Source of the DNA: a virus
Lineage: Duplodnaviria > Heunggongvirae > Uroviricota > Caudoviricetes
IMG/VR virus record: IMGVR_UViG_3300047554_000527
Coordinates: 72,387-136,386 of that record
Direction: 5' to 3' (one strand)
Length of the DNA: 64,000 nucleotides
Shown: one piece after another, positions 1 through 64,000 of the stretch
How the letters are laid out: every line of letters begins with the position of its first letter
Numbering within the stretch: the stretch's first letter is position 1
Notes under the pieces: model-generated
The model's database searches: none
What the model saw: only the letters and a program-made list of their open reading frames with translations
Told to the model about the DNA's origin: nothing
Position numbers and translations under genes: made by a program

Positions 1-21
1 ATCATACTGTAATTATAAAAG

Positions 22-45
22 AAAAGGCCGCCGAAGCAGCCTTTT
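22..45 (-). terminator. Rho-independent terminator after the OMP gene
   Basis: Minus strand reads AGGCTGC-TTCG-GCGGCCT followed by TTTCTTTT (UUCG tetraloop). Confidence 0.8.
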
Positions 46-63
46 GATTATCTAAAGTTCAAA

Positions 64-513
64 TTAGAACTTGTACTTTAGACCGGCAGCAACAGTGTTA
101 CCGTCAAATGCCTTAACACGGTCTTGACCGTATTGGCGACGAGCATCAACTGTAAAATCAACTGCCTTACTCAATGGAACAGCGGCACCAACACCTACGG
201 TCATTGCGTAACCTTCAACTGCGGAACTGTTATGCAGATGAGCAACACCGAGCTTAGGAGTGATTGTGACTGGGCCTAGTTTGGCTGCGTCATAACCAAC
301 TGTTAGGCTCAAACGATCTTGATCGTTAGCTTCCTTAGTGAAACGGTCGAAGCCGGCTGTGACACCAACCTTACCATACTTTTGGCCAAGAGTAACTCCA
401 TAACCAGTGTTGTTTTCACCAACGTATTCACGGCTGGCATTAACGCCTACTTCTAATGCAGATGCGGCGGTAGCAGCCAAAGCGATCAAAGATGCGATTG
501 CAATTTTCTTCAT
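64..513 (-). CDS. Outer-membrane beta-barrel protein (OmpA-TM/Ail/Lom-like)
   Basis: Sec signal peptide MKKIAIASLIALAATAASA, alternating amphipathic strands, C-terminal GLKYKF ending in Phe (Bam signal). Confidence 0.85.
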   Translation of the reverse strand: MKKIAIASLIALAATAASALEVGVNASREYVGENNTGYGVTLGQKYGKVGVTAGFDRFTKEANDQDRLSLTVGYDAAKLGPVTITPKLGVAHLHNSSAVEGYAMTVGVGAAVPLSKAVDFTVDARRQYGQDRVKAFDGNTVAAGLKYKF

Positions 514-557
514 AATTTACTTTCCTTTTAATTTAGATGAATTTACATCATCATACT

Positions 558-587
558 ATTATATATCAGTATTTGCCATGATGTCAA
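558..587 (-). promoter_or_regulatory. Sigma70-type promoter for the OMP gene
   Basis: TTGACA (587-582), 18 nt spacer, TATAAT (563-558). Confidence 0.75.
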
Positions 588-600
588 TAGATTCTGGGTA

Positions 601-624
601 AAAGAAAACCCGCCGAAGCGGGTT
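601..624 (-). terminator. Terminator at the end of the tmRNA coding piece
   Basis: AACCCGC-TTCG-GCGGGTT followed by TTCTTTT on the minus strand. Confidence 0.8.
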
Positions 625-945
625 CTGAGTTTCTGTTGCGAGGTATGTCTTACCCCAGGACGCTTTTAATCAAGCGGCCAATGCGTAACTTTCGTCATTT
701 GCATTTATTTTTGATTTGCTTTTTACGACTACTCCTGTCGTGCTGTCCACTCTGTTACTCTTTGCCCTGTCGAAACCATGACTGGCCCATCATAAAAGGA
801 CTAGAGCAAATACTACCACTACAACTACTACACCTATTGCTAGGCTACCTAAGTTGTCATCCATGCTAATCTCCTTTATGGTGGACCAGGCGGGAGTCGA
901 ACCCGCGTCCAGAACACTTTTCTCTTTGCTTCATACAGCAATAAC
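625..945 (-). ncRNA. ssrA: Circularly permuted two-piece tmRNA (acceptor piece ~945-879, intervening segment 878-789, coding piece 788 to ~625); tag (A)ANDESYALAA
   Basis: T-arm and acceptor end GACGCGGGTTCGACTCCCGCCTGGTCCACCA ends at 879. The 5' end GGGCCAGTCATGGTTTCGACAGGG starts at 788. GGGCCAG pairs with CTGGTCC and includes G3:U70. Tag ORF GCAAATGACGAAAGTTACGCATTGGCCGCTTGA at 702-670. The CCA piece precedes the 5' piece. Confidence 0.93.
790..864 (-). CDS. 24-aa single-pass membrane peptide MDDNLGSLAIGVVVVVVVFALVLL inside the tmRNA intervening segment
   Basis: SD AAAGGAG immediately after the CCA, 6 nt before ATG(864); uninterrupted hydrophobic stretch; TGA ends 1 nt before the tmRNA 5' G. 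Confidence 0.65.
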   Translation of the reverse strand: MDDNLGSLAIGVVVVVVVFALVLL

Positions 946-1084
946 TTATATTTAAACATCTTTTTTAAAAGATGTCAAATACTTTGGCAAACTTCCCAGG
1001 GCGTGTGGAGCCTTTACCGAGCCTTGTGTCCCTTTGCTATGCAAGATTGCCCCTGCGAAAGCGATGCAAAATTTTGCATCAAAT

Positions 1085-1837
1085 TTATTTAACTTCTGTT
1101 TTAAAAAATTTTTCTACAATACTGCCTGCAGGATCATATTCTCCTTGGTAGATAGCATGGTTATATAAGTTTGGGTACTTATGATGATTATTATGCAATC
1201 CTTCACTTAAGGAGATAATTTGAAACTGTGTGTTTGCACTAAGATCTAATGTATCATAATTTTTATAGAAAAATTTTCCAGAATTATGCGATAAAAATGT
1301 TCTAACTAAGTTAGTGTGTATCGTTGTGAAACCTACAGCAGTTAAAAGAAATAGTGTAATTCTGTAGTCTATTAACAGAGTCAATACTAAAATAAACAGC
1401 CAAATATGCAAATAATGTTTGTGAAAGAAATATACTGTTGGGTCTTTTATAAGATCATGTGGGATCCTAATTTTCTTCTTTAAGAAATATTCAACACTGT
1501 TTAAAGTAAAGAAAAAATTCTTAAAAATTCCATCTCTAGAGTTATGCGGATCTAAATCTGTATCACTGTGCTTGTGATGATGTCTATGAACAGCAACCGC
1601 ATGTATGATACTACCTTGGCCTGACAACAGGTGTGTTAGAAGTAAGAATATTTTTCTTTTCGGCCCTGTTTCAAAACTTCTATGACTTAGGTATCTGTGA
1701 TAACAAATTGCATTGCCAAAAATAGAAATTACAAAATGAAAACAAAATGCTGCCAAGATCCAAAATATACTAGCATAGACTATGCTATAAACAAGCGATG
1801 AGATTCCTAATATCCAAAACAATCTTACCGACCACAT
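1085..1837 (-). CDS. Membrane fatty acid desaturase (delta-9 type)
   Basis: His boxes HRYLSH, HRHHHKH, HNNHH and transmembrane segments. Confidence 0.9.
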   Translation of the reverse strand: MWSVRLFWILGISSLVYSIVYASIFWILAAFCFHFVISIFGNAICYHRYLSHRSFETGPKRKIFLLLTHLLSGQGSIIHAVAVHRHHHKHSDTDLDPHNSRDGIFKNFFFTLNSVEYFLKKKIRIPHDLIKDPTVYFFHKHYLHIWLFILVLTLLIDYRITLFLLTAVGFTTIHTNLVRTFLSHNSGKFFYKNYDTLDLSANTQFQIISLSEGLHNNHHKYPNLYNHAIYQGEYDPAGSIVEKFFKTEVK

Positions 1838-2346
1838 TAAATTTTGATTACCTCTATCTTAGACTTTTCTAAAAACTTTATTCCCGCATCATCTCGATAG
1901 TTTTCACCGAACCAAACACGACGAATACCTGACTGATAAATGAGCTTGGCACACTCGATACAAGGAGCGGTAGTAACAAAAAGGTCAGCCCCAACGCCAC
2001 TGTTGTGAGACTTCGCCAATTTTGCAATAGCATTTGATTCAGCATGGAGGACCTCTGGTTTAGTTTTAAGACGGTAGCGACCAATATATGCACCATCCTC
2101 GTCAGAGGTTTCAATGAATGGATACGCTGCCTCAAGTTCGTCGTAGTGCAGATCTTCAAATTGCGGATTCCAAAACTCTTTGTCTTCGCAGTTGTTGTCC
2201 CAACCTGCTGGCATACCATTATAGCCATAGCTGATAACCGTGTCATCTTTGACAATTACTGCACCCACGTGTCTGCGCTTGGCATGACTAAGTTCTGCGG
2301 CTCGACGAGCCCAGTCCATGTATAAATCTATATATTTTTGTTTCAT
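1837..2346 (-). CDS. dCMP deaminase
   Basis: HAESNAI and PCIEC zinc motifs; VGAVIVKD...GYNG. Confidence 0.92.
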   Translation of the reverse strand: MKQKYIDLYMDWARRAAELSHAKRRHVGAVIVKDDTVISYGYNGMPAGWDNNCEDKEFWNPQFEDLHYDELEAAYPFIETSDEDGAYIGRYRLKTKPEVLHAESNAIAKLAKSHNSGVGADLFVTTAPCIECAKLIYQSGIRRVWFGENYRDDAGIKFLEKSKIEVIKI

Positions 2347-3167
2347 TAGGCTACTCGCCAGATACTGTCAATGTTAGGGTTAGTTAAAGGTGTGCCGCCA
2401 GCATAGCTAATTGTAACATCACCGTCGCTAGGGTTGTTGTTCTTACCAGAAGTCGGAGTTTGGTTGCCTCCAACAAAAGTAGCCTTGCCATTGTTTAAGG
2501 TATAGATAAAATTAACGTGGCTATACTTCCAAAGAACAATATCACCGGGCTGAGCAGTAGCAGGAGTTACTTGGGTTGCGCCCCATCGATTAGGTTGTTG
2601 TTTAATGGCTTTTGCACTGGCTGTTTGAACATAGGTCTTTCCGGAGCATTTTAGCGCAAAATTAACAAAGCCCATACACCATGCGGTCTGGTCTGTGTTC
2701 CAAGGACTTCCGGAGTATCCCAATGCTTGCCATATCTTTAAAATGTTCTTATTGCTGGTGCCGCCACCTTGTCCAGACTCACGCCACATGCCTCGACCTG
2801 CTTCCTCGAGTGTAGCAGTTAGGAAAGGAATAATACCACTGGCAGTAGCTACATCAACAATACCTGTAGATGTTGTTGTATCTTCCGGAGTACCAGGATA
2901 GTTAGGTTTAACACCGTCCCGAGCAGCTTCTTTATTATAAAAGCTGTCAGGATTGCTAACGTATGCAGTTGTAGTCTCTGCGGCTGCTGTAACTTCTGCG
3001 GTGTATAGTGTCGGAGCAGAATTAATTGTGATGCCAACAAACCCTGCACTAGTACCTTCCTCTAACCATAAGGCTATCGGTACATTATTGGCATAGACAT
3101 TTGAACTGTGATAAACGTCCGCCACATGGACTACTCCATGAACTCCTGCGCCTGCTACATACGGCAT
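2346..3167 (-). CDS. Virion-associated CHAP/NlpC-P60-like amidase (TIGR02594-like C-terminus)
   Basis: AWCMGFVNFAL ... GDIV ... HVNF ... GGNQ motif set. Confidence 0.65.
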   Translation of the reverse strand: MPYVAGAGVHGVVHVADVYHSSNVYANNVPIALWLEEGTSAGFVGITINSAPTLYTAEVTAAAETTTAYVSNPDSFYNKEAARDGVKPNYPGTPEDTTTSTGIVDVATASGIIPFLTATLEEAGRGMWRESGQGGGTSNKNILKIWQALGYSGSPWNTDQTAWCMGFVNFALKCSGKTYVQTASAKAIKQQPNRWGATQVTPATAQPGDIVLWKYSHVNFIYTLNNGKATFVGGNQTPTSGKNNNPSDGDVTISYAGGTPLTNPNIDSIWRVA

Positions 3168-3190
3168 AAACTATCTCCTAATAGCTATAT

Positions 3191-3478
3191 TTACGCCAAT
3201 GCAATGCCAGTTGTGCCCTGCATGTATTGATCGGCAGCGTCTTTCTTGCTAGGGCCCATTGCTAGGATATGCTGATGCTTGAGCTTAACTTCGTCCTTAT
3301 TCACAAGGAACATAAACGGAATCATGCCCAATCCCTGAGGTCCTAGTGTAACTGCTAAGGGCTTAGAAATCTTAACATGATCGGCAATGTCTTCTTCTAG
3401 ACGGGCAATAATTTCTTCACCGGTGATTAATTTGATACTGACAACATCACCTGTTGCCATTGGCTTTTCTATTAACAT
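3191..3478 (-). CDS. Sm-like fold phage protein
   Basis: IKLITGEEIIA...KP...L...W/F pattern typical of T4-like Sm-domain proteins. Confidence 0.5.
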   Translation of the reverse strand: MLIEKPMATGDVVSIKLITGEEIIARLEEDIADHVKISKPLAVTLGPQGLGMIPFMFLVNKDEVKLKHQHILAMGPSKKDAADQYMQGTTGIALA

Positions 3479-3873
3479 TATAATTCTCCTGATTCTGCTA
3501 GTTTCAACATTAAGCTGTAATGTTCAAATGCTTTCCTAACTGCCGGATACATATCCCGCAATTCTTTTTCTCGTTCTTTCTGTTCTAGCACTGCTTGGAA
3601 CAGATTGTAGTGTCCAGTTTGCTTTGCATTGTTGAATACCTGTTCTTCAAAATCTGCAATGCGTTCAAGCTCACTTTCTGCGATCTCAACAGTGTATAAA
3701 GGTTCTGTGTCACGAACAACATCAATATGATTTTGTATCATATCGAAGTTGCCGGGATCTCTAAAGAAGTTTAGATTGACCTTATGATAGACATGTGCTC
3801 GCTTGTTTGTATCAAGCACACGTATCCTGTGATGCTCGCAGAACTTCTTTTTGATGTCATTCTGGTTGGACAT
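3478..3873 (-). CDS. Hypothetical protein (probable start MSNQND at 3873)
   Basis: Open frame abutting both neighbours; the longer start overlaps thyX. Confidence 0.6.
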   Translation of the reverse strand: MSNQNDIKKKFCEHHRIRVLDTNKRAHVYHKVNLNFFRDPGNFDMIQNHIDVVRDTEPLYTVEIAESELERIADFEEQVFNNAKQTGHYNLFQAVLEQKEREKELRDMYPAVRKAFEHYSLMLKLAESGEL

Positions 3874-4528
3874 ACTCTGTGACCATTGGGAAGATTTCGG
3901 CAATGACATTAGCACATGCACGAGCAACTTCCATATGTTCGCGCTGTGTTCCATTACCACTACGCAACTCGATAAAATGAACCCAAGAACGTAGTGTGCC
4001 GTTCATATATAAACGACTAACTGTATTACCTTCTGGTAAGATTGCACGAGCCTGTTCTTTAGCAATACCGTTTTCAATGGCCCAGGCATAGTTTTCTTTC
4101 ACAAGATCAATAACCTGTTGCTGTCTGCGATCCCACTCAGCAATTAACTCACGGTTATCTGTAGTGACACTGTTCTGACGATTCTTTGTGTCTTGCAGTC
4201 TAGCATCGCGAACTACAAAGTCTAGATCCTTAGTAGGATCTGCATAACGCTGACTGAACTCCTGGAAGCTAAAGCTACGATGTCTTAGGATTTGGCGAGC
4301 TATGTCGCGAGTAGTTTCGATTTCTAAACAGGCACTGACCATCTCCAATGGACTCCAATGCTTGTGTTTAACTAAGTAGCGGATCAGCTTTTCGGCAGTG
4401 TCCATGTTGTACTGATTAGCTGGATTACTAACACGAGCACAGAAAGCAATAAGTTCCTGCGCATCCATTAGTCCTTCGTCGTACATAGCACGACTAGGTT
4501 TGCTAGACGAAATTAATTTAACTTTCAT
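3857..4528 (-). CDS. thyX: Flavin-dependent thymidylate synthase
   Basis: RHRSFSFQEFSQRY ThyX motif, HWSPLE, AQREH-like QREHMEVA. Confidence 0.95.
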   Translation of the reverse strand: MKVKLISSSKPSRAMYDEGLMDAQELIAFCARVSNPANQYNMDTAEKLIRYLVKHKHWSPLEMVSACLEIETTRDIARQILRHRSFSFQEFSQRYADPTKDLDFVVRDARLQDTKNRQNSVTTDNRELIAEWDRRQQQVIDLVKENYAWAIENGIAKEQARAILPEGNTVSRLYMNGTLRSWVHFIELRSGNGTQREHMEVARACANVIAEIFPMVTEYVQPE

Positions 4529-4995
4529 TTATCTTCTTTCTTTGTTGGTAGGTCACACAAGGCTTCCATAGTCTTGTAGTGCTCATATGCTTTGCGTAGT
4601 GCTTCGAACTGTTCTAACTTTTCTGGGTTAGGTTGTAGGATGGCAAGGCGTTTGTTAATAGTTTCAATAGTTTCTTTAAAACTAACACCGCCTACTGTTA
4701 AATTTCCAGTAATTTCAGTATCTCCACTTACATGAAGTTTTTTATCGTCAGCAGTTGCAATGGCGCTAACTGTGTTAGCTGTAGAATAGGTATAGTTAGA
4801 CATATTTCCCCAAGTTCCGTTAAAACCCGCACCAGTTGATATAGTATAACTAGATCCTTGTGCGCCTATTGTAGATGTTGCCATAGAAGTCTTCATTAGG
4901 TCGTCAATCTCTTGAGCAGTAAAGCCTACATCTATTGTAAGATCGGTTGATGACCAATTATATTGATTAACTTTGAAGGTGTTGTCTGAGCTCAT
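4525..4995 (-). CDS. Hypothetical protein
   Basis: 156-aa ORF with ATGA overlap; C-terminal LAILQPNPEK...LRKAYEHYK segment. Confidence 0.6.
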   Translation of the reverse strand: MSSDNTFKVNQYNWSSTDLTIDVGFTAQEIDDLMKTSMATSTIGAQGSSYTISTGAGFNGTWGNMSNYTYSTANTVSAIATADDKKLHVSGDTEITGNLTVGGVSFKETIETINKRLAILQPNPEKLEQFEALRKAYEHYKTMEALCDLPTKKEDK

Positions 4996-5194
4996 TGAAT
5001 CCCCCGATTAACTGCTCGTTAATAAAGATTTGCGGCAATGTCCTTGCATTAGGAACGGCTTCTAATAGTTGTTCCTTGGTCCAAGTACCTTCTGTGATGT
5101 TGCGTTCTTCGTACTCAATACCACGGCTTTTTAATAAAGCCTTGGCTTGGTCACAGTAAGGACACATGTTTTTACTCCATACGATTGCTGTCAT
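4967..5194 (-). CDS. grxC: Glutaredoxin
   Basis: CPYC active site, TLPQIFI..IGGF; adjacent to nrdB. Confidence 0.92.
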   Translation of the reverse strand: MTAIVWSKNMCPYCDQAKALLKSRGIEYEERNITEGTWTKEQLLEAVPNARTLPQIFINEQLIGGFNELRQHLQS

Positions 5195-5223
5195 ATAATA
5201 ATTCCTTTGTATTAGTTTAGATG

Positions 5224-5251
5224 AAAAAAGGCCCTGAGGTCAAGGCCTTTT
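5224..5251 (-). terminator. Putative terminator after nrdB
   Basis: AAAAGGCC..GGCC inverted repeat followed by a T-run on the minus strand. Confidence 0.55.
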
Positions 5252-5266
5252 CGTGTTTTGGCAAAA

Positions 5267-6367
5267 TTAAAGATCAGGTAACTCTTCGTATTCTACAGTG
5301 TCACTCATGACACCGATGACGTAGTTAGTGCTTTCATTTTCTTGTAGTGCAGTCTGTTTCTTATTGATATTAACGTGCTTGTTAAACCAAGGAATTGGAC
5401 TGGTCTTGGGATGTTCTTCTTGGTACTTAATTCCAATTTCTTTAAGACGAGTAAATGCTGTGTAATCAACAAAGTCTTTTAGAATCTGTGCGTTAAGTCC
5501 AATGACTACACCCTTCTTGAATAGATAATCTGCCCAGGCTTTTTCTTCTGCAATAACTTCAAGATACATTGCATAAACTTCTTGAGCACACTCTTGTTCT
5601 AGTGTTAGGAAGTCTGGGTCGTCTTTGGTAACGTTATTGATCAGCCACGCTGTCCAGTCAGCATGTAGAATTTCATCTTGTAGGATCAAGCTAATGATGT
5701 TGCCGTTACCGATATAGATTTTATTTTCTACCATTGCTAGACTTGTAGCAAAGCTCACCATAAAGCGTAGAGCCTCCAATGCGTATGATGCGTGTAATGC
5801 CATCCAGATGGCTCGCTTATGGACCATTGTATCAATCTCTTCGCCCAACTCTTTACGACAATTGAGCTGATGCAGACTCTCATAGTAACGACCAATGTTA
5901 GCAGCCATACCAACAATTTCAGTCGTATCGTGAATCTTGTTAAATTCTTCTTTAGGTACTCCATATACGTTCCTAATAATATGACTGTAGCTCTTAGAGT
6001 GAATGTTAGTTTCAAAGAAACTCCAGTTACTGACTAATGCTTCGAGTTCGGGGATCGAGATAACAGGGCTGAAAACTTGGTTAGGAGCCCTACCTTGAAT
6101 GCTATCTAGAGCAGTCTGGCGAAGTAGGTTAGAAGTAAAAATATGCTTGACCGCATCAGTGGCTTCTTTGTGATCAATTTTATCTTTGGTTAAACTAATT
6201 TCTTCTGGTACCCAGAAGAAGCCACGGGCTAGTTCTTCGTACTTTTGAATCTTAGGATACTTAACTTCCTCAAAACGCTGTACTGTTACAGGACCTTCTG
6301 GATCCAGGAACATCTTACGCTTGAGATAATTTGTTTGTTTTGATAAGTTGTATTGTGCTTTACTCAT
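5267..6367 (-). CDS. nrdB: Ribonucleotide reductase class Ia beta subunit
   Basis: FFWVPEEI, ETNIHSKSY, DEILH di-iron motifs; C-terminal QENESTNY. Confidence 0.95.
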   Translation of the reverse strand: MSKAQYNLSKQTNYLKRKMFLDPEGPVTVQRFEEVKYPKIQKYEELARGFFWVPEEISLTKDKIDHKEATDAVKHIFTSNLLRQTALDSIQGRAPNQVFSPVISIPELEALVSNWSFFETNIHSKSYSHIIRNVYGVPKEEFNKIHDTTEIVGMAANIGRYYESLHQLNCRKELGEEIDTMVHKRAIWMALHASYALEALRFMVSFATSLAMVENKIYIGNGNIISLILQDEILHADWTAWLINNVTKDDPDFLTLEQECAQEVYAMYLEVIAEEKAWADYLFKKGVVIGLNAQILKDFVDYTAFTRLKEIGIKYQEEHPKTSPIPWFNKHVNINKKQTALQENESTNYVIGVMSDTVEYEELPDL

Positions 6368-6746
6368 TTGTGTGTTTCTTTCTATAATCTTCTACTGCCG
6401 CCTTAATCGCATCTTCAGCAAGAATTGAACAGTGTATTTTAACTGGAGGTAGGGCGAGTTCTTCAGCTATTTGGGAGTTCTTAATGCTTCCTGCCTCGTC
6501 AAGAGTCTTGCCTTTAACCCACTCTGTGACAAGAGAACTTGATGCAATCGCCGATCCGCATCCATACGTCTTAAAACGGGCGTCCTCAATAATACCGGTT
6601 TCATTATTAACCTTTATCTGTAATTTCATTACGTCACCGCAGGCAGGCGCACCCACCATACCGGTGCCAATAGTTTCATCAATATCAAATTTACCAACGT
6701 TACGTGGATTTTCATAATGATCAACAACTTTGTCTGAATAGGCCAC
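6360..6746 (-). CDS. iscU: Fe-S cluster scaffold IscU
   Basis: MAYSDKVVDHYENPRNVG, APACGDVMKLQIKV, FKTYGCGSAIASSS, LPPVKIHC. Confidence 0.97.
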   Translation of the reverse strand: MAYSDKVVDHYENPRNVGKFDIDETIGTGMVGAPACGDVMKLQIKVNNETGIIEDARFKTYGCGSAIASSSLVTEWVKGKTLDEAGSIKNSQIAEELALPPVKIHCSILAEDAIKAAVEDYRKKHTNE

Positions 6747-6755
6747 GACTACTCC

Positions 6756-7085
6756 TTAAACAGAAAAACTACTTCCGCAACCACAGGTTGTCTGTGCGTT
6801 GGGATTTTGAATCTTAAAGTTTGACCCCATAAGATCCTCTGTATAATCAATAACAGCACCTTCAAGATACTGCATACTCATTGCATCAATAAGAATTTTA
6901 ACGTTTCTTTTTTCAATGAGAAAGTCGTCCTCATTTTGTTCTTCGTCAAAAGTGAATCCGTATTGAAACCCAGAACAACCACCCCCTTGAACAAAAGTCC
7001 TAAGTTTTAAATTAGGATTGTTTTCTTCAATAAGGAGGTCGCTTATCTTGTCAAGAGCAGAGTCTGTAATAATTACCTGTTCCAT
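6756..7085 (-). CDS. erpA: A-type Fe-S carrier (ErpA/IscA/HesB); start MEQVII at 7085
   Basis: [21 protein letters not shown] and C-terminal CGCGSSF. Confidence 0.9.
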
Positions 7086-7086
7086 A

Positions 7087-9441
7087 TTATAACTTACATG
7101 CCTCACAATCGGCATCGTCATAGATAATAACATTGTCTGCGGCATTAATAGCATGACCATTAATACCATTTACTTGTGCAGTCAGTTGAGTGCTAGTCAC
7201 TCCAGACTTTGCGCCCACTTTATTAATTAGGCTGTAATAGATTGTTTTGATACCCCACTTGTAGGCTAACATTAAATTCTTAGCAACTAGTGTGCCAGGA
7301 ACCTTACCGTTCTTAAAGTGTGCAGGATTATAGAATGTGTTAGTACTTAGACTTTGATCAATGTATGCGGCTAACACAGCGGCTGTCTTGAGATAATCAA
7401 CACAGTCTAACTGATCCCACATCAATTGATAACGATTCTTTAAGCGTTTGTACTCGGGTACAACCTGTACAAACGATCCAGCCTTTGATTCCTTAACAGA
7501 AATCAATTCCATCGGCATTTCAATTCCGTTGGTGGAGTTTAACACAACTGAGCTGGACTCTACTGGAGCGACTGCCATTAGTGTAGCATTACGAATACCG
7601 TATTGCTTCATCTTAGCACGTAATGGTTCCCAATCTAGGCTAGGTGTAAAGTCTGTTAGTTCATTAACATTACTGTTACGACGCTCCCAGGGGAATACGC
7701 CCTTGCCGTAGAATGTATGCTCGCTACGCTTACATGCACCGCGTTCTTGTGCTAGTTCAACCGACATCTCAGTTAGATAAAATGCTTGATGTTCAGCCCA
7801 ACGCTTAACTTCGGCTAATGCATCTGCTTCGCCGTACTTAAGGCCGCGCTTGGCATGCCAGTAGGCTAGGTTAGTAATGCCAACACCCAATGGTTCAAAG
7901 TCTTGATTGGCTAAACGACTTTGTACGCTTAAGAAGTCTTGATAGCTCAATAGGTTACTTAGGCTGCGAACTAGCACACGACATGCTTTACGCATTTCTG
8001 CTGGGTTACGGAACGCTCCCCAATTTATTGATCCAAGAGTGCAAAGAGCAATTCTGCCCGCCTCGTCTTCAAGGCGTTGAAAAGGTCTGGTGGGCAAGAG
8101 AATTTCTTGGCAGAGATTTGATTGATATATCGGGTCAAGAGTTGTATCGAACGGGCCTTGGTTGATGACGTTGTCGATATTGACAAGGTAGATTCGTCCA
8201 GTATCCGTACGCTCTTTAAGTATGCCGTTTTTAAACAGTTCTTCGGCCGCAATAACTTTTTTCTTTTTTGTCTTGTCTTGTTCATACTGTAAGTATAGTC
8301 TCTCGAACTCACTAGAGCTACGATAGAATGCTTCATATAAGTCCGGAACTTCACTAGGATCAAATAGTGTAACATCTTCGCCGTTCTTATAACGACGCCA
8401 GAACATAGCATTGACTACAACACTGTAATCCATTTGACGGACGCGAGTTTCTTCTGTTCCTTGGTTGTTCTTTAAAACAATAAGATCTTCAAACTGAGCG
8501 TGCCAAATAGGGAATGTAACTGTACAGCTGGCATTACGAATGCCGCCCTGACTGCAACTACGCAGATCAGCAAACCATTTCTTCAAGAATGGTATTAGAC
8601 CCGTGTGCTTGATTTCTCCATTGCGAATTGGGGCGCCTAAGGGGCGAATTCTGCCTATTTCGAGACCAATACCGGCTCGTTTTGAGGCATATTTGGCCAT
8701 CATTTCGCCAGCTGCAAATATGCTATCCAAAGTATCGTCGCTACTAATGAGAACACAAGAACTAAACTGCTTTGTAGTAGTGCCGAGGCCAGCCAAGACA
8801 GGAGTAGCAAGAGTGAAATGACCAGCACTAGCGCATTCATAATATTCCTTTACCCACTTAAGGCGTGTTTCTTTAGGCTCATTGTGAAAGGCTGTAGCGG
8901 CTGCAACAGCATAACGAACCTGCGGTGTTTCGTAGATTTTGTTAGTTGCACGATTCTGCACTAGATACTTTTCGCATAGTTGTGCAATAGCGGCAAATGT
9001 GTATTGTTCGTCCTTAGCATGGTCAATGAATAGATCGATAATATTCCATTCATCCTCTGAGTACCAATCAAGTAACTCAGCACTGTACATGCCTAGTTCA
9101 ACGTTTTTCTTAATAATGGAATATAACTTAGGTGGATCGTACTCGCCATACACTTCTTTACGTAACATGCTAAGACGTTGCCTGCCTGCTACATATTGAT
9201 AATTTACATTATTAATCTCTGGGTTTTCAGTTTCGTCGATCAAATTAACCATTGCCTTAAGCAATAGTTCGTCGATTGTACTGGTTGTCATTCCGTCATG
9301 GAATTCTAATTGTGCTTTAATTTCAATCATCGATGGACTTACTCCGTCAATGCCTTGGCAACTAAATGCCACCTGTCTCTGTATCTTTGAAATGTCTAGC
9401 GGCATTCTTTGTCCGCTACGTTTAACAACTTGAATAGTCAT
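7087..9441 (-). CDS. nrdA: Ribonucleotide reductase class Ia alpha subunit with ATP-cone
   Basis: N-terminal VVKRSG ATP-cone, ATPVLAG, SSCVL, SNLCQEI, C-terminal CEAC; uninterrupted. Confidence 0.95.
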
Positions 9442-9503
9442 TGGCCACCTATTATTATATTTTTTGCCCAATGGGCTGTATCTTTTATCTGCGAGAATGA
9501 TAT

Positions 9504-9938
9504 TTACCTTGGCCTAGTTACTTCAATTAGATTTTCCAGGTGAAATGACTCAGGAATATCTCTAGGCACGTTTATACCATTATCTACATAGTTAATAACA
9601 AACTCGTCATCGATGAACACTAGATTGTACTGCTTGGACCTGTCTGCATCTGTATATGTTTTTATCTCGATTTTTGAGTCCTTAAACTTGGCAGTTAATT
9701 TAAGCGTCCAAGCCATCATCAGTACTTTGGTGAAATCATCATACTTATTTTCTATAAGTATTTCCCAAGGAGTGGGCCAACGTTTAGGATTGTAGGGATC
9801 TACGTTACGGTTAAATGGCACGTAAGGAGGATGATCCCAAAATGCAATTAGGTCTTCTAAGGGAGTCGGAGAGCTGTCGAGCAGATGCCGATGCTCTGCC
9901 CAGGCGGACAGCCTCTCATCTGGAGTAAGTTCAAACAT
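9504..9938 (-). CDS. Hypothetical protein
   Basis: 144-aa ORF coupled to the upstream structural gene. Confidence 0.6.
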   Translation of the reverse strand: MFELTPDERLSAWAEHRHLLDSSPTPLEDLIAFWDHPPYVPFNRNVDPYNPKRWPTPWEILIENKYDDFTKVLMMAWTLKLTAKFKDSKIEIKTYTDADRSKQYNLVFIDDEFVINYVDNGINVPRDIPESFHLENLIEVTRPR

Positions 9939-11533
9939 TATCTATAATACGCTACTGTGTAAATCATTGTACCTGTGCCTGCGGCTACAGGATTAGTATA
10001 TTGTACTGCCAGTGTATCATAGAAATCAACAGGGCCGTGATCTAAAAAGCCCGCGGAAAATACAGTATCTCCGTCCGAACTGCCGGCGACTGCGTATGAG
10101 TCCTTATAGGAAATACCAGCCGGACCAGCAACTACACTTAGGGTTCCTTTTCTGGCAATACTTGCCTTTTCCAATGTGTAGTCAATAGTAACGCTAGTTA
10201 CTGTTGTAGCATAAGGAATTTTGAATAGAGTCTGTGTTAGTGTGCTTTCACTAATGGTTGCACGATCCATAAACTTTAATCGAACCTGTGCTGTACCTTC
10301 GATAACTTCGTATTGAGGAGTATCCAAATCAGTAGTCTGCATGTACCATAGGCGTTCAAAATTATCATTGGTAGAACTATTACCGTGGCTTAAGAACGTA
10401 ATAATTGGAGTTACCGGTTCTGCATCCCCGTCTAGGTTATTACCCACGTTGATAAAGTGATTGTTCTCGCTGGCAATTTGAATATTAGTACCAGTGGTTG
10501 CACCTGCCCAAATAGCCTGTCTTTCAATATCTTGGAAAAGGTTATCTTGAATATTGATGCGATAAGGACCAATGCCTGTAGCAGTAGTCACTGTTTCTGC
10601 AAGTGTAATCCCTTTGAACAAGTTTTTAAACTTATTTTCCTTAATAGAAATATCATTAACTTGCCAATCAGAAATGATCGGATAAGACAGATCTTCAAAC
10701 TGGCATCGCTCAATGACGACTTCTGACGTATTATATCCTAGTTCAATTGCAGAGTTTTGATTAGTTGCTGTGTTGCCAGGAACATATACACCTTGGAACT
10801 TAACATCAGAAACTTCGGCTTCGTATGCATAGTTTAAATCGATAAACGGAGTTGTTTGAATAGTTTCAATTGTAGATGTATGCTCAAGCGTCATACCCGA
10901 GATCTTGATACGTTGCGTAACACCCTTCTCTAGATCAGTATCTCCATTGATGTCTTTAGTTGCAAAAATAGTTGTGTTACCAGGGTTGATACTTCTAATG
11001 ATTGTTCTGTCAATGCCATCACCTTTCAGTGTTACATACGGAGGTAGATAAACTGTAGCAGTTGTGTAATACACACCTGCAGGAATTCTAAAAGGAACAC
11101 GACTCTTAGCTTGATCTTTATCAGAGTTAAAGTAAATCTCGTCTATAGCTTTTTGTAACTTAGCAGTAGTGTCAGTACTATCTTCGAAGCCAAAATCAAA
11201 CGCTGTAACAGCATCGTCTAGCTTTTCTTGCAGTGTTCTAACTACGGGATTGTTAGCATCCGGGCCTGTTTCAATTGCTGAAAGACCGTGTCCTCGATAG
11301 GTATAGTCTGTAGCAGTAAAGTTAGCTGTGCTGATTAGATCAAATAGACGTGCTTCAGTAAGAATCTCACTGTTACCAACAGCAGGCGCACCTTCTGCAA
11401 CACTGCCGTTACCAATGAACAAACGCTGTTCATCGACTGACCAACCCATTTCGCCACTGGCTAATTGCGGCATACCCTGCTCAGCAGTTTGCCCTCTTCT
11501 AATTTGTATTTTCGAGATCTGAATAACAGCCAT
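9938..11533 (-). CDS. Virion structural protein (baseplate/tail) with pectin-lyase-like beta-helix
   Basis: MAVIQISKIQIRRG ... LASGEMGW N-terminus; DDTAKLQKAID, IPAGVYY, LKGDG beta-helix cap. Confidence 0.65.
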   Translation of the reverse strand: MAVIQISKIQIRRGQTAEQGMPQLASGEMGWSVDEQRLFIGNGSVAEGAPAVGNSEILTEARLFDLISTANFTATDYTYRGHGLSAIETGPDANNPVVRTLQEKLDDAVTAFDFGFEDSTDTTAKLQKAIDEIYFNSDKDQAKSRVPFRIPAGVYYTTATVYLPPYVTLKGDGIDRTIIRSINPGNTTIFATKDINGDTDLEKGVTQRIKISGMTLEHTSTIETIQTTPFIDLNYAYEAEVSDVKFQGVYVPGNTATNQNSAIELGYNTSEVVIERCQFEDLSYPIISDWQVNDISIKENKFKNLFKGITLAETVTTATGIGPYRINIQDNLFQDIERQAIWAGATTGTNIQIASENNHFINVGNNLDGDAEPVTPIITFLSHGNSSTNDNFERLWYMQTTDLDTPQYEVIEGTAQVRLKFMDRATISESTLTQTLFKIPYATTVTSVTIDYTLEKASIARKGTLSVVAGPAGISYKDSYAVAGSSDGDTVFSAGFLDHGPVDFYDTLAVQYTNPVAAGTGTMIYTVAYYR

Positions 11534-11564
11534 AGTAATATCCTAGTATAAGGATATTTATGCG

Positions 11565-12263
11565 TTATTTGTGATAGTTTATGTAGTAGTCTTCGACTTT
11601 AGCTAGCCACATATCCTGGTATTTGTTAAAGTTATCAGGAGTTAGATCAAACTGTTGATACTGTAAATCACGGCTGCACATAAACACATGCCCTTCGCGA
11701 ATATCTGTACCATAGACTTCGTTATGCGCCATTATATAGGCCATTAGCTGTAGAAAGTAATCTTCAACCCATTCTGCTTTCTTGGGCTTGTTAGTCTGCT
11801 TATAATCGCAAACGCTAGGATTGCCTTTATATACTGCCACTAAGTCTGTTGTACCCGAATACAGTCCCGGAAAATACAAACTCTGTTCCATAGCCCAAAC
11901 TTCATCAACATCCTTAAGACCCTGTTCAATAATAACATTAGCCATTTTATTAGCCTGTACATGCACAAGATTGTTTCCAGGCTGGCGCTCTAATCCTGCT
12001 AAGAAACGTTCTAAGTTGTTGTGCATTGCAGTACCAATACCTGCTGCCTCTTTAGTGATCTGTGCGGCGTTTTCCTCGCCGACACGCTTGCGCCATTCTA
12101 TTAAGTGCGTTTGATCTTTAGTTGAACTAAGGATAGTAGTAACACTAGGAGTCTTTTCACCGTCAGGTGTTAGATAGACACGCTTACGAGTAACTGGATC
12201 ATTAATTTGTTGGCAGGGTTTATATTGTATTCGTTCTACAAATGGAGGGGCTGTATAATTCAT
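11565..12263 (-). CDS. PD-(D/E)XK exonuclease (Cas4/RecB-like phage type)
   Basis: PSVTTIL, GTAMH, GTTDLV, CDYKQ, QLMAY motifs. Confidence 0.85.
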   Translation of the reverse strand: MNYTAPPFVERIQYKPCQQINDPVTRKRVYLTPDGEKTPSVTTILSSTKDQTHLIEWRKRVGEENAAQITKEAAGIGTAMHNNLERFLAGLERQPGNNLVHVQANKMANVIIEQGLKDVDEVWAMEQSLYFPGLYSGTTDLVAVYKGNPSVCDYKQTNKPKKAEWVEDYFLQLMAYIMAHNEVYGTDIREGHVFMCSRDLQYQQFDLTPDNFNKYQDMWLAKVEDYYINYHK

Positions 12264-12270
12264 AGTATTA

Positions 12271-12299
12271 ATTATACTACATTAAAATTGATAATGCAA
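12271..12299 (-). promoter_or_regulatory. Sigma70-type promoter for the exonuclease
   Basis: TTGCAT, 17 nt spacer, TATAAT. Confidence 0.65.
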
Positions 12300-12311
12300 A
12301 TAAAGACTGCC

Positions 12312-12336
12312 AAAAAAAACGGCCCTTTCGAGCCGC
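12312..12336 (-). terminator. Rho-independent terminator
   Basis: CGGCTC-GAAA-GGGCCG followed by T8. Confidence 0.8.
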
Positions 12337-12340
12337 TTGT

Positions 12341-12700
12341 TTATGATAATGGACTATTTAAAAATTGATTGGCTGCTTGACTGGCCATTGAATCTACTGT
12401 GTCCCCGCCGGTTGTTGGTTCCTCTTCCGAGCCATCATCCTGTTTTTCAACTTTGGTAGAAACAATAATTTCGTTTTCGTTATAGTCTCTAATGATGCCC
12501 TGTAAAGAAGGATTGCCATCAACAATCTTTTGGAGTCCTTGGAAATCAACGCTGCCATAACCCATGTTCTTCATCATGTTTGATAGTGCAGGATATGTTA
12601 GTTTGAGCGTAGCATTTTTGGCATTGCTACGCCCCATTTGATTTCTCAGGACCAATTCAAGATCGCGAGCAAAAGTATCTTCTACTTCAAATAATCTCAT
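12341..12700 (-). CDS. Hypothetical head-associated protein
   Basis: MRLFEVE N-terminus; acidic C-terminus; coupled to the upstream gene. Confidence 0.55.
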   Translation of the reverse strand: MRLFEVEDTFARDLELVLRNQMGRSNAKNATLKLTYPALSNMMKNMGYGSVDFQGLQKIVDGNPSLQGIIRDYNENEIIVSTKVEKQDDGSEEEPTTGGDTVDSMASQAANQFLNSPLS

Positions 12701-14292
12701 TTAGATAGTCTTGCAATGATGCTGTGCGCTTCGTTTAGTTTGGCTGCAAATAGTTTGCGGCTTTCACGCATTTCACGTCCGGACATTTCAGCACCGCCTG
12801 CGGCAGCATCGGCAGCACCAAACTCGTCGCCTGCTGGAATTTCTTCGTTGCCTGCGTTCATGCTATCCATACCTGCTTCCGGAGGCATCATATCACCGCC
12901 CATTGTATCCATTGGGCTAGACTCGCCTGCTAGAACTGCAACTGCATTGCTTAACTGCTCACGTGCTTGTGTTAGAGTGTTAAGAGCTGTTTCTAGTGCA
13001 GGAGCAACTGCTTGCTTGAATGTTTCTGCTTGCTCTTGACCAAAGTTAGCACGAATAGCATCTGCTAGTTCAATCATAGATTTTGTTTGATACTGGCCAA
13101 CACGAGTCATCCAGCTGGTAAAGTCATTTACCATATCAGTACCGGCAGTAATAGCTTTAGCCTTGCCTTCTTCGTCTTCAGCTAGTAGTCTGCGAATACT
13201 TTCATTAACTACTTTAACATTTTTCTTGTGTTGGCTTTCTTTCATAGGTTCTTTCTTTCCTTTACGTAGCAACTCGAAGTCTTGCTTATCGAGCTTGCCG
13301 TTATTATTTTTGTCTAGTTTCTTTTGATCTGGATCTTTGAAAGCTTCTTTAACTTTCTTTTCGCCAGCTGCCTTTTTCATAGGCTCTTTCTTGTTACCAT
13401 CTTTATCTAAATCTAGAAAATCTGGCTTAGAACCTTCTTTAACTTTAGCACTCTTCTTGGCTTTTTTAACATCACTGTCATCACCGCCGTCAGTGAATGT
13501 GCTAGACTTACGTGTATAAACTGTACCTGTGCCAGTTTCTTTCCTGTCAAACTTACCAGTAGTCTTTTCCTTTTCTGCACGAGCTTTTGCGTCTGCTACT
13601 GTTGGAAAGCCTTCTTCAACTGCTTCGTCATACTTGTCGTATTTTTTTCTAATAGGATCAAGATCCTTGCCATCTTTACCAGCTTTAGCCAATGCCTGCA
13701 TACCAGCTTTGCCATATTTTTCATGACCCTTAGCCGCACGACTCATTGTCTGCTTGTCGCCTTCTTTTACTGGATATTCTTTACCACCGACTTTAACTTT
13801 TTCGCCCTTTTGAATACCGTCAGCTTTGGCTTTGCGTACTGCGTTACCGAATGCGTTTCCTTCGGTGTTTTCACTTTCTGCAACTTTCTTGGCCTGCGCT
13901 GTAGCAATAGCATAAGCACTGCTCTTGCCTTTGCCTGTACGCTTTTCGGGATTGTCACGCTTGATAGCTTTAACAATCTCTTCTTTCTTTTTCTTTTCAG
14001 CACCGGACAACTTACGTTCCATAATAGCAATGCTTTCACCTAGCATTTCTTTAATGCGTGTGTTTAGCAATCCTACTAGCTGTTTGTTCTTTTGATAAGT
14101 CTCGTTAGTTAATAGATCGTTAAAGTTGCTTTTAGCTTCTAACTGATGTAGTTCAGTACGGATCTTGTTACGAGCGTCTTCTAGCTCTTCACGAGTGTAT
14201 CTGTTTAGATCGACTTTAACGCCGAACTTTTTGTAGAGGTTCTCATTTAACGTATGAGAACTTGCGGGTTTTGTGAAATCGGTGGTCTTCAT
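12697..14292 (-). CDS. Large charged head core/scaffold-like protein
   Basis: 531 aa, K/E-rich low-complexity modules, coiled-coil segments; preceded by TAAATA. Confidence 0.5.
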   Translation of the reverse strand: MKTTDFTKPASSHTLNENLYKKFGVKVDLNRYTREELEDARNKIRTELHQLEAKSNFNDLLTNETYQKNKQLVGLLNTRIKEMLGESIAIMERKLSGAEKKKKEEIVKAIKRDNPEKRTGKGKSSAYAIATAQAKKVAESENTEGNAFGNAVRKAKADGIQKGEKVKVGGKEYPVKEGDKQTMSRAAKGHEKYGKAGMQALAKAGKDGKDLDPIRKKYDKYDEAVEEGFPTVADAKARAEKEKTTGKFDRKETGTGTVYTRKSSTFTDGGDDSDVKKAKKSAKVKEGSKPDFLDLDKDGNKKEPMKKAAGEKKVKEAFKDPDQKKLDKNNNGKLDKQDFELLRKGKKEPMKESQHKKNVKVVNESIRRLLAEDEEGKAKAITAGTDMVNDFTSWMTRVGQYQTKSMIELADAIRANFGQEQAETFKQAVAPALETALNTLTQAREQLSNAVAVLAGESSPMDTMGGDMMPPEAGMDSMNAGNEEIPAGDEFGAADAAAGGAEMSGREMRESRKLFAAKLNEAHSIIARLSK

Positions 14293-14322
14293 GGTTCATT
14301 CCAAAAAAGTTATATGTGTTAT

Positions 14323-14784
14323 TTATAAGAGATTGGTTAATTTTCTAAACGTTTTCATAATGCGGTCTTTAATAGCCTGTTTATGTACCCTGGCAATTTG
14401 CCTGCGGGTATCATAAAAAACCACCTGATCTATGGTATTTTTCTTACGCTTACTAGCCTGTTGATAAAGCTCTTCTTCAAACAGTTTGAATCCGTAATCT
14501 CTATCCGCAATTATCAGCTGGCTATCTACAATCCTGCCTAGTGCTAGATCGTTAGCTACAATAGCGGCTGTTTGCGGTAAATTGATAGTATCGTAATAAA
14601 CAATGTTCTTACTAGAAACACTATAAAGTCCATTTTTATTCTTAGAAACCAAGAATTTTTCGTACTGTATAGATCCGTTAGGCTGTCTAACGGGTATAAC
14701 ATGTCCGCGGGTTTTGAAGTCAGTTAATACTTGTTTTGCAACCAGCTGAAACTGATTAAAGACTGAGTTAGGAATTTTTCTCAT
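14323..14784 (-). CDS. Hypothetical protein
   Basis: 153-aa ORF in the operon. Confidence 0.6.
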   Translation of the reverse strand: MRKIPNSVFNQFQLVAKQVLTDFKTRGHVIPVRQPNGSIQYEKFLVSKNKNGLYSVSSKNIVYYDTINLPQTAAIVANDLALGRIVDSQLIIADRDYGFKLFEEELYQQASKRKKNTIDQVVFYDTRRQIARVHKQAIKDRIMKTFRKLTNLL

Positions 14785-14974
14785 CGCATCTTTTGAAAAT
14801 ATGTTCGCTGTCTTTACTTATTTCGTAGATGCCCTTGCGTACAAGGTTTTGAGCTAGCACTTGATCACGAGGCTCTAGTCCTGTGATTCTAACTTTCCCC
14901 GGATGATCTTTGATGAAGCTGTTTTCTTCGTTAGTCAAAGGAACTTCTAGACCTAATAAATGAACGATTTTCAT
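14768..14974 (-). CDS. Hypothetical protein
   Basis: 68-aa ORF overlapping both neighbours. Confidence 0.55.
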   Translation of the reverse strand: MKIVHLLGLEVPLTNEENSFIKDHPGKVRITGLEPRDQVLAQNLVRKGIYEISKDSEHIFKRCDEKNS

Positions 14975-15552
14975 TTTTGTAATAGATCCTTGGGATTCAG
15001 TGTTAGTTTTGGTACTCCAATGCTAGGTGCTTGACTAGTATCTAGTTCAATACCCTGTGGAGAATTCTTTGTGATTTTAATCTTACCAACGTTCGGTAAG
15101 TCGATTGTGTTGCCCGGTTTTAGTGACATGCCTAAGTCTGCAGGATTCTGTAATTGTGCAGGCTGCTGTGTTTGATCTTGCGGTTGTTGTTTATTACCTA
15201 TTGCCGCTACGGTATTTTTCATACCCAGTTGATTTGCAGCCATGTTCTTTACACCCTGCTTAGCCATTGTACCTAAACCGCTTAGGCTATCTGCTTTACC
15301 TTTAGTAAGTCCAGAAACAAACGAAGCACCAATACTCTTAGGTGCGGTTTGAGTAGTTTTAGTTCCGCCTGGGGTTGCTTGTGTAGGTGCGGCTGTACCT
15401 TGTGCAGTCTGTGTTCCTACACCTTGCTTAACAGCGTTAGGATCCTGAGGTTGTCCAATCTTAGGTTGATTGGCCTGCATTTGTTTTTCGGCTGCGGCAC
15501 GTAGTGCATCAGCAAGACTAGGACCTGTTTCTAAAAGTTCTTGTATTCTCAT
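14971..15552 (-). CDS. Q/T/G-rich hypothetical protein, probably head-internal
   Basis: MRIQELLE N-terminus; low-complexity body. Confidence 0.55.
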   Translation of the reverse strand: MRIQELLETGPSLADALRAAAEKQMQANQPKIGQPQDPNAVKQGVGTQTAQGTAAPTQATPGGTKTTQTAPKSIGASFVSGLTKGKADSLSGLGTMAKQGVKNMAANQLGMKNTVAAIGNKQQPQDQTQQPAQLQNPADLGMSLKPGNTIDLPNVGKIKITKNSPQGIELDTSQAPSIGVPKLTLNPKDLLQK

Positions 15553-15553
15553 A

Positions 15554-16285
15554 TCAGCAGTTCCAGCGTCTTAGGGCTTTGTTAATTGGGCTATCAGGAT
15601 CTCGTTTAGTTTTAGCACCGGCATGTGCTTTCTTCATTCCACTCATACGAGCACAGAAACTCTTACGACGTTTAGCAGCCTTGCCGCCTTTCTTTAATTT
15701 ACTAGGTTTAGTAGTAACTGCGGTCTTTAACTTACTGCCCGGATTTTCTCTACGATATGCTTTAACAGCTTTGCCGCTCATACCATCAGTCTTATCTTTA
15801 CGATTAACTTTCTGCCAATCTTCGGATAAAGAAACTAGATCTAAGTCATCAACAGATTCTAGATCTTCCCAGATAACGTCACTATCAACACCGTGTTTTT
15901 CTGCCCACGATTCGATCATAGACTCGATAATATCAAATCTTGATTCAGCAATTCTTTCTTCTTCGCTTTTCATGTAGTCCCATACAGTAACTAACATGCT
16001 CTTAGCAACAGCAATTTTTTCTTGACACCATTCAGGTAGGTTATCACCGGTGCTAATTAAATCGTCAATGCCAACAACTGCACGTTCTAGGGTTTCTAAA
16101 TTGTTGTCAGCCATACCTGCTTCGTCATCGTACTCGGGATTAAATCCGTTAAGTTCAATGCTTTCTTTAGGAACACAGTTAGGGACAGTCTTGCCGCCTT
16201 TTTTCTTAGTACCAACGGGCTTGTACCCTTTCCAACAAGGATTGTCTGTTCTTAGACTTTCGCTGATAAATTCTCTTGCTTTCAT
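15554..16285 (-). CDS. Modular head-associated protein
   Basis: MKAREFISE start; CWKGYK...VPNCVPKE module; C-terminal RRKSFCARM...KALRRWNC module seen in T4-like phages. Confidence 0.55.
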   Translation of the reverse strand: MKAREFISESLRTDNPCWKGYKPVGTKKKGGKTVPNCVPKESIELNGFNPEYDDEAGMADNNLETLERAVVGIDDLISTGDNLPEWCQEKIAVAKSMLVTVWDYMKSEEERIAESRFDIIESMIESWAEKHGVDSDVIWEDLESVDDLDLVSLSEDWQKVNRKDKTDGMSGKAVKAYRRENPGSKLKTAVTTKPSKLKKGGKAAKRRKSFCARMSGMKKAHAGAKTKRDPDSPINKALRRWNC

Positions 16286-16659
16286 TTTAATACCGCCGCA
16301 ATTTGATCAATGTGACCAGAAACCCATCCTAGTACTGCAACACCGCCTAAAATTGTATAGACCCACTTGCTTTTAAACTTTTCAAGTTCTTCTATTTTTG
16401 CAGTCATTACCTTATGCTGAGCTTTTTCATCTTCATGCAATTTATTAGCATGATCATAAAACTTATCTCGATTGATTCGATATTCGTCGAGCATTTGATC
16501 TAGACGTTCGTTTAGGCCGTCCCTAGTTTTGTCTAGGCAATCGTGCATTTCGGCAACATCTTTTTTTAAGTCGTCGATCTTTTCATCGATGTGTTGAACT
16601 TTAGTTTCAACTACGCTTAATCTTTCTGCTTGAGAAGCCATACGAATTACTTTTCCCAT
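16282..16659 (-). CDS. Coiled-coil protein with C-terminal transmembrane helix
   Basis: Heptad-rich body followed by WVYTILGGVAVLGWV. Confidence 0.55.
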   Translation of the reverse strand: MGKVIRMASQAERLSVVETKVQHIDEKIDDLKKDVAEMHDCLDKTRDGLNERLDQMLDEYRINRDKFYDHANKLHEDEKAQHKVMTAKIEELEKFKSKWVYTILGGVAVLGWVSGHIDQIAAVLK

Positions 16660-16660
16660 G

Positions 16661-17083
16661 TTAGTTGCCTGTTACTGTTTTAATCAGAGTGTTTTTGAAG
16701 TCTGGATCTGTGAGTTCAAAAACTGGCTTGTCTATATTTATTGATTCTGTTAAGTTTTGGATTATGGGCACTTGATCAACATCCGCTGCCAGCCCGCCTA
16801 GCGAGCCTGTAGCATCACCATAGACCATTTCTCTATCAGGTCTGAAGCGCCAGGTCCATACACGATGTTCTCCTTTGAACTTCTTACCAAACCCTAGTCC
16901 TCGAACATCTACTGTTTCTACAGAGGGTTTAAAATCATACTCAACAACACTACGCAATTCTACACACTGTAGCAGTGTTGTCCAGTTACGACATTGATCT
17001 ATCTCTTGTTGTGATCCTTGGCTGGATCGTCTTACACCTGTATCAGTAATATCGATCAATGTTTTAATTTCAATAATTTCCAT
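16661..17083 (-). CDS. Hypothetical protein
   Basis: 140-aa ORF preceded by TAAATA at 17111-17106. Confidence 0.6.
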   Translation of the reverse strand: MEIIEIKTLIDITDTGVRRSSQGSQQEIDQCRNWTTLLQCVELRSVVEYDFKPSVETVDVRGLGFGKKFKGEHRVWTWRFRPDREMVYGDATGSLGGLAADVDQVPIIQNLTESINIDKPVFELTDPDFKNTLIKTVTGN

Positions 17084-17116
17084 TATGTACCTACATTATT
17101 GTAGATATTTATAGTC

Positions 17117-17144
17117 AAAAGAAAAGGGAGTAAAAACTCCCTTT
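17117..17144 (-). terminator. Terminator
   Basis: AAAGGGAGT / ACTCCCTTT inverted repeat followed by a T-run. Confidence 0.65.
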
Positions 17145-17162
17145 GTTGTGTTTCTTAAAGAA

Positions 17163-17546
17163 TTAAGATACGTTAGCAGCTAACATACCAGGAACAACAA
17201 CAGTAGTTGTTACACCTGTAGCAGCGTCTAAAACTGCCTTAACACGTTCAGCAACTGTAGGTGTGCTGTCTGTGTCGTATGCAGGACCTGTTGGTTGTGC
17301 TGTAGCGCCGTCAACCATTACTAGGAAACCGTTGTCAGCACGTGGGCCGATCCAGCTTGTTGTAGCGATTGTTTGTAGGGCACGGATAGCCTTTGTCCAG
17401 TTACCATCAGTGATAGCACCTGTTGTTCCATCAACGCTGTCAGCAGTACCGATGTCAGTACCAGTGATCTTTAAAAATGTTTGTTGGTAGCCACTTAGCA
17501 AGAATTCTGCTGTTACGCCACCGTGGATTCTATTAATTCCAGGCAT
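17163..17546 (-). CDS. Small virion structural protein (possible head decoration), start MPGINR
   Basis: T/A/G-rich; own late promoter, SD AGGAG and terminator suggest high expression. Confidence 0.55.
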   Translation of the reverse strand: MPGINRIHGGVTAEFLLSGYQQTFLKITGTDIGTADSVDGTTGAITDGNWTKAIRALQTIATTSWIGPRADNGFLVMVDGATAQPTGPAYDTDSTPTVAERVKAVLDAATGVTTTVVVPGMLAANVS

Positions 17547-17613
17547 TTTATTTCTCCTTAATCTTAATGCCAAGCACCGCTCCGGTGCATTGTACTTTTA
17601 TTTAGTCCAAAAT

Positions 17614-17637
17614 AAAAAAATAGCCCATTATGGGCTA
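17614..17637 (-). terminator. Terminator
   Basis: TAGCCCA-TAA-TGGGCTA followed by a T-run. Confidence 0.6.
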
Positions 17638-17640
17638 AAA

Positions 17641-17970
17641 TTAGTCGTCTTTGACGTCACCTTCGATCAGCTTAAGAGTCTTAGCAGTATCCTTACTGTC
17701 TCTTAACTTGCGTATTCCGCGGGTAAATTTAGCAGGATCGCCTGCTTTGATGCTGTTTAACAGCCTGCGCTCTAACTCGTATGCAGTTTCCGGGTCAAAG
17801 TTTTCCTTGAGAGATTGAATCAAATTGATAGCACTGTCAATGACATGTGCGGCTCTACTTTCGATCACAGCTTCTGTGTCTTTCTTAAGAGCAATATCGT
17901 TAAGTTCTTCTAATAGACTGCGAGTATGACGCTTCACTATGGTAAATCCTTTGTAATATTTAGCTGACAT
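17641..17970 (-). CDS. Hypothetical protein
   Basis: 109-aa helical ORF. Confidence 0.6.
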   Translation of the reverse strand: MSAKYYKGFTIVKRHTRSLLEELNDIALKKDTEAVIESRAAHVIDSAINLIQSLKENFDPETAYELERRLLNSIKAGDPAKFTRGIRKLRDSKDTAKTLKLIEGDVKDD

Positions 17971-18087
17971 GTTAGTATAGCAAATTGTTTGGACAAATTA
18001 AACTCTTGTAAATTGTGCGATCGCAACATATACTACATAAATACTCAGTAGAAACCATGAGTACTACATTAACACACGGAGAACAAA

Positions 18088-18267
18088 ATGTTAAACACAA
18101 TGATCGGATACATTCAAAAGATGTACGAAGATGTCAAAAAGCCAGTAACCTATGGCACAGAATTAGAAGCATACATTGTTTCTAAAAATCCACAAAATAC
18201 CTACGATGTTGAAGCATTTGCTAGGGAATATGAATCTAAAAACAAAATGGAAGGATGGACATTATGA
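18088..18267 (+). CDS. Small protein, weakly DUF3563-like (59 aa, not in ORF track)
   Basis: SD GGAG; MLNTMIGY...ELEAYIVSKNPQNTYDVEAFAREYE; ATGA coupling to the next ORF. Confidence 0.6.
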   Translation: MLNTMIGYIQKMYEDVKKPVTYGTELEAYIVSKNPQNTYDVEAFAREYESKNKMEGWTL

Positions 18268-18353
18268 AAGCATTTTTAACAACAGTTTGGGAAGTTTTAG
18301 AAGAAATGGGCAAGGCCCGCGCTAAGAATCATACACGCTACGGTTGGTACTGA
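18264..18353 (+). CDS. 29-aa peptide MKAFLTTVWEVLEEMGKARAKNHTRYGWY
   Basis: ATGA overlap upstream and TGATG overlap with the GNAT gene. Confidence 0.5.
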   Translation: MKAFLTTVWEVLEEMGKARAKNHTRYGWY

Positions 18354-18925
18354 TGCACTTAGTCTATAAGCTTCGTCCTAACGAATATTATCGTTATAGA
18401 GAACACCTACTGGCTTTAGATGAAACCAGTAGATATACTCGCTTTGGTTTTATGATCAAGGACGAAACTATTAACCAACTTTGTGACAAATTTGAAACTA
18501 ATCATCAAGAACACAAAATCTTTGTTATTGAAGATGAAGATCTAAGGGTAGTTGCAGCCGGACATATTGCATTAGAAGGCGGCGAAACTGAATTAGCATT
18601 CAGTGTTTTAAAAGAATACAGACAGCAGGGCATGGGCAGTGCGCTAATGGGTCGCACAATAGAATGGTGTCAAAATCGTAATATCAAAGGCGGATGTATG
18701 GTCTGCCTTAGTTCTAACACTGCTATCAAGAAACTGGCCAGCAAACACGGTGTTCTTATTAATGACGGTGGTGAGACGCTGGCTAACATTACTATTCCGG
18801 AATCTACACCTATAAGTGTAGCACACGAAGTAGTTGATAGTAATCTAGCTAGGTTAGACCATGTGGGTAAGATTCAAAGAAAATTCGCCAAGATGTTAAT
18901 AACCCCTTTACTATTCAAGAACTAA
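18353..18925 (+). CDS. GNAT family N-acetyltransferase (start MHLVYK)
   Basis: SRYTRFG, ELAFSV...RQQGMGSALM (acetyl-CoA motif A), N..IKKLA. Confidence 0.85.
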   Translation: MHLVYKLRPNEYYRYREHLLALDETSRYTRFGFMIKDETINQLCDKFETNHQEHKIFVIEDEDLRVVAAGHIALEGGETELAFSVLKEYRQQGMGSALMGRTIEWCQNRNIKGGCMVCLSSNTAIKKLASKHGVLINDGGETLANITIPESTPISVAHEVVDSNLARLDHVGKIQRKFAKMLITPLLFKN

Positions 18926-18988
18926 TCTATATAATAAATATGTAGGCAGAAATACTGCAAACACAAACATACACACAAGGAGAAAAAT

Positions 18989-19213
18989 ATGTTTACACAC
19001 GAAACAATCATCGATTCTATTCAGAACGGTAAAAAGCAACTTGTCAATACATTTGTTCAAGACAAGAAATTCCAAGCAGAACTAATCAAACTTGTAGATG
19101 CTCAAACTGAATTCGCCAAGGGTTCTGTTAAGAGTTCTTTGGCTATTGCCGAAGCACTAGTTGGTCATATCAACAGCCAGTGCAAGACTATGTTCCCAGC
19201 TTATACCAAGTAA
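18989..19213 (+). CDS. Phasin-like small helical protein
   Basis: Amphipathic helix pattern IDSIQNGKKQLVNTFV...LVDAQTEFAK; SD AGGAG. Confidence 0.45.
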   Translation: MFTHETIIDSIQNGKKQLVNTFVQDKKFQAELIKLVDAQTEFAKGSVKSSLAIAEALVGHINSQCKTMFPAYTK

Positions 19214-19241
19214 TCATAACAACACACACAGGAGAAATATA

Positions 19242-19505
19242 ATGAGTGATTTAACACCAAAACTACCAGAAGTAAAATTTAATAAAAACGGATACGAAAT
19301 CCGTACAGACATCCTAGGTATGGCCAAGGATCTTGTACAAAGCGAATACAGCATGAAGTTTCACGGTTGGGAAATGAGTGCAGAGCGTGATTCAACTGGC
19401 CAGATCGTTAGTACAGTTAAGATGCCTGAATTTCCAGGTCTAGACAAAGTTCTAGAAACTGCTGAAAAGATGTACGCTTTCGTTAATACCGGAAATAAAA
19501 AATAA
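19242..19505 (+). CDS. Hypothetical protein (start MSDLTP)
   Basis: SD AGGAG; KNGYEIRTDILGMAK...PGLDKVLETAEKMYAFV. Confidence 0.65.
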   Translation: MSDLTPKLPEVKFNKNGYEIRTDILGMAKDLVQSEYSMKFHGWEMSAERDSTGQIVSTVKMPEFPGLDKVLETAEKMYAFVNTGNKK

Positions 19506-19544
19506 TTATATAAGTCGGCCTAGCCAAATTATAATATAGTATAG

Positions 19545-19568
19545 AAAAAGGACCTTCGGGTCCTTTTT
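19545..19568. terminator. Bidirectional terminator between convergent genes
   Basis: AAAAAGGACC-TTCG-GGTCCTTTTT. Confidence 0.88.
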
Positions 19569-20314
19569 CATTTGCGTACTAACTTAATTAACTGCCATCC
19601 TAGATCAAACTCCCACCAACGCTTTCCAAACTGCGGATCGGATGCATGTGCATGATGATTGTTATGCCATCCTTCTCCTGATACTAGCCAACCTGTAAAG
19701 AAATTGTTAGTGCTACATTCTTTGGTATCGTGCGTCCTATAACCTATTGTATGATTTACAGTATTAATTAAACTGCCGCCATGCCACATTAACAGTGTTG
19801 GTACAAAATATGCATAGATTACTGCTATAGGATCGATTAGATATAGGACAGTAACATATACTAGGTTGGGTATCCAATAATATTTGTGCATCCAAAGATG
19901 AAACTTTGATCTTAGCAAATCCGGAATATATCTAGGACTAGGCGTTTCACACATACTTAAAAACTGAACACGGAAGAAGTTTTTGTATAGAGGACTATGT
20001 GGATCTCGTTCAGTGTCGGTAAAACGATGATGTTCTCTATGTATAGCTACCCAACCTATGCTTGACCCGTTACCTCCTAAAGATCCTACAATAGTTCCCA
20101 GGTATTCAAACCATTTAGGACTGTTAAAAGATCTATGACTCAACAGTCTGTGGTAGGTAACTGTTCCGCCAACTGTTGTGAATACAAAGTAAAGAACTAG
20201 GGCAATACCCCATTGTTGTGCTGTACCCAGGAATAAAAGAATTGCTAGTGCAATATGGGCAAGTATTTGATAAACGATTAAACTGTTTCGACTAGATGCA
20301 AACATAGTGCTCAC
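19568..20314 (-). CDS. Second fatty acid desaturase (delta-9 type)
   Basis: HRLLSH, HREHH, HNNHH His boxes; WWEFDLGW end. Confidence 0.92.
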   Translation of the reverse strand: MSTMFASSRNSLIVYQILAHIALAILLFLGTAQQWGIALVLYFVFTTVGGTVTYHRLLSHRSFNSPKWFEYLGTIVGSLGGNGSSIGWVAIHREHHRFTDTERDPHSPLYKNFFRVQFLSMCETPSPRYIPDLLRSKFHLWMHKYYWIPNLVYVTVLYLIDPIAVIYAYFVPTLLMWHGGSLINTVNHTIGYRTHDTKECSTNNFFTGWLVSGEGWHNNHHAHASDPQFGKRWWEFDLGWQLIKLVRK

Positions 20315-20326
20315 TTTTGAGATTGT

Positions 20327-20450
20327 GGTAGCGAATCACTTTCTCAGCCCAGCAGCCGGGCCACACTTATAACCATAAGGTCCTAAGGTAGTGTGTCCTG
20401 TTCAGGAGGATAAGGAATGCCAGCCATTCCGCATCCTAATTTCGCTAACC
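20327..20450 (-). ncRNA. Candidate multi-branch structured RNA or leader upstream of the desaturase
   Basis: Closing stem GGT(T)AGCGAA/TTCGCTACC encloses four hairpins; no ORF; TAAATA at 20468-20463. Confidence 0.45.
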
Positions 20451-20477
20451 CCTCTATGATATTATTTAATAACTCTT

Positions 20478-20918
20478 TCATTGGCACCAGCTTTGTTTGG
20501 CTTCACCGTAATACTCACGAGCAAAACCGTTACGGATTAATTCGGCACGTAGGCTGACTCCGTTTAGAATGAGGTCTCCCAGGACACGGCCACCAAACTT
20601 ATCCCATCCATAGAGAGTGACTTGATGTTTTTGTGTAGTTGCAACTGCATTCTTAGTAAAGGCTGTTGCGGCCTGTCCTCTCTGATCTTCTTGAGGACAT
20701 TGGGCACGGAATCCTTTTTCGGGTGTATCAACTCCAAAGACTCGGACAGCCAATTCTGGCTTGAGCGGAGCAGGTAGAAAGGGTGCGGCGATCACAACTG
20801 TGTCTCCGTCATTTACGCGAATAATCTTTGCGTCATAGGTTACACCTTGCGGTGTTTTTTGTGCTAAAGCTGGTAAAGCTGTAGCGGCTAATAATAGGCT
20901 TAATAATAGTTTTTTCAT
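20478..20918 (-). CDS. Secreted thermonuclease (SNase-like)
   Basis: Signal peptide MKKLLLSLLLAATALPALA; DGDT, VRVFGVDTPE, DKFGGRVL. Confidence 0.88.
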   Translation of the reverse strand: MKKLLLSLLLAATALPALAQKTPQGVTYDAKIIRVNDGDTVVIAAPFLPAPLKPELAVRVFGVDTPEKGFRAQCPQEDQRGQAATAFTKNAVATTQKHQVTLYGWDKFGGRVLGDLILNGVSLRAELIRNGFAREYYGEAKQSWCQ

Positions 20919-20926
20919 AATTTCCT

Positions 20927-22549
20927 TTAATCTTCGCTCCAAGTCAAGGCAGCAATACAAGGGCTGATTGAGTTAGTGCTTTTTACAGCAATACTTAGCC
21001 AACTGCCTGGCGGTATAGTAATACGGTACTGGCTTAGATCAACGTTGATAGTCCCGTTGATGCCGCAGAAGCCTGTATATATAGGTGTATCTGAAGTGCC
21101 GTTAAATGTACCCGTTACTGTACTCTTAACTTCGTTACAACGTGGAATAGCATAGTATTCGTGTGCGGCAGAAAAGCCAGCTGGTTCAAAATACAGATAA
21201 ACTTCTACAGGGTCTGTGCTTTGTACAGATACACTTAGACTTTTAACAATGGCTTCTTTGGTGTTGAGCACATAGTTACCGTTGTTAGCGCCAGCAATAC
21301 CGTTAGTGACCACAGAATTCTTAATAGTCATCATATGATGAATAACATCTTTTACTAATCCTGTCTTACTTGTCGAAGCAGAACGTGTGAGTTCGTTTAA
21401 GAATACAGTTCCTTCGATAGCCGCATACATACTGCCGCCATATACCTGTATATCTGTAGTGTTGGTTGTATTAACAGCGTTATATGTAACTTTAAAACTT
21501 GGATTTGCAGTATGCGGAATGGTATGTTGATTTACATAATGCTCTCTATGAACATAGACTAATGTGCCAGATAGTTCGTCTTCTATAGCATAACTGATTA
21601 CACCTGCACCTAGCCAACGCATACTAACTTGATAAACATTAAGTTTAGTTGGGTCTAACAACATACCGCTAGGATTGGCATCAATTGTTCCACTGCCGTC
21701 TAACTTGTCAATGTTCCAATCTTCTTGATAAGTCCAGTTATGTGTTTGATTAACACCTGCTTGTACAACAGTAAATGTAGCAGTAGCATTACCTGTGCTG
21801 GTAAAACTAAATGCTCCGTTGGCAACTCCTACTGGCCCTAACCATAGCATAGCACCGTCTGTTTGTTGTACGAGCCAAGTTCCATAACCACCTACACGAT
21901 TAACAATTTCAGTAACTGCGTGTGCGGCTGTGCCTGCCGTTAGTGCTATAGTATAAGCAACACCGTTTAGAGTAATAGTAGCAGTCTGTCCAGCGTTAGG
22001 TGCTGTACCGATAGTCATAGTTAATATTACAGCCTTGCCGCCTGAACTGCGAACAACACCAAAGCGTGTGCCATCGAAGCCAAATCCCACACGGTTCTCT
22101 TGATTGGCAAGTCCGGCAAACTGACTGCTGCCCGCAACACCTGTAGTAAAGCCTGCGGTCAAACGACACTGAATACCTTGTCCTGGACGATAGCGAACAA
22201 ATCTTTTACTACGCAGAACACCATACCCGCCTTGACTAGTTCCCGAATGTACTTTAAACATGCCATCCACTGATCCTGCACTGGATCCTGTACCGTTAGT
22301 GTATGTTTGTATAACATCATTAGTAGTACCGTAGATACCATCTAACTGAATAACTGCGGTTGGTGAGATTGCTAACGGTTCGCCAAATGCTGTTACTTGT
22401 CCGGCAATACCCGGGCCCGATAGTTTAGCCGCAACACGAACCATTGGCTTACCGCCAAGGTCATATTCCATAGCCTTATGGAGGTTAAGCAAGTTAGGAT
22501 CGTGAGGATGATCGTAGTCGGTTGTATTCTGACGAATCTCGTTAGCCAT
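20927..22549 (-). CDS. Virion structural protein
   Basis: 540 aa, G/T-rich beta-type sequence; RYRPGQG ... WLGAG motifs. Confidence 0.55.
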   Translation of the reverse strand: MANEIRQNTTDYDHPHDPNLLNLHKAMEYDLGGKPMVRVAAKLSGPGIAGQVTAFGEPLAISPTAVIQLDGIYGTTNDVIQTYTNGTGSSAGSVDGMFKVHSGTSQGGYGVLRSKRFVRYRPGQGIQCRLTAGFTTGVAGSSQFAGLANQENRVGFGFDGTRFGVVRSSGGKAVILTMTIGTAPNAGQTATITLNGVAYTIALTAGTAAHAVTEIVNRVGGYGTWLVQQTDGAMLWLGPVGVANGAFSFTSTGNATATFTVVQAGVNQTHNWTYQEDWNIDKLDGSGTIDANPSGMLLDPTKLNVYQVSMRWLGAGVISYAIEDELSGTLVYVHREHYVNQHTIPHTANPSFKVTYNAVNTTNTTDIQVYGGSMYAAIEGTVFLNELTRSASTSKTGLVKDVIHHMMTIKNSVVTNGIAGANNGNYVLNTKEAIVKSLSVSVQSTDPVEVYLYFEPAGFSAAHEYYAIPRCNEVKSTVTGTFNGTSDTPIYTGFCGINGTINVDLSQYRITIPPGSWLSIAVKSTNSISPCIAALTWSED

Positions 22550-22551
22550 TA

Positions 22552-22860
22552 TTAGTCTAAATCAACGATGCTGATAGCAGAGTTACTAGCAGATACTGCC
22601 GCAACCTTATCTCCAATTTTAAAGTTAAAGACCATGCAGGCATTTGCGGGAATCTGGAAACCTGTTGAAGTGCTAACAACTGGTGTTGCACCAAACGCTA
22701 CAAATACAGGACTTGCTCCATTAGTGATAGCAATACGTCTTGCTGTTACTGCTGTGCTAGAGCTAACTGCTCCTGCTGTTAAAGCAACTGTTTGATACTT
22801 AACTGTGTTAGTTGCTGTGCTGGCTTCGTCGATACGAAACGGTGAAAAATATTGACTCAT
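22552..22860 (-). CDS. Small structural protein
   Basis: A/S/T-rich 102-aa ORF coupled to its neighbours. Confidence 0.55.
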   Translation of the reverse strand: MSQYFSPFRIDEASTATNTVKYQTVALTAGAVSSSTAVTARRIAITNGASPVFVAFGATPVVSTSTGFQIPANACMVFNFKIGDKVAAVSASNSAISIVDLD

Positions 22861-22863
22861 TGT

Positions 22864-23199
22864 TTATCCTTGATAGTTAGGGTACATACTGGGATCTTTA
22901 ACTCTTAAATCCGCAGGGTGCTTTACATTGCCTCCTGCATCTGTAGTTACTGATTCAATTCCTGCAACTACTTCAGCGGGACTGTTAGCATACTGTTGAT
23001 CACGCTCTGCGCTTAAAATATCAAAGATCTGTTTAAATCTGCGAGGACCGTCATCCAAGACCTGTCCCGGTTGTACATCAACTGCAACTACCGCTGGCTC
23101 TTGTCCAGTTACGGGCGTTACAATCTGTTGTTGCTGTTGTTTGCCGTCAATGATATCAATAAGGCAAAGTAGTTCTCTAATAATATCACTGGCTTTCAT
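22864..23199 (-). CDS. Hypothetical head-associated protein
   Basis: MKASDIIRE start; NSPAEVV...TTDAGG..KHPADLRV. Confidence 0.55.
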   Translation of the reverse strand: MKASDIIRELLCLIDIIDGKQQQQQIVTPVTGQEPAVVAVDVQPGQVLDDGPRRFKQIFDILSAERDQQYANSPAEVVAGIESVTTDAGGNVKHPADLRVKDPSMYPNYQG

Positions 23200-23567
23200 C
23201 GGTTTATTCCTGCGAGCATTTTTAACATGCTCATGTCTATGTTTTCATCTGTAGCTTTAGGCATTTGACCACTATCCGGACTAGCCTGTGCCGAACTGAT
23301 AGTTTCGTAATCGTCCATGGTCAGCACACCCTTATCTTTGATACTGAGCATACGTTCAACTAGATTGTGTAGATCCATGTCTGTTTTTACATCTTCGCGC
23401 ACTAGTTCAAACACACGAATAAGCAAGGGCACATCTAAAGTAACTGTGTCAATTTTGTCTATATTGGCAGCACGATCAGCTTCCTTTTCTAGACGTGCTA
23501 ATAGCGCATCTTCGTAGCTGATGCTTTCTGTCACAGTCTTTTTAGTTAGAGATTTAATAAAGTCCAT
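23196..23567 (-). CDS. Hypothetical protein (start MDFIKS)
   Basis: TAAATA directly upstream; DTVTLDVPLLIRVFE..RED motif; ends MLAGI. Confidence 0.55.
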   Translation of the reverse strand: MDFIKSLTKKTVTESISYEDALLARLEKEADRAANIDKIDTVTLDVPLLIRVFELVREDVKTDMDLHNLVERMLSIKDKGVLTMDDYETISSAQASPDSGQMPKATDENIDMSMLKMLAGINR

Positions 23568-23575
23568 GATAGTAT

Positions 23576-24754
23576 TTACATTCCTGCATCGGCTACTTCG
23601 ATAGTTTCCAAGCGAGCTACCCAACGAATCTGCTGTTCGGATGTTCCCTGTACCTGCAATAGAATGCAGCCAATATTGTTTTCTGTGGTAACACTTACCT
23701 GCCAAGTTGTAGCTGTTGTGCTTTCGACTAAGGTAGGGGTTACAACAGACACTAGATCTGTAGTAGTGTTGCCCACGCCTCTAAAGGCTGTACCTTTAAT
23801 TTCCCAAACTGCAATCTCTGGAGTGTTATCTGTATTGATTTCCTTGGCAACTATAGTACCCTTAAAATACACAAGACTTTCATCTCTTAGAGTAATTTGA
23901 TTGGTAGCAGCAATATTACCTGAGCCATCTGTTGTTAGGTCCATAGGGCTAGTTGTCTGCAGAGTATCTCCACTTAATAGATAGTAACCTGCTTGCATTT
24001 TTGCAATAGAGTTGCTAGCACCACCTGTAGCATAGTGCGGCATGATAACTGCACCGTCAATGCTTCTTGTTGAGCCATTAACACCGCCAAGGATTACGGA
24101 ATAGTCTGAATTATTTCTGTTGTTGTTTCCGCCAATAACTATACTGTGTAATCCTGAGACTTGGTTAAAGCTACCGCCAGAAATAACTGCAAAGTCTCCA
24201 CTGGCCACTTGATCTGCGGCTCCTCTAATCTTTTGCCAATCAACAGCATGTGCTCCGCGAGCATCGCCGCCGTCATCGTTAGTTATTGCGCCATCGCCCT
24301 GTGCTTTAATCACAGCATCGATATTAGTTTGTGTTCCTTGCACTAACAGGCTAACAACGGCAGTTTGACTGCTATCAACTACAGTCTTAGATTCTGCCCA
24401 GTATTGAAGTCCTTCTCTTACACTGATAACTCCGTCAGTGATAGTAATACCGTTACCTATCTTAACACCGCCTAATGTTGCTGTTGTTGCTGTCGTTAAT
24501 GGTTCTGCTGTAATAGTAATATCAACTTGTGATCCTGTGCTAGTTGCAGTAATAGCATTGCCAATAAAGTTAAGAACAGTTGTTGCAGTATTAACTATGT
24601 TACCTTCATCCTTAACAGTAAAAGGCCCGCTGCCTCCTGCAGATTGACCACTAGAACTCACATACCACTTGGTACCGTCCCAGGTATAGGTGTAACCGTT
24701 GGGTGCTACATAGGTATCACCCGGTTGTGGATTTGGTGGAAAACTTAAAGCCAT
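23576..24754 (-). CDS. Tail fibre-associated structural protein
   Basis: MALSFPPNP..GDTY..NGYTYTWDGTKW N-module; [12 protein letters not shown] repeat; SGDFAVISGG trimeric-adhesin-like repeats. Confidence 0.65.
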   Translation of the reverse strand: MALSFPPNPQPGDTYVAPNGYTYTWDGTKWYVSSSGQSAGGSGPFTVKDEGNIVNTATTVLNFIGNAITATSTGSQVDITITAEPLTTATTATLGGVKIGNGITITDGVISVREGLQYWAESKTVVDSSQTAVVSLLVQGTQTNIDAVIKAQGDGAITNDDGGDARGAHAVDWQKIRGAADQVASGDFAVISGGSFNQVSGLHSIVIGGNNNRNNSDYSVILGGVNGSTRSIDGAVIMPHYATGGASNSIAKMQAGYYLLSGDTLQTTSPMDLTTDGSGNIAATNQITLRDESLVYFKGTIVAKEINTDNTPEIAVWEIKGTAFRGVGNTTTDLVSVVTPTLVESTTATTWQVSVTTENNIGCILLQVQGTSEQQIRWVARLETIEVADAGM

Positions 24755-24781
24755 TGCTGTATCCTGTAATTATTGCTGTAT

Positions 24782-25195
24782 TTACCGTTTCTTAAAGTTA
24801 AAGGCTACGCTTATTCTAACCTGATCACTAGTATTAGTCAGAACTCTATGTTCTAATGTGCCTGGAAATACCAGCAGATCGCCCGGTTTAGGGCTCTCTG
24901 TCCAATATGAGCCACCTTGTCTAAACTCTATATCTCCCCCGGGTACCTGTACATACAGCACACCTACCCTAGCCCAACGACTATGACTATGCCAACCCGT
25001 GTGTTCGCCCTGTGTGTTGGCATTAAACCACCACGAATCTATAGGGCCTTGTTCTGCTTCTACTGCTCTATATACAGCGTCAAACCAAGGAAAAGGCTGG
25101 TCAGTGCGTGGTCTACTCTGCCAGCCTCTCGTGCCTCTATCTCTAGAATCTAGATTACGCTGTTCTAGTATGCGATCAACAAGATCATTAGGCAA
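24782..25195 (-). CDS. 2OG-Fe(II) oxygenase (TIGR02466-like); probable TTG start at 25195
   Basis: GWHSH ... GVLYV ... GDLLVFPGTLEHRV ... RISVAFN. Confidence 0.8.
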   Translation of the reverse strand: MPNDLVDRILEQRNLDSRDRGTRGWQSRPRTDQPFPWFDAVYRAVEAEQGPIDSWWFNANTQGEHTGWHSHSRWARVGVLYVQVPGGDIEFRQGGSYWTESPKPGDLLVFPGTLEHRVLTNTSDQVRISVAFNFKKR

Positions 25196-26144
25196 CGTCA
25201 AGTGCCCACTCTGGACCAGGACTGTAGGCAATATATCCATAACCATCTGTGAATGTTTCAATGCTGCCGCCCATTGAACTAGGCTGTTCAAATGATCCGC
25301 TTGCTTCACTTAGGCTAGTTGAAGGAATGATCGAAATCAGTGTATTTTCACCTATAATATGAACCTGTGTGACCTGTCCTAGATTGCCACTGCTGGCTTC
25401 TCTCCAGAACCAACCAGGTTGTACATTGGCTAGATCTGGATAGTTGGCAGTAGTAAAGTAATAGACGTGAGGATTAACAGCATAATCTCTAACAGCAGGA
25501 ATGGCCGAAATAGGACTAAACACAGGGAACGGTGAATCACTGCTCCAGGCAATACCCCCAGATCCCCACGGTGTTCTGTTCTTACCACTAGTATCTAACA
25601 GCATAGATCCATTGTCGATGGCTCTCAATAACAACTCAGTGTCGCTAGTAGAAGCCAATGGTACGTTGGGCACAGTGAAACTGCTACTGCTAAGATTATA
25701 CATAGCGGTACCCTTGACTATTCTAAAGTTTGAAATCCATCCTTTGAATCCTGTCCCTGAGTCAGCACTGATGCCAATATATAAATCACCTGTGGTATTG
25801 GCAATGTCCCCTTCTCTGGCACCATAGACCAAACGCTGACCATCCTTGTATATGCCAAGATTTGATCCGTTGCTGACTATTGCCCAGTGTTGCCAGGTGT
25901 TGTGTGTTATCGAAGTATTTGTAAATACTGCGGTTTCACCCACCCAACCAATGTAAGTTGATTCTAAACTAAATCCCATCGCTTCTGTAGGATAACTGCC
26001 AACGGCAAATACTCTGGGATTACTATGGATTTGAGTAGCGTTGCTCTTTTGAAACCATTCTATGGTCCAAGGGAGGTACGTGCTACCTCCACCTCCACCA
26101 CCGGAGCCTGAACCTCTTGCTAGTATGATCTGTGATATAGGCAT
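25188..26144 (-). CDS. LamG/concanavalin A-like virion protein
   Basis: WTIEWF, WQHWAIVSNG, GIYKDG, GWISNFRIVKGTAMY, TELLL. Confidence 0.8.
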   Translation of the reverse strand: MPISQIILARGSGSGGGGGGSTYLPWTIEWFQKSNATQIHSNPRVFAVGSYPTEAMGFSLESTYIGWVGETAVFTNTSITHNTWQHWAIVSNGSNLGIYKDGQRLVYGAREGDIANTTGDLYIGISADSGTGFKGWISNFRIVKGTAMYNLSSSSFTVPNVPLASTSDTELLLRAIDNGSMLLDTSGKNRTPWGSGGIAWSSDSPFPVFSPISAIPAVRDYAVNPHVYYFTTANYPDLANVQPGWFWREASSGNLGQVTQVHIIGENTLISIIPSTSLSEASGSFEQPSSMGGSIETFTDGYGYIAYSPGPEWALDVA

Positions 26145-26153
26145 ATGAGTTCC

Positions 26154-29100
26154 TTATTCTGGGTTAACATTACCGGAGATCACCCATTGTTCTTCTCCAA
26201 TCTTCAGTAGTGTGACCATACCATAGTTCTCTATGATATACCAACTGTTGTTACCAGTGCCTGCCAACATCACACTGATTGAGCCACCTTCTGGGCCAAT
26301 ACCGATAGTACTATTGGTAGTATTGACAACGGTAATCACAGAACCTATAGGGAATGGCACACGACTGTTGTAAGGGATCACAATGTTGTCATTGGCCTCA
26401 TTGCACAGGATATGATGTCCGCGATCTTTCAATCCCAACATATATCTCTGACCGAAATATCTGCGTTGTGGGATATCTGTTGCCGAAGTGGTCTGTTTAG
26501 AACCATCGGCAAACACAATGCTACCACCATCAGTGTCGTGAATAGTTTCAATGGTCAAGTCTGGATACCAACTATTAACATAGTAAAGGCCTGTGCCTGT
26601 TGTGACTGCTGTGCCGGTACTGATTGTAGGAGCTACTGTTAGGGCACCGGTATAACCGGTACTGGTGTCAATTATGTTGATGTTATAGTTAACATTGGCT
26701 AGTCCTGTACCGTTCCAGTTACTAGTTTCATCATTGACATCCTGATAACTGAATGAACCGTACTCGCCAGTACCTGAGCCATCTAGTGGCAAACGAACTG
26801 CTAGACCCGAGTCATAGTTGTCAGTCTCAAAATAACCAGCGAGATAGAAACTGTCATTATCTACACTAAGTCCACGAGGTGTGCCTAGCCAGGTATCATC
26901 ATTGGTAGTGGCCGATAACCAACGCTTGTAGACTGTTTCTCCACTGGCTGTCATTTGGATTACTTTTATAGCATCGTCATCGAATTCTTCGTGATATTGT
27001 TCTGCGACTACTATTAGATTACCATTAGCTGTACGAGCGATACAAGCATCGTCACCGCCTTGGGTTTTACGCTGCCACTTAACTGTGCCGGTGCTGTCTA
27101 GTTTAGTGATCACTGTGTCGCCATCGTCGTTGCTCTCGTGTACCACATAGATGTCTGTGCCGATAGTTATGACACTTTGAGCCAAACAGTCGTAGCCAAC
27201 TTCGTTGAGTTGTCGAACCCACTGTAGTGTGCCTGTGCTGTTAAACTTGAAGGCTAGGGCAAGATTTCGGAAGTTGCCTGTGTTTAATTCGCCATAGCCT
27301 CGACCCACTGCGATGATGTTGTCACTGCTGTCCACTGCTACAGCATAGATTGCGTCATCAATGTCAATGCCTGTATTGAAAGTACGCTGCCAAGTAGGAG
27401 TGACTACGAGTCCTTCCATACTCATTGGATAGGTAAGGCTCCACGAACCTGAACCACTAAAGTCAACCTGTGTGGTTGTGTCTAGTTTCCAAGTTGTGCT
27501 TTGACCAGTACCAGTGGCTTCGTGTATGTATTGGACACCCCCGCCACTGACGCTAACTCTAACAGTTAGATCATTAGCAGGACTTGTGCCGCCTAAACTT
27601 GTGCCAGGAATTACTACGATATCATTTTCGACATAGTTTGTGCCACCAGCAGTAGCATTATAGTATGTGTGACTTGCGTAGTTATTGCTGCCAAATGGAC
27701 CTTGGAATGTAAGTTCAAATCCTGAACCTACATTGTGATTAGTACCTGATATTCCGTAGGAAGTTGTTGCTCCGCCACCTAGGCTAAACGAAATGCTCAT
27801 TATAGCCGGTGATGTAACTCCGCCAGGAACTGTTGTTGTTCCTGTAAATTGACTGCTGGCGTATAAAGCGGTGGTAGTAAATGTGTATTCAGCACCTTCA
27901 GTTAATTGATTGATAGTAATAGTAAAAACTGTTCCGATTGGGGCACTTTGTATTGCTGCCAATAGTGCGCTGTTACTAAATCTACTGTCATCAACATATA
28001 TTGTGCCGCCATCGAAATACATCAATCCGCCTGAGGTATAATCACTACCGGCAATAGAACCACTGTATGATGTAGCACCGCCGGCCGCTGTGCCTGTATT
28101 ACTTACACTGGTAATAGCACCAGCATCTACAGCCTCTACTGTGATAACGCAATCGTTGGTAGGACTAGTCCCTCCGATGTCAGTGCCTAAAACTTTGATC
28201 TTGTGCCCTGGTAGATAGTTTGTGCCACCGCTAGCAATACCAGCACTATAAGTTCCATTACCATTGTTGATAATGTCAAATGTAGCACCTGTACCTTGTC
28301 GTACTGTACCAGTCAATCCTGTGTATTGTTCTAGATAAAGAATGTCCTCAAACGGGCTAATGCCTGTGCCACCAATCTGCCAATTTGTAGTTGGGATAGC
28401 AGGAAGGTCACTTCTCAATACCCGAATACTGCCTGTGGTACTGCCAGTCTGTGCTGTGACAGGTATTTCAGCACTGAAGTCACCGCGTTTTTCACCGCCT
28501 AACACATAGACGTCTTCGCTGTTCCAAGCGATATCCAGTAAAAGAACATCGTCGCTGGTGTCGCTGAATTTCACAGAGTCTAAAATACGACCAGTGTCTT
28601 GATCTAGAGTGACTAAAATACTGTAGGTATAACTGCCGTACATTTCAGCCAGGACCATAAGATTGCCCGAGGCTGGATTCATACTTAAGGCATTAACACG
28701 ACCACCATCGCCGTTGTCATCTTCTTCAATCAAGATACCCCATAGTCTATCGCCTGTAGGTGAAATCTTCATCACAAATGGTTGACTGTTGTCGTCATCA
28801 TCACCGCCAACATACAAATAGCCTTGGCTATCCACACAAGTAGCACGACCTATAATGTCATCGCTGTTATTATAACTAGTGCCAATGGCCATCAAGTAGC
28901 CCACTTGACTCTGTGTAAGTTTCACATCACCGTCGTTAGGTATAGTTAGTGTGCCGTCAGCACCAAATGTATAAGTGTAGGTCTCGCTGTTGACCAAATT
29001 GTTGGCTATGCGAGCCGCTTCGTCTGCTGTGATTGCGGAATCTTCTGCTAGAATAGTTTCAGAGAAGGTAGTAACAACCAATGAACTGTTCGTAGCCTCG

Positions 29101-30569
29101 TGTGTGACAAAACGTCCTGGCACACGGCTTTCTGTAAATGATAAGTTGCCAATGGTCAATTCTGTACCATCTGTAGGCAACTGTACCACAAAGTAATCTT
29201 GTTCATTGTCTGCGGTTTCGCTGTATTGAGCACCGTTGGGATTGTTGGTGCTAAATCCATAACCATCTACGGCAAACTTGCTGCCAAATACTGCCACAGC
29301 CTGTCCGCGATCAAAGTCGCTGGAGTCTTCGTTCAAGTTTATAACATCTACATAGCGTTGCCAAATTACAGCACCTAGAGTGTTGTAGCGAGCCACGATC
29401 TGTTTACTGGTACGAAGTATTTCTTGTAATCCTTCTGGTGCTTCCTCAAACCCGCCGTCAGTTTTGCTCTCATAGGTAGTTGAAGACAAGTAGATATCAC
29501 CTATGTCAGTAGCTGTTAATCCTACTACAAATGATCCACAGGGTCCTGGACCAATTCTGCGGGTCCACTGTACTGTACCGCTGGAGTTTAGTTTTACCAG
29601 TATAGCAGCGGATTTATCTGTATTTCCGTCAATCTGGTTAACTACATCGACTTGATAGGCACCTACGGCATAGATGTTGCCCTGTGCGTCACTAGCACAG
29701 TCACCGCCAGTCATACTGTAGCCGTCAGGTGCTTCTAGTAACTTGCTCCACACACGATCTAGATTTTGATCTAGTTTTTCAATAAACATCTTGTCTAGAT
29801 CAGATCCACTGTCATAGTAATAACCAGTGATGAATACATTTTCGTCACCGTCAACATCCATACCACTGACCACGGTGATTTCTGGACTTTCTAAGGCCAG
29901 TGTTTTCTTCACGGATACTGATCCGTCTGTACTGCTGATTTCCAAGACCAACACAGCCAGTGGAGGGCCACCGTCGGCTGCTTGGGCCACTAATGCCAAT
30001 GTTGTTGAACTCTTTTCTTCGATGAAAGCACTATAGATTGGAAGTGGTCCAACGTCATAACTCTTCTTCCACAATATGCTGCCAGTGGTGCTGAACTTGA
30101 TCACAGTGATTTCGGGATCACCATCGCTGACCGTAATGTAAGCACAATCATTGCTGTCCACGGCTAACGCTGTTGGATCAACTTGAAAGAATGACTTTTG
30201 CCAGGCCACAGCACCAGCGGCTGTGTATTTGGTAATAACTGTGACATCGTCTTGATCCTGGGCGGCTCTGGTCAATGCGTATAAGTTGCCCTCGCTGTCA
30301 TAACGCAGGCCACGAGGTTCAGTGTTGTAGCCGTCTCTACGCTGTGTAGCGATCCAATGCTCTGTACTGCCTGCTTGGACTACAACTGAACCATCGTCTG
30401 TGAGTGTATCCCCACCTGCGTGTGATAAATCAGCCCAGGCAGTTTCGCCATCACCGTATTTGATCTTGCCAGTGTCTGTTTCTAAACCTGGTTCACCCGC
30501 GGCTAAGATAGGATTTTCTGTAGTCCAGTTGGCCGCTGTGTCACGGCGTAGTTTGATTCTTGTTGTCAT
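26154..30569 (-). CDS. Large tail fibre/adhesin: Mtd-type N-terminal module plus two beta-propeller regions
   Basis: MTTRIKLRRDTAANW...LAAGEPGLETDTGKIKYGDG..W; repeated AVDSxxNIY/KFxxxGxxxWxR blades; C-terminal FADGSKQT and VPFPIG...WVISG module. Confidence 0.8.
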   Translation of the reverse strand: MTTRIKLRRDTAANWTTENPILAAGEPGLETDTGKIKYGDGETAWADLSHAGGDTLTDDGSVVVQAGSTEHWIATQRRDGYNTEPRGLRYDSEGNLYALTRAAQDQDDVTVITKYTAAGAVAWQKSFFQVDPTALAVDSNDCAYITVSDGDPEITVIKFSTTGSILWKKSYDVGPLPIYSAFIEEKSSTTLALVAQAADGGPPLAVLVLEISSTDGSVSVKKTLALESPEITVVSGMDVDGDENVFITGYYYDSGSDLDKMFIEKLDQNLDRVWSKLLEAPDGYSMTGGDCASDAQGNIYAVGAYQVDVVNQIDGNTDKSAAILVKLNSSGTVQWTRRIGPGPCGSFVVGLTATDIGDIYLSSTTYESKTDGGFEEAPEGLQEILRTSKQIVARYNTLGAVIWQRYVDVINLNEDSSDFDRGQAVAVFGSKFAVDGYGFSTNNPNGAQYSETADNEQDYFVVQLPTDGTELTIGNLSFTESRVPGRFVTHEATNSSLVVTTFSETILAEDSAITADEAARIANNLVNSETYTYTFGADGTLTIPNDGDVKLTQSQVGYLMAIGTSYNNSDDIIGRATCVDSQGYLYVGGDDDDNSQPFVMKISPTGDRLWGILIEEDDNGDGGRVNALSMNPASGNLMVLAEMYGSYTYSILVTLDQDTGRILDSVKFSDTSDDVLLLDIAWNSEDVYVLGGEKRGDFSAEIPVTAQTGSTTGSIRVLRSDLPAIPTTNWQIGGTGISPFEDILYLEQYTGLTGTVRQGTGATFDIINNGNGTYSAGIASGGTNYLPGHKIKVLGTDIGGTSPTNDCVITVEAVDAGAITSVSNTGTAAGGATSYSGSIAGSDYTSGGLMYFDGGTIYVDDSRFSNSALLAAIQSAPIGTVFTITINQLTEGAEYTFTTTALYASSQFTGTTTVPGGVTSPAIMSISFSLGGGATTSYGISGTNHNVGSGFELTFQGPFGSNNYASHTYYNATAGGTNYVENDIVVIPGTSLGGTSPANDLTVRVSVSGGGVQYIHEATGTGQSTTWKLDTTTQVDFSGSGSWSLTYPMSMEGLVVTPTWQRTFNTGIDIDDAIYAVAVDSSDNIIAVGRGYGELNTGNFRNLALAFKFNSTGTLQWVRQLNEVGYDCLAQSVITIGTDIYVVHESNDDGDTVITKLDSTGTVKWQRKTQGGDDACIARTANGNLIVVAEQYHEEFDDDAIKVIQMTASGETVYKRWLSATTNDDTWLGTPRGLSVDNDSFYLAGYFETDNYDSGLAVRLPLDGSGTGEYGSFSYQDVNDETSNWNGTGLANVNYNINIIDTSTGYTGALTVAPTISTGTAVTTGTGLYYVNSWYPDLTIETIHDTDGGSIVFADGSKQTTSATDIPQRRYFGQRYMLGLKDRGHHILCNEANDNIVIPYNSRVPFPIGSVITVVNTTNSTIGIGPEGGSISVMLAGTGNNSWYIIENYGMVTLLKIGEEQWVISGNVNPE

Positions 30570-30770
30570 TTATTGTGCTCCGTTGCCACCGTCTAGGGTG
30601 CGATTAAAAGTTTCTGTGTCAGCGAACCCGCCAACCGCTGTGTAAAATGCTTGTCCTGCCGCTGTAGGAACAGCGTTAGACCAATGTGTGCCCTGCCAGA
30701 GGTAGGTTACACCGTTATCTGCTAGGAATTCTTGCCCTAGTGCGGGATCTGTTGGAAATGTTATTGCCAT
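30570..30770 (-). CDS. Small fibre-associated protein
   Basis: MAITFP..P..GQ...NGVTY.W module, paralogous to the N-terminus of 23576-24754; TAA abuts the next ATG. Confidence 0.6.
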   Translation of the reverse strand: MAITFPTDPALGQEFLADNGVTYLWQGTHWSNAVPTAAGQAFYTAVGGFADTETFNRTLDGGNGAQ

Positions 30771-30798
30771 TTTCTTGTCCTATTCATATTTATCGGTT

Positions 30799-33700
30799 TT
30801 ATACTGTGCCATACAATGCTACCCAACTGCCTTCAGTCGTCGAATAGATAAATTCTGCTGGCCCACTACTAACAGTAACTTGCAAGGCACTATTAACAGT
30901 TAATGTACAGTTTGTACTGATGTTAACAATAACTAATCTCTGTCCCGGTGTGCCCGCAGGCAAAATCACATTATGAGTGTCAGATCCTGAATAGCCCAAT
31001 GCTGCCGAACAATATAACAAGTTGAAGTTAAGGTCGGTAATAGTTAAGTTTGTGTTAGTACCGTTAAACTCGTATATGTATTCGCCCTGTACAACAGTTG
31101 AGCCGGTATAAGCAGTAGTTTGAACGGTTGAGTCTGGGAATGTTATTGAACCATTATTACCAAATATCCAGTCTCTGCTGTTGCCTTCTGTATTAGTTGT
31201 GCGTAGTGTTATTACTCCACCACTGCGAGCCTGTAAAGTGATTGGACCGCCACTGCCGTATGTATTAGAATAACCGCTTTCGATATTGATGTACCCGCCA
31301 CTGCCAGTACCGCTCTGTCCTGCTTGGAAGTTTAGATAACCACCTGAACCTGCGCTTTGACCACGGCCCGCACGGATCTTGATGTCACCACCGTCACCGC
31401 CTGCGTCACCACCTGGTCCTGCCCATAGGTAAACGTCGCCACCTTCACCAGTTGTTCCAGCAAAACCCGGAGCACCTTGGATGATCACACGTTCAGCATT
31501 TGGAATATCCACTGTCGATGGTGGTCCATAGATAATAGCCTGTTGTGTAGGATCACTGAACTTTACAGTCTGACCTACACCACTTGGGTTAGCATTGTCG
31601 CTGATAGGAACGGTTAGTGTTGGGAATACTGTGGTGCCGTCACCTTTGAATTCCCACTTGTGTTCAGTTGATCCTTCTGTGCGATTAAATGCAGTAATAG
31701 ATAATCCACTGACATCGGTGTCTTGCCACTCAAGACTGATCTTTGCTCGCTCTCTGTTGAAGTCAGTTTCTTCGTCTGGGTCGCCTGTGTAGATACGGAA
31801 TAGTTCTACTTCATCGTTGGTAGGAATGTTGTACCAACGCATACTGGTTGTGTCGCTACTGCCTTCGCAGTCTTTGATCCATCTACTGGTGCGTGGTAGT
31901 ATGAGGTCATCGGCTAATCGCAAAACGCCATCGCTGTCTAATGCGACTTCATGGGCACCATTGACTAATCGATCTCTTTGAGGGGCTGTAGTTAATACTG
32001 TAGCATCAGAGAATGTGATTGAATTAACATCAAGGTCAGTTTCTGGCGGTGACAGTACTGTAGGACTAGCATCAACCCACTGGTCCATGTACTTGATGTA
32101 CATACGGGCTTCTTCAGTATTAAACCAAAGGTGTCCATCGCTGGAGATTGGTGCTGTGTCACTGCGTGGAACACTCTGTGATACTTCTCCGCCTGTGTAG
32201 GCTGTTGTTTGTAAAGAACCGTCCGGGAATTCTATGCTACCGTTAGCCTTGAATAACCAAGTGCTTTGACCTAGTTCATTGTCAGCATCGTTGTCTGTTT
32301 GAATAGCAACAACTTTGTTTAGGGCTCCGCCAATGCTGATGCCTTCTTCTGTGGTGTCAATGAATCCTACTTCGCTACCATTATATTTTAAGTGTAGCAA
32401 GCCCGGGAACTCTACTGTACCATCATTCTTAAAGGTCCAGGTATTGTCATTACCGTCTGTTTGGATTCGAACTTCGCCGTTGTTAGCAGTACCTAATAGT
32501 ATTCCGCCGGCTTGATTATTCCATAGTATTAAAGAGTCGTTAGTGGCGTCAGAGTCAGTTGGTATTCCTATATAAGAAGAACCTTCTCCGTTAGGGCTAA
32601 GGTACATAGTATATCCGCCCCAACCTTCATCGTCGTCTGTAGTACCGATAAAGTTTTCGTAAATCTTAAACTTGCCTAGGTCAGCACCACCGCCGCCTTC
32701 AAACTCATACTCAACGTCATTGGCCTTGCTTCGAACAACAAACGGAATATTGACCCAGTTAGTGGCATTAAACGATTCGTTAATGTCAGATCCTACATAG
32801 GCAAACATTGAGTTGCGACGGTTAGCGTCAGCGATAGCCTGTGTCCAAGTACCCTGTACATCTACACTAATATCATCAATGTATCCATCATCGTCTAACT
32901 CATCTACAGAGTATTCAGCAGGAACATAGACGCCCGGCGGTGTTTCAAGTCCAGCACGAACGCTATAGTCGTAAGCATCAGTGACAAACGGTGTGCTACC
33001 GAATGAATATACTTGATCGTCAGTGTCTTCTACTTCGTCAGCAAATAAAGTTGTAGCACGAGTAACACCCGGCAGCACTAACTTACCTGATACAGATTCT
33101 GTAATAACACTAGAACCAACTGTGATAGATCCTGGACCTACATAGATGTGGCGAACACGCAGACTTGGGGTACCAATGTCTTGTAGAATATCTGTGTTTG
33201 GAACTAGGCTGTTAAACCCATCTACAGTCCAACCTGTTAGTCCAGTAGTATTCTGTGTAACATAGTTGATAACAAAGTTTTCTGTAGCAAGGTTAGCATC
33301 TGTAGTTGCTGTCGAGTTTGTGCTGGTACCGATTACCAGTGTGTTACTTACTGTATTAACTCTTAAAGGAACACCACCGATGTAGATAGTGCTGGTTCCA
33401 ACATACAAACTACGCCATTGCTTGTTTAAACTACCCAAGTCGTAAGTTAAATCTTGACTAGGTATAATGTGTGTTGTAACTGTGGTTAAGTCTGGCATTA
33501 AACCAGTAGCACCTTGAGGGCCAGTAGCACCTACATCACCGGCAGGGCCTTGAGCACCTGTAGCACCATCGTTACCTGTAAGGCCGGTTGCTCCGTCAAA
33601 ACCAGTAGCACCTACATTACCCTGCGGTCCAGTAGCACCAGTAGCACCATCATTACCAGTAGCACCTTGTGGTCCGGGACCACCTGCAGGTCCTACAATC

Positions 33701-35094
33701 TGGCCAATATCTTCCCATTGGCTGCTAAATGTACTCCAGAACCATAAGTTGCCAGTGTCATTGACAATCCAGCCATCGCCTGCATTACCAGTTAGCGGAA
33801 GTCCTGCTGATGTTGCTGTGCTGCCCACTAAGGTAACACTGATACCCTGCGGACCTGTTGAACCAGTTGTTCCTTGAATACCTGTTGCACCGGCATCCCC
33901 TTGAATACCTGTTGCGCCTTGAATACCTGTTGCACCCTGCAATCCAGTAGCACCCACTGGGCCAGTAGCACCTGTACTGCCTAATAAACCTGTAGCGCCG
34001 GTACTGCCCTGCAATCCAGTAGCACCCATAGGACCTGTAGCACCAGTTGCGCCTGCTCCTGTAGCACCAGTAGGACCTATAGCACCTACGTTAGGACTTG
34101 TTTCAATCCATAGTCCGCCAAAGTATGTAAAACTACGGCCAAGTTCGCTGTCCCACCATTGATCGCCTTCGACTGGATCTGCAGGAGCAACATCACCAAC
34201 AACACTTGTGATAGCACTTAGTGTTCCTGCGGTTGTTACAGCAAGGTTGTGTCCTACAATAATACCGCCTAGTGTTGCAGTTGTTGCAGTTGTCGTTGGG
34301 CCAGCAGCACCTGTAGCGCCGGCAGCACCTGTAGCACCTTCGGGTCCTGTAGCGCCTGTTGCACCTCCACCTAGTACGCTATTGCCAAAGATATCAACAA
34401 TATCTCCGTTAGCAGGTAGTTGCAGTACGCCCAGTGTGCCGAATACCCAACTGCTGGTGTTTGAAGTAAGTTTAATAGCACCTAGAGTCTCAATAGTAGA
34501 TGGATATTCTGGGGGCTGTGTTGCTGTTAGGTTAGTTGTCCATCCTGCAGGTCCTGCTTGAATAACATCGTACAACCCTAATGTAAAAGTATAGTCCGGA
34601 ATACCGTGATCTGCTTCGGTATAGGCAAACTCCATGTTATCAGTATAGCCAGGATTTTCAAACCAAGGAGTGTTATTTCCAATCTGTGTAACTACTTCAC
34701 CGTTAGGATTTACTACAAATGCTACTTCGAAATACCAAGCATCTCCTGTAAGTGTAAGTTCGCCTACAAAGTGTGCAGGATCAAGAGTTGCTGTAAATGT
34801 AGCAGGTAATAATAAAGAAGGAGTTAAAGTTCCACGAGAGTCTAATACAAAGCTCTGTGTTCCTGTTGTTAATCTATCGCTTTGTCCCGAACCGCTAGGG
34901 CCAGTAGCACCTACTGCACCAGTAGCACCTACTGCACCAGTAGCACCTACACTTCCACCACCGGTGCCGCCGCCGATAAAGTTCTTTAGATCTTCACCTG
35001 TTGCTTTTCTAGTTTGTCCATTTTGGACAACAGGAAAGACTGTTGCGTCTGTAAGGGTTGATACAGAACTGAATGAATTGAATAAGTTGCTCAT
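30799..35094 (-). CDS. Collagen-like tail fibre protein
   Basis: Long Gly-X-Y (GATG) tracts; repeated GDxWWDS/GxLWFNT and FPDGS/TxQTTAY modules. Confidence 0.85.
33500..34100 (-). repeat. Collagen-encoding 9-nt-period repeat
   Basis: Recurrent GGTGCTACTGG/GGTGCTACAGG units encoding GATG. Confidence 0.85.
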
Positions 35095-35163
35095 GTTTAG
35101 TGTCCAAGATTAGCGTCTAATGGTATTTAGTTTGTATTTTTATAATCCTAATGTAAATATCTG

Positions 35164-35451
35164 ATGCTGATAGACACAAAGAAAGTTACTACTGAATATA
35201 CTAGGCCTAGCAAGAACAATAAGTCTCATACCTATACAAGGACAAAGACTCTGCTGGTATTGCAATGTGACGACTGCCAAAATACATTTGAAAGAGAGCA
35301 GGGTAAGATGTGCAAACAACGGACCAGCCCAGATTACTATCATGTCTGTCCAAACTGCGACGCAAAGAGATTTGCTCAAAAACGTGGTGCAGAACGCCGA
35401 AAAATTTGGAACTTATCCGCAGACAGCGACATAGATATTAGCAAAATATAG
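35164..35451 (+). CDS. Zinc-ribbon hypothetical protein
   Basis: CDDC and CPNC pairs; TAAATA upstream. Confidence 0.6.
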   Translation: MLIDTKKVTTEYTRPSKNNKSHTYTRTKTLLVLQCDDCQNTFEREQGKMCKQRTSPDYYHVCPNCDAKRFAQKRGAERRKIWNLSADSDIDISKI

Positions 35452-35513
35452 GTTGCTTTTCTGATAAAACCATGTTATAATTAACGCACATGATAACTTC
35501 ATAAATACTGATT

Positions 35514-36035
35514 ATGAGCGATGTATTACTTTTAAACTCTGACGCACAACCAGTTAGCTTACTGCCAGTGAGTATTATCTCTTGGCAAGATGCTATCAAA
35601 GCCATGGTCTTGGAAAAGGCTGTTGTTTTGAGCTGGTACGACAATTGGATTGTCCATAGCGCAAACTGGGAAACTCCTGTTCCTAGCGTTATCATGCTGA
35701 CTGAATACATGAAGCCAAAAACTTCTATTCGTTACAGCAAGCAGAACGTCTTCCTGCGTGACGGATACACCTGTCAATACTGCGGTACAGGAGTTAATAA
35801 GCGTACCGCTACTTTGGACCACGTCCTACCTACTAGCCACGGTGGTAAGACTACGTTCGAAAACACCACTACAGCTTGTGGTCCTTGTAACGCCAACAAA
35901 GGTAACAACAAGAAGATCAAGCCAAAGACAGCGCCTCACAAGCCTACCTACTGGGAACTTGTTGAAAAGCGTAGGCAAATGCCGTTTGATGTCAAGCATC
36001 CAGACTGGAAGCTATATCTAGGCATTGAAGATTAA
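35514..36035 (+). CDS. HNH endonuclease
   Basis: RDGYTCQYCG, TLDHVLP.S.GG, C..CN..K. Confidence 0.92.
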   Translation: MSDVLLLNSDAQPVSLLPVSIISWQDAIKAMVLEKAVVLSWYDNWIVHSANWETPVPSVIMLTEYMKPKTSIRYSKQNVFLRDGYTCQYCGTGVNKRTATLDHVLPTSHGGKTTFENTTTACGPCNANKGNNKKIKPKTAPHKPTYWELVEKRRQMPFDVKHPDWKLYLGIED

Positions 36036-36058
36036 AAAGCCCCGAAAGGGGCTTTTTT
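36034..36058. terminator. Bidirectional terminator
   Basis: AAAAAGCCCC-GAAA-GGGGCTTTTTT. Confidence 0.88.
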
Positions 36059-36356
36059 ATTGGCTGTATTTTAGTAAGAAAAGGGTGTATTTCTTTTCAT
36101 CTAAAATTTCATAGCCCTCTGTAATATCGCCGTTCGAATTCCTGTGCGCTCTTAGGCCGTATGTATCTTCGAGCCAGGGCCAAAATAACTGAATATCTTC
36201 TCCTTCATCGGGATCGTAATTCAACCATTCTAATTTAGCTTTACGCATACGATGCCAGTGTTCGTTGCGTTTCCTCTTGGCTTCTTGTAGGGCCTGATCT
36301 TCTCTAGCCCACATTGGGATCTCTAGATCATCCAAAGGGATTATTTGCATTGGCAT
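36057..36356 (-). CDS. Hypothetical protein
   Basis: 99-aa ORF; ends YEILDEKKYTLFLLKYS. Confidence 0.6.
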   Translation of the reverse strand: MPMQIIPLDDLEIPMWAREDQALQEAKRKRNEHWHRMRKAKLEWLNYDPDEGEDIQLFWPWLEDTYGLRAHRNSNGDITEGYEILDEKKYTLFLLKYSQ

Positions 36357-36574
36357 TATTTGCTACGATATACAATACGACCCTTGGTTAGATCGTATGG
36401 GCTCATTTCCACTTCTACAGTATCTCCGAGTAGAATTTGGATTTTATTCTGACGCATCTTGCCCGAGATGTGTCCGAGGATAGTATGTTGGTTTTCTAAT
36501 TTAACTCTAAACATTGCATTGGGCAATACTTCCTCTACCTTGCCTCTCATGCTAATTTGGTCTTGCTTGGCCAC
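36356..36574 (-). CDS. infA: Translation initiation factor IF-1
   Basis: [18 protein letters not shown]...HISGKMR...[22 protein letters not shown]. Confidence 0.96.
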
Positions 36575-36576
36575 GA

Positions 36577-36822
36577 TTAAACAGTTTCTCCTTTTAGTCC
36601 TTTAAGTACCAGTTCTTTGGCTCGTTTATTTAAGCTCTCTTCTTCAGCTTTTAACATTAGACTAGCCATAGATTTAAGATACTCATCCATAGCTTCTTTG
36701 CCTTTTTCAGTAAAGTGGTTGTACTCTGAGCCGATTCTGCTGTTATAGTAATAGCGATCATTTCTTAATATTTCCATAATACCGCCGTAGAATAAATCTT
36801 TGATCGCATTCTTTTCTAGCAT
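36577..36822 (-). CDS. Hypothetical protein (start MLEKNA)
   Basis: Overlap coupling with the upstream ORF. Confidence 0.55.
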
Positions 36823-37043
36823 TTTAGGTACTCCATTGTTGCTTCGGACCCTCTCAAGTACGCGACCGGTTTTAACCAGCCGTTTGACATACAGGTTGCT
36901 AATATAGCCTTGTATTCTGGCGGGCACTGATTGGATATTTCGAATCCAGCGCGAGGTGTTAATGTATAACCAGATTTTATGTACCACAGGGAATCTCCCG
37001 GCTTAACTGTTTTAACATCATTAATTTGAAAAGTGATCTTCAT
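36816..37043 (-). CDS. Hypothetical protein
   Basis: 75-aa ORF in a chain of overlapping small genes. Confidence 0.55.
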   Translation of the reverse strand: MKITFQINDVKTVKPGDSLWYIKSGYTLTPRAGFEISNQCPPEYKAILATCMSNGWLKPVAYLRGSEATMEYLKC

Positions 37044-37237
37044 TCTGGTAAGGGACTAAAGCGACTTTCGAAGCTTTCTTGATAGCAACTATATTCCTTT
37101 GGAGTGCCAAAATCACTACGATAATGGATCCAGGTGTGCCCGTCTGCTTCTAAAGTATGCAGGACAACAAAGACCTTGCCGTCTCCGCCACTCCATCTGC
37201 TTCCTTCTTTAATTGTCGTTTTGTTTGTCTTGTTCAT
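37040..37237 (-). CDS. Hypothetical protein (start MNKTNK)
   Basis: Chain of overlapping small genes. Confidence 0.5.
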   Translation of the reverse strand: MNKTNKTTIKEGSRWSGGDGKVFVVLHTLEADGHTWIHYRSDFGTPKEYSCYQESFESRFSPLPE

Positions 37238-37466
37238 GTTGTTTAACCATTCTATATAGAGGCTCCATGCGCTCTTGAAACACTTCTGGGCTAGCATCAG
37301 ACACTCGACGCATATCCCAATCGTTTGGATAGTGCCTTAGAATACTGAAAGCTTCTTGTCTAACTGCCTTAGGAACACGGGGATATTTCTTATGATCGCC
37401 GGCAAGATCCTGTAAGAATCTACTAGCCCACTTTACAGCACGATATCGTTCATCAGGCAGTGTCAT
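37209..37466 (-). CDS. Hypothetical protein (start MTLPDER)
   Basis: MTLPDERYRAV...LRHYP pattern. Confidence 0.55.
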   Translation of the reverse strand: MTLPDERYRAVKWASRFLQDLAGDHKKYPRVPKAVRQEAFSILRHYPNDWDMRRVSDASPEVFQERMEPLYRMVKQHEQDKQNDN

Positions 37467-37899
37467 ATCGCTTTTTCCTTTCAGCATCGTGTTCATCACA
37501 GAGAGTCTTAACCCAACCGCCAGTGCGACTTTTACCGGGCTTGCCACATTCTTCACAGGTAGCGTCTGCCCAAAGTTCAGCCATAGTGACTAATCCGCGA
37601 ACATAATCATCGCCGCCATCATAGTAGAAACGAAGACCGCCAAACTTTTCCTTGATCTGTGCTACTACAACAGAAGGAACCTCTTCGGGGATCGCTTCGT
37701 TATATGGATTTGGCTTTTCCAGATAATGCTTGCGAGTGTTATTCTTCCACTCCACATAAGCATGGATCTGCCCGCATAGCTTTTCAAGGATAGGCCACCA
37801 GCCCTCACCTATGCAGATTCCTCCATAGGGCTGTGAGAACATCACAGGATACTTGTCCTTGAGCTTCTTCTCAAATGCTTCGTACTTTTCGATGTCCAT
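37453..37899 (-). CDS. Conserved phage protein with C-terminal Zn-finger-like motif
   Basis: GEGWWPI, QIKEKFGGLRFY, CEECG...TLCDEH. Confidence 0.7.
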   Translation of the reverse strand: MDIEKYEAFEKKLKDKYPVMFSQPYGGICIGEGWWPILEKLCGQIHAYVEWKNNTRKHYLEKPNPYNEAIPEEVPSVVVAQIKEKFGGLRFYYDGGDDYVRGLVTMAELWADATCEECGKPGKSRTGGWVKTLCDEHDAERKKRYDTA

Positions 37900-39197
37900 T
37901 AGATCTTTTCTCCAGCTTTAAAGCCACGCCACAGTTTGAAGCGAGGGAATCGCATACTCCAAACGTCATCGCTGTCTTGGCTCTTGGTCAGTGCATCGCC
38001 GCGGACTTCGCCAATTTGTCCAGGAATGTCTTCTCGGCAACGCCAAATCTCATCACGATCCTCGTCAGTCCAACCACTGCCCACACTAACACGAATGAAC
38101 TTGCCATCGTCGGTGCCTTCAAACAGAACTGCACCCATACGACCTTCGTTCTTACCTGTGCCTTCTTCAACAGCAACCGCAGTTAGGCTCACTTCGATAA
38201 AAGGCTTTTGTTTGAGCCAGCTTACTGAACGCTTACATTCATAGGCTGCATCAACATCCTTAATCATAATACCTTCGTAGCCGTTGTCAATAGCATCTTT
38301 GTTGAATGCGGCAAACTGCATCTCACCAACAGCCGTGCTGAGATCAACTTCCTCTTGCGGAATGACTCCAATGTTACCAACTTTATCAAATGTAGGTTTG
38401 AACTGTTGCAAGAACTTAGTGCGGCGCTTCTGTCCGAGCACACTCTTGCCTTTCTTAAACTCACTGAGAGGCAGGATATCAAACAGCATGAGCACAGCAT
38501 CAGTGGCTTTAACATCGCTTTTACGATGCACCTGTTTCATAAGTGCTTGAAAGCTGGTGCTGATAATTTCACCGTCAAGAACAAAACTGCGCTCAAAGTC
38601 GTCGATGTGTGTTAGCAGACCGTCACTGATGTGGCTGAAGTTCTCTAGGATCTTACCATTGCGGCTGTACATCGTAACCGTACGAGCTTCGCAGTCAATG
38701 ACCGTTAGAACACGAACACCGTCGAGTTTAGGTTCGAGCAACTTCTTGCCTGCAACTTTCTTTTCGTGGTTAGCACCGTCATGAGCCAACATGCACTCAA
38801 ACAAAGGTACAGCGTTCTTTTTAATCTTGTTGATTGTCTTCTCGGAAACTCCGCAACGCAGATCCTTGATAAGGATGCGGCGGTACCAGTCATTCCATTG
38901 TTTTTGTGTGCTAGCAGACAGAGCCAGTTCGATAGCATTGCGAGCATCGTCGCCAGTGAGCTGGCGTGTGCTCAAAAGATTGCACAGCTCTTTGAAAGCA
39001 TCCCAAGGCAGACCCTGTCCATCCGGACCGCCGTGACTAGGAACCTTCTTAACGCCAAAGGTAATAAACGGGCTCAGCGCCAGTTGGAAGCCTTCGAACA
39101 ATTCAGCATTGTCTTTTTCGGCTTCAATAATAGCTTCTTTGTTCAGTCGGCTGGCGTGTTCTTCCAGGCTGCGGATTACTCGATCGCAGTTACTCAT
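37899..39197 (-). CDS. lig: ATP-dependent DNA ligase
   Basis: Motif I EPKLDGVR, VLDGEI, FDIL, EGIMIKD, WLKQK; OB-fold RFPRF. Confidence 0.95.
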   Translation of the reverse strand: MSNCDRVIRSLEEHASRLNKEAIIEAEKDNAELFEGFQLALSPFITFGVKKVPSHGGPDGQGLPWDAFKELCNLLSTRQLTGDDARNAIELALSASTQKQWNDWYRRILIKDLRCGVSEKTINKIKKNAVPLFECMLAHDGANHEKKVAGKKLLEPKLDGVRVLTVIDCEARTVTMYSRNGKILENFSHISDGLLTHIDDFERSFVLDGEIISTSFQALMKQVHRKSDVKATDAVLMLFDILPLSEFKKGKSVLGQKRRTKFLQQFKPTFDKVGNIGVIPQEEVDLSTAVGEMQFAAFNKDAIDNGYEGIMIKDVDAAYECKRSVSWLKQKPFIEVSLTAVAVEEGTGKNEGRMGAVLFEGTDDGKFIRVSVGSGWTDEDRDEIWRCREDIPGQIGEVRGDALTKSQDSDDVWSMRFPRFKLWRGFKAGEKI

Positions 39198-39520
39198 ACC
39201 ATCTCCAAATGTTTGCAGGTTCCACGGAATTGAAAGCCCGGGCAAGTACAGGTCTTGGCCTCGGGATCTACATAATAAGTTTGACCTTTGCTGCCTTGTA
39301 CAGCAATAGTATTACTTTGTTTTTTCTCTTTGAACGGATTGGGTTTTGCAGGCACAAACTTGCGACCACGCTTGTCAAAGCCTTTGATAGGACTTTTAAA
39401 ATAGTAGGGTTTAGTTTCGCCTTGCTTGATATATGCAACTAAAGTATTACCGTCAAGCAGGTAAGTGTGGTTAGGAGCAGTAGTGCTACCCCAATCTGTA
39501 ACTTCTTTGATTGCTTCCAT
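39194..39520 (-). CDS. SWIM zinc-finger protein
   Basis: CTCPGFQFRGTCKH. Confidence 0.75.
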   Translation of the reverse strand: MEAIKEVTDWGSTTAPNHTYLLDGNTLVAYIKQGETKPYYFKSPIKGFDKRGRKFVPAKPNPFKEKKQSNTIAVQGSKGQTYYVDPEAKTCTCPGFQFRGTCKHLEMV

Positions 39521-39550
39521 TAACGGCTTTCTGTGCTGTTCAATGTATAT

Positions 39551-39579
39551 ATTATACGGCCGTTTGGTCTAGATGTCAA
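39551..39579 (-). promoter_or_regulatory. Consensus sigma70 promoter (early)
   Basis: TTGACA, 17 nt spacer, TATAAT. Confidence 0.9.
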
Positions 39580-39587
39580 GACTGATT

Positions 39588-39833
39588 TTACCAAATTGCT
39601 CGAACTGCTGTGGGTTTGTCTAATGCATTGATTACAGTAACTTTACCCTCGACTTTGGTTGGAAAGGTCATTGTGTAGGTAGTTGTTAGCTTGCCTGTAT
39701 CCGTTTTCCAGTGTAGATAAATCTTACTACCTTCTTCCGGGACAAGAATAATACTGTCTTCGCCTGCATCAATCTCAAACTGACCTTTTCCAGTTAGATT
39801 AATTGTCTTGTGTTTGAGTGCTATATATTTCAT
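39588..39833 (-). CDS. Hypothetical protein
   Basis: 81-aa ORF coupled to tctC. Confidence 0.5.
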   Translation of the reverse strand: MKYIALKHKTINLTGKGQFEIDAGEDSIILVPEEGSKIYLHWKTDTGKLTTTYTMTFPTKVEGKVTVINALDKPTAVRAIW

Positions 39834-39835
39834 AA

Positions 39836-40750
39836 TCAGTTTATTTTGACTGCGCTGGCAAGTTTTTTCCAGTATTCAGTATGAAACTTAAAAAACTTAT
39901 CTAAGCCAGTATAGCCTACGTATTGGGGCTCGCAATAATCAACCGCATAGGCTGCACGAACTGCATCTGTTTTAGCAGCCTTGGTAAAAATTTCATAGAA
40001 CTCTTTGTGCTTAGTCGAATTAGTTTTAACAGGAACTAACAAATGATGCCCAACATTCATATCTGCAAAACTTGTATCAAAACCTTGCTTAACTAATGGC
40101 TGATATCCATTTACAACTTTATTGCCAGTAATACCTAATACAGAAACTTTACGTTCTGCTTTGGCATTTTCCTTGCTCCACTGTTCGGCTTCAGAAATAA
40201 AGCCAATATGAAAATCGGTTTGACCCGATACCATGCTTAACATGCTATCATTTGTGCTCTTGAACGGAATAATGTTTAAGTTAGGAAAACGCTTTTGCAT
40301 TTCAATTGCAGCCAAGTGTGTGGTTACACCTAAACCACTAATACCTACACTAACTGTTGCACCTGTTGGTACATCTTTCCATGTCTTGTACTTTGTTGAA
40401 GTGATAGCCATAGGAGCCATGCAATGAACATATTGTTCTTTGAATTGTGTTAGATCGTAGCTTTCATTTGGATAAACAACTGGGCGTACAAAGAACGCTG
40501 TGCTATGTGCTAGAATTGCATCATCTAACCCTAGTACTGTACGAGATGCAATAGTCCCCCCGGCACCTGGTTTGGTGTCGAACACAAAATTGTATTTGTC
40601 CTGAATTTTATTTGCTTCGTTAGCAATAGTACGATGATAGTTAGCTACACTATCCCCAGGCCCCCATGCATAAAAGATTGTGATATTTTCTCTAGCACAG
40701 ACGCTAGCAGAAATACTCAATGCGAATAATGTCAATAAAAATTTTTTCAT
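39836..40750 (-). CDS. tctC: Bug/TctC-like periplasmic substrate-binding protein
   Basis: Signal peptide; KPGAGGTIA, GLGVTTHLAA, IPFK ... MVSGQTD pattern. Confidence 0.75.
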   Translation of the reverse strand: MKKFLLTLFALSISASVCARENITIFYAWGPGDSVANYHRTIANEANKIQDKYNFVFDTKPGAGGTIASRTVLGLDDAILAHSTAFFVRPVVYPNESYDLTQFKEQYVHCMAPMAITSTKYKTWKDVPTGATVSVGISGLGVTTHLAAIEMQKRFPNLNIIPFKSTNDSMLSMVSGQTDFHIGFISEAEQWSKENAKAERKVSVLGITGNKVVNGYQPLVKQGFDTSFADMNVGHHLLVPVKTNSTKHKEFYEIFTKAAKTDAVRAAYAVDYCEPQYVGYTGLDKFFKFHTEYWKKLASAVKIN

Positions 40751-40753
40751 ATG

Positions 40754-41206
40754 TTATTTTAACTTTTTAAACCTCAAATAAACAAGAGGGACTAGCCCAA
40801 TCTTGTCGTATGCTTTATCAATTTCTTCATTTTTTACAAAAGTCTGTGATGAAATAATGAAAACGTTTTCTTTCTTACAAATTTCTTCAAAATAAGATTG
40901 TATCATTGATCTTATTCCTTTACCTCTGAATTTTGGATTGACCCAACTAAAATATATAAACGCCATTGGATTGTCATCATATTTTAAATCAAATACAATA
41001 AATGCAATAACGTCATTACTACTTTCAAACCAAATTACACTTTGAGAATTTTTTAAGAATACTGTAGGAAATGAATTTCCAGAATCAATTAACTCGGCTG
41101 CTTCTCTAAACAACGTCGGAACAATAGGGAGGTTATAGAGAGTTTTTGAATAGCATACACTAATTTCTATACCTTCGAGAAAAATTTGATCAATAATCAT
41201 ATCCAA
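40754..41206 (-). CDS. GNAT acetyltransferase
   Basis: WVNPKFRGKGI motif A; N..I.KAY.K.G. Confidence 0.8.
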   Translation of the reverse strand: MDMIIDQIFLEGIEISVCYSKTLYNLPIVPTLFREAAELIDSGNSFPTVFLKNSQSVIWFESSNDVIAFIVFDLKYDDNPMAFIYFSWVNPKFRGKGIRSMIQSYFEEICKKENVFIISSQTFVKNEEIDKAYDKIGLVPLVYLRFKKLK

Positions 41207-42429
41207 TCGACTTTATAGTTTAGTAACGATGTTTTCAAAAAATCTAAAGCAACTTTGTCATGGATACTTATCATTTCAAATTGATCAGTTAAGAAGATCC
41301 TGGTTCCTGGAACTTCTTGCTTATTCAATTGACTGATGTCCTGTGTCCTAACAATATTGAACAGCGATTCTAACTTTAATTTGAAATTCTTATAATAATC
41401 ATTTTTGTCAAGGTCGTAGATATAATCACGAGCCGAGGCCTTATATGTAGGAATACTTCTTTGTATTTTTTGACCGTTGTTATTATTAACCATACTCCAC
41501 AACTGATATTCTGTTCCGTTAAACCAATTAAAGATTCTATAGATTGCTGTTTTATAATCTAGATGATCGTTGAAATATAGTGCTCCCCTAACTGAACAAT
41601 TTAGATATTTTACATTAAAAATCAACCACCAAAAAAAGTCATGAAGGCTATATACAGGAACTGATGCAGTTTGTATATTCCAATGATATTTTTCATAAAG
41701 CATTCTACCAAAGTTAGGGTTTGAATTGATCGAAAGGTGTTTGACTATTAAATCTTGATAGACACTGTAATGCACATCGCCGGAAGATATTTTGTTTTTT
41801 AACAAATTTAATCGATGCTTAACCAAAGGAGAAAGGTCGCTTATATAATAATCGTAATTGTTATAAAGTGTTAATCCCATTAGGGTTCCAAATATACAAT
41901 CTCCCTCGTCTGCTGTAATAGGAGTTAATCCCTGATGAATTAATGTGTCGTACTTTACTGTTTTAGAATCAATTACTTTAAATTTTCCGTAGATAAACTT
42001 GCTCCAAAATAACGGGTTCTCAATTACAGAATCCACGCTGGCGCAGACCACTATAGATTCTAATTCAGTTTGGTTTAGATTTTTTATAAGGGCAGATAAA
42101 ACAACTGTGCTATCTATACCTCCAGAATACATAACAACAAACTTTTCTCCTGTGTGTATTCTATTTTTTATTTCCAGTGCTCTGTTATCACATACTTCTT
42201 TAAATGACAAATTAAATTTAGAATCATATTCGGGCATCTCAAAGCCAGGTATTACTGTCTGTTTCCAGGGCAAAGACCATTCACCGTTCCTGGAAACAAA
42301 TCTACTGGGATTTACTCTTTTCGAGATGTCGATAAAAAATTTGCCAGCAGTATCACACTCGTTGTAGAGATTGTTTAGGATTTGATCTTGATGACCGTTA
42401 AAGCTCAGACTATGAAAATAAAGATTCAT
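41197..42429 (-). CDS. PP-loop (adenine nucleotide alpha-hydrolase; asparagine synthetase C-domain-like) enzyme
   Basis: VVMYSGGIDSTVV; ITADEGDCIFG. Confidence 0.6.
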   Translation of the reverse strand: MNLYFHSLSFNGHQDQILNNLYNECDTAGKFFIDISKRVNPSRFVSRNGEWSLPWKQTVIPGFEMPEYDSKFNLSFKEVCDNRALEIKNRIHTGEKFVVMYSGGIDSTVVLSALIKNLNQTELESIVVCASVDSVIENPLFWSKFIYGKFKVIDSKTVKYDTLIHQGLTPITADEGDCIFGTLMGLTLYNNYDYYISDLSPLVKHRLNLLKNKISSGDVHYSVYQDLIVKHLSINSNPNFGRMLYEKYHWNIQTASVPVYSLHDFFWWLIFNVKYLNCSVRGALYFNDHLDYKTAIYRIFNWFNGTEYQLWSMVNNNNGQKIQRSIPTYKASARDYIYDLDKNDYYKNFKLKLESLFNIVRTQDISQLNKQEVPGTRIFLTDQFEMISIHDKVALDFLKTSLLNYKVDWI

Positions 42430-43109
42430 ACTAGATATTCCGATAATGAACTAGGTATATCTAAATTAAATTGCGGTGATTCCTCTTGGAGAATTTTATA
42501 GAACCTGTCCTTCATCCAAACTCGATCATTTGAATGTTCATTCCATATAGATTCAATTTTGTTTCTTGCAGTATCTTTATTGTCAGAAATATAAAGTGCT
42601 TGTCGTATCTTGAAGAAAATCTGTTCAGAATCGAGCATTGTATTCAACGATATTGTTAAACTTTCTATTTCATTTTGCTGAATAACTTTCTTTAAAATAA
42701 AAGAATTATTATTAAAAATCTTTTCGATTAAAGATACAGCATGAGAGCATTGATGTACAAAGTTTGCATATTCTATTAGCTCGTTTAAATTACTATCATT
42801 ATCGTTAGTCGATAGTTCTTGTATATTTGTATGATCGATAAAACGATAAACTGGTGTTTGTCCAGATACTAGTATAGAACTATATCCTATCTTTTCTTTT
42901 GTTTTATCGATAATATGAAACTTAAGACAATTACTGTTATCTAAAGTTGAATGATTAACAGAATACACAATTGACGAAACTTTAGAGGATAACAATTCTG
43001 CAGTCTGAAATGTTACATTTAAATCGTGATTATCGACCAATATAAATCTGTCAAGACCTTTTGCATATATGGCATAACATCCTGTGTAGAATTTTTTAAA
43101 GTTAATCAT
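42426..43109 (-). CDS. Hypothetical protein
   Basis: 227-aa AT-rich ORF with ATGA overlaps. Confidence 0.6.
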   Translation of the reverse strand: MINFKKFYTGCYAIYAKGLDRFILVDNHDLNVTFQTAELLSSKVSSIVYSVNHSTLDNSNCLKFHIIDKTKEKIGYSSILVSGQTPVYRFIDHTNIQELSTNDNDSNLNELIEYANFVHQCSHAVSLIEKIFNNNSFILKKVIQQNEIESLTISLNTMLDSEQIFFKIRQALYISDNKDTARNKIESIWNEHSNDRVWMKDRFYKILQEESPQFNLDIPSSLSEYLV

Positions 43110-43380
43110 TTTTTCTCTTTAGAGCTTCCTCGGCCATGGCCTTTTGTAAATGAGGCCACTGTTTCATATCTTCGTAAATGTTGATTATACCACGAGCGGC
43201 ATGTTGTTTAAATTTCCAAGGAAGTACTGCATGAATGTAACTGCTAATGACATATTTTAATAATCGATTACCGTTAGAAAAACTATGCCTGAAGTGATAC
43301 CAGTAAGTCATATTACTATCTCGAAGATGTTTTTTAGACTTTTCTAGTACTGTATATTGATTGCTTGAAGGATTGTTCAT
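43102..43380 (-). CDS. Small His-containing protein (DUF6356-like)
   Basis: HLRDSNMTYWYHFRHSF...IHAVLP pattern. Confidence 0.5.
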   Translation of the reverse strand: MNNPSSNQYTVLEKSKKHLRDSNMTYWYHFRHSFSNGNRLLKYVISSYIHAVLPWKFKQHAARGIINIYEDMKQWPHLQKAMAEEALKRKND

Positions 43381-43836
43381 TTATAGTCTTTTGTAAAGTT
43401 TGTAATATCCAATTTTTAATCCATCCTTTTCTGCAGATTTTAATCGAATAGTATTATTCGGATGAACTGTTGCCGCTGTTACATTACAGCCTAAACGTTT
43501 AGCAATCATTTCAAAATATTTGTTCATTATTGTATGTATTCCCTGTCCTCTATGATCTTTATCGACAGATGTTAGACATACATTTAATATCTTGTACTTC
43601 AATTGGTCAGTATGATAGGCAAAAATTGCAACAATCTTTTCATCAATTTCTCCCCAAATGATACCTGTTGTTTCGTCGTCCCAGGAAGTAAAACTACTCC
43701 CATGTCCGTTTTCAATTAATTCTGCAACTTGCCTAAGATAAAAGGGAAAGGCCGGAGTAAATGCCATAGAGCTACTATGTTTGATGACCATTAGTCTGCC
43801 ATCCTTTATTATTTCTTGAGAAAGAGTTTCGATCAT
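43381..43836 (-). CDS. GNAT acetyltransferase
   Basis: VDKDHRGQGI motif A; VHPNN. Confidence 0.8.
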   Translation of the reverse strand: MIETLSQEIIKDGRLMVIKHSSSMAFTPAFPFYLRQVAELIENGHGSSFTSWDDETTGIIWGEIDEKIVAIFAYHTDQLKYKILNVCLTSVDKDHRGQGIHTIMNKYFEMIAKRLGCNVTAATVHPNNTIRLKSAEKDGLKIGYYKLYKRL

Positions 43837-43850
43837 ATTTTTTCCTGAGT

Positions 43851-43860
43851 TAAATATTTA
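43851..43860. promoter_or_regulatory. Palindromic bidirectional late-type promoter TAAATATTTA
   Basis: TAAATA on both strands between the divergent GNAT and iscA genes. Confidence 0.55.
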
Positions 43861-43893
43861 ACGCTCGGCTTCTAAAAGATAATTAAACTTGAA

Positions 43894-44220
43894 ATGATAA
43901 CATTCACCGAATTAGCATTGAAAAAAATAAAAACACAATTGGAAAAGCGTGGTAAGGGTGTAGGTATCCGAATTGGGGTAAAAACTACTGGTTGCTCTGG
44001 TCTGGCTTATGTGCTAGAATATGTTGATGAATATATCTACGAAACTAGTGTTATAAACTACGCCCAAAAAGACTTTGCAGTTTTGATTGATCGAAAACAC
44101 GAACCTTACCTGCAAGGCATGACTGTAGATTATATTCGTGAAGGTCTCAATGAAGGATTTAAATTTATTAATCCCAACGAACGAGATCGGTGTGGTTGTG
44201 GTGAATCATTTAGGGTATAA
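43894..44220 (+). CDS. iscA: Fe-S assembly protein IscA
   Basis: GIRIGVKTTGCSGLAYVLEYVD; EGFKFINPNE...CGCGESF. Confidence 0.93.
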   Translation: MITFTELALKKIKTQLEKRGKGVGIRIGVKTTGCSGLAYVLEYVDEYIYETSVINYAQKDFAVLIDRKHEPYLQGMTVDYIREGLNEGFKFINPNERDRCGCGESFRV

Positions 44221-44221
44221 A

Positions 44222-44473
44222 ATGGAAAACATAGAAGAAAAGATTAAAGATATTATGGCTAAATCTTTCCTAATCGAACGCACTCGGTTAGAGGACGATG
44301 CCCACTTGCAAGACGACCTAGGCGTCGATAGTCTTGGCCTGTTTGAAATGGTTATCAACTTAGAAGATGAATATGGTATTGAGCTAAATGACAAAGAACT
44401 TCTAAAATTTGCCCGAGTTGGACAAGCTGTAGAAGTTCTTGCTAGATTGATTAGAGAACAGGTCAAGCCTTAA
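44222..44473 (+). CDS. acpP: Acyl carrier protein
   Basis: DDLGVDSL phosphopantetheine Ser; LEDEYGIE. Confidence 0.88.
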   Translation: MENIEEKIKDIMAKSFLIERTRLEDDAHLQDDLGVDSLGLFEMVINLEDEYGIELNDKELLKFARVGQAVEVLARLIREQVKP

Positions 44474-44694
44474 GGCTTACTGTCGTAGTCTTTTACACGG
44501 CCACCGTAATGTACTGATTTGGCTTTACGGCCTTTGATGTAGTTACCGTGGCCGTCCGTATGACCTTTACCCTTAGATTGATGCGGGCGTAGTCCTTGGC
44601 TTACACAGGAGTTATGATCGCTCCTGCCCAAACGTTTGGGACTACGACATACTTTAGGATCTGTTTTTTCGGATATAAATTCAAAGGCTCTCAT
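44470..44694 (-). CDS. Small basic protein with head-targeting-like N-terminus
   Basis: MRAFEFISE; TAAATA immediately upstream. Confidence 0.55.
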   Translation of the reverse strand: MRAFEFISEKTDPKVCRSPKRLGRSDHNSCVSQGLRPHQSKGKGHTDGHGNYIKGRKAKSVHYGGRVKDYDSKP

Positions 44695-44702
44695 ATTTCT
44701 AT

Positions 44703-45305
44703 TTAGCGTTTTTCAACATAGAAAATATGATTACCTACTTTGGCTTCACGCTTTAAATTGTGCCAGCGTGGGTTTATCCTACTGCTGTGAAAATACAGCC
44801 ATTCGCCCATGAGAGAATGATGTAGATCGTAGCCGCCCGACAATAAGTTTCTTGCCACTTCGAGACTTTCTTGCCAGCGCTGATCGCTTTCCTTGATCCT
44901 GCGGGTAATTGCACATACCCAACTGAACTGACAGACTGCAACACGATCAACTACTGTGCGAGTTTCAACATGCTGTTCTGTCTTTTTAAAGGGACCCCAT
45001 CCTGTAACAACTTCTTTAATTGTCCTAATTTCTCTAGGACGCTCAAAAACTGTTTTCTGTTTAACAACTTCACAAACTGAGTTTGGGAAGCTAGGATGCT
45101 GTGTCCTGTTTAGAGTAACCATTCCAACGGCAATCTTGCCTTTTTCTGGTTCCCCGCCCGATTCAAAATAGATGTTACGTGCCAAACACATAAGCTCTTT
45201 TTGATCGATTTTACTGGTGCCGTTATCGTATGCAGCCGCTACGCCACTTGATAAAAACATCAGGCCTATTACTGTTGTGGCTACTGTTTTCAGTAGTTTA
45301 GACAT
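44703..45305 (-). CDS. Cell wall hydrolase (SleB/Hydrolase_2)
   Basis: Signal/TM segment; CLARNIYFES, VTLNR, CQFSW, GNHIFY. Confidence 0.9.
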   Translation of the reverse strand: MSKLLKTVATTVIGLMFLSSGVAAAYDNGTSKIDQKELMCLARNIYFESGGEPEKGKIAVGMVTLNRTQHPSFPNSVCEVVKQKTVFERPREIRTIKEVVTGWGPFKKTEQHVETRTVVDRVAVCQFSWVCAITRRIKESDQRWQESLEVARNLLSGGYDLHHSLMGEWLYFHSSRINPRWHNLKREAKVGNHIFYVEKR

Positions 45306-45339
45306 TGGTATGCCCTCCTTTTTTAAGAATGTAAGAATA

Positions 45340-45392
45340 ATTATAACACAGAAAAGAAAACCCGTCAAGATGTGGGATTTTTGACGGGTTTT
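45340..45392 (-). promoter_or_regulatory. Sigma70 promoter whose -35 lies in a terminator stem
   Basis: TTGACG (45368-63), 17 nt spacer, TATAAT (45345-40); inverted repeat AAAACCCGTCAA/TTGACGGGTTTT. Confidence 0.8.
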
Positions 45393-45400
45393 GGTAAATT

Positions 45401-46084
45401 TTACACTAGTTTCTTGTTGAGAGAAAAATATCGTTGTATATAATGAGATGTAAGATCGTTAAGCATTGTCTGCTCAGCTGATCCAAAGGTCAGCCCTGTA
45501 AAATTTTCTATTTGCGACTGTACAATAGAAGGATTAAGAAACAAATTTTTAAATTCAATTTTTAATACATTTGAATCCTGAGGTATATTAACGCAAAAAA
45601 ATCCGTCTAATAATTTTTGATAAATTAATATTTTTATAAATGTTGCTTTTTCTGTTTCAGTGAGTTCAGACGGCGTAGCATCCGTATTACTGAATAAATG
45701 AGAATGATTTTGCAATATTTTTCTAAAAAATTGAGAAGAAGAAATTTCATATGCTTCGACAAAAAATGATTGATAATAAGCTCGGGCAATATGATTACAG
45801 TCTTCTAATCTATGTGTCAATACAACAATTTTACATTCAGGAAATCTCGAATTTAATTTTTGATAATCTGGAGTAAATGGTACTGAAATTACTCGATTGC
45901 CGTCAGGTATTATACAGTTTTCAAAAAAGAAATCTTTTGTTAGTTCTCCATTTAATGGTTGAGTGTAAGAAATTGAGTTGAAATCTAAAATTTCCGTACC
46001 TTGACAAACATTACTAATTAATCTACTAATGAAATTTCCGGAAGACCCGGGAGTAGCACATACAAAATAAAGATTTCTACTCAT
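45401..46084 (-). CDS. Hypothetical protein, sulfotransferase-like fold
   Basis: N-terminal FVCATPGSSGNFI loop, late IEFKNL segment; degenerate. Confidence 0.4.
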   Translation of the reverse strand: MSRNLYFVCATPGSSGNFISRLISNVCQGTEILDFNSISYTQPLNGELTKDFFFENCIIPDGNRVISVPFTPDYQKLNSRFPECKIVVLTHRLEDCNHIARAYYQSFFVEAYEISSSQFFRKILQNHSHLFSNTDATPSELTETEKATFIKILIYQKLLDGFFCVNIPQDSNVLKIEFKNLFLNPSIVQSQIENFTGLTFGSAEQTMLNDLTSHYIQRYFSLNKKLV

Positions 46085-46578
46085 GTGTTGGTTCCTTGAT
46101 ATAAAGTAAGAGAAATACCATTTTGATACATATCTGCTACTTCGCTAAAAGTTGTTGGCAAGTTAGACCATTCTTCAGTGTTTTCAACATGGTTACTTTC
46201 GATAGTAACTACTTTTTCTTCTTCTAGCGTCCAACCTAAGTCAGGAAGAAGTATATCTCGCTTAGTGGCATAGTCGTCATACGCATCATTTTTTCTCAAA
46301 TAGTTAATTAACATATCAACATCTACTGTCCCAAAAACATAATATGATACTAACGGTTCTAAAGGGTTTGAGAAAAATAGATACCCTGTACCGGCTTCAT
46401 AACTGGTAATTTCATTAATGTAGGTTTTGTAAGCTAGAGCTGCCTGAAGATAATCAATTAATTTTAAAAATTTTTCATCCTCGAGAGGTAACGCAAGAAG
46501 TGCATCTGGGGACCCCCAGCAAGTGTAGTCTGCCAAATTACTCAAATTTACTTTTCTAATAATTAAATGTAGTTGCAT
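46081..46578 (-). CDS. Hypothetical protein
   Basis: 165-aa ORF; TAAATA upstream. Confidence 0.55.
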   Translation of the reverse strand: MQLHLIIRKVNLSNLADYTCWGSPDALLALPLEDEKFLKLIDYLQAALAYKTYINEITSYEAGTGYLFFSNPLEPLVSYYVFGTVDVDMLINYLRKNDAYDDYATKRDILLPDLGWTLEEEKVVTIESNHVENTEEWSNLPTTFSEVADMYQNGISLTLYQGTNT

Positions 46579-46594
46579 AGGTGTATTTACCTAA

Positions 46595-47137
46595 TTAAAT
46601 AGGGCATATTACCAGATGAATCCTAGGATCTAATCCGCCGTTATATACAAAATGATGCTTTGTAGTATCAACTTTGTAGAAATATCCATCTGCGGGCATG
46701 TGAAAACATACTGCGCCTATGTTACCCGCCCGAAACACCTGTGCCATGTATGCATTGGAGTTTGTCTGTAATACTAAATGATATCTAACAGATGTATCTG
46801 CATGTACTGTGAGTCCTGCTTTAGAAGGTAATCTCATCAGTCGAACTCTACCCAATTTAAAGTTTTCAACAACCGCTAGTTCTTGTATCTTATCTAACAA
46901 GTATTTAGGAATAGCAGAATTTATTTCTGTGAATTCGTATTCATTAGCAATGTCTTCGCCAGCTTCTCTATTGTAAAGACTACCAACACAATCTTTCCAA
47001 ATATCACCCTGTACAATTTTTCTGTGTGTGAGTCCTATTTGATTTTCGACTCCCCACGAGGTTAGTGTTAAGATGTGATCGAGATTCCGATTTACTTCAT
47101 TAAGGTCAGCAGTTAAATTAACTTTTTCGATAAACAT
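46595..47137 (-). CDS. 2OG-Fe(II) oxygenase (Asp/Asn beta-hydroxylase-like)
   Basis: GRVRLM, HAD...RYHL, H..YNGG..RIHL. Confidence 0.75.
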   Translation of the reverse strand: MFIEKVNLTADLNEVNRNLDHILTLTSWGVENQIGLTHRKIVQGDIWKDCVGSLYNREAGEDIANEYEFTEINSAIPKYLLDKIQELAVVENFKLGRVRLMRLPSKAGLTVHADTSVRYHLVLQTNSNAYMAQVFRAGNIGAVCFHMPADGYFYKVDTTKHHFVYNGGLDPRIHLVICPI

Positions 47138-47140
47138 AAA

Positions 47141-47683
47141 TTATTTAATTCCTATTACCATGTAGCGTTTAAAACTCCAGTCAGGATACACAAATTCCTT
47201 TTCTCCCTTAAACATAATCTTAGATAATGGATATTCTTCAACAAAATCATCTAGTGTTTCGCTGTGTGTAATATGATCTTTGTGAGGCATGTTATTACCC
47301 TGAAGGACAACACTAGTTCCTTGAGGTAAAGACTCAAACCATTGCTTACTTTCAAAATGTTCAGTACTGGTGTTGATCACAAGATCGCCGTACTGTCCTT
47401 CAAAGTTATTACAGTCTTGAGTAAATGCCTTGAACTTCCAATCTTGCCAAACCCAGTTTTCGTTTATCATGTCTGCAATAGATTGACAGGCAGGATCAAT
47501 ATCTAAACTACGAATTTTATTAACTTGAAACTTACCTCTGCTTAATAATAGAAATGCAGTTAGCCCGTACCAGCCTCCATAGATATATGTTAGATTAGAT
47601 GTTAATCCCAAACGTTCTAATTCTTCACAAAGCCAAATCTTACTACCTATTTGTCCGCTGCTGAAAGCATCTTTATCAATCAT
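47141..47683 (-). CDS. SAM-dependent methyltransferase-like protein
   Basis: YIYGGWYG, SLDID, VINTSTEH. Confidence 0.55.
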   Translation of the reverse strand: MIDKDAFSSGQIGSKIWLCEELERLGLTSNLTYIYGGWYGLTAFLLLSRGKFQVNKIRSLDIDPACQSIADMINENWVWQDWKFKAFTQDCNNFEGQYGDLVINTSTEHFESKQWFESLPQGTSVVLQGNNMPHKDHITHSETLDDFVEEYPLSKIMFKGEKEFVYPDWSFKRYMVIGIK

Positions 47684-49037
47684 TTAAAAACTTTCCTTTA
47701 GGGTTGTGACCTATAACTCGCGTGTTAGGGTGTAGAAACGATATAAACTTATCATATCTAGACTGACTGCCTTTTAACCCGTATAGACCAATTAAGAAGT
47801 CAGTAGAAAATATATTAGAAATATGTAACAAACATTTACTATCGGCTATTTCGTTTAGCAGATTAAAATAATCTTGTACTAGGTCTGTTCTTATAAATTT
47901 AACAGGCGTGGATCTAAACTGGTTTAAGTAATGATTAAAGTTACCTTGATAGTATTCAACAGTTTTCTTGAACCCTTCTAAGAAACCTGCGGCCAACACT
48001 CCGTTTGTGATAATAGGAGGGTTGTCTTGTCCAAACCATTTTAAATTATTAGCATGTTCAAATGTTTCTACTAGTTCTTTAATATCGTACGATTTCGATG
48101 TATAGATATGCTTGATCCAATCTAGGCTAATTTGATTGTAGTCATAGATCAATATCTCGCCGTTACTGGTAAGAGCATTTGATTGGAATACATCTAGATA
48201 TTTGAAGCCACTAGCAGGTAGTGCAACAATCTCATATTGCCGGCCTCGATTATGAACGTGCATGTGTTCGCTATTAATTGCCCACACTTGGTGACCAACT
48301 CCTGTAATCATTTCGTTAATTAATCGCAACTGATTAAAGTTATTAACACCCGGCATAATCTTTCTATTCTTATAGGAATGATAAAAGGCAAAGCTACTGG
48401 TCTCTGGATAATAATATGTACGCTTACTTCTAATCTTCTGATTCCAATTGATTATCTCTAGGCCTGCCTTTAATGCTTTGTCTATAAAGTTCCAACCTTG
48501 TTTGCAATGAAACTGAGGCCTGCGGTTTCCAGTGTCTTTGATCCACAGAGGAGTATAGTCGTCGTGAAAGTTCTCTGCGCTACGTTCAACAACTACTATA
48601 TCATCAACAGCCGGTGCCCAACTACCGTACTTGGGCTTGTCTATATTTTTCCAATTATCAGTATTGACTAGGACAAACTGATGGTGTAACTCGTACCACT
48701 TCTCTTTCCATTCTAATATATGCGCCGCCGCAAGATAGTTGGGTGTCCTTTTAATTTCATCTACTATGTCTAACAATATTGATGAGTCGTATATCCTAAC
48801 ACCTGCTGCCATAAACAAAATATGCTTGTATTGGTCAGCATATTGTTCTAGGCCTTGATCAATACTAGGTGCATAAACAATATCGAGATTAAAACTAACT
48901 TCTTCTAACCTATGTGCATAAAATGTAGTATAGTCAGTCATTAACTCTTCTAACTGACGATGTCTCAACATGTCAGAAGGAAAGATACAGATTGCAATAT
49001 TAATATCATTAACAAAGGTACGTTCTACTACAATCAT
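47676..49037 (-). CDS. Hypothetical enzyme (possible GT-like N-domain)
   Basis: 453 aa; YELHHQFVL..., DDYTPLW motifs. Confidence 0.5.
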   Translation of the reverse strand: MIVVERTFVNDINIAICIFPSDMLRHRQLEELMTDYTTFYAHRLEEVSFNLDIVYAPSIDQGLEQYADQYKHILFMAAGVRIYDSSILLDIVDEIKRTPNYLAAAHILEWKEKWYELHHQFVLVNTDNWKNIDKPKYGSWAPAVDDIVVVERSAENFHDDYTPLWIKDTGNRRPQFHCKQGWNFIDKALKAGLEIINWNQKIRSKRTYYYPETSSFAFYHSYKNRKIMPGVNNFNQLRLINEMITGVGHQVWAINSEHMHVHNRGRQYEIVALPASGFKYLDVFQSNALTSNGEILIYDYNQISLDWIKHIYTSKSYDIKELVETFEHANNLKWFGQDNPPIITNGVLAAGFLEGFKKTVEYYQGNFNHYLNQFRSTPVKFIRTDLVQDYFNLLNEIADSKCLLHISNIFSTDFLIGLYGLKGSQSRYDKFISFLHPNTRVIGHNPKGKFLND

Positions 49038-49720
49038 AATTGTTTCAGTGAATCTGTTATTAATTTATACATCATAGCAGTTGGCTGGCCGTGAATGATA
49101 ATATGATGTCTATATTCATTAGATTCATTTACAACAACATGCTCTTTGCCAATATCTAGCATAAACCCTCTTCCAACTTTAAAAGGTACAGTTCCATAGT
49201 CTTTAAAAATAAATCGGCAACCTTTAGGTTGTGTCAGTGCAAAGTTTAAAGGACCAAATATCCTTCCAGGACCATCTACATGCGGCATTATATAACCACC
49301 AGGTGCAAGTTGCATTATCCTAACACGACCAAACTTACTGTATGGTAGTCCTTTAATCAAATTAACTATATACGGGCAGTACTCACACACTTCAGTCCAT
49401 CTATATGCAGAATCGTCTGTGTGCCCGTATCTATCGTAATGTTCAGTCTTATCGTAATCTAGTCCGTGTAATGTCAGGCCAGCCCAACCTTCGTGTCCAT
49501 AGCTGTTAATCTTATCCTTATCTCTATGTGGTACAAAATAGTATTGCAGTTTGTCCAATTCTTGTTTAACAGTTTCTACATCAAGGTTGCAGAACACAGG
49601 TGCCCAAGGCCAATCGCTGGTCCAGAGGTTACTAGGCAATGTTCCCGGAGTCCATGTTTTCTGCTCGTTTGATTCTATAAAACTGTTTAAAAGATTATTC
49701 ATATATTTTAATAGACTCAA
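49034..49720 (-). CDS. 2OG-Fe(II) oxygenase (Asp/Asn beta-hydroxylase-like)
   Basis: GRVRIMQLAPGGYIMPHVD, EHVVVN..RHHIIIH. Confidence 0.82.
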   Translation of the reverse strand: MSLLKYMNNLLNSFIESNEQKTWTPGTLPSNLWTSDWPWAPVFCNLDVETVKQELDKLQYYFVPHRDKDKINSYGHEGWAGLTLHGLDYDKTEHYDRYGHTDDSAYRWTEVCEYCPYIVNLIKGLPYSKFGRVRIMQLAPGGYIMPHVDGPGRIFGPLNFALTQPKGCRFIFKDYGTVPFKVGRGFMLDIGKEHVVVNESNEYRHHIIIHGQPTAMMYKLITDSLKQL

Positions 49721-50630
49721 TAGATCTAAAGGTTGTTAGTACTTCGTGATTCCATTTCAGCTTCGATGGGTGTCTATAAGCCTTCCAATGCAATGGGTTA
49801 GGATCGTATTTTAAAAAATTACCGTCAATGATTAACTCACCTATAACCATTCTACCTAGAGACATTTCATTTAGATTATGATAAGGTATTTTCTTTTGTA
49901 ATTCGGGTGGCAGCTTTTTAACCCAGTTTTGAAAGAATGATATAGTTTGTACAGGTAAATGATCTGCATTAAAATTTAACCATGTTTCTGCTGCAAATCT
50001 CTTTTGAGGTTTAACCATGTCTCTTGCCACAACTTCAACGTCATCATCCTTAGCAACCGCAAACCAATCCTTGCCTAGGGTATTATAACCTAAATAAAGT
50101 TTCCCCCAAGACAGACCGTATTCTAAATATAGCTTGTCTTCGTCTTTAACTGGAAGGTGCAGACCGATAGGATGTATATCGTACAGGACCCCAAATCCTC
50201 CCCATGTGCCAGATTTAGTAATCATCGCATCTTCGCACATATGAATATGTTCATTTAATGCAAAAAAGTTTGTTTTTAACGTTTCTGTTAGCCTGCCTTT
50301 AAACGCCAGCTCATCCATTCTCTGACCAAATATCTCAAACTCTTCGTGCAGATAGTTTAGTTTCTGATTGTCTAACTCGTCGAACGTACTAATTTCCTTA
50401 TCGTACTCAACTGCAATTCTTGCAACAATATCTTTAATCTGTTGTGTGATTTCAGGAACGTCTAGCTCTGACCTATTGTTAAACACACTAGATATTTTAT
50501 GATCGGGGTTCTTTAAATTGGTGTTAGTAAGATCTACCCACTTATCACTCAAATGCGTAGGGTATATATTATATTTTAAAGAGTGTATCTTATCAAACTT
50601 ATCTTTAATTTTAACTTCTAATATCTTCAT
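49695..50630 (-). CDS. Hypothetical protein
   Basis: 311 aa; LNYLHEEFE, LNEHIH motifs. Confidence 0.55.
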   Translation of the reverse strand: MKILEVKIKDKFDKIHSLKYNIYPTHLSDKWVDLTNTNLKNPDHKISSVFNNRSELDVPEITQQIKDIVARIAVEYDKEISTFDELDNQKLNYLHEEFEIFGQRMDELAFKGRLTETLKTNFFALNEHIHMCEDAMITKSGTWGGFGVLYDIHPIGLHLPVKDEDKLYLEYGLSWGKLYLGYNTLGKDWFAVAKDDDVEVVARDMVKPQKRFAAETWLNFNADHLPVQTISFFQNWVKKLPPELQKKIPYHNLNEMSLGRMVIGELIIDGNFLKYDPNPLHWKAYRHPSKLKWNHEVLTTFRSIESIKIYE

Positions 50631-51865
50631 AGTAGGTCTGTAAAAAACTTGCTGTTAGTATGTCTCAGTTGGTCTAACTTAACTATATATTCTTTAGTTT
50701 GGTCTAGCAAATGACTCCAGTCTTCGCTGTTCATAAAGTCTGCCATTTTCTTTAAACGTTGAATACTAGGGTTATCTGTATTAGCTGCCGCATAGTTATA
50801 GATTTTTTCAGTAATCTTGGCCTTAGTTTGTTTAGGTAGTGCCTTGGCGCAAAGATATTGTGGATAGTGTAGAATGCCTGTATGAAATATGCCGTCGAGT
50901 CTAGGCTTACTGATCTTCTTATAGTTCTGACGCAACAACCAATCGGCAAACTCAGGAAGGTAATAGATATTTAGAGCCTGAACGGTGCAGAGTATCTTAA
51001 TGTCTATGTTTGCAGGTGTTTGATCATAAAGGTGCAGGTTCCGTTCAATTGTATCCCAGTCTGCTGGATAACGAATGTAATCGTTTATTTCCTTACCGCC
51101 ATCAATGCTGATCATAACATCTACATACTTAAATTTAGTCCAAAGATCTACAACTTCCTTATCATAGATTGTGCCGTTAGTGTGGTATCGTAGTTCAATA
51201 TGTTTAGCCGCGTTTAGATCGACTAGCTTCTTTAATATGTCTTTGTGTTCTTTGATGTACAAAGGCTCACCGCCACCAAATATAATATGACGTAGGTCTT
51301 TGGCAGATTCATAAAAGTCTTTTAAGAACTCTGCATCTTTATACCATTCGAAGTTATTTGTAGAATAGCTTTCTACCTTATGCTTCCAGTCCCAACGTGC
51401 ATCTGTCTTTAGTTCTTGTTTTAGAATTGTAGCATGTTTAACCCATTTACTAGAATCAATAGGCCTGCACATTACACATTGTAGATTACAGGTATTGCCT
51501 AATCGTAGATCAAGCGTGATCCAATCTACATCTAGTGAGCCATCTGGGTTAGTTTTACTAACTAACTCTTTGATATAGTCTTCACCTAGTTTGTTTTTCC
51601 AAATGTGATTTTCTATTTGTCTATGACTGTAGATACCTACAGCTTCTTCCTTATAGCAGGACGAACAATGCTTTACCTGTCGTCCTGCTAGCATGTCTAG
51701 TCTTGCAGATTTAAAATGATCGCTATTCCATACTTCTTTTAAAGACATATTGTTTAGATTAAGACCCTTTTCGCTGTTAGAAATGCAACAGAGTAATGCA
51801 CTACCATCGGTATAGGTAGCCATGTGTGTCCAGGGCAATATGCAGAATGTTTTTGAATTACTCAT
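50627..51865 (-). CDS. Radical SAM protein with N-terminal twitch/SPASM-like domain
   Basis: FCILPW...LCC...CSSCY; CNLQCVMC; FGGGEPL; HTNGT. Confidence 0.9.
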   Translation of the reverse strand: MSNSKTFCILPWTHMATYTDGSALLCCISNSEKGLNLNNMSLKEVWNSDHFKSARLDMLAGRQVKHCSSCYKEEAVGIYSHRQIENHIWKNKLGEDYIKELVSKTNPDGSLDVDWITLDLRLGNTCNLQCVMCRPIDSSKWVKHATILKQELKTDARWDWKHKVESYSTNNFEWYKDAEFLKDFYESAKDLRHIIFGGGEPLYIKEHKDILKKLVDLNAAKHIELRYHTNGTIYDKEVVDLWTKFKYVDVMISIDGGKEINDYIRYPADWDTIERNLHLYDQTPANIDIKILCTVQALNIYYLPEFADWLLRQNYKKISKPRLDGIFHTGILHYPQYLCAKALPKQTKAKITEKIYNYAAANTDNPSIQRLKKMADFMNSEDWSHLLDQTKEYIVKLDQLRHTNSKFFTDLL

Positions 51866-53174
51866 TGATTAGGTCCGCAAGTTCAGTGCTGATTGATCTT
51901 AGACTTTGATCGCGCTCAACATCAAGACTATGAGTATAGTCTTTAAATCTACGCATTTGATCTTCCCAATCCGTAGCACGAGGTTTTTGTAGTAGGCCTA
52001 TAATGCCATTTACGCTATTAACAGTTAGTTCAGGAGTTTGGCCGGTAAAGTTTGCATCTCTATAGGCAATTAACTCGTTGGCAACTCTTGTTCTAATATC
52101 ATCGGGCAGTATAGACACAGAAAGGTGTGCAGGATGAACATTGATAAGAAAATCAACAAATATGCTTTTCTTATATTTCTTGTTTAGGTCATCTACCCAT
52201 TTAAGAGTATCGACTAGGTTAAACACATTATAAGTCTGTACTGTAGGAGTTACTCCTAAATGCACATTAGGCATTTGTGCAAGTGTTTCTACGTTTGCAC
52301 TAATCTGCGCCCAATGGCTCGGACTACGGACGTAGTCATTAACTTCTCCGACTCCGTCTATACTGGCATTGATATTAACTCTTCCAAATTGTCCAATAAG
52401 GTTTGTAAATTTCTTATTAACGTTAGTACAGTTAGTATTAAAGAATAAAGTTATGTCGCGACGACCTCGGCGAATACACTCTTCCATAAACTTAAAATTA
52501 TTTTGGATAAGTGTAGGTTCGCCGCCAGTCATATATACTTTCTTTAGACTAGGGATTAGATCAATAATCTGATCCCAAAGTACATCTCCGTCGAACCAAG
52601 GTTGCAGGTCCATGATCCTTTGATCAAATCTACCAAAACTTTTAGCCCATACAAGTTTATATTTTTCGTCTTTCTTTTCTAATTCAATATGCTCTTTCGC
52701 AATCTGACTGCTGTTAAAAGGGTTGCACATTCTACACTTAAGGTTACAGAGATTGCCTAGACGCAGATCTAAATAGGCAATACTGTAGTCTAACTCTCCT
52801 CCTGTAAGAACAGCCCGGTCAATAAGTTTGTACATTGTCTGTTCGCCTAGTCTCCCACTCCACTCAGTATTAGAGTACTGTCTATTACTGATTCTTCCAC
52901 TGCTCTCTTGTAAGTAACAGACTTTACAACCGTCTAATGCTTCTCCATTAACCATAGCAGTCCTAATGTTTTTCATTTCGGCTGAATTCCAAGCATCTTC
53001 TAGTTTGTCTTTGATTGTTATCCTGTTGCCTTCTTTGTCTAGAATTCTGTGGGTGCCTCGCTTCATCATACAACAAGGTTGAATAGTTGCATCCGTATTA
53101 ACTACCATACTAACAAAAGGTATGGCACAGAATGTAGGCATCACATCATCGATATCTTTAGTAAATTTGTTCAT
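51858..53174 (-). CDS. Radical SAM protein with N-terminal twitch/SPASM-like domain
   Basis: FCAIPF...PCC...CKVCY; CNLKCRMC; TGGEPT; NTNCT. Confidence 0.9.
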   Translation of the reverse strand: MNKFTKDIDDVMPTFCAIPFVSMVVNTDATIQPCCMMKRGTHRILDKEGNRITIKDKLEDAWNSAEMKNIRTAMVNGEALDGCKVCYLQESSGRISNRQYSNTEWSGRLGEQTMYKLIDRAVLTGGELDYSIAYLDLRLGNLCNLKCRMCNPFNSSQIAKEHIELEKKDEKYKLVWAKSFGRFDQRIMDLQPWFDGDVLWDQIIDLIPSLKKVYMTGGEPTLIQNNFKFMEECIRRGRRDITLFFNTNCTNVNKKFTNLIGQFGRVNINASIDGVGEVNDYVRSPSHWAQISANVETLAQMPNVHLGVTPTVQTYNVFNLVDTLKWVDDLNKKYKKSIFVDFLINVHPAHLSVSILPDDIRTRVANELIAYRDANFTGQTPELTVNSVNGIIGLLQKPRATDWEDQMRRFKDYTHSLDVERDQSLRSISTELADLINE

Positions 53175-54348
53175 TAAATTTTTCTCTTAACCACTCTCTG
53201 CTGTTTATATTTTGTAGTGCAGATGCGTTTGTTTTATTTGCTAGACCGTATTCAACTCCTGCAAGTGCTCCTGCAATAGCATACTTGCCATAGAGTCTAT
53301 CTTGTCCTAGTGTAGTCCAAGCGGTGATTCTATCTTGATTCTCATCTTCTATTTGATTCTTGATAGTACCTGCTGCCAATTTAGCGCATTCTCTAAATGC
53401 ACTGCGCCATGTACTAAACTCGTCTGTGTTGAAGGAAGTAATGTTGCTGACTGTGTTCATTACTTTGAGATTGCCTAGTCCTGTGGTAAGATCAACATTC
53501 CAGGAAGTTACCCGATCTAACAGATGCTTAGGAAATAATTTGACTCCGCCATATCCGTATTCTAAATCATTGATAGGATTACGACTGCGCCATACATGCA
53601 CACAATCTCTATTAAAGATACTAGGTTGATAATTAAACGTCCATGTATCTAATAACTCTGCATCGCCATCAACTACCCAAAACATATCTGTCTGTGCTAG
53701 TTCGGCGGCAGCTTTGTGCGCTTCAAATATTCCCTTTACTCCATGAACTCTTTGAGCAAAGGGAACACGATCTAACACTCGTTGCCAGTTAGCATCTGCA
53801 TTAGATTCGTCGTAACTAATGAATATTACATCGAGCTCGCTGAGAATGTTAGGGCTAACAAATCCCATATCCTTAATACCTTGTGTATCGGCACAAGCTC
53901 GCGCCTTCTTAACCCAAATCTTATCGCCTTTGAAGTGAGTAGGATCTAGATACCATACGTGCTCTAGTCGATAGTCTTCCGGCTGTATATCCACTGTTAT
54001 CTTATTGAACAAGTGCTGCGGTAAGTCTTGGTTGTATTCTTCAATAACATCAAACTCTTTAATCTTTGAGATCTTAAAGTCGCACTCAATAACAGTCCAA
54101 CCATTAGCAGGGGACCAACTACTTTTAAACTTTTTAGCGATCCACTTGTCACCTTTGACCCACATCAGACAACGATCACTAGATTGACTAGTGTCAATGT
54201 AGTCGAGTATCCATTCATCGTATATAGGGTTAAGGATAATAAATTCGCCGCGGCCTTGCCCTAACTGATGCAGGCGCTGATCATAGCTATTAGGATCAGT
54301 ATCCCAACGAACAGATAACACACGGTCTTTTTCAATTAAAGATCCCAT
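53158..54348 (-). CDS. Glycosyltransferase-like protein (GT-A, C-terminal domain)
   Basis: FISYDE.NA..NW, RVHGVKG..AHKAAA, VVDGD. Confidence 0.65.
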   Translation of the reverse strand: MGSLIEKDRVLSVRWDTDPNSYDQRLHQLGQGRGEFIILNPIYDEWILDYIDTSQSSDRCLMWVKGDKWIAKKFKSSWSPANGWTVIECDFKISKIKEFDVIEEYNQDLPQHLFNKITVDIQPEDYRLEHVWYLDPTHFKGDKIWVKKARACADTQGIKDMGFVSPNILSELDVIFISYDESNADANWQRVLDRVPFAQRVHGVKGIFEAHKAAAELAQTDMFWVVDGDAELLDTWTFNYQPSIFNRDCVHVWRSRNPINDLEYGYGGVKLFPKHLLDRVTSWNVDLTTGLGNLKVMNTVSNITSFNTDEFSTWRSAFRECAKLAAGTIKNQIEDENQDRITAWTTLGQDRLYGKYAIAGALAGVEYGLANKTNASALQNINSREWLREKFNEQIY

Positions 54349-55262
54349 GTTACTTCCTTTTCAGTTAAAGCATTATGTGTCCTAGGAGGATTGACCCATA
54401 CTTCTCTAAAGAACTTACTTTGATCTGGATCTAAATCAGCAATGGGTAAATTGAGTTCTCTACGTAGGGCATCTCCATATCTTCTTGCAGTATAGATAGG
54501 ATCAAGGTCTTTATGTTCGGTGAATAGACTGTTGAGATACTCAAAGTCTCTAACCTGCACATAATCCCAGTTAGTACAGTTAGTCATATAAGCGCCAACT
54601 CTTGCACCGTAGATAGCCCATGCTCCGTTAGCGACATCGGCTCCTACACTGGCCCACATTAACAGTCTGCGATAATTACGATCACCTAACTGTTTCCTTG
54701 GATTTACAATATCCTGTTTAGATCCTCGATTGAGTGTCATCTTTACACCTTCACGAAACCCTGCACGCCATGCTTGCAATGGGCTAGCATTGTTATGTAC
54801 ATCTGAATAACAGTCTGCCATTTGTACATAGTTGTCCTGCCAACAGAAATCAACTTGCGACCCGCCCGAGCCTGCGGCCTCATGTGTGTTCATATTCAAT
54901 ACAAAATCTCTGGTCCAACATTTTAATCCGCCATTGCCATAGACTAACCCGTTAATGATATTCTTTCCGGCCCAAGACATCTGTGTGTGTTCTTTCTTGG
55001 GTAATTTGTCTGTATCAAATGACAAGTTAAAAAAACTAGGATCAACGATATTATCTGCATCAACAGTTATAAAGTGTTCAGTCTCGCTGAGACGAGCACA
55101 GGCTTTGTGTGCTGCATCGCTGCCTTCTACTCCATGTACTCTTTTAGCCCAAGGTGCTTTGTTAAGTAGGTCGGCCCAATTCTTTTCGGCATTAGGCTCG
55201 TCATAACTTAAAAATATGCAGTCTATTTCAGCTAGGTTTAACTTCATGTTTATATGAATCAA
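54336..55262 (-). CDS. Glycosyltransferase-like protein (paralog of the previous gene)
   Basis: FLSYDEPNAEKNW, RVHGVEG..AHKACA, TVDAD. Confidence 0.65.
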   Translation of the reverse strand: MIHINMKLNLAEIDCIFLSYDEPNAEKNWADLLNKAPWAKRVHGVEGSDAAHKACARLSETEHFITVDADNIVDPSFFNLSFDTDKLPKKEHTQMSWAGKNIINGLVYGNGGLKCWTRDFVLNMNTHEAAGSGGSQVDFCWQDNYVQMADCYSDVHNNASPLQAWRAGFREGVKMTLNRGSKQDIVNPRKQLGDRNYRRLLMWASVGADVANGAWAIYGARVGAYMTNCTNWDYVQVRDFEYLNSLFTEHKDLDPIYTARRYGDALRRELNLPIADLDPDQSKFFREVWVNPPRTHNALTEKEVTWDL

Positions 55263-55767
55263 ATAATTTGGTTGTATAGAAAGTTAGATCATCGGTGCCT
55301 GTATAATCAATATCAATTGAACCTCTTACCAAATCTGTAGGATCTAGATCACAATGCCAAATAGGTAGATAAGGATTATTCTTTTTGCAAGCAACAATGT
55401 TTAACTTTTTATGTGAATACTGGCTATCTGACTTCCACCATTCTAATGAGGATTTTATTATTGTTACTTGTACTGTTTTTGTTGCTACATCTTGAATTAC
55501 AGTTACTTCTGCTTTCTCTAAATTATTATCAAATTTAATAACTCTAGATTTTATTGACTGTGCAACAATCGCAGATTGTGTTCTTTGCTTAATGTAACAA
55601 CCGTCCGGTCTAACTATCGCATAATATCTAACAACCTTTTCTTTTCCTAAAAAGATCTGTTCAGCAATAGGAGAGTCAGTTTCAAAATAGCTGCCATCTC
55701 TTCCAGGAACGGGTTTATGAGACAGACCTAGAATATTTCCGCTGTTAGGATCATAATAGACAATCAT
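55228..55767 (-). CDS. Hypothetical protein
   Basis: 179-aa ORF with overlaps. Confidence 0.55.
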   Translation of the reverse strand: MIVYYDPNSGNILGLSHKPVPGRDGSYFETDSPIAEQIFLGKEKVVRYYAIVRPDGCYIKQRTQSAIVAQSIKSRVIKFDNNLEKAEVTVIQDVATKTVQVTIIKSSLEWWKSDSQYSHKKLNIVACKKNNPYLPIWHCDLDPTDLVRGSIDIDYTGTDDLTFYTTKLFDSYKHEVKPS

Positions 55768-56537
55768 ACAAAGTCCTTTTTTACATAATGTAAGATTCCT
55801 GTTTGAACGTAAGGTCCTAATCTAATCAAATCATCTTTATGGATTGCTATCAAATCTTCCCATTGCTCTGTTTTATTTTTCCATCCCTGTATCTGTGCTT
55901 TCATATGTGTAAATGTAGGGAAACTTTCTTTAGTAGTAACTTGATCTTCAATGCCCATTATTTCAACTGCCATTGCCATTGCAAGATCAATTGACTGAGA
56001 TTTTTGTATGTAGTCCGGAGTATAGATGTGTATCCATCTGTCCCAATTCATCACAATCTGTTTGAGTAGTTGAAAGAACTCTGCAACCATAGGAGTCTTT
56101 TTAAAGTATGTATATGCAGAATATACATTGGGCAAATTATGTGCAGTAAATGCACGTCTATATGGATTTACAGGTCCAACCCATTCACCTCTATAGGTCT
56201 GCACCTTGTTAGTTAATAGCAGTTCGTAGTTCTGCATATATTTCCACCAGTGACTAACATCCGATAAGAACAACATGTCGCTGTCTAAGATAACTGTTTC
56301 GTCATAGGGTGTAAGATTATAAAACTGCACTCGGTTTTCAATCTTCCACTTTGAATCAGGTTTTAAATCTACAGGTAAGTCGATAACACAATCGAACAGT
56401 GTAGCATCGACTTCTTGATCTGTGATAACACTTAATCTGCTAACACAAGACTGAGTTTTGCTAATACTGATTGCAAGATGTTCTGCCTGGCGTGCATATT
56501 CTGCACCTTGTGCCATTACTAGGTATCCCTGTGTCAT
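55764..56537 (-). CDS. GT8/mannosyltransferase-like glycosyltransferase
   Basis: TPYDETVILDSDML (DxD); NVYSAYTYFKK; HMK. Confidence 0.7.
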   Translation of the reverse strand: MTQGYLVMAQGAEYARQAEHLAISISKTQSCVSRLSVITDQEVDATLFDCVIDLPVDLKPDSKWKIENRVQFYNLTPYDETVILDSDMLFLSDVSHWWKYMQNYELLLTNKVQTYRGEWVGPVNPYRRAFTAHNLPNVYSAYTYFKKTPMVAEFFQLLKQIVMNWDRWIHIYTPDYIQKSQSIDLAMAMAVEIMGIEDQVTTKESFPTFTHMKAQIQGWKNKTEQWEDLIAIHKDDLIRLGPYVQTGILHYVKKDFV

Positions 56538-57337
56538 GCCAACTCCTTGTTGATCTGTTCTAATAAATCAAACTTATTAAACACATGAACATCTTGCTTG
56601 ACTTTACAAAGCCCGTTAGGTGTTAAAAACTTTACACCAGACTCAGTCATGTCAATTACCCTATCTTCAAAGTTACTGTGTAACAGATTAAAAGGAATAG
56701 TAGATGCAGGATGATTAAGAGTGTGTAGAGCAATGCTCCAAACAAAATCGTTGCGAACAGGGCCAGTAGGTAATTCATAAACATGAGATAACCAATTGTA
56801 ATGCTGTTTAACCCAACGGCAAGTTTGAAAGAATTGTTTAACAGTCTCAGTCTTTTTAAAATAAAATACAGTAGCCCAATAGAACTTAATACTACGTTCG
56901 CTAACCCATTTAAACTCAAAGTCACTGTTGCCTTGAAGATCAGTGCTAGTATCGCATACAATTAGATCTTCAGCCGACCCCCACAGTTTAGACAATGTAG
57001 AAGTTTGGATTACAATGTCAGTGTCCATTACAATAGTTTCATCATAGGGGCTTAGGTCCCATGCATCAATTCTATCTAAGTTATGAAATGTCAGTTGATT
57101 ATCAGGACTTCCGTATCGCTTAGTCTGTGTTGCTAGACTATCTTGTAGTATTATTTTATCAAAACGATCTTTCCATCTAGGGTTGGTGGCCTGCATCTGG
57201 TCACAGGTCTCTTGATCCGTGACTAAACTAGTACCTGCACCTAAATGATCGGATATCCTGGCCGCTAACCAAAAGGCCATTAGACCATAATTAACCTTTT
57301 CGTTATTGTGTGCAAATAACAGAACTCCGCGATTCAT
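56534..57337 (-). CDS. GT8/mannosyltransferase-like glycosyltransferase
   Basis: SPYDETIVMDTD; WATVFYFKKT; RNDF. Confidence 0.7.
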   Translation of the reverse strand: MNRGVLLFAHNNEKVNYGLMAFWLAARISDHLGAGTSLVTDQETCDQMQATNPRWKDRFDKIILQDSLATQTKRYGSPDNQLTFHNLDRIDAWDLSPYDETIVMDTDIVIQTSTLSKLWGSAEDLIVCDTSTDLQGNSDFEFKWVSERSIKFYWATVFYFKKTETVKQFFQTCRWVKQHYNWLSHVYELPTGPVRNDFVWSIALHTLNHPASTIPFNLLHSNFEDRVIDMTESGVKFLTPNGLCKVKQDVHVFNKFDLLEQINKELA

Positions 57338-57672
57338 AGATCTGTTAGACTCCTAACACTGCGCTGTGTTCTAAGTTTTTGGTAAGCCTCACCGTACTGT
57401 ACAATAGCCTTATTATATGCAGACCTAGCATTATCGTAGAGTTCTGTAGGATTTGTTACTAAGATTGGAGTGCCGTTGGCATCTAAAAACCAAGATGAGG
57501 TTGAGTCAAACCCGCCAAGCCATTCCTGTGTAATTTTAAACAGTCCGCCGTTATAGGCCACAACAGTATCCGTTTCGAACTGTTCTTTTAACAGTCGTCT
57601 CTGTTGGTTAAGGGTTGATTGATATTGGGCGAAGCTGAGAGCTTCTTCAAGTTGTTGATCTAGATTTTCCAT
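57334..57672 (-). CDS. Hypothetical protein
   Basis: YNGGLFKIT, DANGTPI motifs. Confidence 0.6.
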   Translation of the reverse strand: MENLDQQLEEALSFAQYQSTLNQQRRLLKEQFETDTVVAYNGGLFKITQEWLGGFDSTSSWFLDANGTPILVTNPTELYDNARSAYNKAIVQYGEAYQKLRTQRSVRSLTDL

Positions 57673-57716
57673 ACCCTTAATTATACTAAACTAAGGGCAG
57701 GAAAGCTAGTTATTGA

Positions 57717-58556
57717 TTACCAACCCCCACTGGAAATAGTAATAATAGATGGCGCAACGATAGCATCAGTACTGCTGTAATAGGTTATTGATGCGGCAGC
57801 ATCTGTATTCACATCTTCATCAACTGCCGGCCCAGTTCCAGTTTGATCGCCCACGTCTGCTTCACTTAAAGTAACGGTGATATCTAACTGAGTGGCACTA
57901 ACTTTGGTAATTTGAATTCGAGCATAGTTTTCAGAATATTTTGCATTAGCACCGTAGTCATAGACATCAATATTTGTACCGGCATCCCACTGAGTATTTG
58001 TATATGTTTGACTAGGGATCGCATTCAAAATGTTATCTTGCCAATCAATGTCTTTGGGTGTGCCCGTACTGTTTGAGCCGCTAACATCAACAACAAAATA
58101 GCCGCCCAGGTTAAACCAATAATTAGCAGCGTCTGCACCCGGCCATGAGAAAGTATAAATCCAGGTATGAATACCATTCCAAGGTCCTGTTAGACTTTGA
58201 GTTAAAACACTAGAAGTAATTTGCGAACTATGAACTGTAGCCTTGTTAGTTTCACAGTAATCGGCGGCGGTCTTGTAAGCATTAGCATCAGCGGCTAAAA
58301 CTAGATTACCTTCAGCAGCATCATTGATTGTGCTATCGGCACCTGTGATGTGTTTATAACATTTATTAATATCAACACGTAGGTTATCCCACTCTGCGTC
58401 ATTAATCACAGGATTGGATGCTACTTGACTGCTGGTCATTGTTTGTCCGTAGTAAGTAGATAACACACCCGCAATCGTCGATTGAATAGTGTTATAGTCC
58501 GCTTGATAAATTACATCTAACGTCGAAGTTTTTGGAAATACGCCTGCGCCTGCCAT
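57717..58556 (-). CDS. Virion structural protein
   Basis: T/S/A/D-rich; YWFNLGG motif; TAAATA upstream. Confidence 0.55.
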   Translation of the reverse strand: MAGAGVFPKTSTLDVIYQADYNTIQSTIAGVLSTYYGQTMTSSQVASNPVINDAEWDNLRVDINKCYKHITGADSTINDAAEGNLVLAADANAYKTAADYCETNKATVHSSQITSSVLTQSLTGPWNGIHTWIYTFSWPGADAANYWFNLGGYFVVDVSGSNSTGTPKDIDWQDNILNAIPSQTYTNTQWDAGTNIDVYDYGANAKYSENYARIQITKVSATQLDITVTLSEADVGDQTGTGPAVDEDVNTDAAASITYYSSTDAIVAPSIITISSGGW

Positions 58557-58585
58557 ATTAAATCCTAATCAAATATTACGACTAT

Positions 58586-59329
58586 TTAGCCAGTAACTAG
58601 GTCATGTCCGAATGCAAACGTACCCAAGTGATTTAATTGTCTGCTGAGTATGTCATCTACCCAGATCCTATGGCCCTTGTCCCTAACGGCCTTGCAGAAA
58701 TTAATATCTTCCCCTAGGTAGTCTTCAGCTTCCTGCATCCATGTCACAGGAAAGTAGGGCTTTTCAATAGTATCAAACACATCAATACGTGTCAGCATAC
58801 AGCCCATGCCCATGCCCTCTACTTCGATCAGCTCTTTAGTTATAGGAGTATCTTTACTATGCTTAAGATATGAATCCCAGTTACCTCCTAATTCTTTATA
58901 GGCCACAGTTTTGTAGGGTAACTGTCTAGTTGTATAGTTACCGCCAACAATGGCTTCCTTGTGGTCCAGCAGCTTATAGGCTGTATAGAACGGGAAGCTC
59001 ATATCTGAGTCCAACCATAGAATGTGGGTAGCTGCCCACGAACGTGCGGCATTTACCAGATTTTCACGCTGGGCCTGTAGTAGGGTGCTCATGTTATAAA
59101 ACACCTTGGTTTCTATACCCTTTTGCCAATTGTACTGCAACATGCTGTGCAGGTTATGGCTGAATACACTGTGCATCATTTCTCTGCAGGGTACGCATAC
59201 AGCTAGACGTATCTCAGAATCCTCTCTAGGGGGTTCAGGAGCCCGGCTAACTGGAGCTGGGCTGGATGTTGCAGAGGAGTTGGGCTGAGTAGGGACGTTC
59301 TGCTTTAGGGCCTTGTTAAGTAAGCTCAT
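58586..59329 (-). CDS. GT2-like glycosyltransferase
   Basis: LWLDSDMSFP; GMGCMLTR..VF; GEDINFC; HLG. Confidence 0.75.
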   Translation of the reverse strand: MSLLNKALKQNVPTQPNSSATSSPAPVSRAPEPPREDSEIRLAVCVPCREMMHSVFSHNLHSMLQYNWQKGIETKVFYNMSTLLQAQRENLVNAARSWAATHILWLDSDMSFPFYTAYKLLDHKEAIVGGNYTTRQLPYKTVAYKELGGNWDSYLKHSKDTPITKELIEVEGMGMGCMLTRIDVFDTIEKPYFPVTWMQEAEDYLGEDINFCKAVRDKGHRIWVDDILSRQLNHLGTFAFGHDLVTG

Positions 59330-59835
59330 CTTGGCATGTTCTCCGGTAGAGTATAGCCCTGGGCTGTTTCTACTTCTCTAGTAATAGTGTTGATCACATT
59401 GCCAATAGTGCCCGATACTTCCACAAATCTGCGATAGTTGTCCTCACTGAGTAGTACAGCCTTGGACATGGTGTCTCGGCCAACCCTGCCCGTAGTCATG
59501 AGATCTACCACAGCTTCACGACCCAGACGTTCGACCCAGTACTGTTCTTCACCCGCTTCAAACTGCTCTAGTTGTTGGGCCAGTTCTTCGGCTGTCCATT
59601 GATCTAGCCACTGATCTACCTGTTGCTGTTCGGCAATGAGGTTACTGCGTAGGCTGTCTTCTTGTACAGGAAGACGGCTCAGTTGATCTTCTAGTGTGCG
59701 ACGTTTGCATAGCATGTCATGTACAGCCCTGGGTTGATGCTCTCCATAGGCCTCTAGTACAAAATTCTTAAATTCCCAAGCACTTTGGTATTCGCAGTGC
59801 CCATCTAGTAATTGTCTAACCTTTGCGATATCCAT
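59326..59835 (-). CDS. Hypothetical coiled-coil protein
   Basis: 169-aa helical ORF; TAAATA upstream. Confidence 0.6.
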   Translation of the reverse strand: MDIAKVRQLLDGHCEYQSAWEFKNFVLEAYGEHQPRAVHDMLCKRRTLEDQLSRLPVQEDSLRSNLIAEQQQVDQWLDQWTAEELAQQLEQFEAGEEQYWVERLGREAVVDLMTTGRVGRDTMSKAVLLSEDNYRRFVEVSGTIGNVINTITREVETAQGYTLPENMPR

Positions 59836-59892
59836 TGATATAACTCCTTTGGTGTATTTAACACCCTATATAACAGAAGTTACTGGTTTTGA

Positions 59893-60081
59893 TCAGTAGG
59901 TATATGGATAGTAGCGTCCCGCAAAGGAACTGCTCAATTGTACGTTACTGGCGCCGCCACCGTAGTAGGTCCAGCAGGGTGAGTATAAGCCCACTTGGGT
60001 GCCCAGGCCGTAGCTGTATAGAGCTCGAGCTACCCTACCCAGCTCAGTAGTGCTACCAGTACCTGAAAAGAAGCCTGCCAT
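59893..60081 (-). CDS. Small G/Y-rich structural protein
   Basis: 62 aa; TAAATA upstream. Confidence 0.55.
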   Translation of the reverse strand: MAGFFSGTGSTTELGRVARALYSYGLGTQVGLYSPCWTYYGGGASNVQLSSSFAGRYYPYTY

Positions 60082-60122
60082 GTTATTTTAATCTCCGCTA
60101 TATTTAGCCTATAAATATTCTC

Positions 60123-60278
60123 ATGAACACCACCGATACCCTACACATGTTACGGGCCAACTTGGCCGAGCTACAGACTGCTTATAATCAAGAGCCCAGC
60201 CCAGAATTGTTGGCCAACATATTTCAGCTACAGGTAGCAGTTCAAGAGCTAGAAGCGTCAGCAGCCTCTTCTAGTTGA
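60123..60278 (+). CDS. 51-aa helical protein convergently overlapping the PMM 3' end
   Basis: TATAAATA upstream; MNTTDTLHMLRANLAELQ... Confidence 0.4.
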   Translation: MNTTDTLHMLRANLAELQTAYNQEPSPELLANIFQLQVAVQELEASAASSS

Positions 60279-60961
60279 GGAACATACAGCTCAGCTAAAA
60301 TCCTGCGGGTATCTTCCCACGATGTAACTGCATGTACCCTATGGGCTCGCTGGGCCAAACTCCAATCGTTACCACCCTGTTCTGTCCGGTCCCCGAAGAA
60401 CACTATGTTGTCAATACTGTCGGCAATCTGTGCTTTGTCCCAACCCCGAGGGTAAATGTCAATGCCCGTAGCCCCTGCAACAGTAGCGGATAATTCTGGG
60501 TATTCCATCTCGATCAACAGGGCCAACTTACGGCGCTCTTGATTACTTCTATCCCAAGCTTCATATAGCCCACGCTGTTCTACCCCAGCACCACGCCCTA
60601 GAGTACTGAAATTAACCAAACCCCCACGGCTTTCAATGTGCTGACCAGTCTTGATGGGCCAAGTGCTGGCGGCTAACAGACCCTTCAAATAGCCCTCTTG
60701 TTCGGGTGTAAGAGCCCAATCACGTGACTGCTCCAGCACACCCTGACGATAGAAATAGTTGCCCGCACAGTTATAAACTCCCGTGACAAACTCAGCAAGA
60801 TCCCGGCCCACTTGTTCAACAGTTTTGGGATAATCAGAACCCGTGATCAAATAGACAGGTTTATGCTCCGCCCAGGACTTAAACCACGCCTTGAATTCCG
60901 GGTCCATAAGCCCGCGACTAGGTGTCAGTGTGCCATCTACATCAAATACAAAATTATACAT
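60242..60961 (-). CDS. HAD-IIB phosphomannomutase (eukaryotic PMM-like)
   Basis: FDVDGTLT, LITGSD, E.RGGLVNFS.LGR, GIDIYPRGWDK, FFGDRT..GGND. Confidence 0.88.
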   Translation of the reverse strand: MYNFVFDVDGTLTPSRGLMDPEFKAWFKSWAEHKPVYLITGSDYPKTVEQVGRDLAEFVTGVYNCAGNYFYRQGVLEQSRDWALTPEQEGYLKGLLAASTWPIKTGQHIESRGGLVNFSTLGRGAGVEQRGLYEAWDRSNQERRKLALLIEMEYPELSATVAGATGIDIYPRGWDKAQIADSIDNIVFFGDRTEQGGNDWSLAQRAHRVHAVTSWEDTRRILAELYVPQLEEAADASSS

Positions 60962-61002
60962 ATCAACAACTCCAATCGCATACTTATACAGATAAATACC
61001 CC

Positions 61003-61200
61003 ATGCATAAAAAACAGTTAGAACAAGCCCTACTGCAATGGAGCGCAAGAGAAACGGAAAACAGCCGTTTTGCCCGCCACGATGTCTCTACCCGTCGTGC
61101 TCATCAATTGGGTCTAATCCTGGGACTGTTATCAAGTGTATGTGAGCACGACTTTTATGCGAAAAATCTAGTGTTGAAGAAGCTATGTTTAAAAGACTGA
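61003..61200 (+). CDS. Hypothetical protein (start MHKKQ)
   Basis: TAAATA just upstream; TGA overlaps the next ATG. Confidence 0.45.
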   Translation: MHKKQLEQALLQWSARETENSRFARHDVSTRRAHQLGLILGLLSSVCEHDFYAKNLVLKKLCLKD

Positions 61201-61349
61201 TGTCCCTAATAGATCCCGAGACTAATCCCATAGCGTTCAATGTATATCACATATTATGGATATTCCTAATAGTAGCGGCCTGTTACTATCTACACTTATA
61301 CAGCTTACCTCTACTGATCATAGTAGCAGCCATATCAAGCGAATTCTAA
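61200..61349 (+). CDS. 49-aa membrane peptide
   Basis: MSLIDPETNPIAFNVYHILWIFLIVAACYYLHLYSLPLLIIVAAISSEF; TGATG coupling. Confidence 0.4.
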   Translation: MSLIDPETNPIAFNVYHILWIFLIVAACYYLHLYSLPLLIIVAAISSEF

Positions 61350-61760
61350 ACAACTGTATATACACAAGTGTATAAGCGATGAGATTGTATAGCTCTCAGT
61401 CTGCTCACTGTATATTAAACAACTGTATAAGCAATAGCATAGTGTATATAAGACCCCGTTGTAAAGAGTCAAGAAGCTCAAATTCTACGGTAAATTTACT
61501 TTGGTATAGGGTCTAAATTTACTTTGGTATTATCTTGTATATACAGTGGGGGTACCGTAAGAGGGCGGTGGGATATGGTGAAATATGGTTGGCACCATTC
61601 TAGCATAGTGTCTCATCACTGTCACCATAATTTCTACTATACACTACAGTTTTCAGCGTAGAAACAACACTTTTTGGACGATTTTCTGCCAAAAACCCAG
61701 TCAAATCCCACCGAATCACCACCGATTCTTGACGGTTTTGTCACGGTTTTGCCACACATT
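61347..61760. repeat. Non-coding repeat-rich region (origin candidate)
   Basis: TAAACAACTGTATA x2, TAAATTTACTTTGGTAT x2, seven TGTATA in ~190 nt, ACGGTTTTG x2. Confidence 0.6.
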
Positions 61761-61763
61761 TGA

Positions 61764-61792
61764 TTGACAAAACCACGACCCCGTTGTATAAT
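61764..61792 (+). promoter_or_regulatory. Consensus sigma70 promoter
   Basis: TTGACA, 17 nt spacer, TATAAT. Confidence 0.9.
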
Positions 61793-61827
61793 ATTGCTTA
61801 TACACTAAGTAGAGTTGAAAGGTTTAT

Positions 61828-61953
61828 ATGGGGCGCATACTAAAGAGTTTCTTCATTGGCTTCTTTGCAGTGTTCTTCTACAAGAGCTATCAGTATAAGC
61901 AGCGTGATCGTGATCGCATGTTAGCTGAGATCGCACGTAACACTAGAAAGTAA
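61828..61953 (+). CDS. 41-aa protein with N-terminal TM segment
   Basis: SD GAAAGG; MGRILKSFFIGFFAVFFYKSYQYKQRDRDRMLAEIARNTRK. Confidence 0.55.
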   Translation: MGRILKSFFIGFFAVFFYKSYQYKQRDRDRMLAEIARNTRK

Positions 61954-61986
61954 CTGTATATACAGTGACCCCGTTGTAAAGGATAT

Positions 61987-62730
61987 ATGACTAGAAGGAT
62001 AGGTATTATACAGAGTCGTGGATTGGGCGATCTGATCATTGCTCTGCCCATTGCACTGCACTATAAGGAGGCTGGATACGATGAGATTCTCTGGCCCATT
62101 TGTGAAGAGTTTATTAGCACAATGCGTAAGTGTGCTCCTTGGGTAGAATGGATCCCGTTAAAGACTACTCGTGATGGGTCGTTCTTTTACTTCCATGCAC
62201 TCAATAACTTGAAGTATAGGGACTGCGAGGACATCATATGCTTGTATCAGTTCCTAAGCAATATGCCCGAACTAAGTGATCCGGATCTGTTCCCAATATT
62301 AAAGTTCGATCAATACAAGTATGCAGTGGCGGGAGTGCCATTTAAGAACAAACAACGGTTGACTGAGTGTATAACTCGTGACCCCGTTGCAGAAGATAGG
62401 GTGTATAAGCAGGTTGTTACTGGGGACAAGTATATAGTAGTACATGATCAAGGGTCGGATGTACGTGTAGATCTAGACTGGAGTGAAGCTGAAGCTGCTG
62501 GTTATCAAGTGGTAAAGATCCGGGAAGGTGTTAGTGATAATGCATTAGACTGGCTTAAAGTACTAGAGGGCGCGGAGTCACTGTATCTAATTGATAGCTG
62601 CTACAGCAACCTAGTGGATGGCCTGGACATGCATAGGGACAAGTGGTTTATCCGCCGTAGTAAGATGGATCTAACGCCCGTACTGCTGTCAGACTGGAAC
62701 TACTTTCCGCTTGCTAGCATAGGCAAGTGA
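61987..62730 (+). CDS. GT9/heptosyltransferase-like glycosyltransferase
   Basis: RGLGDLIIALPIA; late IDSCYSNLVD segment. Confidence 0.6.
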   Translation: MTRRIGIIQSRGLGDLIIALPIALHYKEAGYDEILWPICEEFISTMRKCAPWVEWIPLKTTRDGSFFYFHALNNLKYRDCEDIICLYQFLSNMPELSDPDLFPILKFDQYKYAVAGVPFKNKQRLTECITRDPVAEDRVYKQVVTGDKYIVVHDQGSDVRVDLDWSEAEAAGYQVVKIREGVSDNALDWLKVLEGAESLYLIDSCYSNLVDGLDMHRDKWFIRRSKMDLTPVLLSDWNYFPLASIGK

Positions 62731-62751
62731 CTGTATAATATTAGTTGAGAG

Positions 62752-62827
62752 GGGCCTATAGCTCAGCGGTGAGAGCAGAGGACTCATAATCCTTTGGTCG
62801 TGTGTTCGAATCACACTGGGCCCACCA
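62752..62827 (+). tRNA. tRNA with CAT anticodon, most likely tRNA-Ile2 (lysidine)
   Basis: Full cloverleaf GGGCCTA.../...TGGGCCC-A-CCA; anticodon arm GAGGA-CTCATAA-TCCTT; C4-G69 and C5-G68; no initiator features. Confidence 0.9.
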
Positions 62828-62842
62828 ATTTAAACCCTAGAA

Positions 62843-63040
62843 GAACAGGATATATCAGCTGGGCTGACAGCAGGGGCTTGCCGCCCGAGAGCTGTAAAGA
62901 AGGCTGTGAAGTAGTTGTCATAGACCACTGTAACTGTTCAGAATCCAGGACCTAATTCGGCAAGAGGTTAGGGCTCGCGGGCTGATACCCTGCAGGAACA
63001 ACTGGATGGGGCGTGTGTGGGAGACCTGCCCAGCACACGA
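62843..63040 (+). ncRNA. Candidate structured RNA downstream of the tRNA
   Basis: Nested stems GAACAG/CTGTTC, CAGCT/AGCTG, GGGC/GCCC, ATCCAG/CTGGAT, GACCT/AGGTT, AGGG/CCCT, CGTGTG/CACACG, TGGG/CCCA; no ORF. Confidence 0.45.
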
Positions 63041-63045
63041 CTGAG

Positions 63046-63109
63046 AAACCCTAAGACCCTTGTGGTTTTAGGGTCTTTTCTTGACGGCCGGCTCAGTTTG
63101 CGTTATAAT
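63046..63109 (+). promoter_or_regulatory. Hairpin plus sigma70 promoter module 1
   Basis: AAGACCCT/AGGGTCTT stem, then TTGACG, 17 nt spacer, TATAAT. Confidence 0.85.
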
Positions 63110-63129
63110 ACAGTTTTAAGGGAGCTAGA

Positions 63130-63270
63130 ATGCAAGACCAATACAAACTGCAAATCGACAAAGCCTTGTTACAATTACAAGCATTAATAGACCAGGAGTT
63201 CGAGGAAAACGAAAGCATACAAAATGCTTTTAACGCACTTGCCTGCGCTCTAGACGAAGAAATGTTGTAA
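63130..63270 (+). CDS. 46-aa acidic helical protein
   Basis: SD AAGGGAG; MQDQYKLQIDKALLQLQ...; sits between promoter modules. Confidence 0.65.
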   Translation: MQDQYKLQIDKALLQLQALIDQEFEENESIQNAFNALACALDEEML

Positions 63271-63280
63271 AAATACAACG

Positions 63281-63333
63281 ACCCTACAGACTGTAGGGTT
63301 TTGCTTGACCTTGTGGTAAAACCTTGCTATAAT
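63281..63333 (+). promoter_or_regulatory. Hairpin plus sigma70 promoter module 2
   Basis: ACCCTAC/GTAGGGT stem, then TTGACC, 17 nt spacer, TATAAT. Confidence 0.85.
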
Positions 63334-63339
63334 ACACAC

Positions 63340-63678
63340 ATGACAGCAACAAACACACATCGTAAAAAGCGCACTGACCGCACTCATGTGGTCTATGAGC
63401 TGAACGTCATGGGCTTGACCTATGTAGGCGTTACTGCAAAGACAGAAAGCACTGCATTGAAGTCGGCAAAGACACGAGCTGCCAAGCACTTTTATCGTGC
63501 TAAGACAGAAGGCAAGAACTGGCTATTGTGCGAAGCTCTGCGTGAGCTCAACGACAAGAGCGAGATTGTTGTTCGTGTTTTGGCCGTAGTGCGTGGCAAA
63601 GCAGAAGGTCATGCGCTAGAAGTACAAATCCGCCGCGAGCTTGAGCCCGCATTGAACACTGACTGCCGAGGAGACTGA
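63340..63678 (+). CDS. GIY-YIG-like nuclease-fold protein (start MTATNT)
   Basis: VVYEL...YVGVT; late E..I....P.LNT. Confidence 0.55.
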   Translation: MTATNTHRKKRTDRTHVVYELNVMGLTYVGVTAKTESTALKSAKTRAAKHFYRAKTEGKNWLLCEALRELNDKSEIVVRVLAVVRGKAEGHALEVQIRRELEPALNTDCRGD

Positions 63679-63679
63679 C

Positions 63680-63955
63680 ATGGTTGATAGAACACGACAT
63701 ACCGCATACGTTTGGAAAACAGATCGTCGTTGCAAGACTGGCGAGCGACTGGTATCCACTACAGTATGGGAAGGCCGGGATGCACTCACAGTGATCCGAG
63801 AAGTAGAGGCTGTTTGGCCTGCGAGCCAGTTCCGTGTTGAGGTTGTGCCTACGACCAAGTGGGTAAAGAACTTGATGACCGGGCAAATGGTTGAGATCGC
63901 ACACGACACGCCTCGTTCGTGCGATCCTAGCTCGGAACTCTACTGGTCTATGTAA
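63680..63955 (+). CDS. Hypothetical early protein
   Basis: SD GAGGAG; ends DTPRSCDPSSELYWSM. Confidence 0.7.
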   Translation: MVDRTRHTAYVWKTDRRCKTGERLVSTTVWEGRDALTVIREVEAVWPASQFRVEVVPTTKWVKNLMTGQMVEIAHDTPRSCDPSSELYWSM

Positions 63956-63996
63956 AGACCCTAAGACTTGACAGGTCTTTGGTTTTACCGTATAAT
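63954..63996 (+). promoter_or_regulatory. Hairpin plus sigma70 promoter module 3
   Basis: AAAGACC/GGTCTTT inverted repeat encloses TTGACA; 17 nt spacer; TATAAT. Confidence 0.85.
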
Positions 63997-64000
63997 TAAG

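What the first reader, a model, noticed from the sequence alone, without database searches (positions are those of the whole stretch)
601..978. Phage-encoded circularly permuted (two-piece) tmRNA with an ANDESYALAA tag
Seen: the acceptor piece (T-arm, CTGGTCC-ACCA) lies upstream of the piece starting GGGCCAG. That second piece carries the resume context ATAAAT-GCA and the tag ANDESYALAA*, and ends at a UUCG terminator. The acceptor stem has the G3:U70 AlaRS determinant. Established: two-piece tmRNAs are known from Alphaproteobacteria, some cyanobacteria and a betaproteobacterial lineage (Dechloromonas); the C-terminal ALAA is a ClpXP degron. Inference: the phage supplies its own ribosome rescue, possibly countering host tmRNA/tRNA-cleaving defences. 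No smpB lies in this window, so host SmpB is probably used. The coding piece (~165 nt) is very compact.
Basis: partly seen in the sequence, partly recalled or inferred. Interest (0 to 1): 0.78.

Follow-up and report, generated by a model that had tools for sequence, protein, structure and literature searches.

The report
Phage two-piece tmRNA with nested mini-gene

Summary
Window 603-992 (minus strand) is a complete circularly permuted tmRNA gene of the betaproteobacterial type (Rfam RF01850 129 bits, E 5e-39; RF04321 130 bits; ARAGORN tag ANDESYALAA). It lies among phage genes (dCMP deaminase, ThyX, NrdAB, tail fibres) on a 140-kb IMG/VR virus record. Across about 70 related loci, the acceptor stem formed between the two pieces and helix P2a covary, and G3:U70 is invariant.

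The class is not new. Two-piece tmRNAs are published for phages (Melnitz; 53 unique ones among 18,146 phage genomes) and are annotated in Stenotrophomonas phages. The window's gene sits in a virus-only clade whose nearest sampled cellular relatives are Alcaligenaceae. No SmpB is encoded in the record. The coding piece (about 186 nt) is of normal size, not compact.

The 90-nt intervening segment carries AAGGAG, an ATG and a 24-codon hydrophobic ORF. I found this family in 47 viral loci (32 distinct peptides). All are intact, all indels are in frame, and pN/pS is lowest in frame. Its SD and stop codon are paired in the precursor's closing helix. This scan has noted spacer ORFs before on other phage DNA, and this one separately on this window. 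I found no paper describing them.

The parts
950..978 (-). Promoter-like site for the tmRNA gene: TTGACA (978-973), 17 nt, TTAAAT (955-950). A 9-bp inverted repeat (975-967 / 964-956) lies between the hexamers.
   Evidence: Sequence reading. It aligns with the promoter positions included in the RF01850 model. The strict consensus scan did not call it because A2 of the -10 hexamer is missing.
879..940 (-). Acceptor piece (about 62 nt): P2d strand TGCTG 940-936, P2a strand 916-911, T-arm 906-890, acceptor 3' strand 889-883, discriminator A882, encoded CCA 881-879. The 5' end is not mapped.
   Evidence: CM alignments; sequence; covariation of acceptor stem and P2a.
789..878 (-). Intervening segment (90 nt) removed during maturation. 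Its two ends form a closing helix that extends the acceptor stem.
   Evidence: A 72-nt insertion relative to the Rfam model. Precursor fold -41.7 kcal/mol, z -2.9. Consensus fold of 11 relatives keeps the helix.
790..876 (-). Mini-gene inside the spacer: SD AAGGAG 876-871, ATG 864-862, 24 codons (MDDNLGSLAIGVVVVVVVFALVLL), stop TGA 792-790, one base before G1 of the coding piece.
   Evidence: Family of 47 loci, 34 unique ORFs, all intact, 22-26 codons, in-frame indels only; pN/pS 0.59 in frame against 0.75 and 1.53 off frame.
603..788 (-). Coding piece (about 186 nt): acceptor 5' strand GGGCCAG 788-782, P2a strand 768-763, P2d strand 745-741, hairpin 740-726, tag ORF, downstream hairpins, terminal hairpin.
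   Evidence: CM alignments; sequence.
670..702 (-). Tag reading frame: resume codon GCA 702-700, ANDESYALAA, stop TGA 672-670.
   Evidence: ARAGORN coding part 270-302 of the gene; sequence.
600..626 (-). 3' terminal hairpin with UUCG loop followed by a U-run (intrinsic terminator and conserved 3' hairpin of beta-type tmRNA).
   Evidence: Matches the last helix of RF01850; sequence. The simple terminator scan did not list it, probably because greedy stem extension uses up the U-run.

Best explanation
This is a functional-looking, phage-encoded, circularly permuted tmRNA gene of the betaproteobacterial structural type. It is transcribed from its own sigma-70-like promoter as one precursor of roughly 340 nt: acceptor piece, 90-nt spacer, coding piece, terminator. 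Inferred from how two-piece tmRNAs mature in Caulobacter and other bacteria: RNase P cuts 5' of G788, and the 3' end is trimmed back to the encoded CCA at 879. This releases a piece of about 62 nt and a piece of about 186 nt. They stay paired through the 7-bp acceptor stem (with G3:U70), P2a and P2d. Host AlaRS would charge the RNA with alanine, and host SmpB would deliver it to stalled ribosomes. Translation would resume at GCA and add ANDESYALAA, a ClpXP-type degron. The gene is part of a very large phage translation kit: 46 tRNAs in one array, a CUA-anticodon tRNA, and another tRNA-Met. In addition, the excised spacer carries a real small gene for a 24-aa hydrophobic (single-helix membrane) peptide. 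Its SD and stop codon are locked in the precursor's closing helix, so the tmRNA precursor or its excised spacer probably also serves as an mRNA. Shown here: sequence features, CM scores, covariation, phage context, conservation of the reading frame. Inferred: processing, charging, SmpB use, tagging, translation of the peptide.
For: Identity: RF01850 129.2 bits against cut-off 84, E 4.6e-39; RF04321 129.7 bits against 47; ARAGORN permuted call with tag. Two-piece tRNA-like domain: the acceptor stem between pieces is 7/7 paired in 13 different sequence variants, and G3:U70 is present in 67/67 loci. P2a has at least 5/6 pairs in 75/75 loci across 24 variants with compensatory changes. Phage context: IMG/VR virus record; neighbours are dCMP deaminase, ThyX, NrdB and NrdA, plus tail fibre, baseplate and virion proteins and a DNA ligase. 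NrdA is closest to Xanthomonas X1/BUDD, Ralstonia RSP15 and Stenotrophomonas Menderavirus phages, which carry permuted tmRNAs at the matching position. The DNA recurs in freshwater/aquatic metagenomes of at least 3 studies. Lineage: the window falls in a 38-row virus-only clade, SH-aLRT 97. Spacer gene: SD plus ATG plus ORF intact in 47 loci and 34 unique sequences; lengths of 22-26 codons mean indels are in frame only; pN/pS is 0.59 in frame against 0.75 and 1.53 off frame; the hydrophobic profile is kept at about 63% nucleotide identity; no conserved RNA pairs are predicted in the ORF's middle. Two contigs from an RNA library (relatives) span acceptor end, spacer and coding start and keep the ORF, one with an in-frame 3-nt deletion.
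Against: There is no direct evidence of expression, processing, alanylation or tagging for this phage. The RNA-library records are assembled contigs of relatives and could derive from DNA carry-over. The middle of helix 2 is non-canonical in both CM alignments. An unconstrained two-strand MFE fold does not recover the canonical tRNA-like domain. The promoter fails the strict consensus scan. For the mini-gene: the SD is base-paired in the predicted precursor, which could block translation. The last five or so codons are also constrained by that helix. pS is near saturation, so the pN/pS contrast is modest. The peptide has no significant match to any PHROG family or cultured phage.
Confidence: 0.8

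Rival explanations
1. The tmRNA is real, but the spacer ORF is not translated. Its conservation would reflect RNA-level needs of precursor processing (the closing helix, an RNase P leader), and the open frame would be incidental.
For: The SD and the ORF's 3' end with its stop pair with each other in 11/11 family members and are nearly invariant. Cellular and cultured-phage spacers also form closing helices without any ORF. The pN/pS contrast between frames is modest.
Against: The variable middle of the ORF has no predicted conserved pairing, yet it stays open in 34 unique sequences with in-frame indels only (22, 23, 24, 26 codons) and a conserved hydrophobic profile. A strong SD at ideal spacing from the ATG is conserved. 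Other viral tmRNA spacers hold unrelated ORFs of 38-73 aa behind the same SD position.
Confidence: 0.2
2. The phage tmRNA does not mainly rescue ribosomes for the phage's benefit. It acts as a competitor or decoy of the host tmRNA, or it serves to tag and destroy host proteins for recycling, as speculated for Melnitz.
For: Speculated in PMC9004378. A CDS-less phage tmRNA-like RNA (DS6A) inhibits host tmRNA when expressed in E. coli, according to PMC11915505. The phage encodes no SmpB in the sequence held, so it must compete for the host's.
Against: The gene keeps every element of a working tmRNA, including an intact tag frame with resume codon and ALAA end. Nothing distinguishes it from cellular beta-type genes apart from the spacer.
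Confidence: 0.12
3. The gene is a passively carried piece of host DNA (an att-site remnant, a transduced fragment or an assembly chimera), not a phage gene.
For: tmRNA genes are common prophage integration sites. Some IMG/VR contigs in my sample group with cellular tmRNAs and have short spacers (for example L086 with L364/L365).
Against: The gene is complete, with its own promoter-like site and terminator, and sits between phage genes on both sides. It belongs to a virus-only clade. The locus recurs in independent metagenomes. A syntenic permuted tmRNA next to nrdA occurs in cultured lytic phages.
Confidence: 0.03

Closest known systems
Two-piece tmRNA of Methylophilales phage Melnitz and related pelagimyophages (Buchholz et al. 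2022, PMC9004378; MZ577097)
   Same: A phage-encoded, circularly permuted tmRNA in a large aquatic T4-like phage, near thyX and nucleotide-metabolism genes, with no phage SmpB reported. A long spacer (140 nt in Melnitz) begins with a GGAG plus ATG ORF that GenBank does not annotate.
   Different: Melnitz is alpha-type (RF01849, 106.7 bits) and the window is beta-type (RF01850). Melnitz has a glutamine riboswitch just downstream; Rfam found none in the window at gathering score. The spacer ORFs are unrelated. The Melnitz ORF was not tested for conservation here.
Permuted tmRNAs of Stenotrophomonas Menderavirus phages (for example Marzo MZ326868, annotated tmRNA), Xanthomonas phage X1 and Synechococcus phage BUCT-ZZ01
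   Same: Beta-type or permuted CM hits (RF04321 77-119 bits). In Marzo and X1 the gene lies beside nrdA or in the tRNA region. NrdA is 53-60% identical to the window's.
   Different: Tags differ (for example VAANDDSYTVRIAA). Their spacers of 57-126 nt have closing helices but no SD-led ORF. Their tmRNAs lie on long branches of the tree.
Cellular beta-type two-piece tmRNA (Rfam RF01850; Sharkady and Williams 2004 as cited in PMC9004378), here Alcaligenaceae MAGs and Pelistega
   Same: Same architecture. The tag ANDESYALAA is identical in three Alcaligenaceae genomes. They are the nearest sampled cellular group in the tree.
   Different: Only about 73-76% identity over the alignable coding-piece stretches, higher (88-91%) over the short T-arm segment. 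Spacers are 24-45 nt with no ORF in the six cellular genes examined. The type is rare in that order: 4 of 151 sampled genomes score above the cut-off.
tmRNA genes interrupted by group I introns that may carry homing-endonuclease ORFs (PMC11915505)
   Same: A protein-coding ORF sits inside a tmRNA gene, in a part removed from the mature RNA.
   Different: There the ORF lies in a self-splicing intron in the T-loop and encodes a mobility enzyme. Here it lies in the permutation spacer, which is removed by tRNA-processing enzymes, and encodes a tiny membrane peptide.

Membership tests
Circularly permuted (two-piece) tmRNA, beta type (Rfam RF01850 / RF04321) | Covariance-model score above the curated gathering score over the full model | tested here: met
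   RF01850 129.2 bits against 84, model positions 1-331. RF04321 129.7 bits against 47, model positions 1-213.
Circularly permuted (two-piece) tmRNA, beta type (Rfam RF01850 / RF04321) | Permuted gene order: the T-arm and CCA-bearing acceptor piece lies upstream of the piece that starts with the acceptor 5' strand and carries the tag | tested here: met
   ARAGORN permuted call; sequence reading.
Circularly permuted (two-piece) tmRNA, beta type (Rfam RF01850 / RF04321) | Acceptor stem formed in trans, with the G3:U70 alanine identity pair and an encoded CCA | tested here: met
   GGGCCAG pairs with CTGGTCC, followed by ACCA. Thirteen covarying stem variants are all 7/7 paired, and G3:U70 is present in 67/67 loci.
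Circularly permuted (two-piece) tmRNA, beta type (Rfam RF01850 / RF04321) | Helix 2 joining the two pieces | tested here: inconclusive
   P2a pairs in 75/75 loci with compensatory changes, and P2d TGCTG/CAGCA pairs in the CM alignment. The middle helix is non-canonical in both CM alignments, and the unconstrained MFE co-fold did not recover the domain.
Circularly permuted (two-piece) tmRNA, beta type (Rfam RF01850 / RF04321) | Tag reading frame with an alanine resume codon, a C-terminal (L)AA degron and a stop codon | tested here: met
   GCA 702-700, ANDESYALAA, TGA 672-670.
Circularly permuted (two-piece) tmRNA, beta type (Rfam RF01850 / RF04321) | Precursor processed into two RNAs; alanylation; SmpB-dependent trans-translation | not testable with these tools
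   Only assembled contigs from RNA libraries of relatives were available. They cannot show RNA ends.
Phage-encoded tmRNA | Gene lies within a bona fide phage genome, flanked by phage genes | tested here: met
   Virus record; PHROG hits for nucleotide-metabolism and tail/virion proteins; virus-only tmRNA clade.
Translated small ORF (membrane micro-protein) | SD at proper spacing, a start codon, a frame kept open across diverged relatives, in-frame indels, excess of synonymous change | tested here: met
   34 unique ORFs are all intact at 22-26 codons. pN/pS is 0.59 in frame against 0.75 and 1.53 off frame.
Type I toxin-like peptide with structure-gated translation (hok, tisB, aapA1 type) | Small hydrophobic peptide; SD sequestered by long-range pairing that processing relieves; antisense RNA antitoxin; toxicity | tested here: inconclusive
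   The hydrophobic 24-aa peptide and SD sequestration in the closing helix are seen. I did not look for an antisense RNA. Toxicity is not testable here. This is considered only as an analogy.

The most novel reading that the evidence does not exclude
The tmRNA precursor is a dual-function transcript in which tmRNA maturation gates the synthesis of a membrane peptide. The SD and stop codon of the 24-aa ORF are locked in the helix that presents the RNase P and 3'-trimming sites. Either a ribosome loads co-transcriptionally before the helix closes, or the excised 90-nt spacer becomes translatable after its 3' arm is trimmed, as with type I toxin mRNAs. The peptide would then act on the host membrane (takeover, exclusion or lysis timing). 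More generally, the permutation spacer of phage tmRNA genes would be an exchangeable expression slot for small genes.
Probability: 0.3. Interest if true: 0.75.

Novelty: new variant of a known kind. Interest (0 to 1): 0.5.

Why it matters
As a tmRNA alone, this is one more member of a documented class of phage two-piece tmRNAs, and it mainly improves annotation. It does add two points. Beta-type two-piece tmRNAs form a large virus-only clade in freshwater phages. Related aquatic phages also carry different tmRNA types at similar genome positions: alpha-type in Melnitz, beta-type here. The more consequential point is the gene layout. The part of a stable-RNA precursor assumed to be discarded encodes a conserved micro-protein, which gene callers and tmRNA annotators both miss. 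If it is translated, phage tmRNA genes are bifunctional loci. That would link stable-RNA processing to expression of small membrane peptides and expose a hidden set of phage micro-proteins.

Tried and rejected
1. An unconstrained RNAcofold of the two mature pieces did not give the canonical acceptor/P2 pairing. I rejected it as a test because MFE folding is unreliable for tmRNA, and used covariation instead.
2. My first cellular scan pattern (resume context plus ANDE) was too generic and returned many unrelated phyla. Only four loci were useful.
3. Host assignment through the neighbouring OMP gene failed. The family is overwhelmingly viral in the ESM Atlas, although one homologue at 68% identity sits in a cellular-looking metagenome contig of unnamed taxon. 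The host remains unknown.
4. The Pfam Gp23 search of the record gave only a marginal 30-position hit (24.8 bits), so I do not rest 'T4-like' on it.
5. A regex search for P2d covariation failed to anchor, finding 1 locus. P2d rests on the CM alignment only.
6. RNA-library runs held only small shares of the stretch, as assembled contigs of relatives. They cannot show RNA ends, levels or strand, and parts without cover mean nothing.
7. The peptide has no significant PHROG match (E 0.14) and no tblastn match in cultured phages.
8. The strict promoter/terminator scan called neither the tmRNA promoter nor its terminator. Both are read from the sequence and from the Rfam alignment.
9. I could not read Sharkady and Williams 2004 because it is not held.

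Full report
OBSERVATION. The feature is real and lies on the minus strand. ARAGORN reports a permuted tmRNA at 579-971 with tag ANDESYALAA. Rfam reports beta_tmRNA (RF01850) at 603-992, 129.2 bits against a gathering score of 84, E 4.6e-39. It also reports the general tmRNA_permuted model (RF04321) at 670-940, 129.7 bits against 47. Reading the strand gives the following anatomy:
- a promoter-like TTGACA (978-973), 17 nt, TTAAAT (955-950);
- an acceptor piece of about 62 nt (940-879) with T-arm 906-890, acceptor 3' strand CTGGTCC 889-883, discriminator A and encoded CCA (881-879);
- a 90-nt intervening segment (878-789);
- a coding piece of about 186 nt (788-603) that starts GGGCCAG, giving G3:U70;
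- the resume codon GCA (702-700) after ATAAAT, ten tag codons and TGA (672-670);
- a UUCG-loop hairpin with a U-run (626-600).
The piece aligns end to end with the beta model and matches cellular beta-type genes in size.

IS IT A TWO-PIECE tRNA-LIKE DOMAIN? I collected about 120 IMG/VR loci with a conserved 14-mer of the coding piece, further viral loci and cellular loci. In 67 loci with both pieces, the 7-bp acceptor stem formed between the pieces occurs in 13 different sequence variants, all fully paired. One further locus scored 4/7 and looks mis-registered. G3:U70 is present in 67/67. Helix P2a has at least 5 of 6 pairs in 75/75 loci across 24 variants, with clear compensatory changes. The middle of helix 2 is non-canonical in both CM alignments. 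An unconstrained two-strand MFE fold does not recover the domain. I treat the first as a lineage peculiarity and the second as a limit of MFE folding. Both are recorded as evidence against.

IS IT PHAGE-BORNE? The window is bases 72387-136386 of a 140,615-bp IMG/VR virus record, about 39% complete by CheckV. The gene is flanked by a beta-barrel OMP gene, a fatty-acid-desaturase-like gene, dCMP deaminase, ThyX, NrdB and NrdA. Further along are virion, baseplate and tail-fibre proteins and a DNA ligase. The record holds 46 tRNAs in one array, a CUA-anticodon tRNA and another tRNA-Met. It has no SmpB. The stretch recurs in freshwater/aquatic metagenomes of at least three studies, which argues against an assembly chimera. 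Earlier notes of this scan on the same genome describe a curli operon, hemO-pcyX and NAD+ salvage (not re-tested here). These are the hallmarks of Melnitz- or pelagimyophage-like aquatic T4-like phages.

WHAT IS KNOWN. Phage two-piece tmRNAs are published. Melnitz carries one, and ARAGORN suggested 53 unique two-piece tmRNAs among 18,146 phage genomes, mostly aquatic (PMC9004378). The 2025 tmRNA database lists 79 phage tmRNAs (PMC11915505). The window's NrdA is 53-60% identical to those of Xanthomonas phages X1 and BUDD, Ralstonia RSP15 and Stenotrophomonas Menderavirus phages. Marzo has an annotated permuted tmRNA beside nrdA. X1 and Synechococcus phage BUCT-ZZ01 have unannotated ones. So the class is known and this is a new member.

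LINEAGE. In a tree of mature sequences with the spacer removed (78 rows, about 250 columns, low resolution), the window falls in a 38-row virus-only clade (SH-aLRT 97). The nearest sampled cellular group is Alcaligenaceae MAGs, Pelistega and one unnamed 2-Mb genome. Three Alcaligenaceae share the exact tag ANDESYALAA, but identity over the alignable coding-piece stretches is only about 73-76%. The closest viral relatives have other tags, so tag identity may be convergence. Beta-type permuted tmRNA is rare in that bacterial order: 4 of 151 sampled genomes score above the cut-off. Melnitz's gene is alpha-type (RF01849, 106.7 bits). Related aquatic phages therefore carry different tmRNA types. 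The host of this phage remains unknown. The OMP gene was no help because its family is overwhelmingly viral.

THE SPACER IS A GENE. Directly after the CCA the spacer reads AAGGAG (876-871), six bases, then ATG (864). Twenty-four codons follow, giving MDDNLGSLAIGVVVVVVVFALVLL, then TGA (792-790), one base before G1 of the coding piece. I found this before consulting earlier notes.
- Family size: 47 viral loci, 34 unique ORF sequences, 32 distinct peptides.
- Integrity: all are intact. Lengths are 22, 23, 24 or 26 codons, so every indel is in frame.
- Selection: outside the helix-constrained end, pN/pS is 0.59 in frame against 0.75 and 1.53 in the shifted frames. In the first nine members it was 0.48 against 0.70 and 1.76.
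- Conserved pattern: an acidic N-terminus, a glycine near position 11, and a hydrophobic run to the C-terminus (mean Kyte-Doolittle about 3.0-3.5).
- No conserved RNA pairing is predicted in the ORF's middle.
- Two contigs from a freshwater RNA library, from relatives, bridge acceptor end, spacer and coding start. Both keep the ORF, one with an in-frame 3-nt deletion. This is weak evidence because contigs cannot prove RNA origin.
Cellular beta-type genes have 24-45 nt spacers and no SD-led ORF, whereas the viral median is 86 nt. Of 73 permuted loci parsed at that stage (nearly all viral), 27 have an SD-led ORF of at least 15 aa starting within 30 nt of the CCA. These include unrelated families of 38-73 aa. 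Melnitz also has an unannotated GGAG plus ATG ORF in its 140-nt spacer, which I did not test for conservation.

PRECURSOR STRUCTURE. The precursor folds so that the acceptor stem continues into a closing helix. This helix pairs the SD region with the last codons and the stop of the mini-ORF (-41.7 kcal/mol, z -2.9). A consensus fold keeps the helix in 11/11 relatives, mostly through invariant pairs, with one compensatory pair and several one-sided changes. This explains the near-invariance of the ORF's 3' end. It also suggests that translation is either co-transcriptional or follows processing. That step is inference.

LITERATURE ON THE SPACER GENE. Four full-text searches and readings of the tmRNA database papers turned up no description of a coding ORF in a tmRNA intervening segment. 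The nearest published analogue is the group I intron, sometimes carrying a homing-endonuclease ORF, in tmRNA T-loops (PMC11915505). This scan has noted spacer ORFs repeatedly on other phage DNA.

VERDICT. The novelty is overstated, the compactness claim is wrong, and the anti-defence role is untested. The tmRNA itself is a new member of a known kind. With the nested mini-gene, the locus is a new variant of a known kind.

Noticed in passing
window 64-513 (-), promoter 587-558, terminator 45-22: A 149-aa outer-membrane beta-barrel protein (YfaZ/OMP_b-brl-like, with a signal peptide and a C-terminal F) lies directly downstream of the tmRNA. It has a perfect 12/12 sigma-70 consensus promoter and its own terminator. 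Hundreds of homologues at 62-99% identity exist, and the ESM Atlas clusters are almost all viral ('cyanophage outer membrane protein-like').
   Followed up: partly
window 956-975: A 9-bp inverted repeat (ACATCTTTT / AAAAGATGT, 2-nt centre) sits exactly between the -35 and -10 hexamers of the tmRNA promoter. It could be an operator or a weak hairpin.
   Followed up: no
   Followed up: partly
L399:1572-1748 (Melnitz MZ577097, about 46084-46260): The published Melnitz two-piece tmRNA has a 140-nt spacer starting with GGAG plus ATG. Its ORF (about 54 aa from the ATG) runs into the mature coding piece. GenBank annotates only the tmRNA feature there. The glutamine riboswitch (RF01739, 52.8 bits) lies just 3' of the tmRNA.
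   Followed up: partly
L010, L063, L082, L090 (spacers of 101 nt); L104, L044, L022, L120, L016 (spacers of 155-248 nt): Other IMG/VR permuted tmRNA genes hold unrelated SD-led ORFs in the same slot. These include a 38-aa CxxC-containing family (four loci) and single ORFs of 56-73 aa.
   Followed up: partly
L229 / L362 (contig of a 'Chloroflexota bacterium' MAG): An AT-rich contig binned into a Chloroflexota MAG carries a divergent permuted tmRNA (tag ANDESYAMAA, RF01850 90 bits) with a consensus promoter. It may be a mis-binned phage contig.
   Followed up: no
window 40001-58000: G+C drops to 0.33-0.39 from 0.43-0.47 in the preceding 18 kb. The low-GC block includes a radical-SAM protein (51858-53174) and several ORFs with no PHROG match.
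   Followed up: no
L003:2252-2569 and 2477-2851 (phage Marzo): ARAGORN makes two overlapping tmRNA calls in Marzo: a spurious standard-form call spanning tRNA-Pro and tRNA-Leu, and the real permuted one. GenBank records of sister phages annotate the same stretch variously as tRNA-Leu, tRNA-OTHER, tmRNA or nothing.
   Followed up: no

Follow-up and report, generated by a model that had tools for sequence, protein, structure and literature searches.

We consider it highly probable that the spacer excised from the two-piece tmRNA of a phage contains a small-protein gene, that this spacer is a cargo slot, and that the gene is packed into the helix by which the slot is closed. The case is built on the anatomy of the tmRNA gene, on protein-level purifying selection acting on the spacer's open reading frame (ORF), on a conserved, covarying helix that pairs the two ends of the spacer, and on the cassette-like exchange of spacers between related loci.

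The tmRNA is carried by a window of 64,000 nucleotides (the whole stretch of DNA that was analysed) within an IMG/VR virus contig of 140.6 kb, which CheckV rates as ~39% complete. The record encodes tail fibres, a virion protein, ribonucleotide reductase and DNA ligase, and its phage nature is therefore confirmed; the window stretch is found in DNA of freshwater and aquatic metagenomes. SmpB was not found in the 140.6-kb record, which at ~39% completeness is uninformative. Next to the tmRNA lie, on one side, a fatty-acid desaturase homologue (1085-1837, minus strand; Pfam FA_desaturase, E = 8e-9) and, on the other, a YfaZ-like outer-membrane protein gene (64-513, minus strand), whose sigma-70 promoter at 587-558 matches the consensus perfectly. 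YfaZ-like genes adjoin the tmRNA in 14 related loci, with the spacer ORF present or absent. Elsewhere in the window, two large tail-fibre-like proteins (26154-30569 and 9938-11533, both on the minus strand) have an N-terminal Mtd_N domain, that is, the N-terminal domain of the major tropism determinant; these domains hint that the proteins could be targets of a diversity-generating retroelement. Between 40000 and 58000 the G+C content is 0.33-0.39, markedly lower than in the stretches on either side of it (20-40 kb and 58-64 kb), where it is 0.42-0.47.

The tmRNA gene itself is complete, circularly permuted and of the beta type, and lies on the minus strand at 600-990, as found by reading the sequence, by ARAGORN and by Rfam. 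ARAGORN reports a permuted 'tmRNA*' at 579-971 with the tag ANDESYALAA. The Rfam model RF04321 (tmRNA_permuted) scores 129.7 bits at 670-940 (gathering cut-off 47) and RF01850 (beta_tmRNA) scores 129.2 bits at 603-992 (gathering cut-off 84); the match is also recovered when the whole IMG/VR record is scanned. The acceptor piece, which is the 3' half of the tRNA-like domain, spans 879-940 in the RF04321 and RF01850 alignments and in ARAGORN. In the sequence and the Rfam alignments it contains the T-arm (906-890), the 3' strand of the acceptor stem (889-883), the discriminator A (882) and the CCA (881-879). The coding piece (603-788; ARAGORN and Rfam, with coordinates from the sequence) opens with the 5' acceptor strand GGGCCAG (788-782) and holds the tag frame (702-670), in which ANDESYALAA, with its hydrophobic ..LAA end, is followed by a stop; a terminal hairpin with a U-tract is seen at 624-600. 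The CCA thus lies upstream of both the 5' G (788) and the tag frame, which is the permuted order. In 49 of 49 relatives the G3-U alanine identity pair (columns 5/119) is U-G, and the acceptor-stem pairs 2/122, 3/121 and 4/120 covary among these 49 sequences.

A putative sigma-70-type promoter of the tmRNA precursor can be read from the sequence at 950-978, with TTGACA at 978-973, a 17-nt spacer, TG at 958-957 and TTAAAT at 955-950; a strict scan missed it, owing to the T at the second base of its -10 hexamer. Of 48 related loci, only 11 have a comparable sigma-70-like motif upstream, and we therefore regard this promoter as tentative and not as a conserved feature.

Between the end of the CCA and the mature 5' G lies the intervening segment (IVS) of 90 nt, at 878-789, delimited by the sequence, ARAGORN and Rfam. 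In the Rfam beta_tmRNA alignment it appears as ~60 nt inserted relative to the bacterial consensus IVS of ~30 nt. This bacterial consensus IVS is non-coding, and excision of the IVS from two-piece tmRNAs is known from work on Caulobacter and beta-proteobacteria. By analogy with these known two-piece tmRNAs, segment 878-789 is presumed to be removed during maturation, with the presumed RNase P site between 789 and 788.

An earlier note on this DNA had described the IVS as nearly filled by a Shine-Dalgarno (SD) sequence, an ATG at 864 and a hydrophobic ORF of 24 codons, and this description holds to the base by sequence, ARAGORN and Rfam. The SD region TAAAGGAG occupies 878-871, with the core AGGAG at 875-871, and is separated by 6 nt from the ATG (864-862); 24 codons (864-793) encode MDDNLGSLAIGVVVVVVVFALVLL, and are followed by a TGA (792-790). 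A single U (789) stands between this TGA and the mature 5' G of the tmRNA, so the ORF does end, as had been claimed, 1 nt before the presumed RNase P site. The peptide has an acidic N-terminus followed by a hydrophobic stretch of 17 residues with a mean Kyte-Doolittle value of 3.49, and is long enough to pass a membrane once, in keeping with the single-pass peptide that had been proposed. Judged by its sequence, the product most likely spans the inner membrane once and is made by the phage-infected cell. It hit none of the Pfam families at E <= 10 in a profile search, and tblastn against 50,697 phage records returned no match; within Pfam and cultured phages it thus has no homologue of known function.

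When the IVS was shuffled 20,000 times with dinucleotides preserved, an ORF of at least 24 codons arose in 0.47% of shuffles, and an SD combined with an ORF of at least 20 codons in 0.085%; with the SD requirement dropped, ORFs of at least 20 codons arose in 2%. Comparison between loci gives far stronger evidence than shuffling of this one sequence. In viral contigs, the peptide family of the window (M[D/N]D..L..G.....VFALVLL and its close kin) is represented by 29 distinct nucleotide versions, all of which keep the ORF frame open, while stops occur in 29 of 29 in frame +1 and in 23 of 29 in frame +2. On the tree of these versions, parsimony places 73 changes at the first codon position, 31 at the second and 115 at the third, and 119 changes are synonymous as against 100 non-synonymous at a synonymous-site fraction of 0.254. 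The resulting dN/dS in the ORF frame is ~0.29 (binomial P = 7e-20), a value drawn from an alignment of 24 codons that is near saturation for distant pairs, in which the 3' end of the ORF is partly constrained by RNA pairing instead of protein; calculated in the same way, the shifted control frames give 0.67 and 2.17. A T-rich sequence in itself favours codons for hydrophobic residues. Insertions and deletions in the family are whole codons. The ATG stays at a constant distance from the SD, which reads TAAGGAG, TAAAGGAG, AAAGGAG or AAAGAGG in all ORF-bearing relatives. The loci sharing the window's peptide family are distant carriers, as the proteins adjoining their tmRNAs are only 45-64% identical to those of the window.

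Collecting homologous phage loci was the check that the earlier note had proposed, and its outcome agrees with the proposal: in the window's family the SD, the ORF and the hydrophobicity are all kept under a synonymous excess, with neither stops nor frameshifts in any of the 29 versions. From these comparisons the IVS ORF is a genuine gene under protein-level purifying selection. Considering the open frame, the selection, the whole-codon indels and the distant carriers together, we hold with considerable confidence that it is a real, translated gene.

The contrary view would be that there is no gene, and that the IVS is a structured spacer whose ORF is a by-product of a T-rich hairpin. Relatives that lack the ORF do end in TGAT or TAAT and start A-rich, with an SD-like AAAG..., and chance alone yields ORFs of at least 20 codons at the 2% rate given above. 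However, a by-product would not account for a frame open in 29 of 29 versions with the other frames closed, for substitutions with three-base periodicity, for indels of whole codons or for constant ATG-SD spacing, and IVSs of 45-75 nt almost never carry such ORFs (2 weak cases in 81). The absence of a gene is thus strongly disfavoured already, and we consider it extremely improbable.

The earlier note had also pointed to a strong SD directly after the CCA. The SD is indeed present at 878-871, but it is not freely available, as it is sequestered in a conserved helix that closes the IVS. In minimum-free-energy (MFE) and partition-function folds, the 5' strand of this helix (866-880, made up of the CA of the CCA, the SD and the spacer) pairs with a 3' strand at 791-804, which the alignment also identifies and which consists of the last four codons (CTA GTC CTT TTA) and the TG of the stop. 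When the acceptor strands are folded together with the IVS, the helix is 12-14 bp long and is stacked on that of the acceptor. Both kinds of fold give the SD in the window's precursor a probability of 0.00 of being unpaired. Across 49 distinct ORF-bearing IVSs, the median of this probability is 0.00 for the full precursor versus 0.57 for the nascent RNA, modelled as the transcript without its last 16 nt. The prediction is therefore that the SD is exposed only while the transcript is nascent and becomes masked once the precursor is complete. Its complete sequestration in the thermodynamically favoured fold implies that steady-state translation should be poor, and its position in a conserved helix implies that ribosome loading is probably limited to the nascent transcript.

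Conservation of the helix is evident in the alignment of the same 49 sequences. The 20 pairs of the acceptor stem and closing helix are paired in 96.5% of cells, whereas control registers slid by 1-3 columns are paired in only 35-53%, and the observed covariation score was reached by 0 of 500 shuffles. Columns 12 and 112 hold the base that opens the IVS and the one just ahead of the stop; they covary (UA in 38, AU in 10), and this toggles the last codon between Leu and Phe. From family to family, the C-terminal residues of the peptides (..VLL, ..VFL, ..HVFF) change in step with the SD strand; since the helix columns covary, it is mostly the need to pair with this strand that sets these residues. 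A helix of this kind is also present in relatives that lack the ORF (AAAGCATATTAG ... CTAATATGCTTTTGAT), and they too end in TGAT or TAAT, which indicates that the stop beside the RNase P site is inherited from the helix. The position of the TGA is thus a feature of the helix into which the gene was fitted, and not a special design of the gene.

The folds lead us to a model of how message and tmRNA precursor could share one molecule, to which we give an even chance. A ribosome would load only on the nascent transcript, during the ~75 nt of synthesis before the 3' strand of the helix is made, and once loaded would translate a single time through the helix region. The size of the ribosome footprint is known, and on that basis a ribosome reading the last codons would cover the 5' acceptor strand, so that the tRNA-like domain could not fold in the meantime. 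Once the ribosome has terminated at the UGA, which is 1 nt short of the RNase P site, the helix and the acceptor stem would be able to fold, and the folded helix would mask the SD and present the tRNA-like domain for processing. Translation and maturation would be sequential on each molecule and never simultaneous, and peptide output would be roughly tied to transcription of the tmRNA. The central proposal of the earlier note, a precursor that acts as both message and tmRNA precursor, fares well in one part: a selected ORF inside the removed segment of a tmRNA makes the precursor bifunctional on comparative evidence. Its other part, translation itself, is something that we infer.

The same geometry could be read differently, with the act of translation being what matters and the peptide merely a cis-acting leader: ribosome passage would unwind the helix and acceptor stem, and so time RNase P cleavage and 3' processing or protect the precursor. 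With the stop 1 nt from the RNase P site, a terminating ribosome would presumably have to cover the 5' acceptor strand and unfold it, and the helix overlaps the ORF in every family. A leader of this type would not, however, explain selection at the amino-acid level, where changes are fewest at the second codon position, hydrophobicity is kept and dN/dS is 0.29; nor would it explain that ~70% of related phage IVSs of the same length (among the matches listed), and all bacterial ones seen, do without an ORF. We therefore see a leader function as very unlikely.

RNA data bear on expression to a small extent. Two contigs of 139 and 121 nt, both from the same freshwater metatranscriptome library, span the whole IVS of relatives, from the coding piece to the acceptor piece, with 14-18 differences. 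They are a faint hint of expression, as they could stem from DNA carry-over or from untranslated precursor, and contigs cannot show RNA ends. The other three of the four RNA libraries (X16, X19 and X20) gave no contig across the window's IVS; their contigs stop at or skip the IVS because they come from relatives with other IVSs. With the IVS alone as query, no RNA library with a match was listed.

How widely such genes occur was addressed by scanning viral contigs for a T-loop and a 5' tmRNA motif 98-128 nt apart, which gave at least 120 matches. Among the matches listed, an unbiased sample, 107 loci were confirmed as permuted tmRNAs, with 89 distinct IVSs of 75-105 nt, and 28-30 of these 89 have an SD, a start and an ORF. 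SD-ORFs are found in 2 of 81 distinct IVSs of 45-75 nt, both weak, and in 9 of 39 distinct IVSs of 105-135 nt. A second viral scan, which preselected an SD-like IVS start, found an ORF for a peptide of 19-27 residues in 48 of 48 script-confirmed permuted loci. With both viral scans pooled, the stop falls exactly 1 nt before the tmRNA 5' G in 52 of 61 SD-ORFs among the matches listed.

The IVS behaves like an exchangeable cassette. When 782-945 of the window is compared with one related locus (L003, 5560-5800), the acceptor piece and the 5' part of the coding piece are identical, and the IVS is unrelated and ORF-less, which is a cassette-like replacement of the spacer. The nearest relative by neighbouring protein (L207; 85% amino-acid identity) carries a different peptide family, ending in HVYF. 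The L207 locus (minus strand, ~5380-5620) is a tmRNA-like gene with an atypical T-loop GGCAGTG, a GGATCGAT 5' motif and the HVYF-family IVS ORF, and here the peptide gene may be persisting in a tmRNA that is itself drifting apart from its relatives.

Other cargo in the IVS includes at least six further hydrophobic peptide families, a few non-hydrophobic peptides, a mini-protein with four cysteines and whole tRNA genes. The four-cysteine mini-protein (MKYTALCPSCF..KHKCFS..) is found in a 101-nt IVS at L004 (2981-3126), L017, L023, L025, L085 and L102; it is conserved and its copies vary synonymously. Its frame has no stop inside the IVS and continues for at least 27 nt into the mature tmRNA 5' end, so that RNase P cleavage would leave a non-stop message. 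Complete tRNA genes lie inside the phage IVSs of L092 (Tyr, 1663-2060), L095 (Asn, 1318-1695) and L115 (Tyr, 13490-13894), and the tmRNAs of these three loci have unusually long tags of 16-23 residues. The best explanation for this variety is that the IVS tolerates any sequence whose two ends form the closing helix, and that phages of this group use it as a slot for small cargo genes.

So far, the SD-ORF in the IVS appears to be specific to phages. The same length-based pattern, run over one genome per prokaryote species (185,579 species), gave 105 matches; only four of these were beta-like permuted tmRNAs with a long IVS, and none of the four had an SD-ORF. The sole ORF-bearing match in the species genomes (L268, CAZCDW010000126.1) is a contig of 7.6 kb that had been assigned to an 'uncultured Bifidobacterium' MAG. 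Beside its phage-type tmRNA it bears a phage-type YfaZ-like neighbour and is therefore probably a phage contig, most plausibly a mis-binned one from a freshwater phage. A search of genome contigs with the SD-type pattern was set aside, as its matches were mostly chance or standard CCA ends, with a permuted tmRNA in only 1 of 120. The cultured phages BUCT-ZZ01, Marzo and BUDD have permuted tmRNAs of the beta type, but no convincing SD-ORF in the IVS, and thus offer no ready experimental system.

What the peptide does can be approached through the company it keeps. Ibs, ShoB and TisB-type toxins are in the same size range, and the peptide is short and almost purely hydrophobic, its SD is masked by long-range pairing with the ORF's 3' end, and several unrelated hydrophobic peptide families occupy the same place. 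These features would fit a processing-gated peptide resembling a type I toxin, silenced by fold-back, whose message is activated or destroyed by tmRNA maturation and which acts in host shut-off, lysis timing or exclusion. On the other hand, no antisense RNA or antitoxin is evident at the locus, where the only antisense promoter-like site (854-882, plus strand) matches at 9 of 12 positions, within chance expectation. If exonucleases opened the helix from its 3' side, the stop and the final codons would be the first to be lost, and the same slot also holds non-hydrophobic peptides, the four-cysteine protein and tRNAs. We therefore judge such a toxin improbable. A membrane-modulating or host-takeover role, as opposed to that of a lethal toxin, is a possibility that we put forward only tentatively. 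The variety of cargo favours a generic phage small membrane protein (host takeover or exclusion) over a function specific to tmRNA.

A more far-reaching reading is that the gene and the tmRNA are functionally coupled and do not merely share a locus: the closing helix would make the message one-shot and tied to transcription, and this message would later become a non-stop substrate of its own tmRNA. After RNase P cleavage, 3'-to-5' trimming towards the CCA would remove the stop first and free the SD. If this were true, the phage's own ribosome-rescue RNA would serve to set the dose of a membrane-active peptide, to tag it or to clear it. The presence of unrelated peptides and tRNAs in the same slot argues against a function specific to this peptide and this tmRNA, and we think such coupling unlikely.

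With the spacer read as a cargo slot, a supposedly disposable piece of a stable RNA would double as messenger RNA. In annotation and in models, IVSs of tmRNAs are treated as disposable spacers, and ORFs of <30 codons inside RNA genes are passed over by gene callers. Here, about one third of the unique phage IVSs of 75-105 nt sampled (among the matches listed) carry micro-genes, mostly for membrane peptides, which points to small phage proteins as a class that has stayed hidden. It also suggests a new way in which the precursor of a stable RNA can accommodate a message, whose SD and stop are part of the processing helix, and offers a compact natural system in which translation, RNA folding and RNase P processing compete on one molecule. 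We suggest that annotation pipelines and tmRNA databases should scan the IVS for cargo.

A full-text literature search gave no description of a protein-coding tmRNA IVS, in line with the earlier note, whose author knew of no described case. Phage-borne two-piece tmRNAs are already known (PMC9004378), as are a tRNA and a repeat inside the IVS (PMC11915505); what is new here is the pairing of the SD and spacer with the last four codons and stop in a covarying closing helix. The two-piece tmRNAs of Betaproteobacteria have the same order of acceptor piece, CCA, IVS and coding piece (RF01850, RF04321; PMC11915505), and the same T-arm, G3-U pair, ..ALAA tag and terminal hairpin. Their consensus IVS is ~30 nt, whereas the one described here is 90 nt long, nearly filled by an SD-ORF and phage-borne. 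In isolate phages, two-piece tmRNAs have been reported in 53 cases, among them the OM43 phage Melnitz and the pelagimyophages (PMC9004378), which are likewise aquatic phages with a complete permuted ssrA; the Melnitz paper describes a glutamine riboswitch but no IVS ORF (PMC9004378). As to cargo, the tmRNA database paper reports only a tRNA-Ala, which it calls unique, and a repeat element inside the IVS of permuted tmRNAs (PMC11915505); these are inserted cargo as here, although none reported there codes for protein.

Outside tmRNA, the closest parallel is the S23p ORF in the IVS of 23S rRNA in Coxiella burnetii and Leptospira, which encodes a soluble protein of ~100 residues that its authors suggest is not made in vivo (PMC4990558). 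In both cases, an ORF lies within a stem-closed segment excised from the precursor of a stable RNA. The S23p case involves rRNA and a soluble protein, whereas the case described here involves tmRNA and a membrane-type peptide of 24 residues, with a clear selection signal and an SD of its own. The hok-type mRNAs of type I toxins encode small hydrophobic peptides, and their SD is silenced by a 5'-3' fold-back of the message. Pairing of the SD with the 3' end of the message is thus shared with the IVS gene; unlike in hok-type mRNAs, no antisense antitoxin is seen here, and the pairing partner is the end of the ORF itself. Finally, dual-function RNAs that encode small peptides, such as SgrS/SgrT and RNAIII/delta-haemolysin (PMC5521070), combine an RNA function and a small-peptide message on one transcript, as the tmRNA precursor would. 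In SgrS/SgrT and RNAIII the ORF belongs to the mature RNA, whereas here it lies in the part that is discarded, with its SD and stop within the processing helix.
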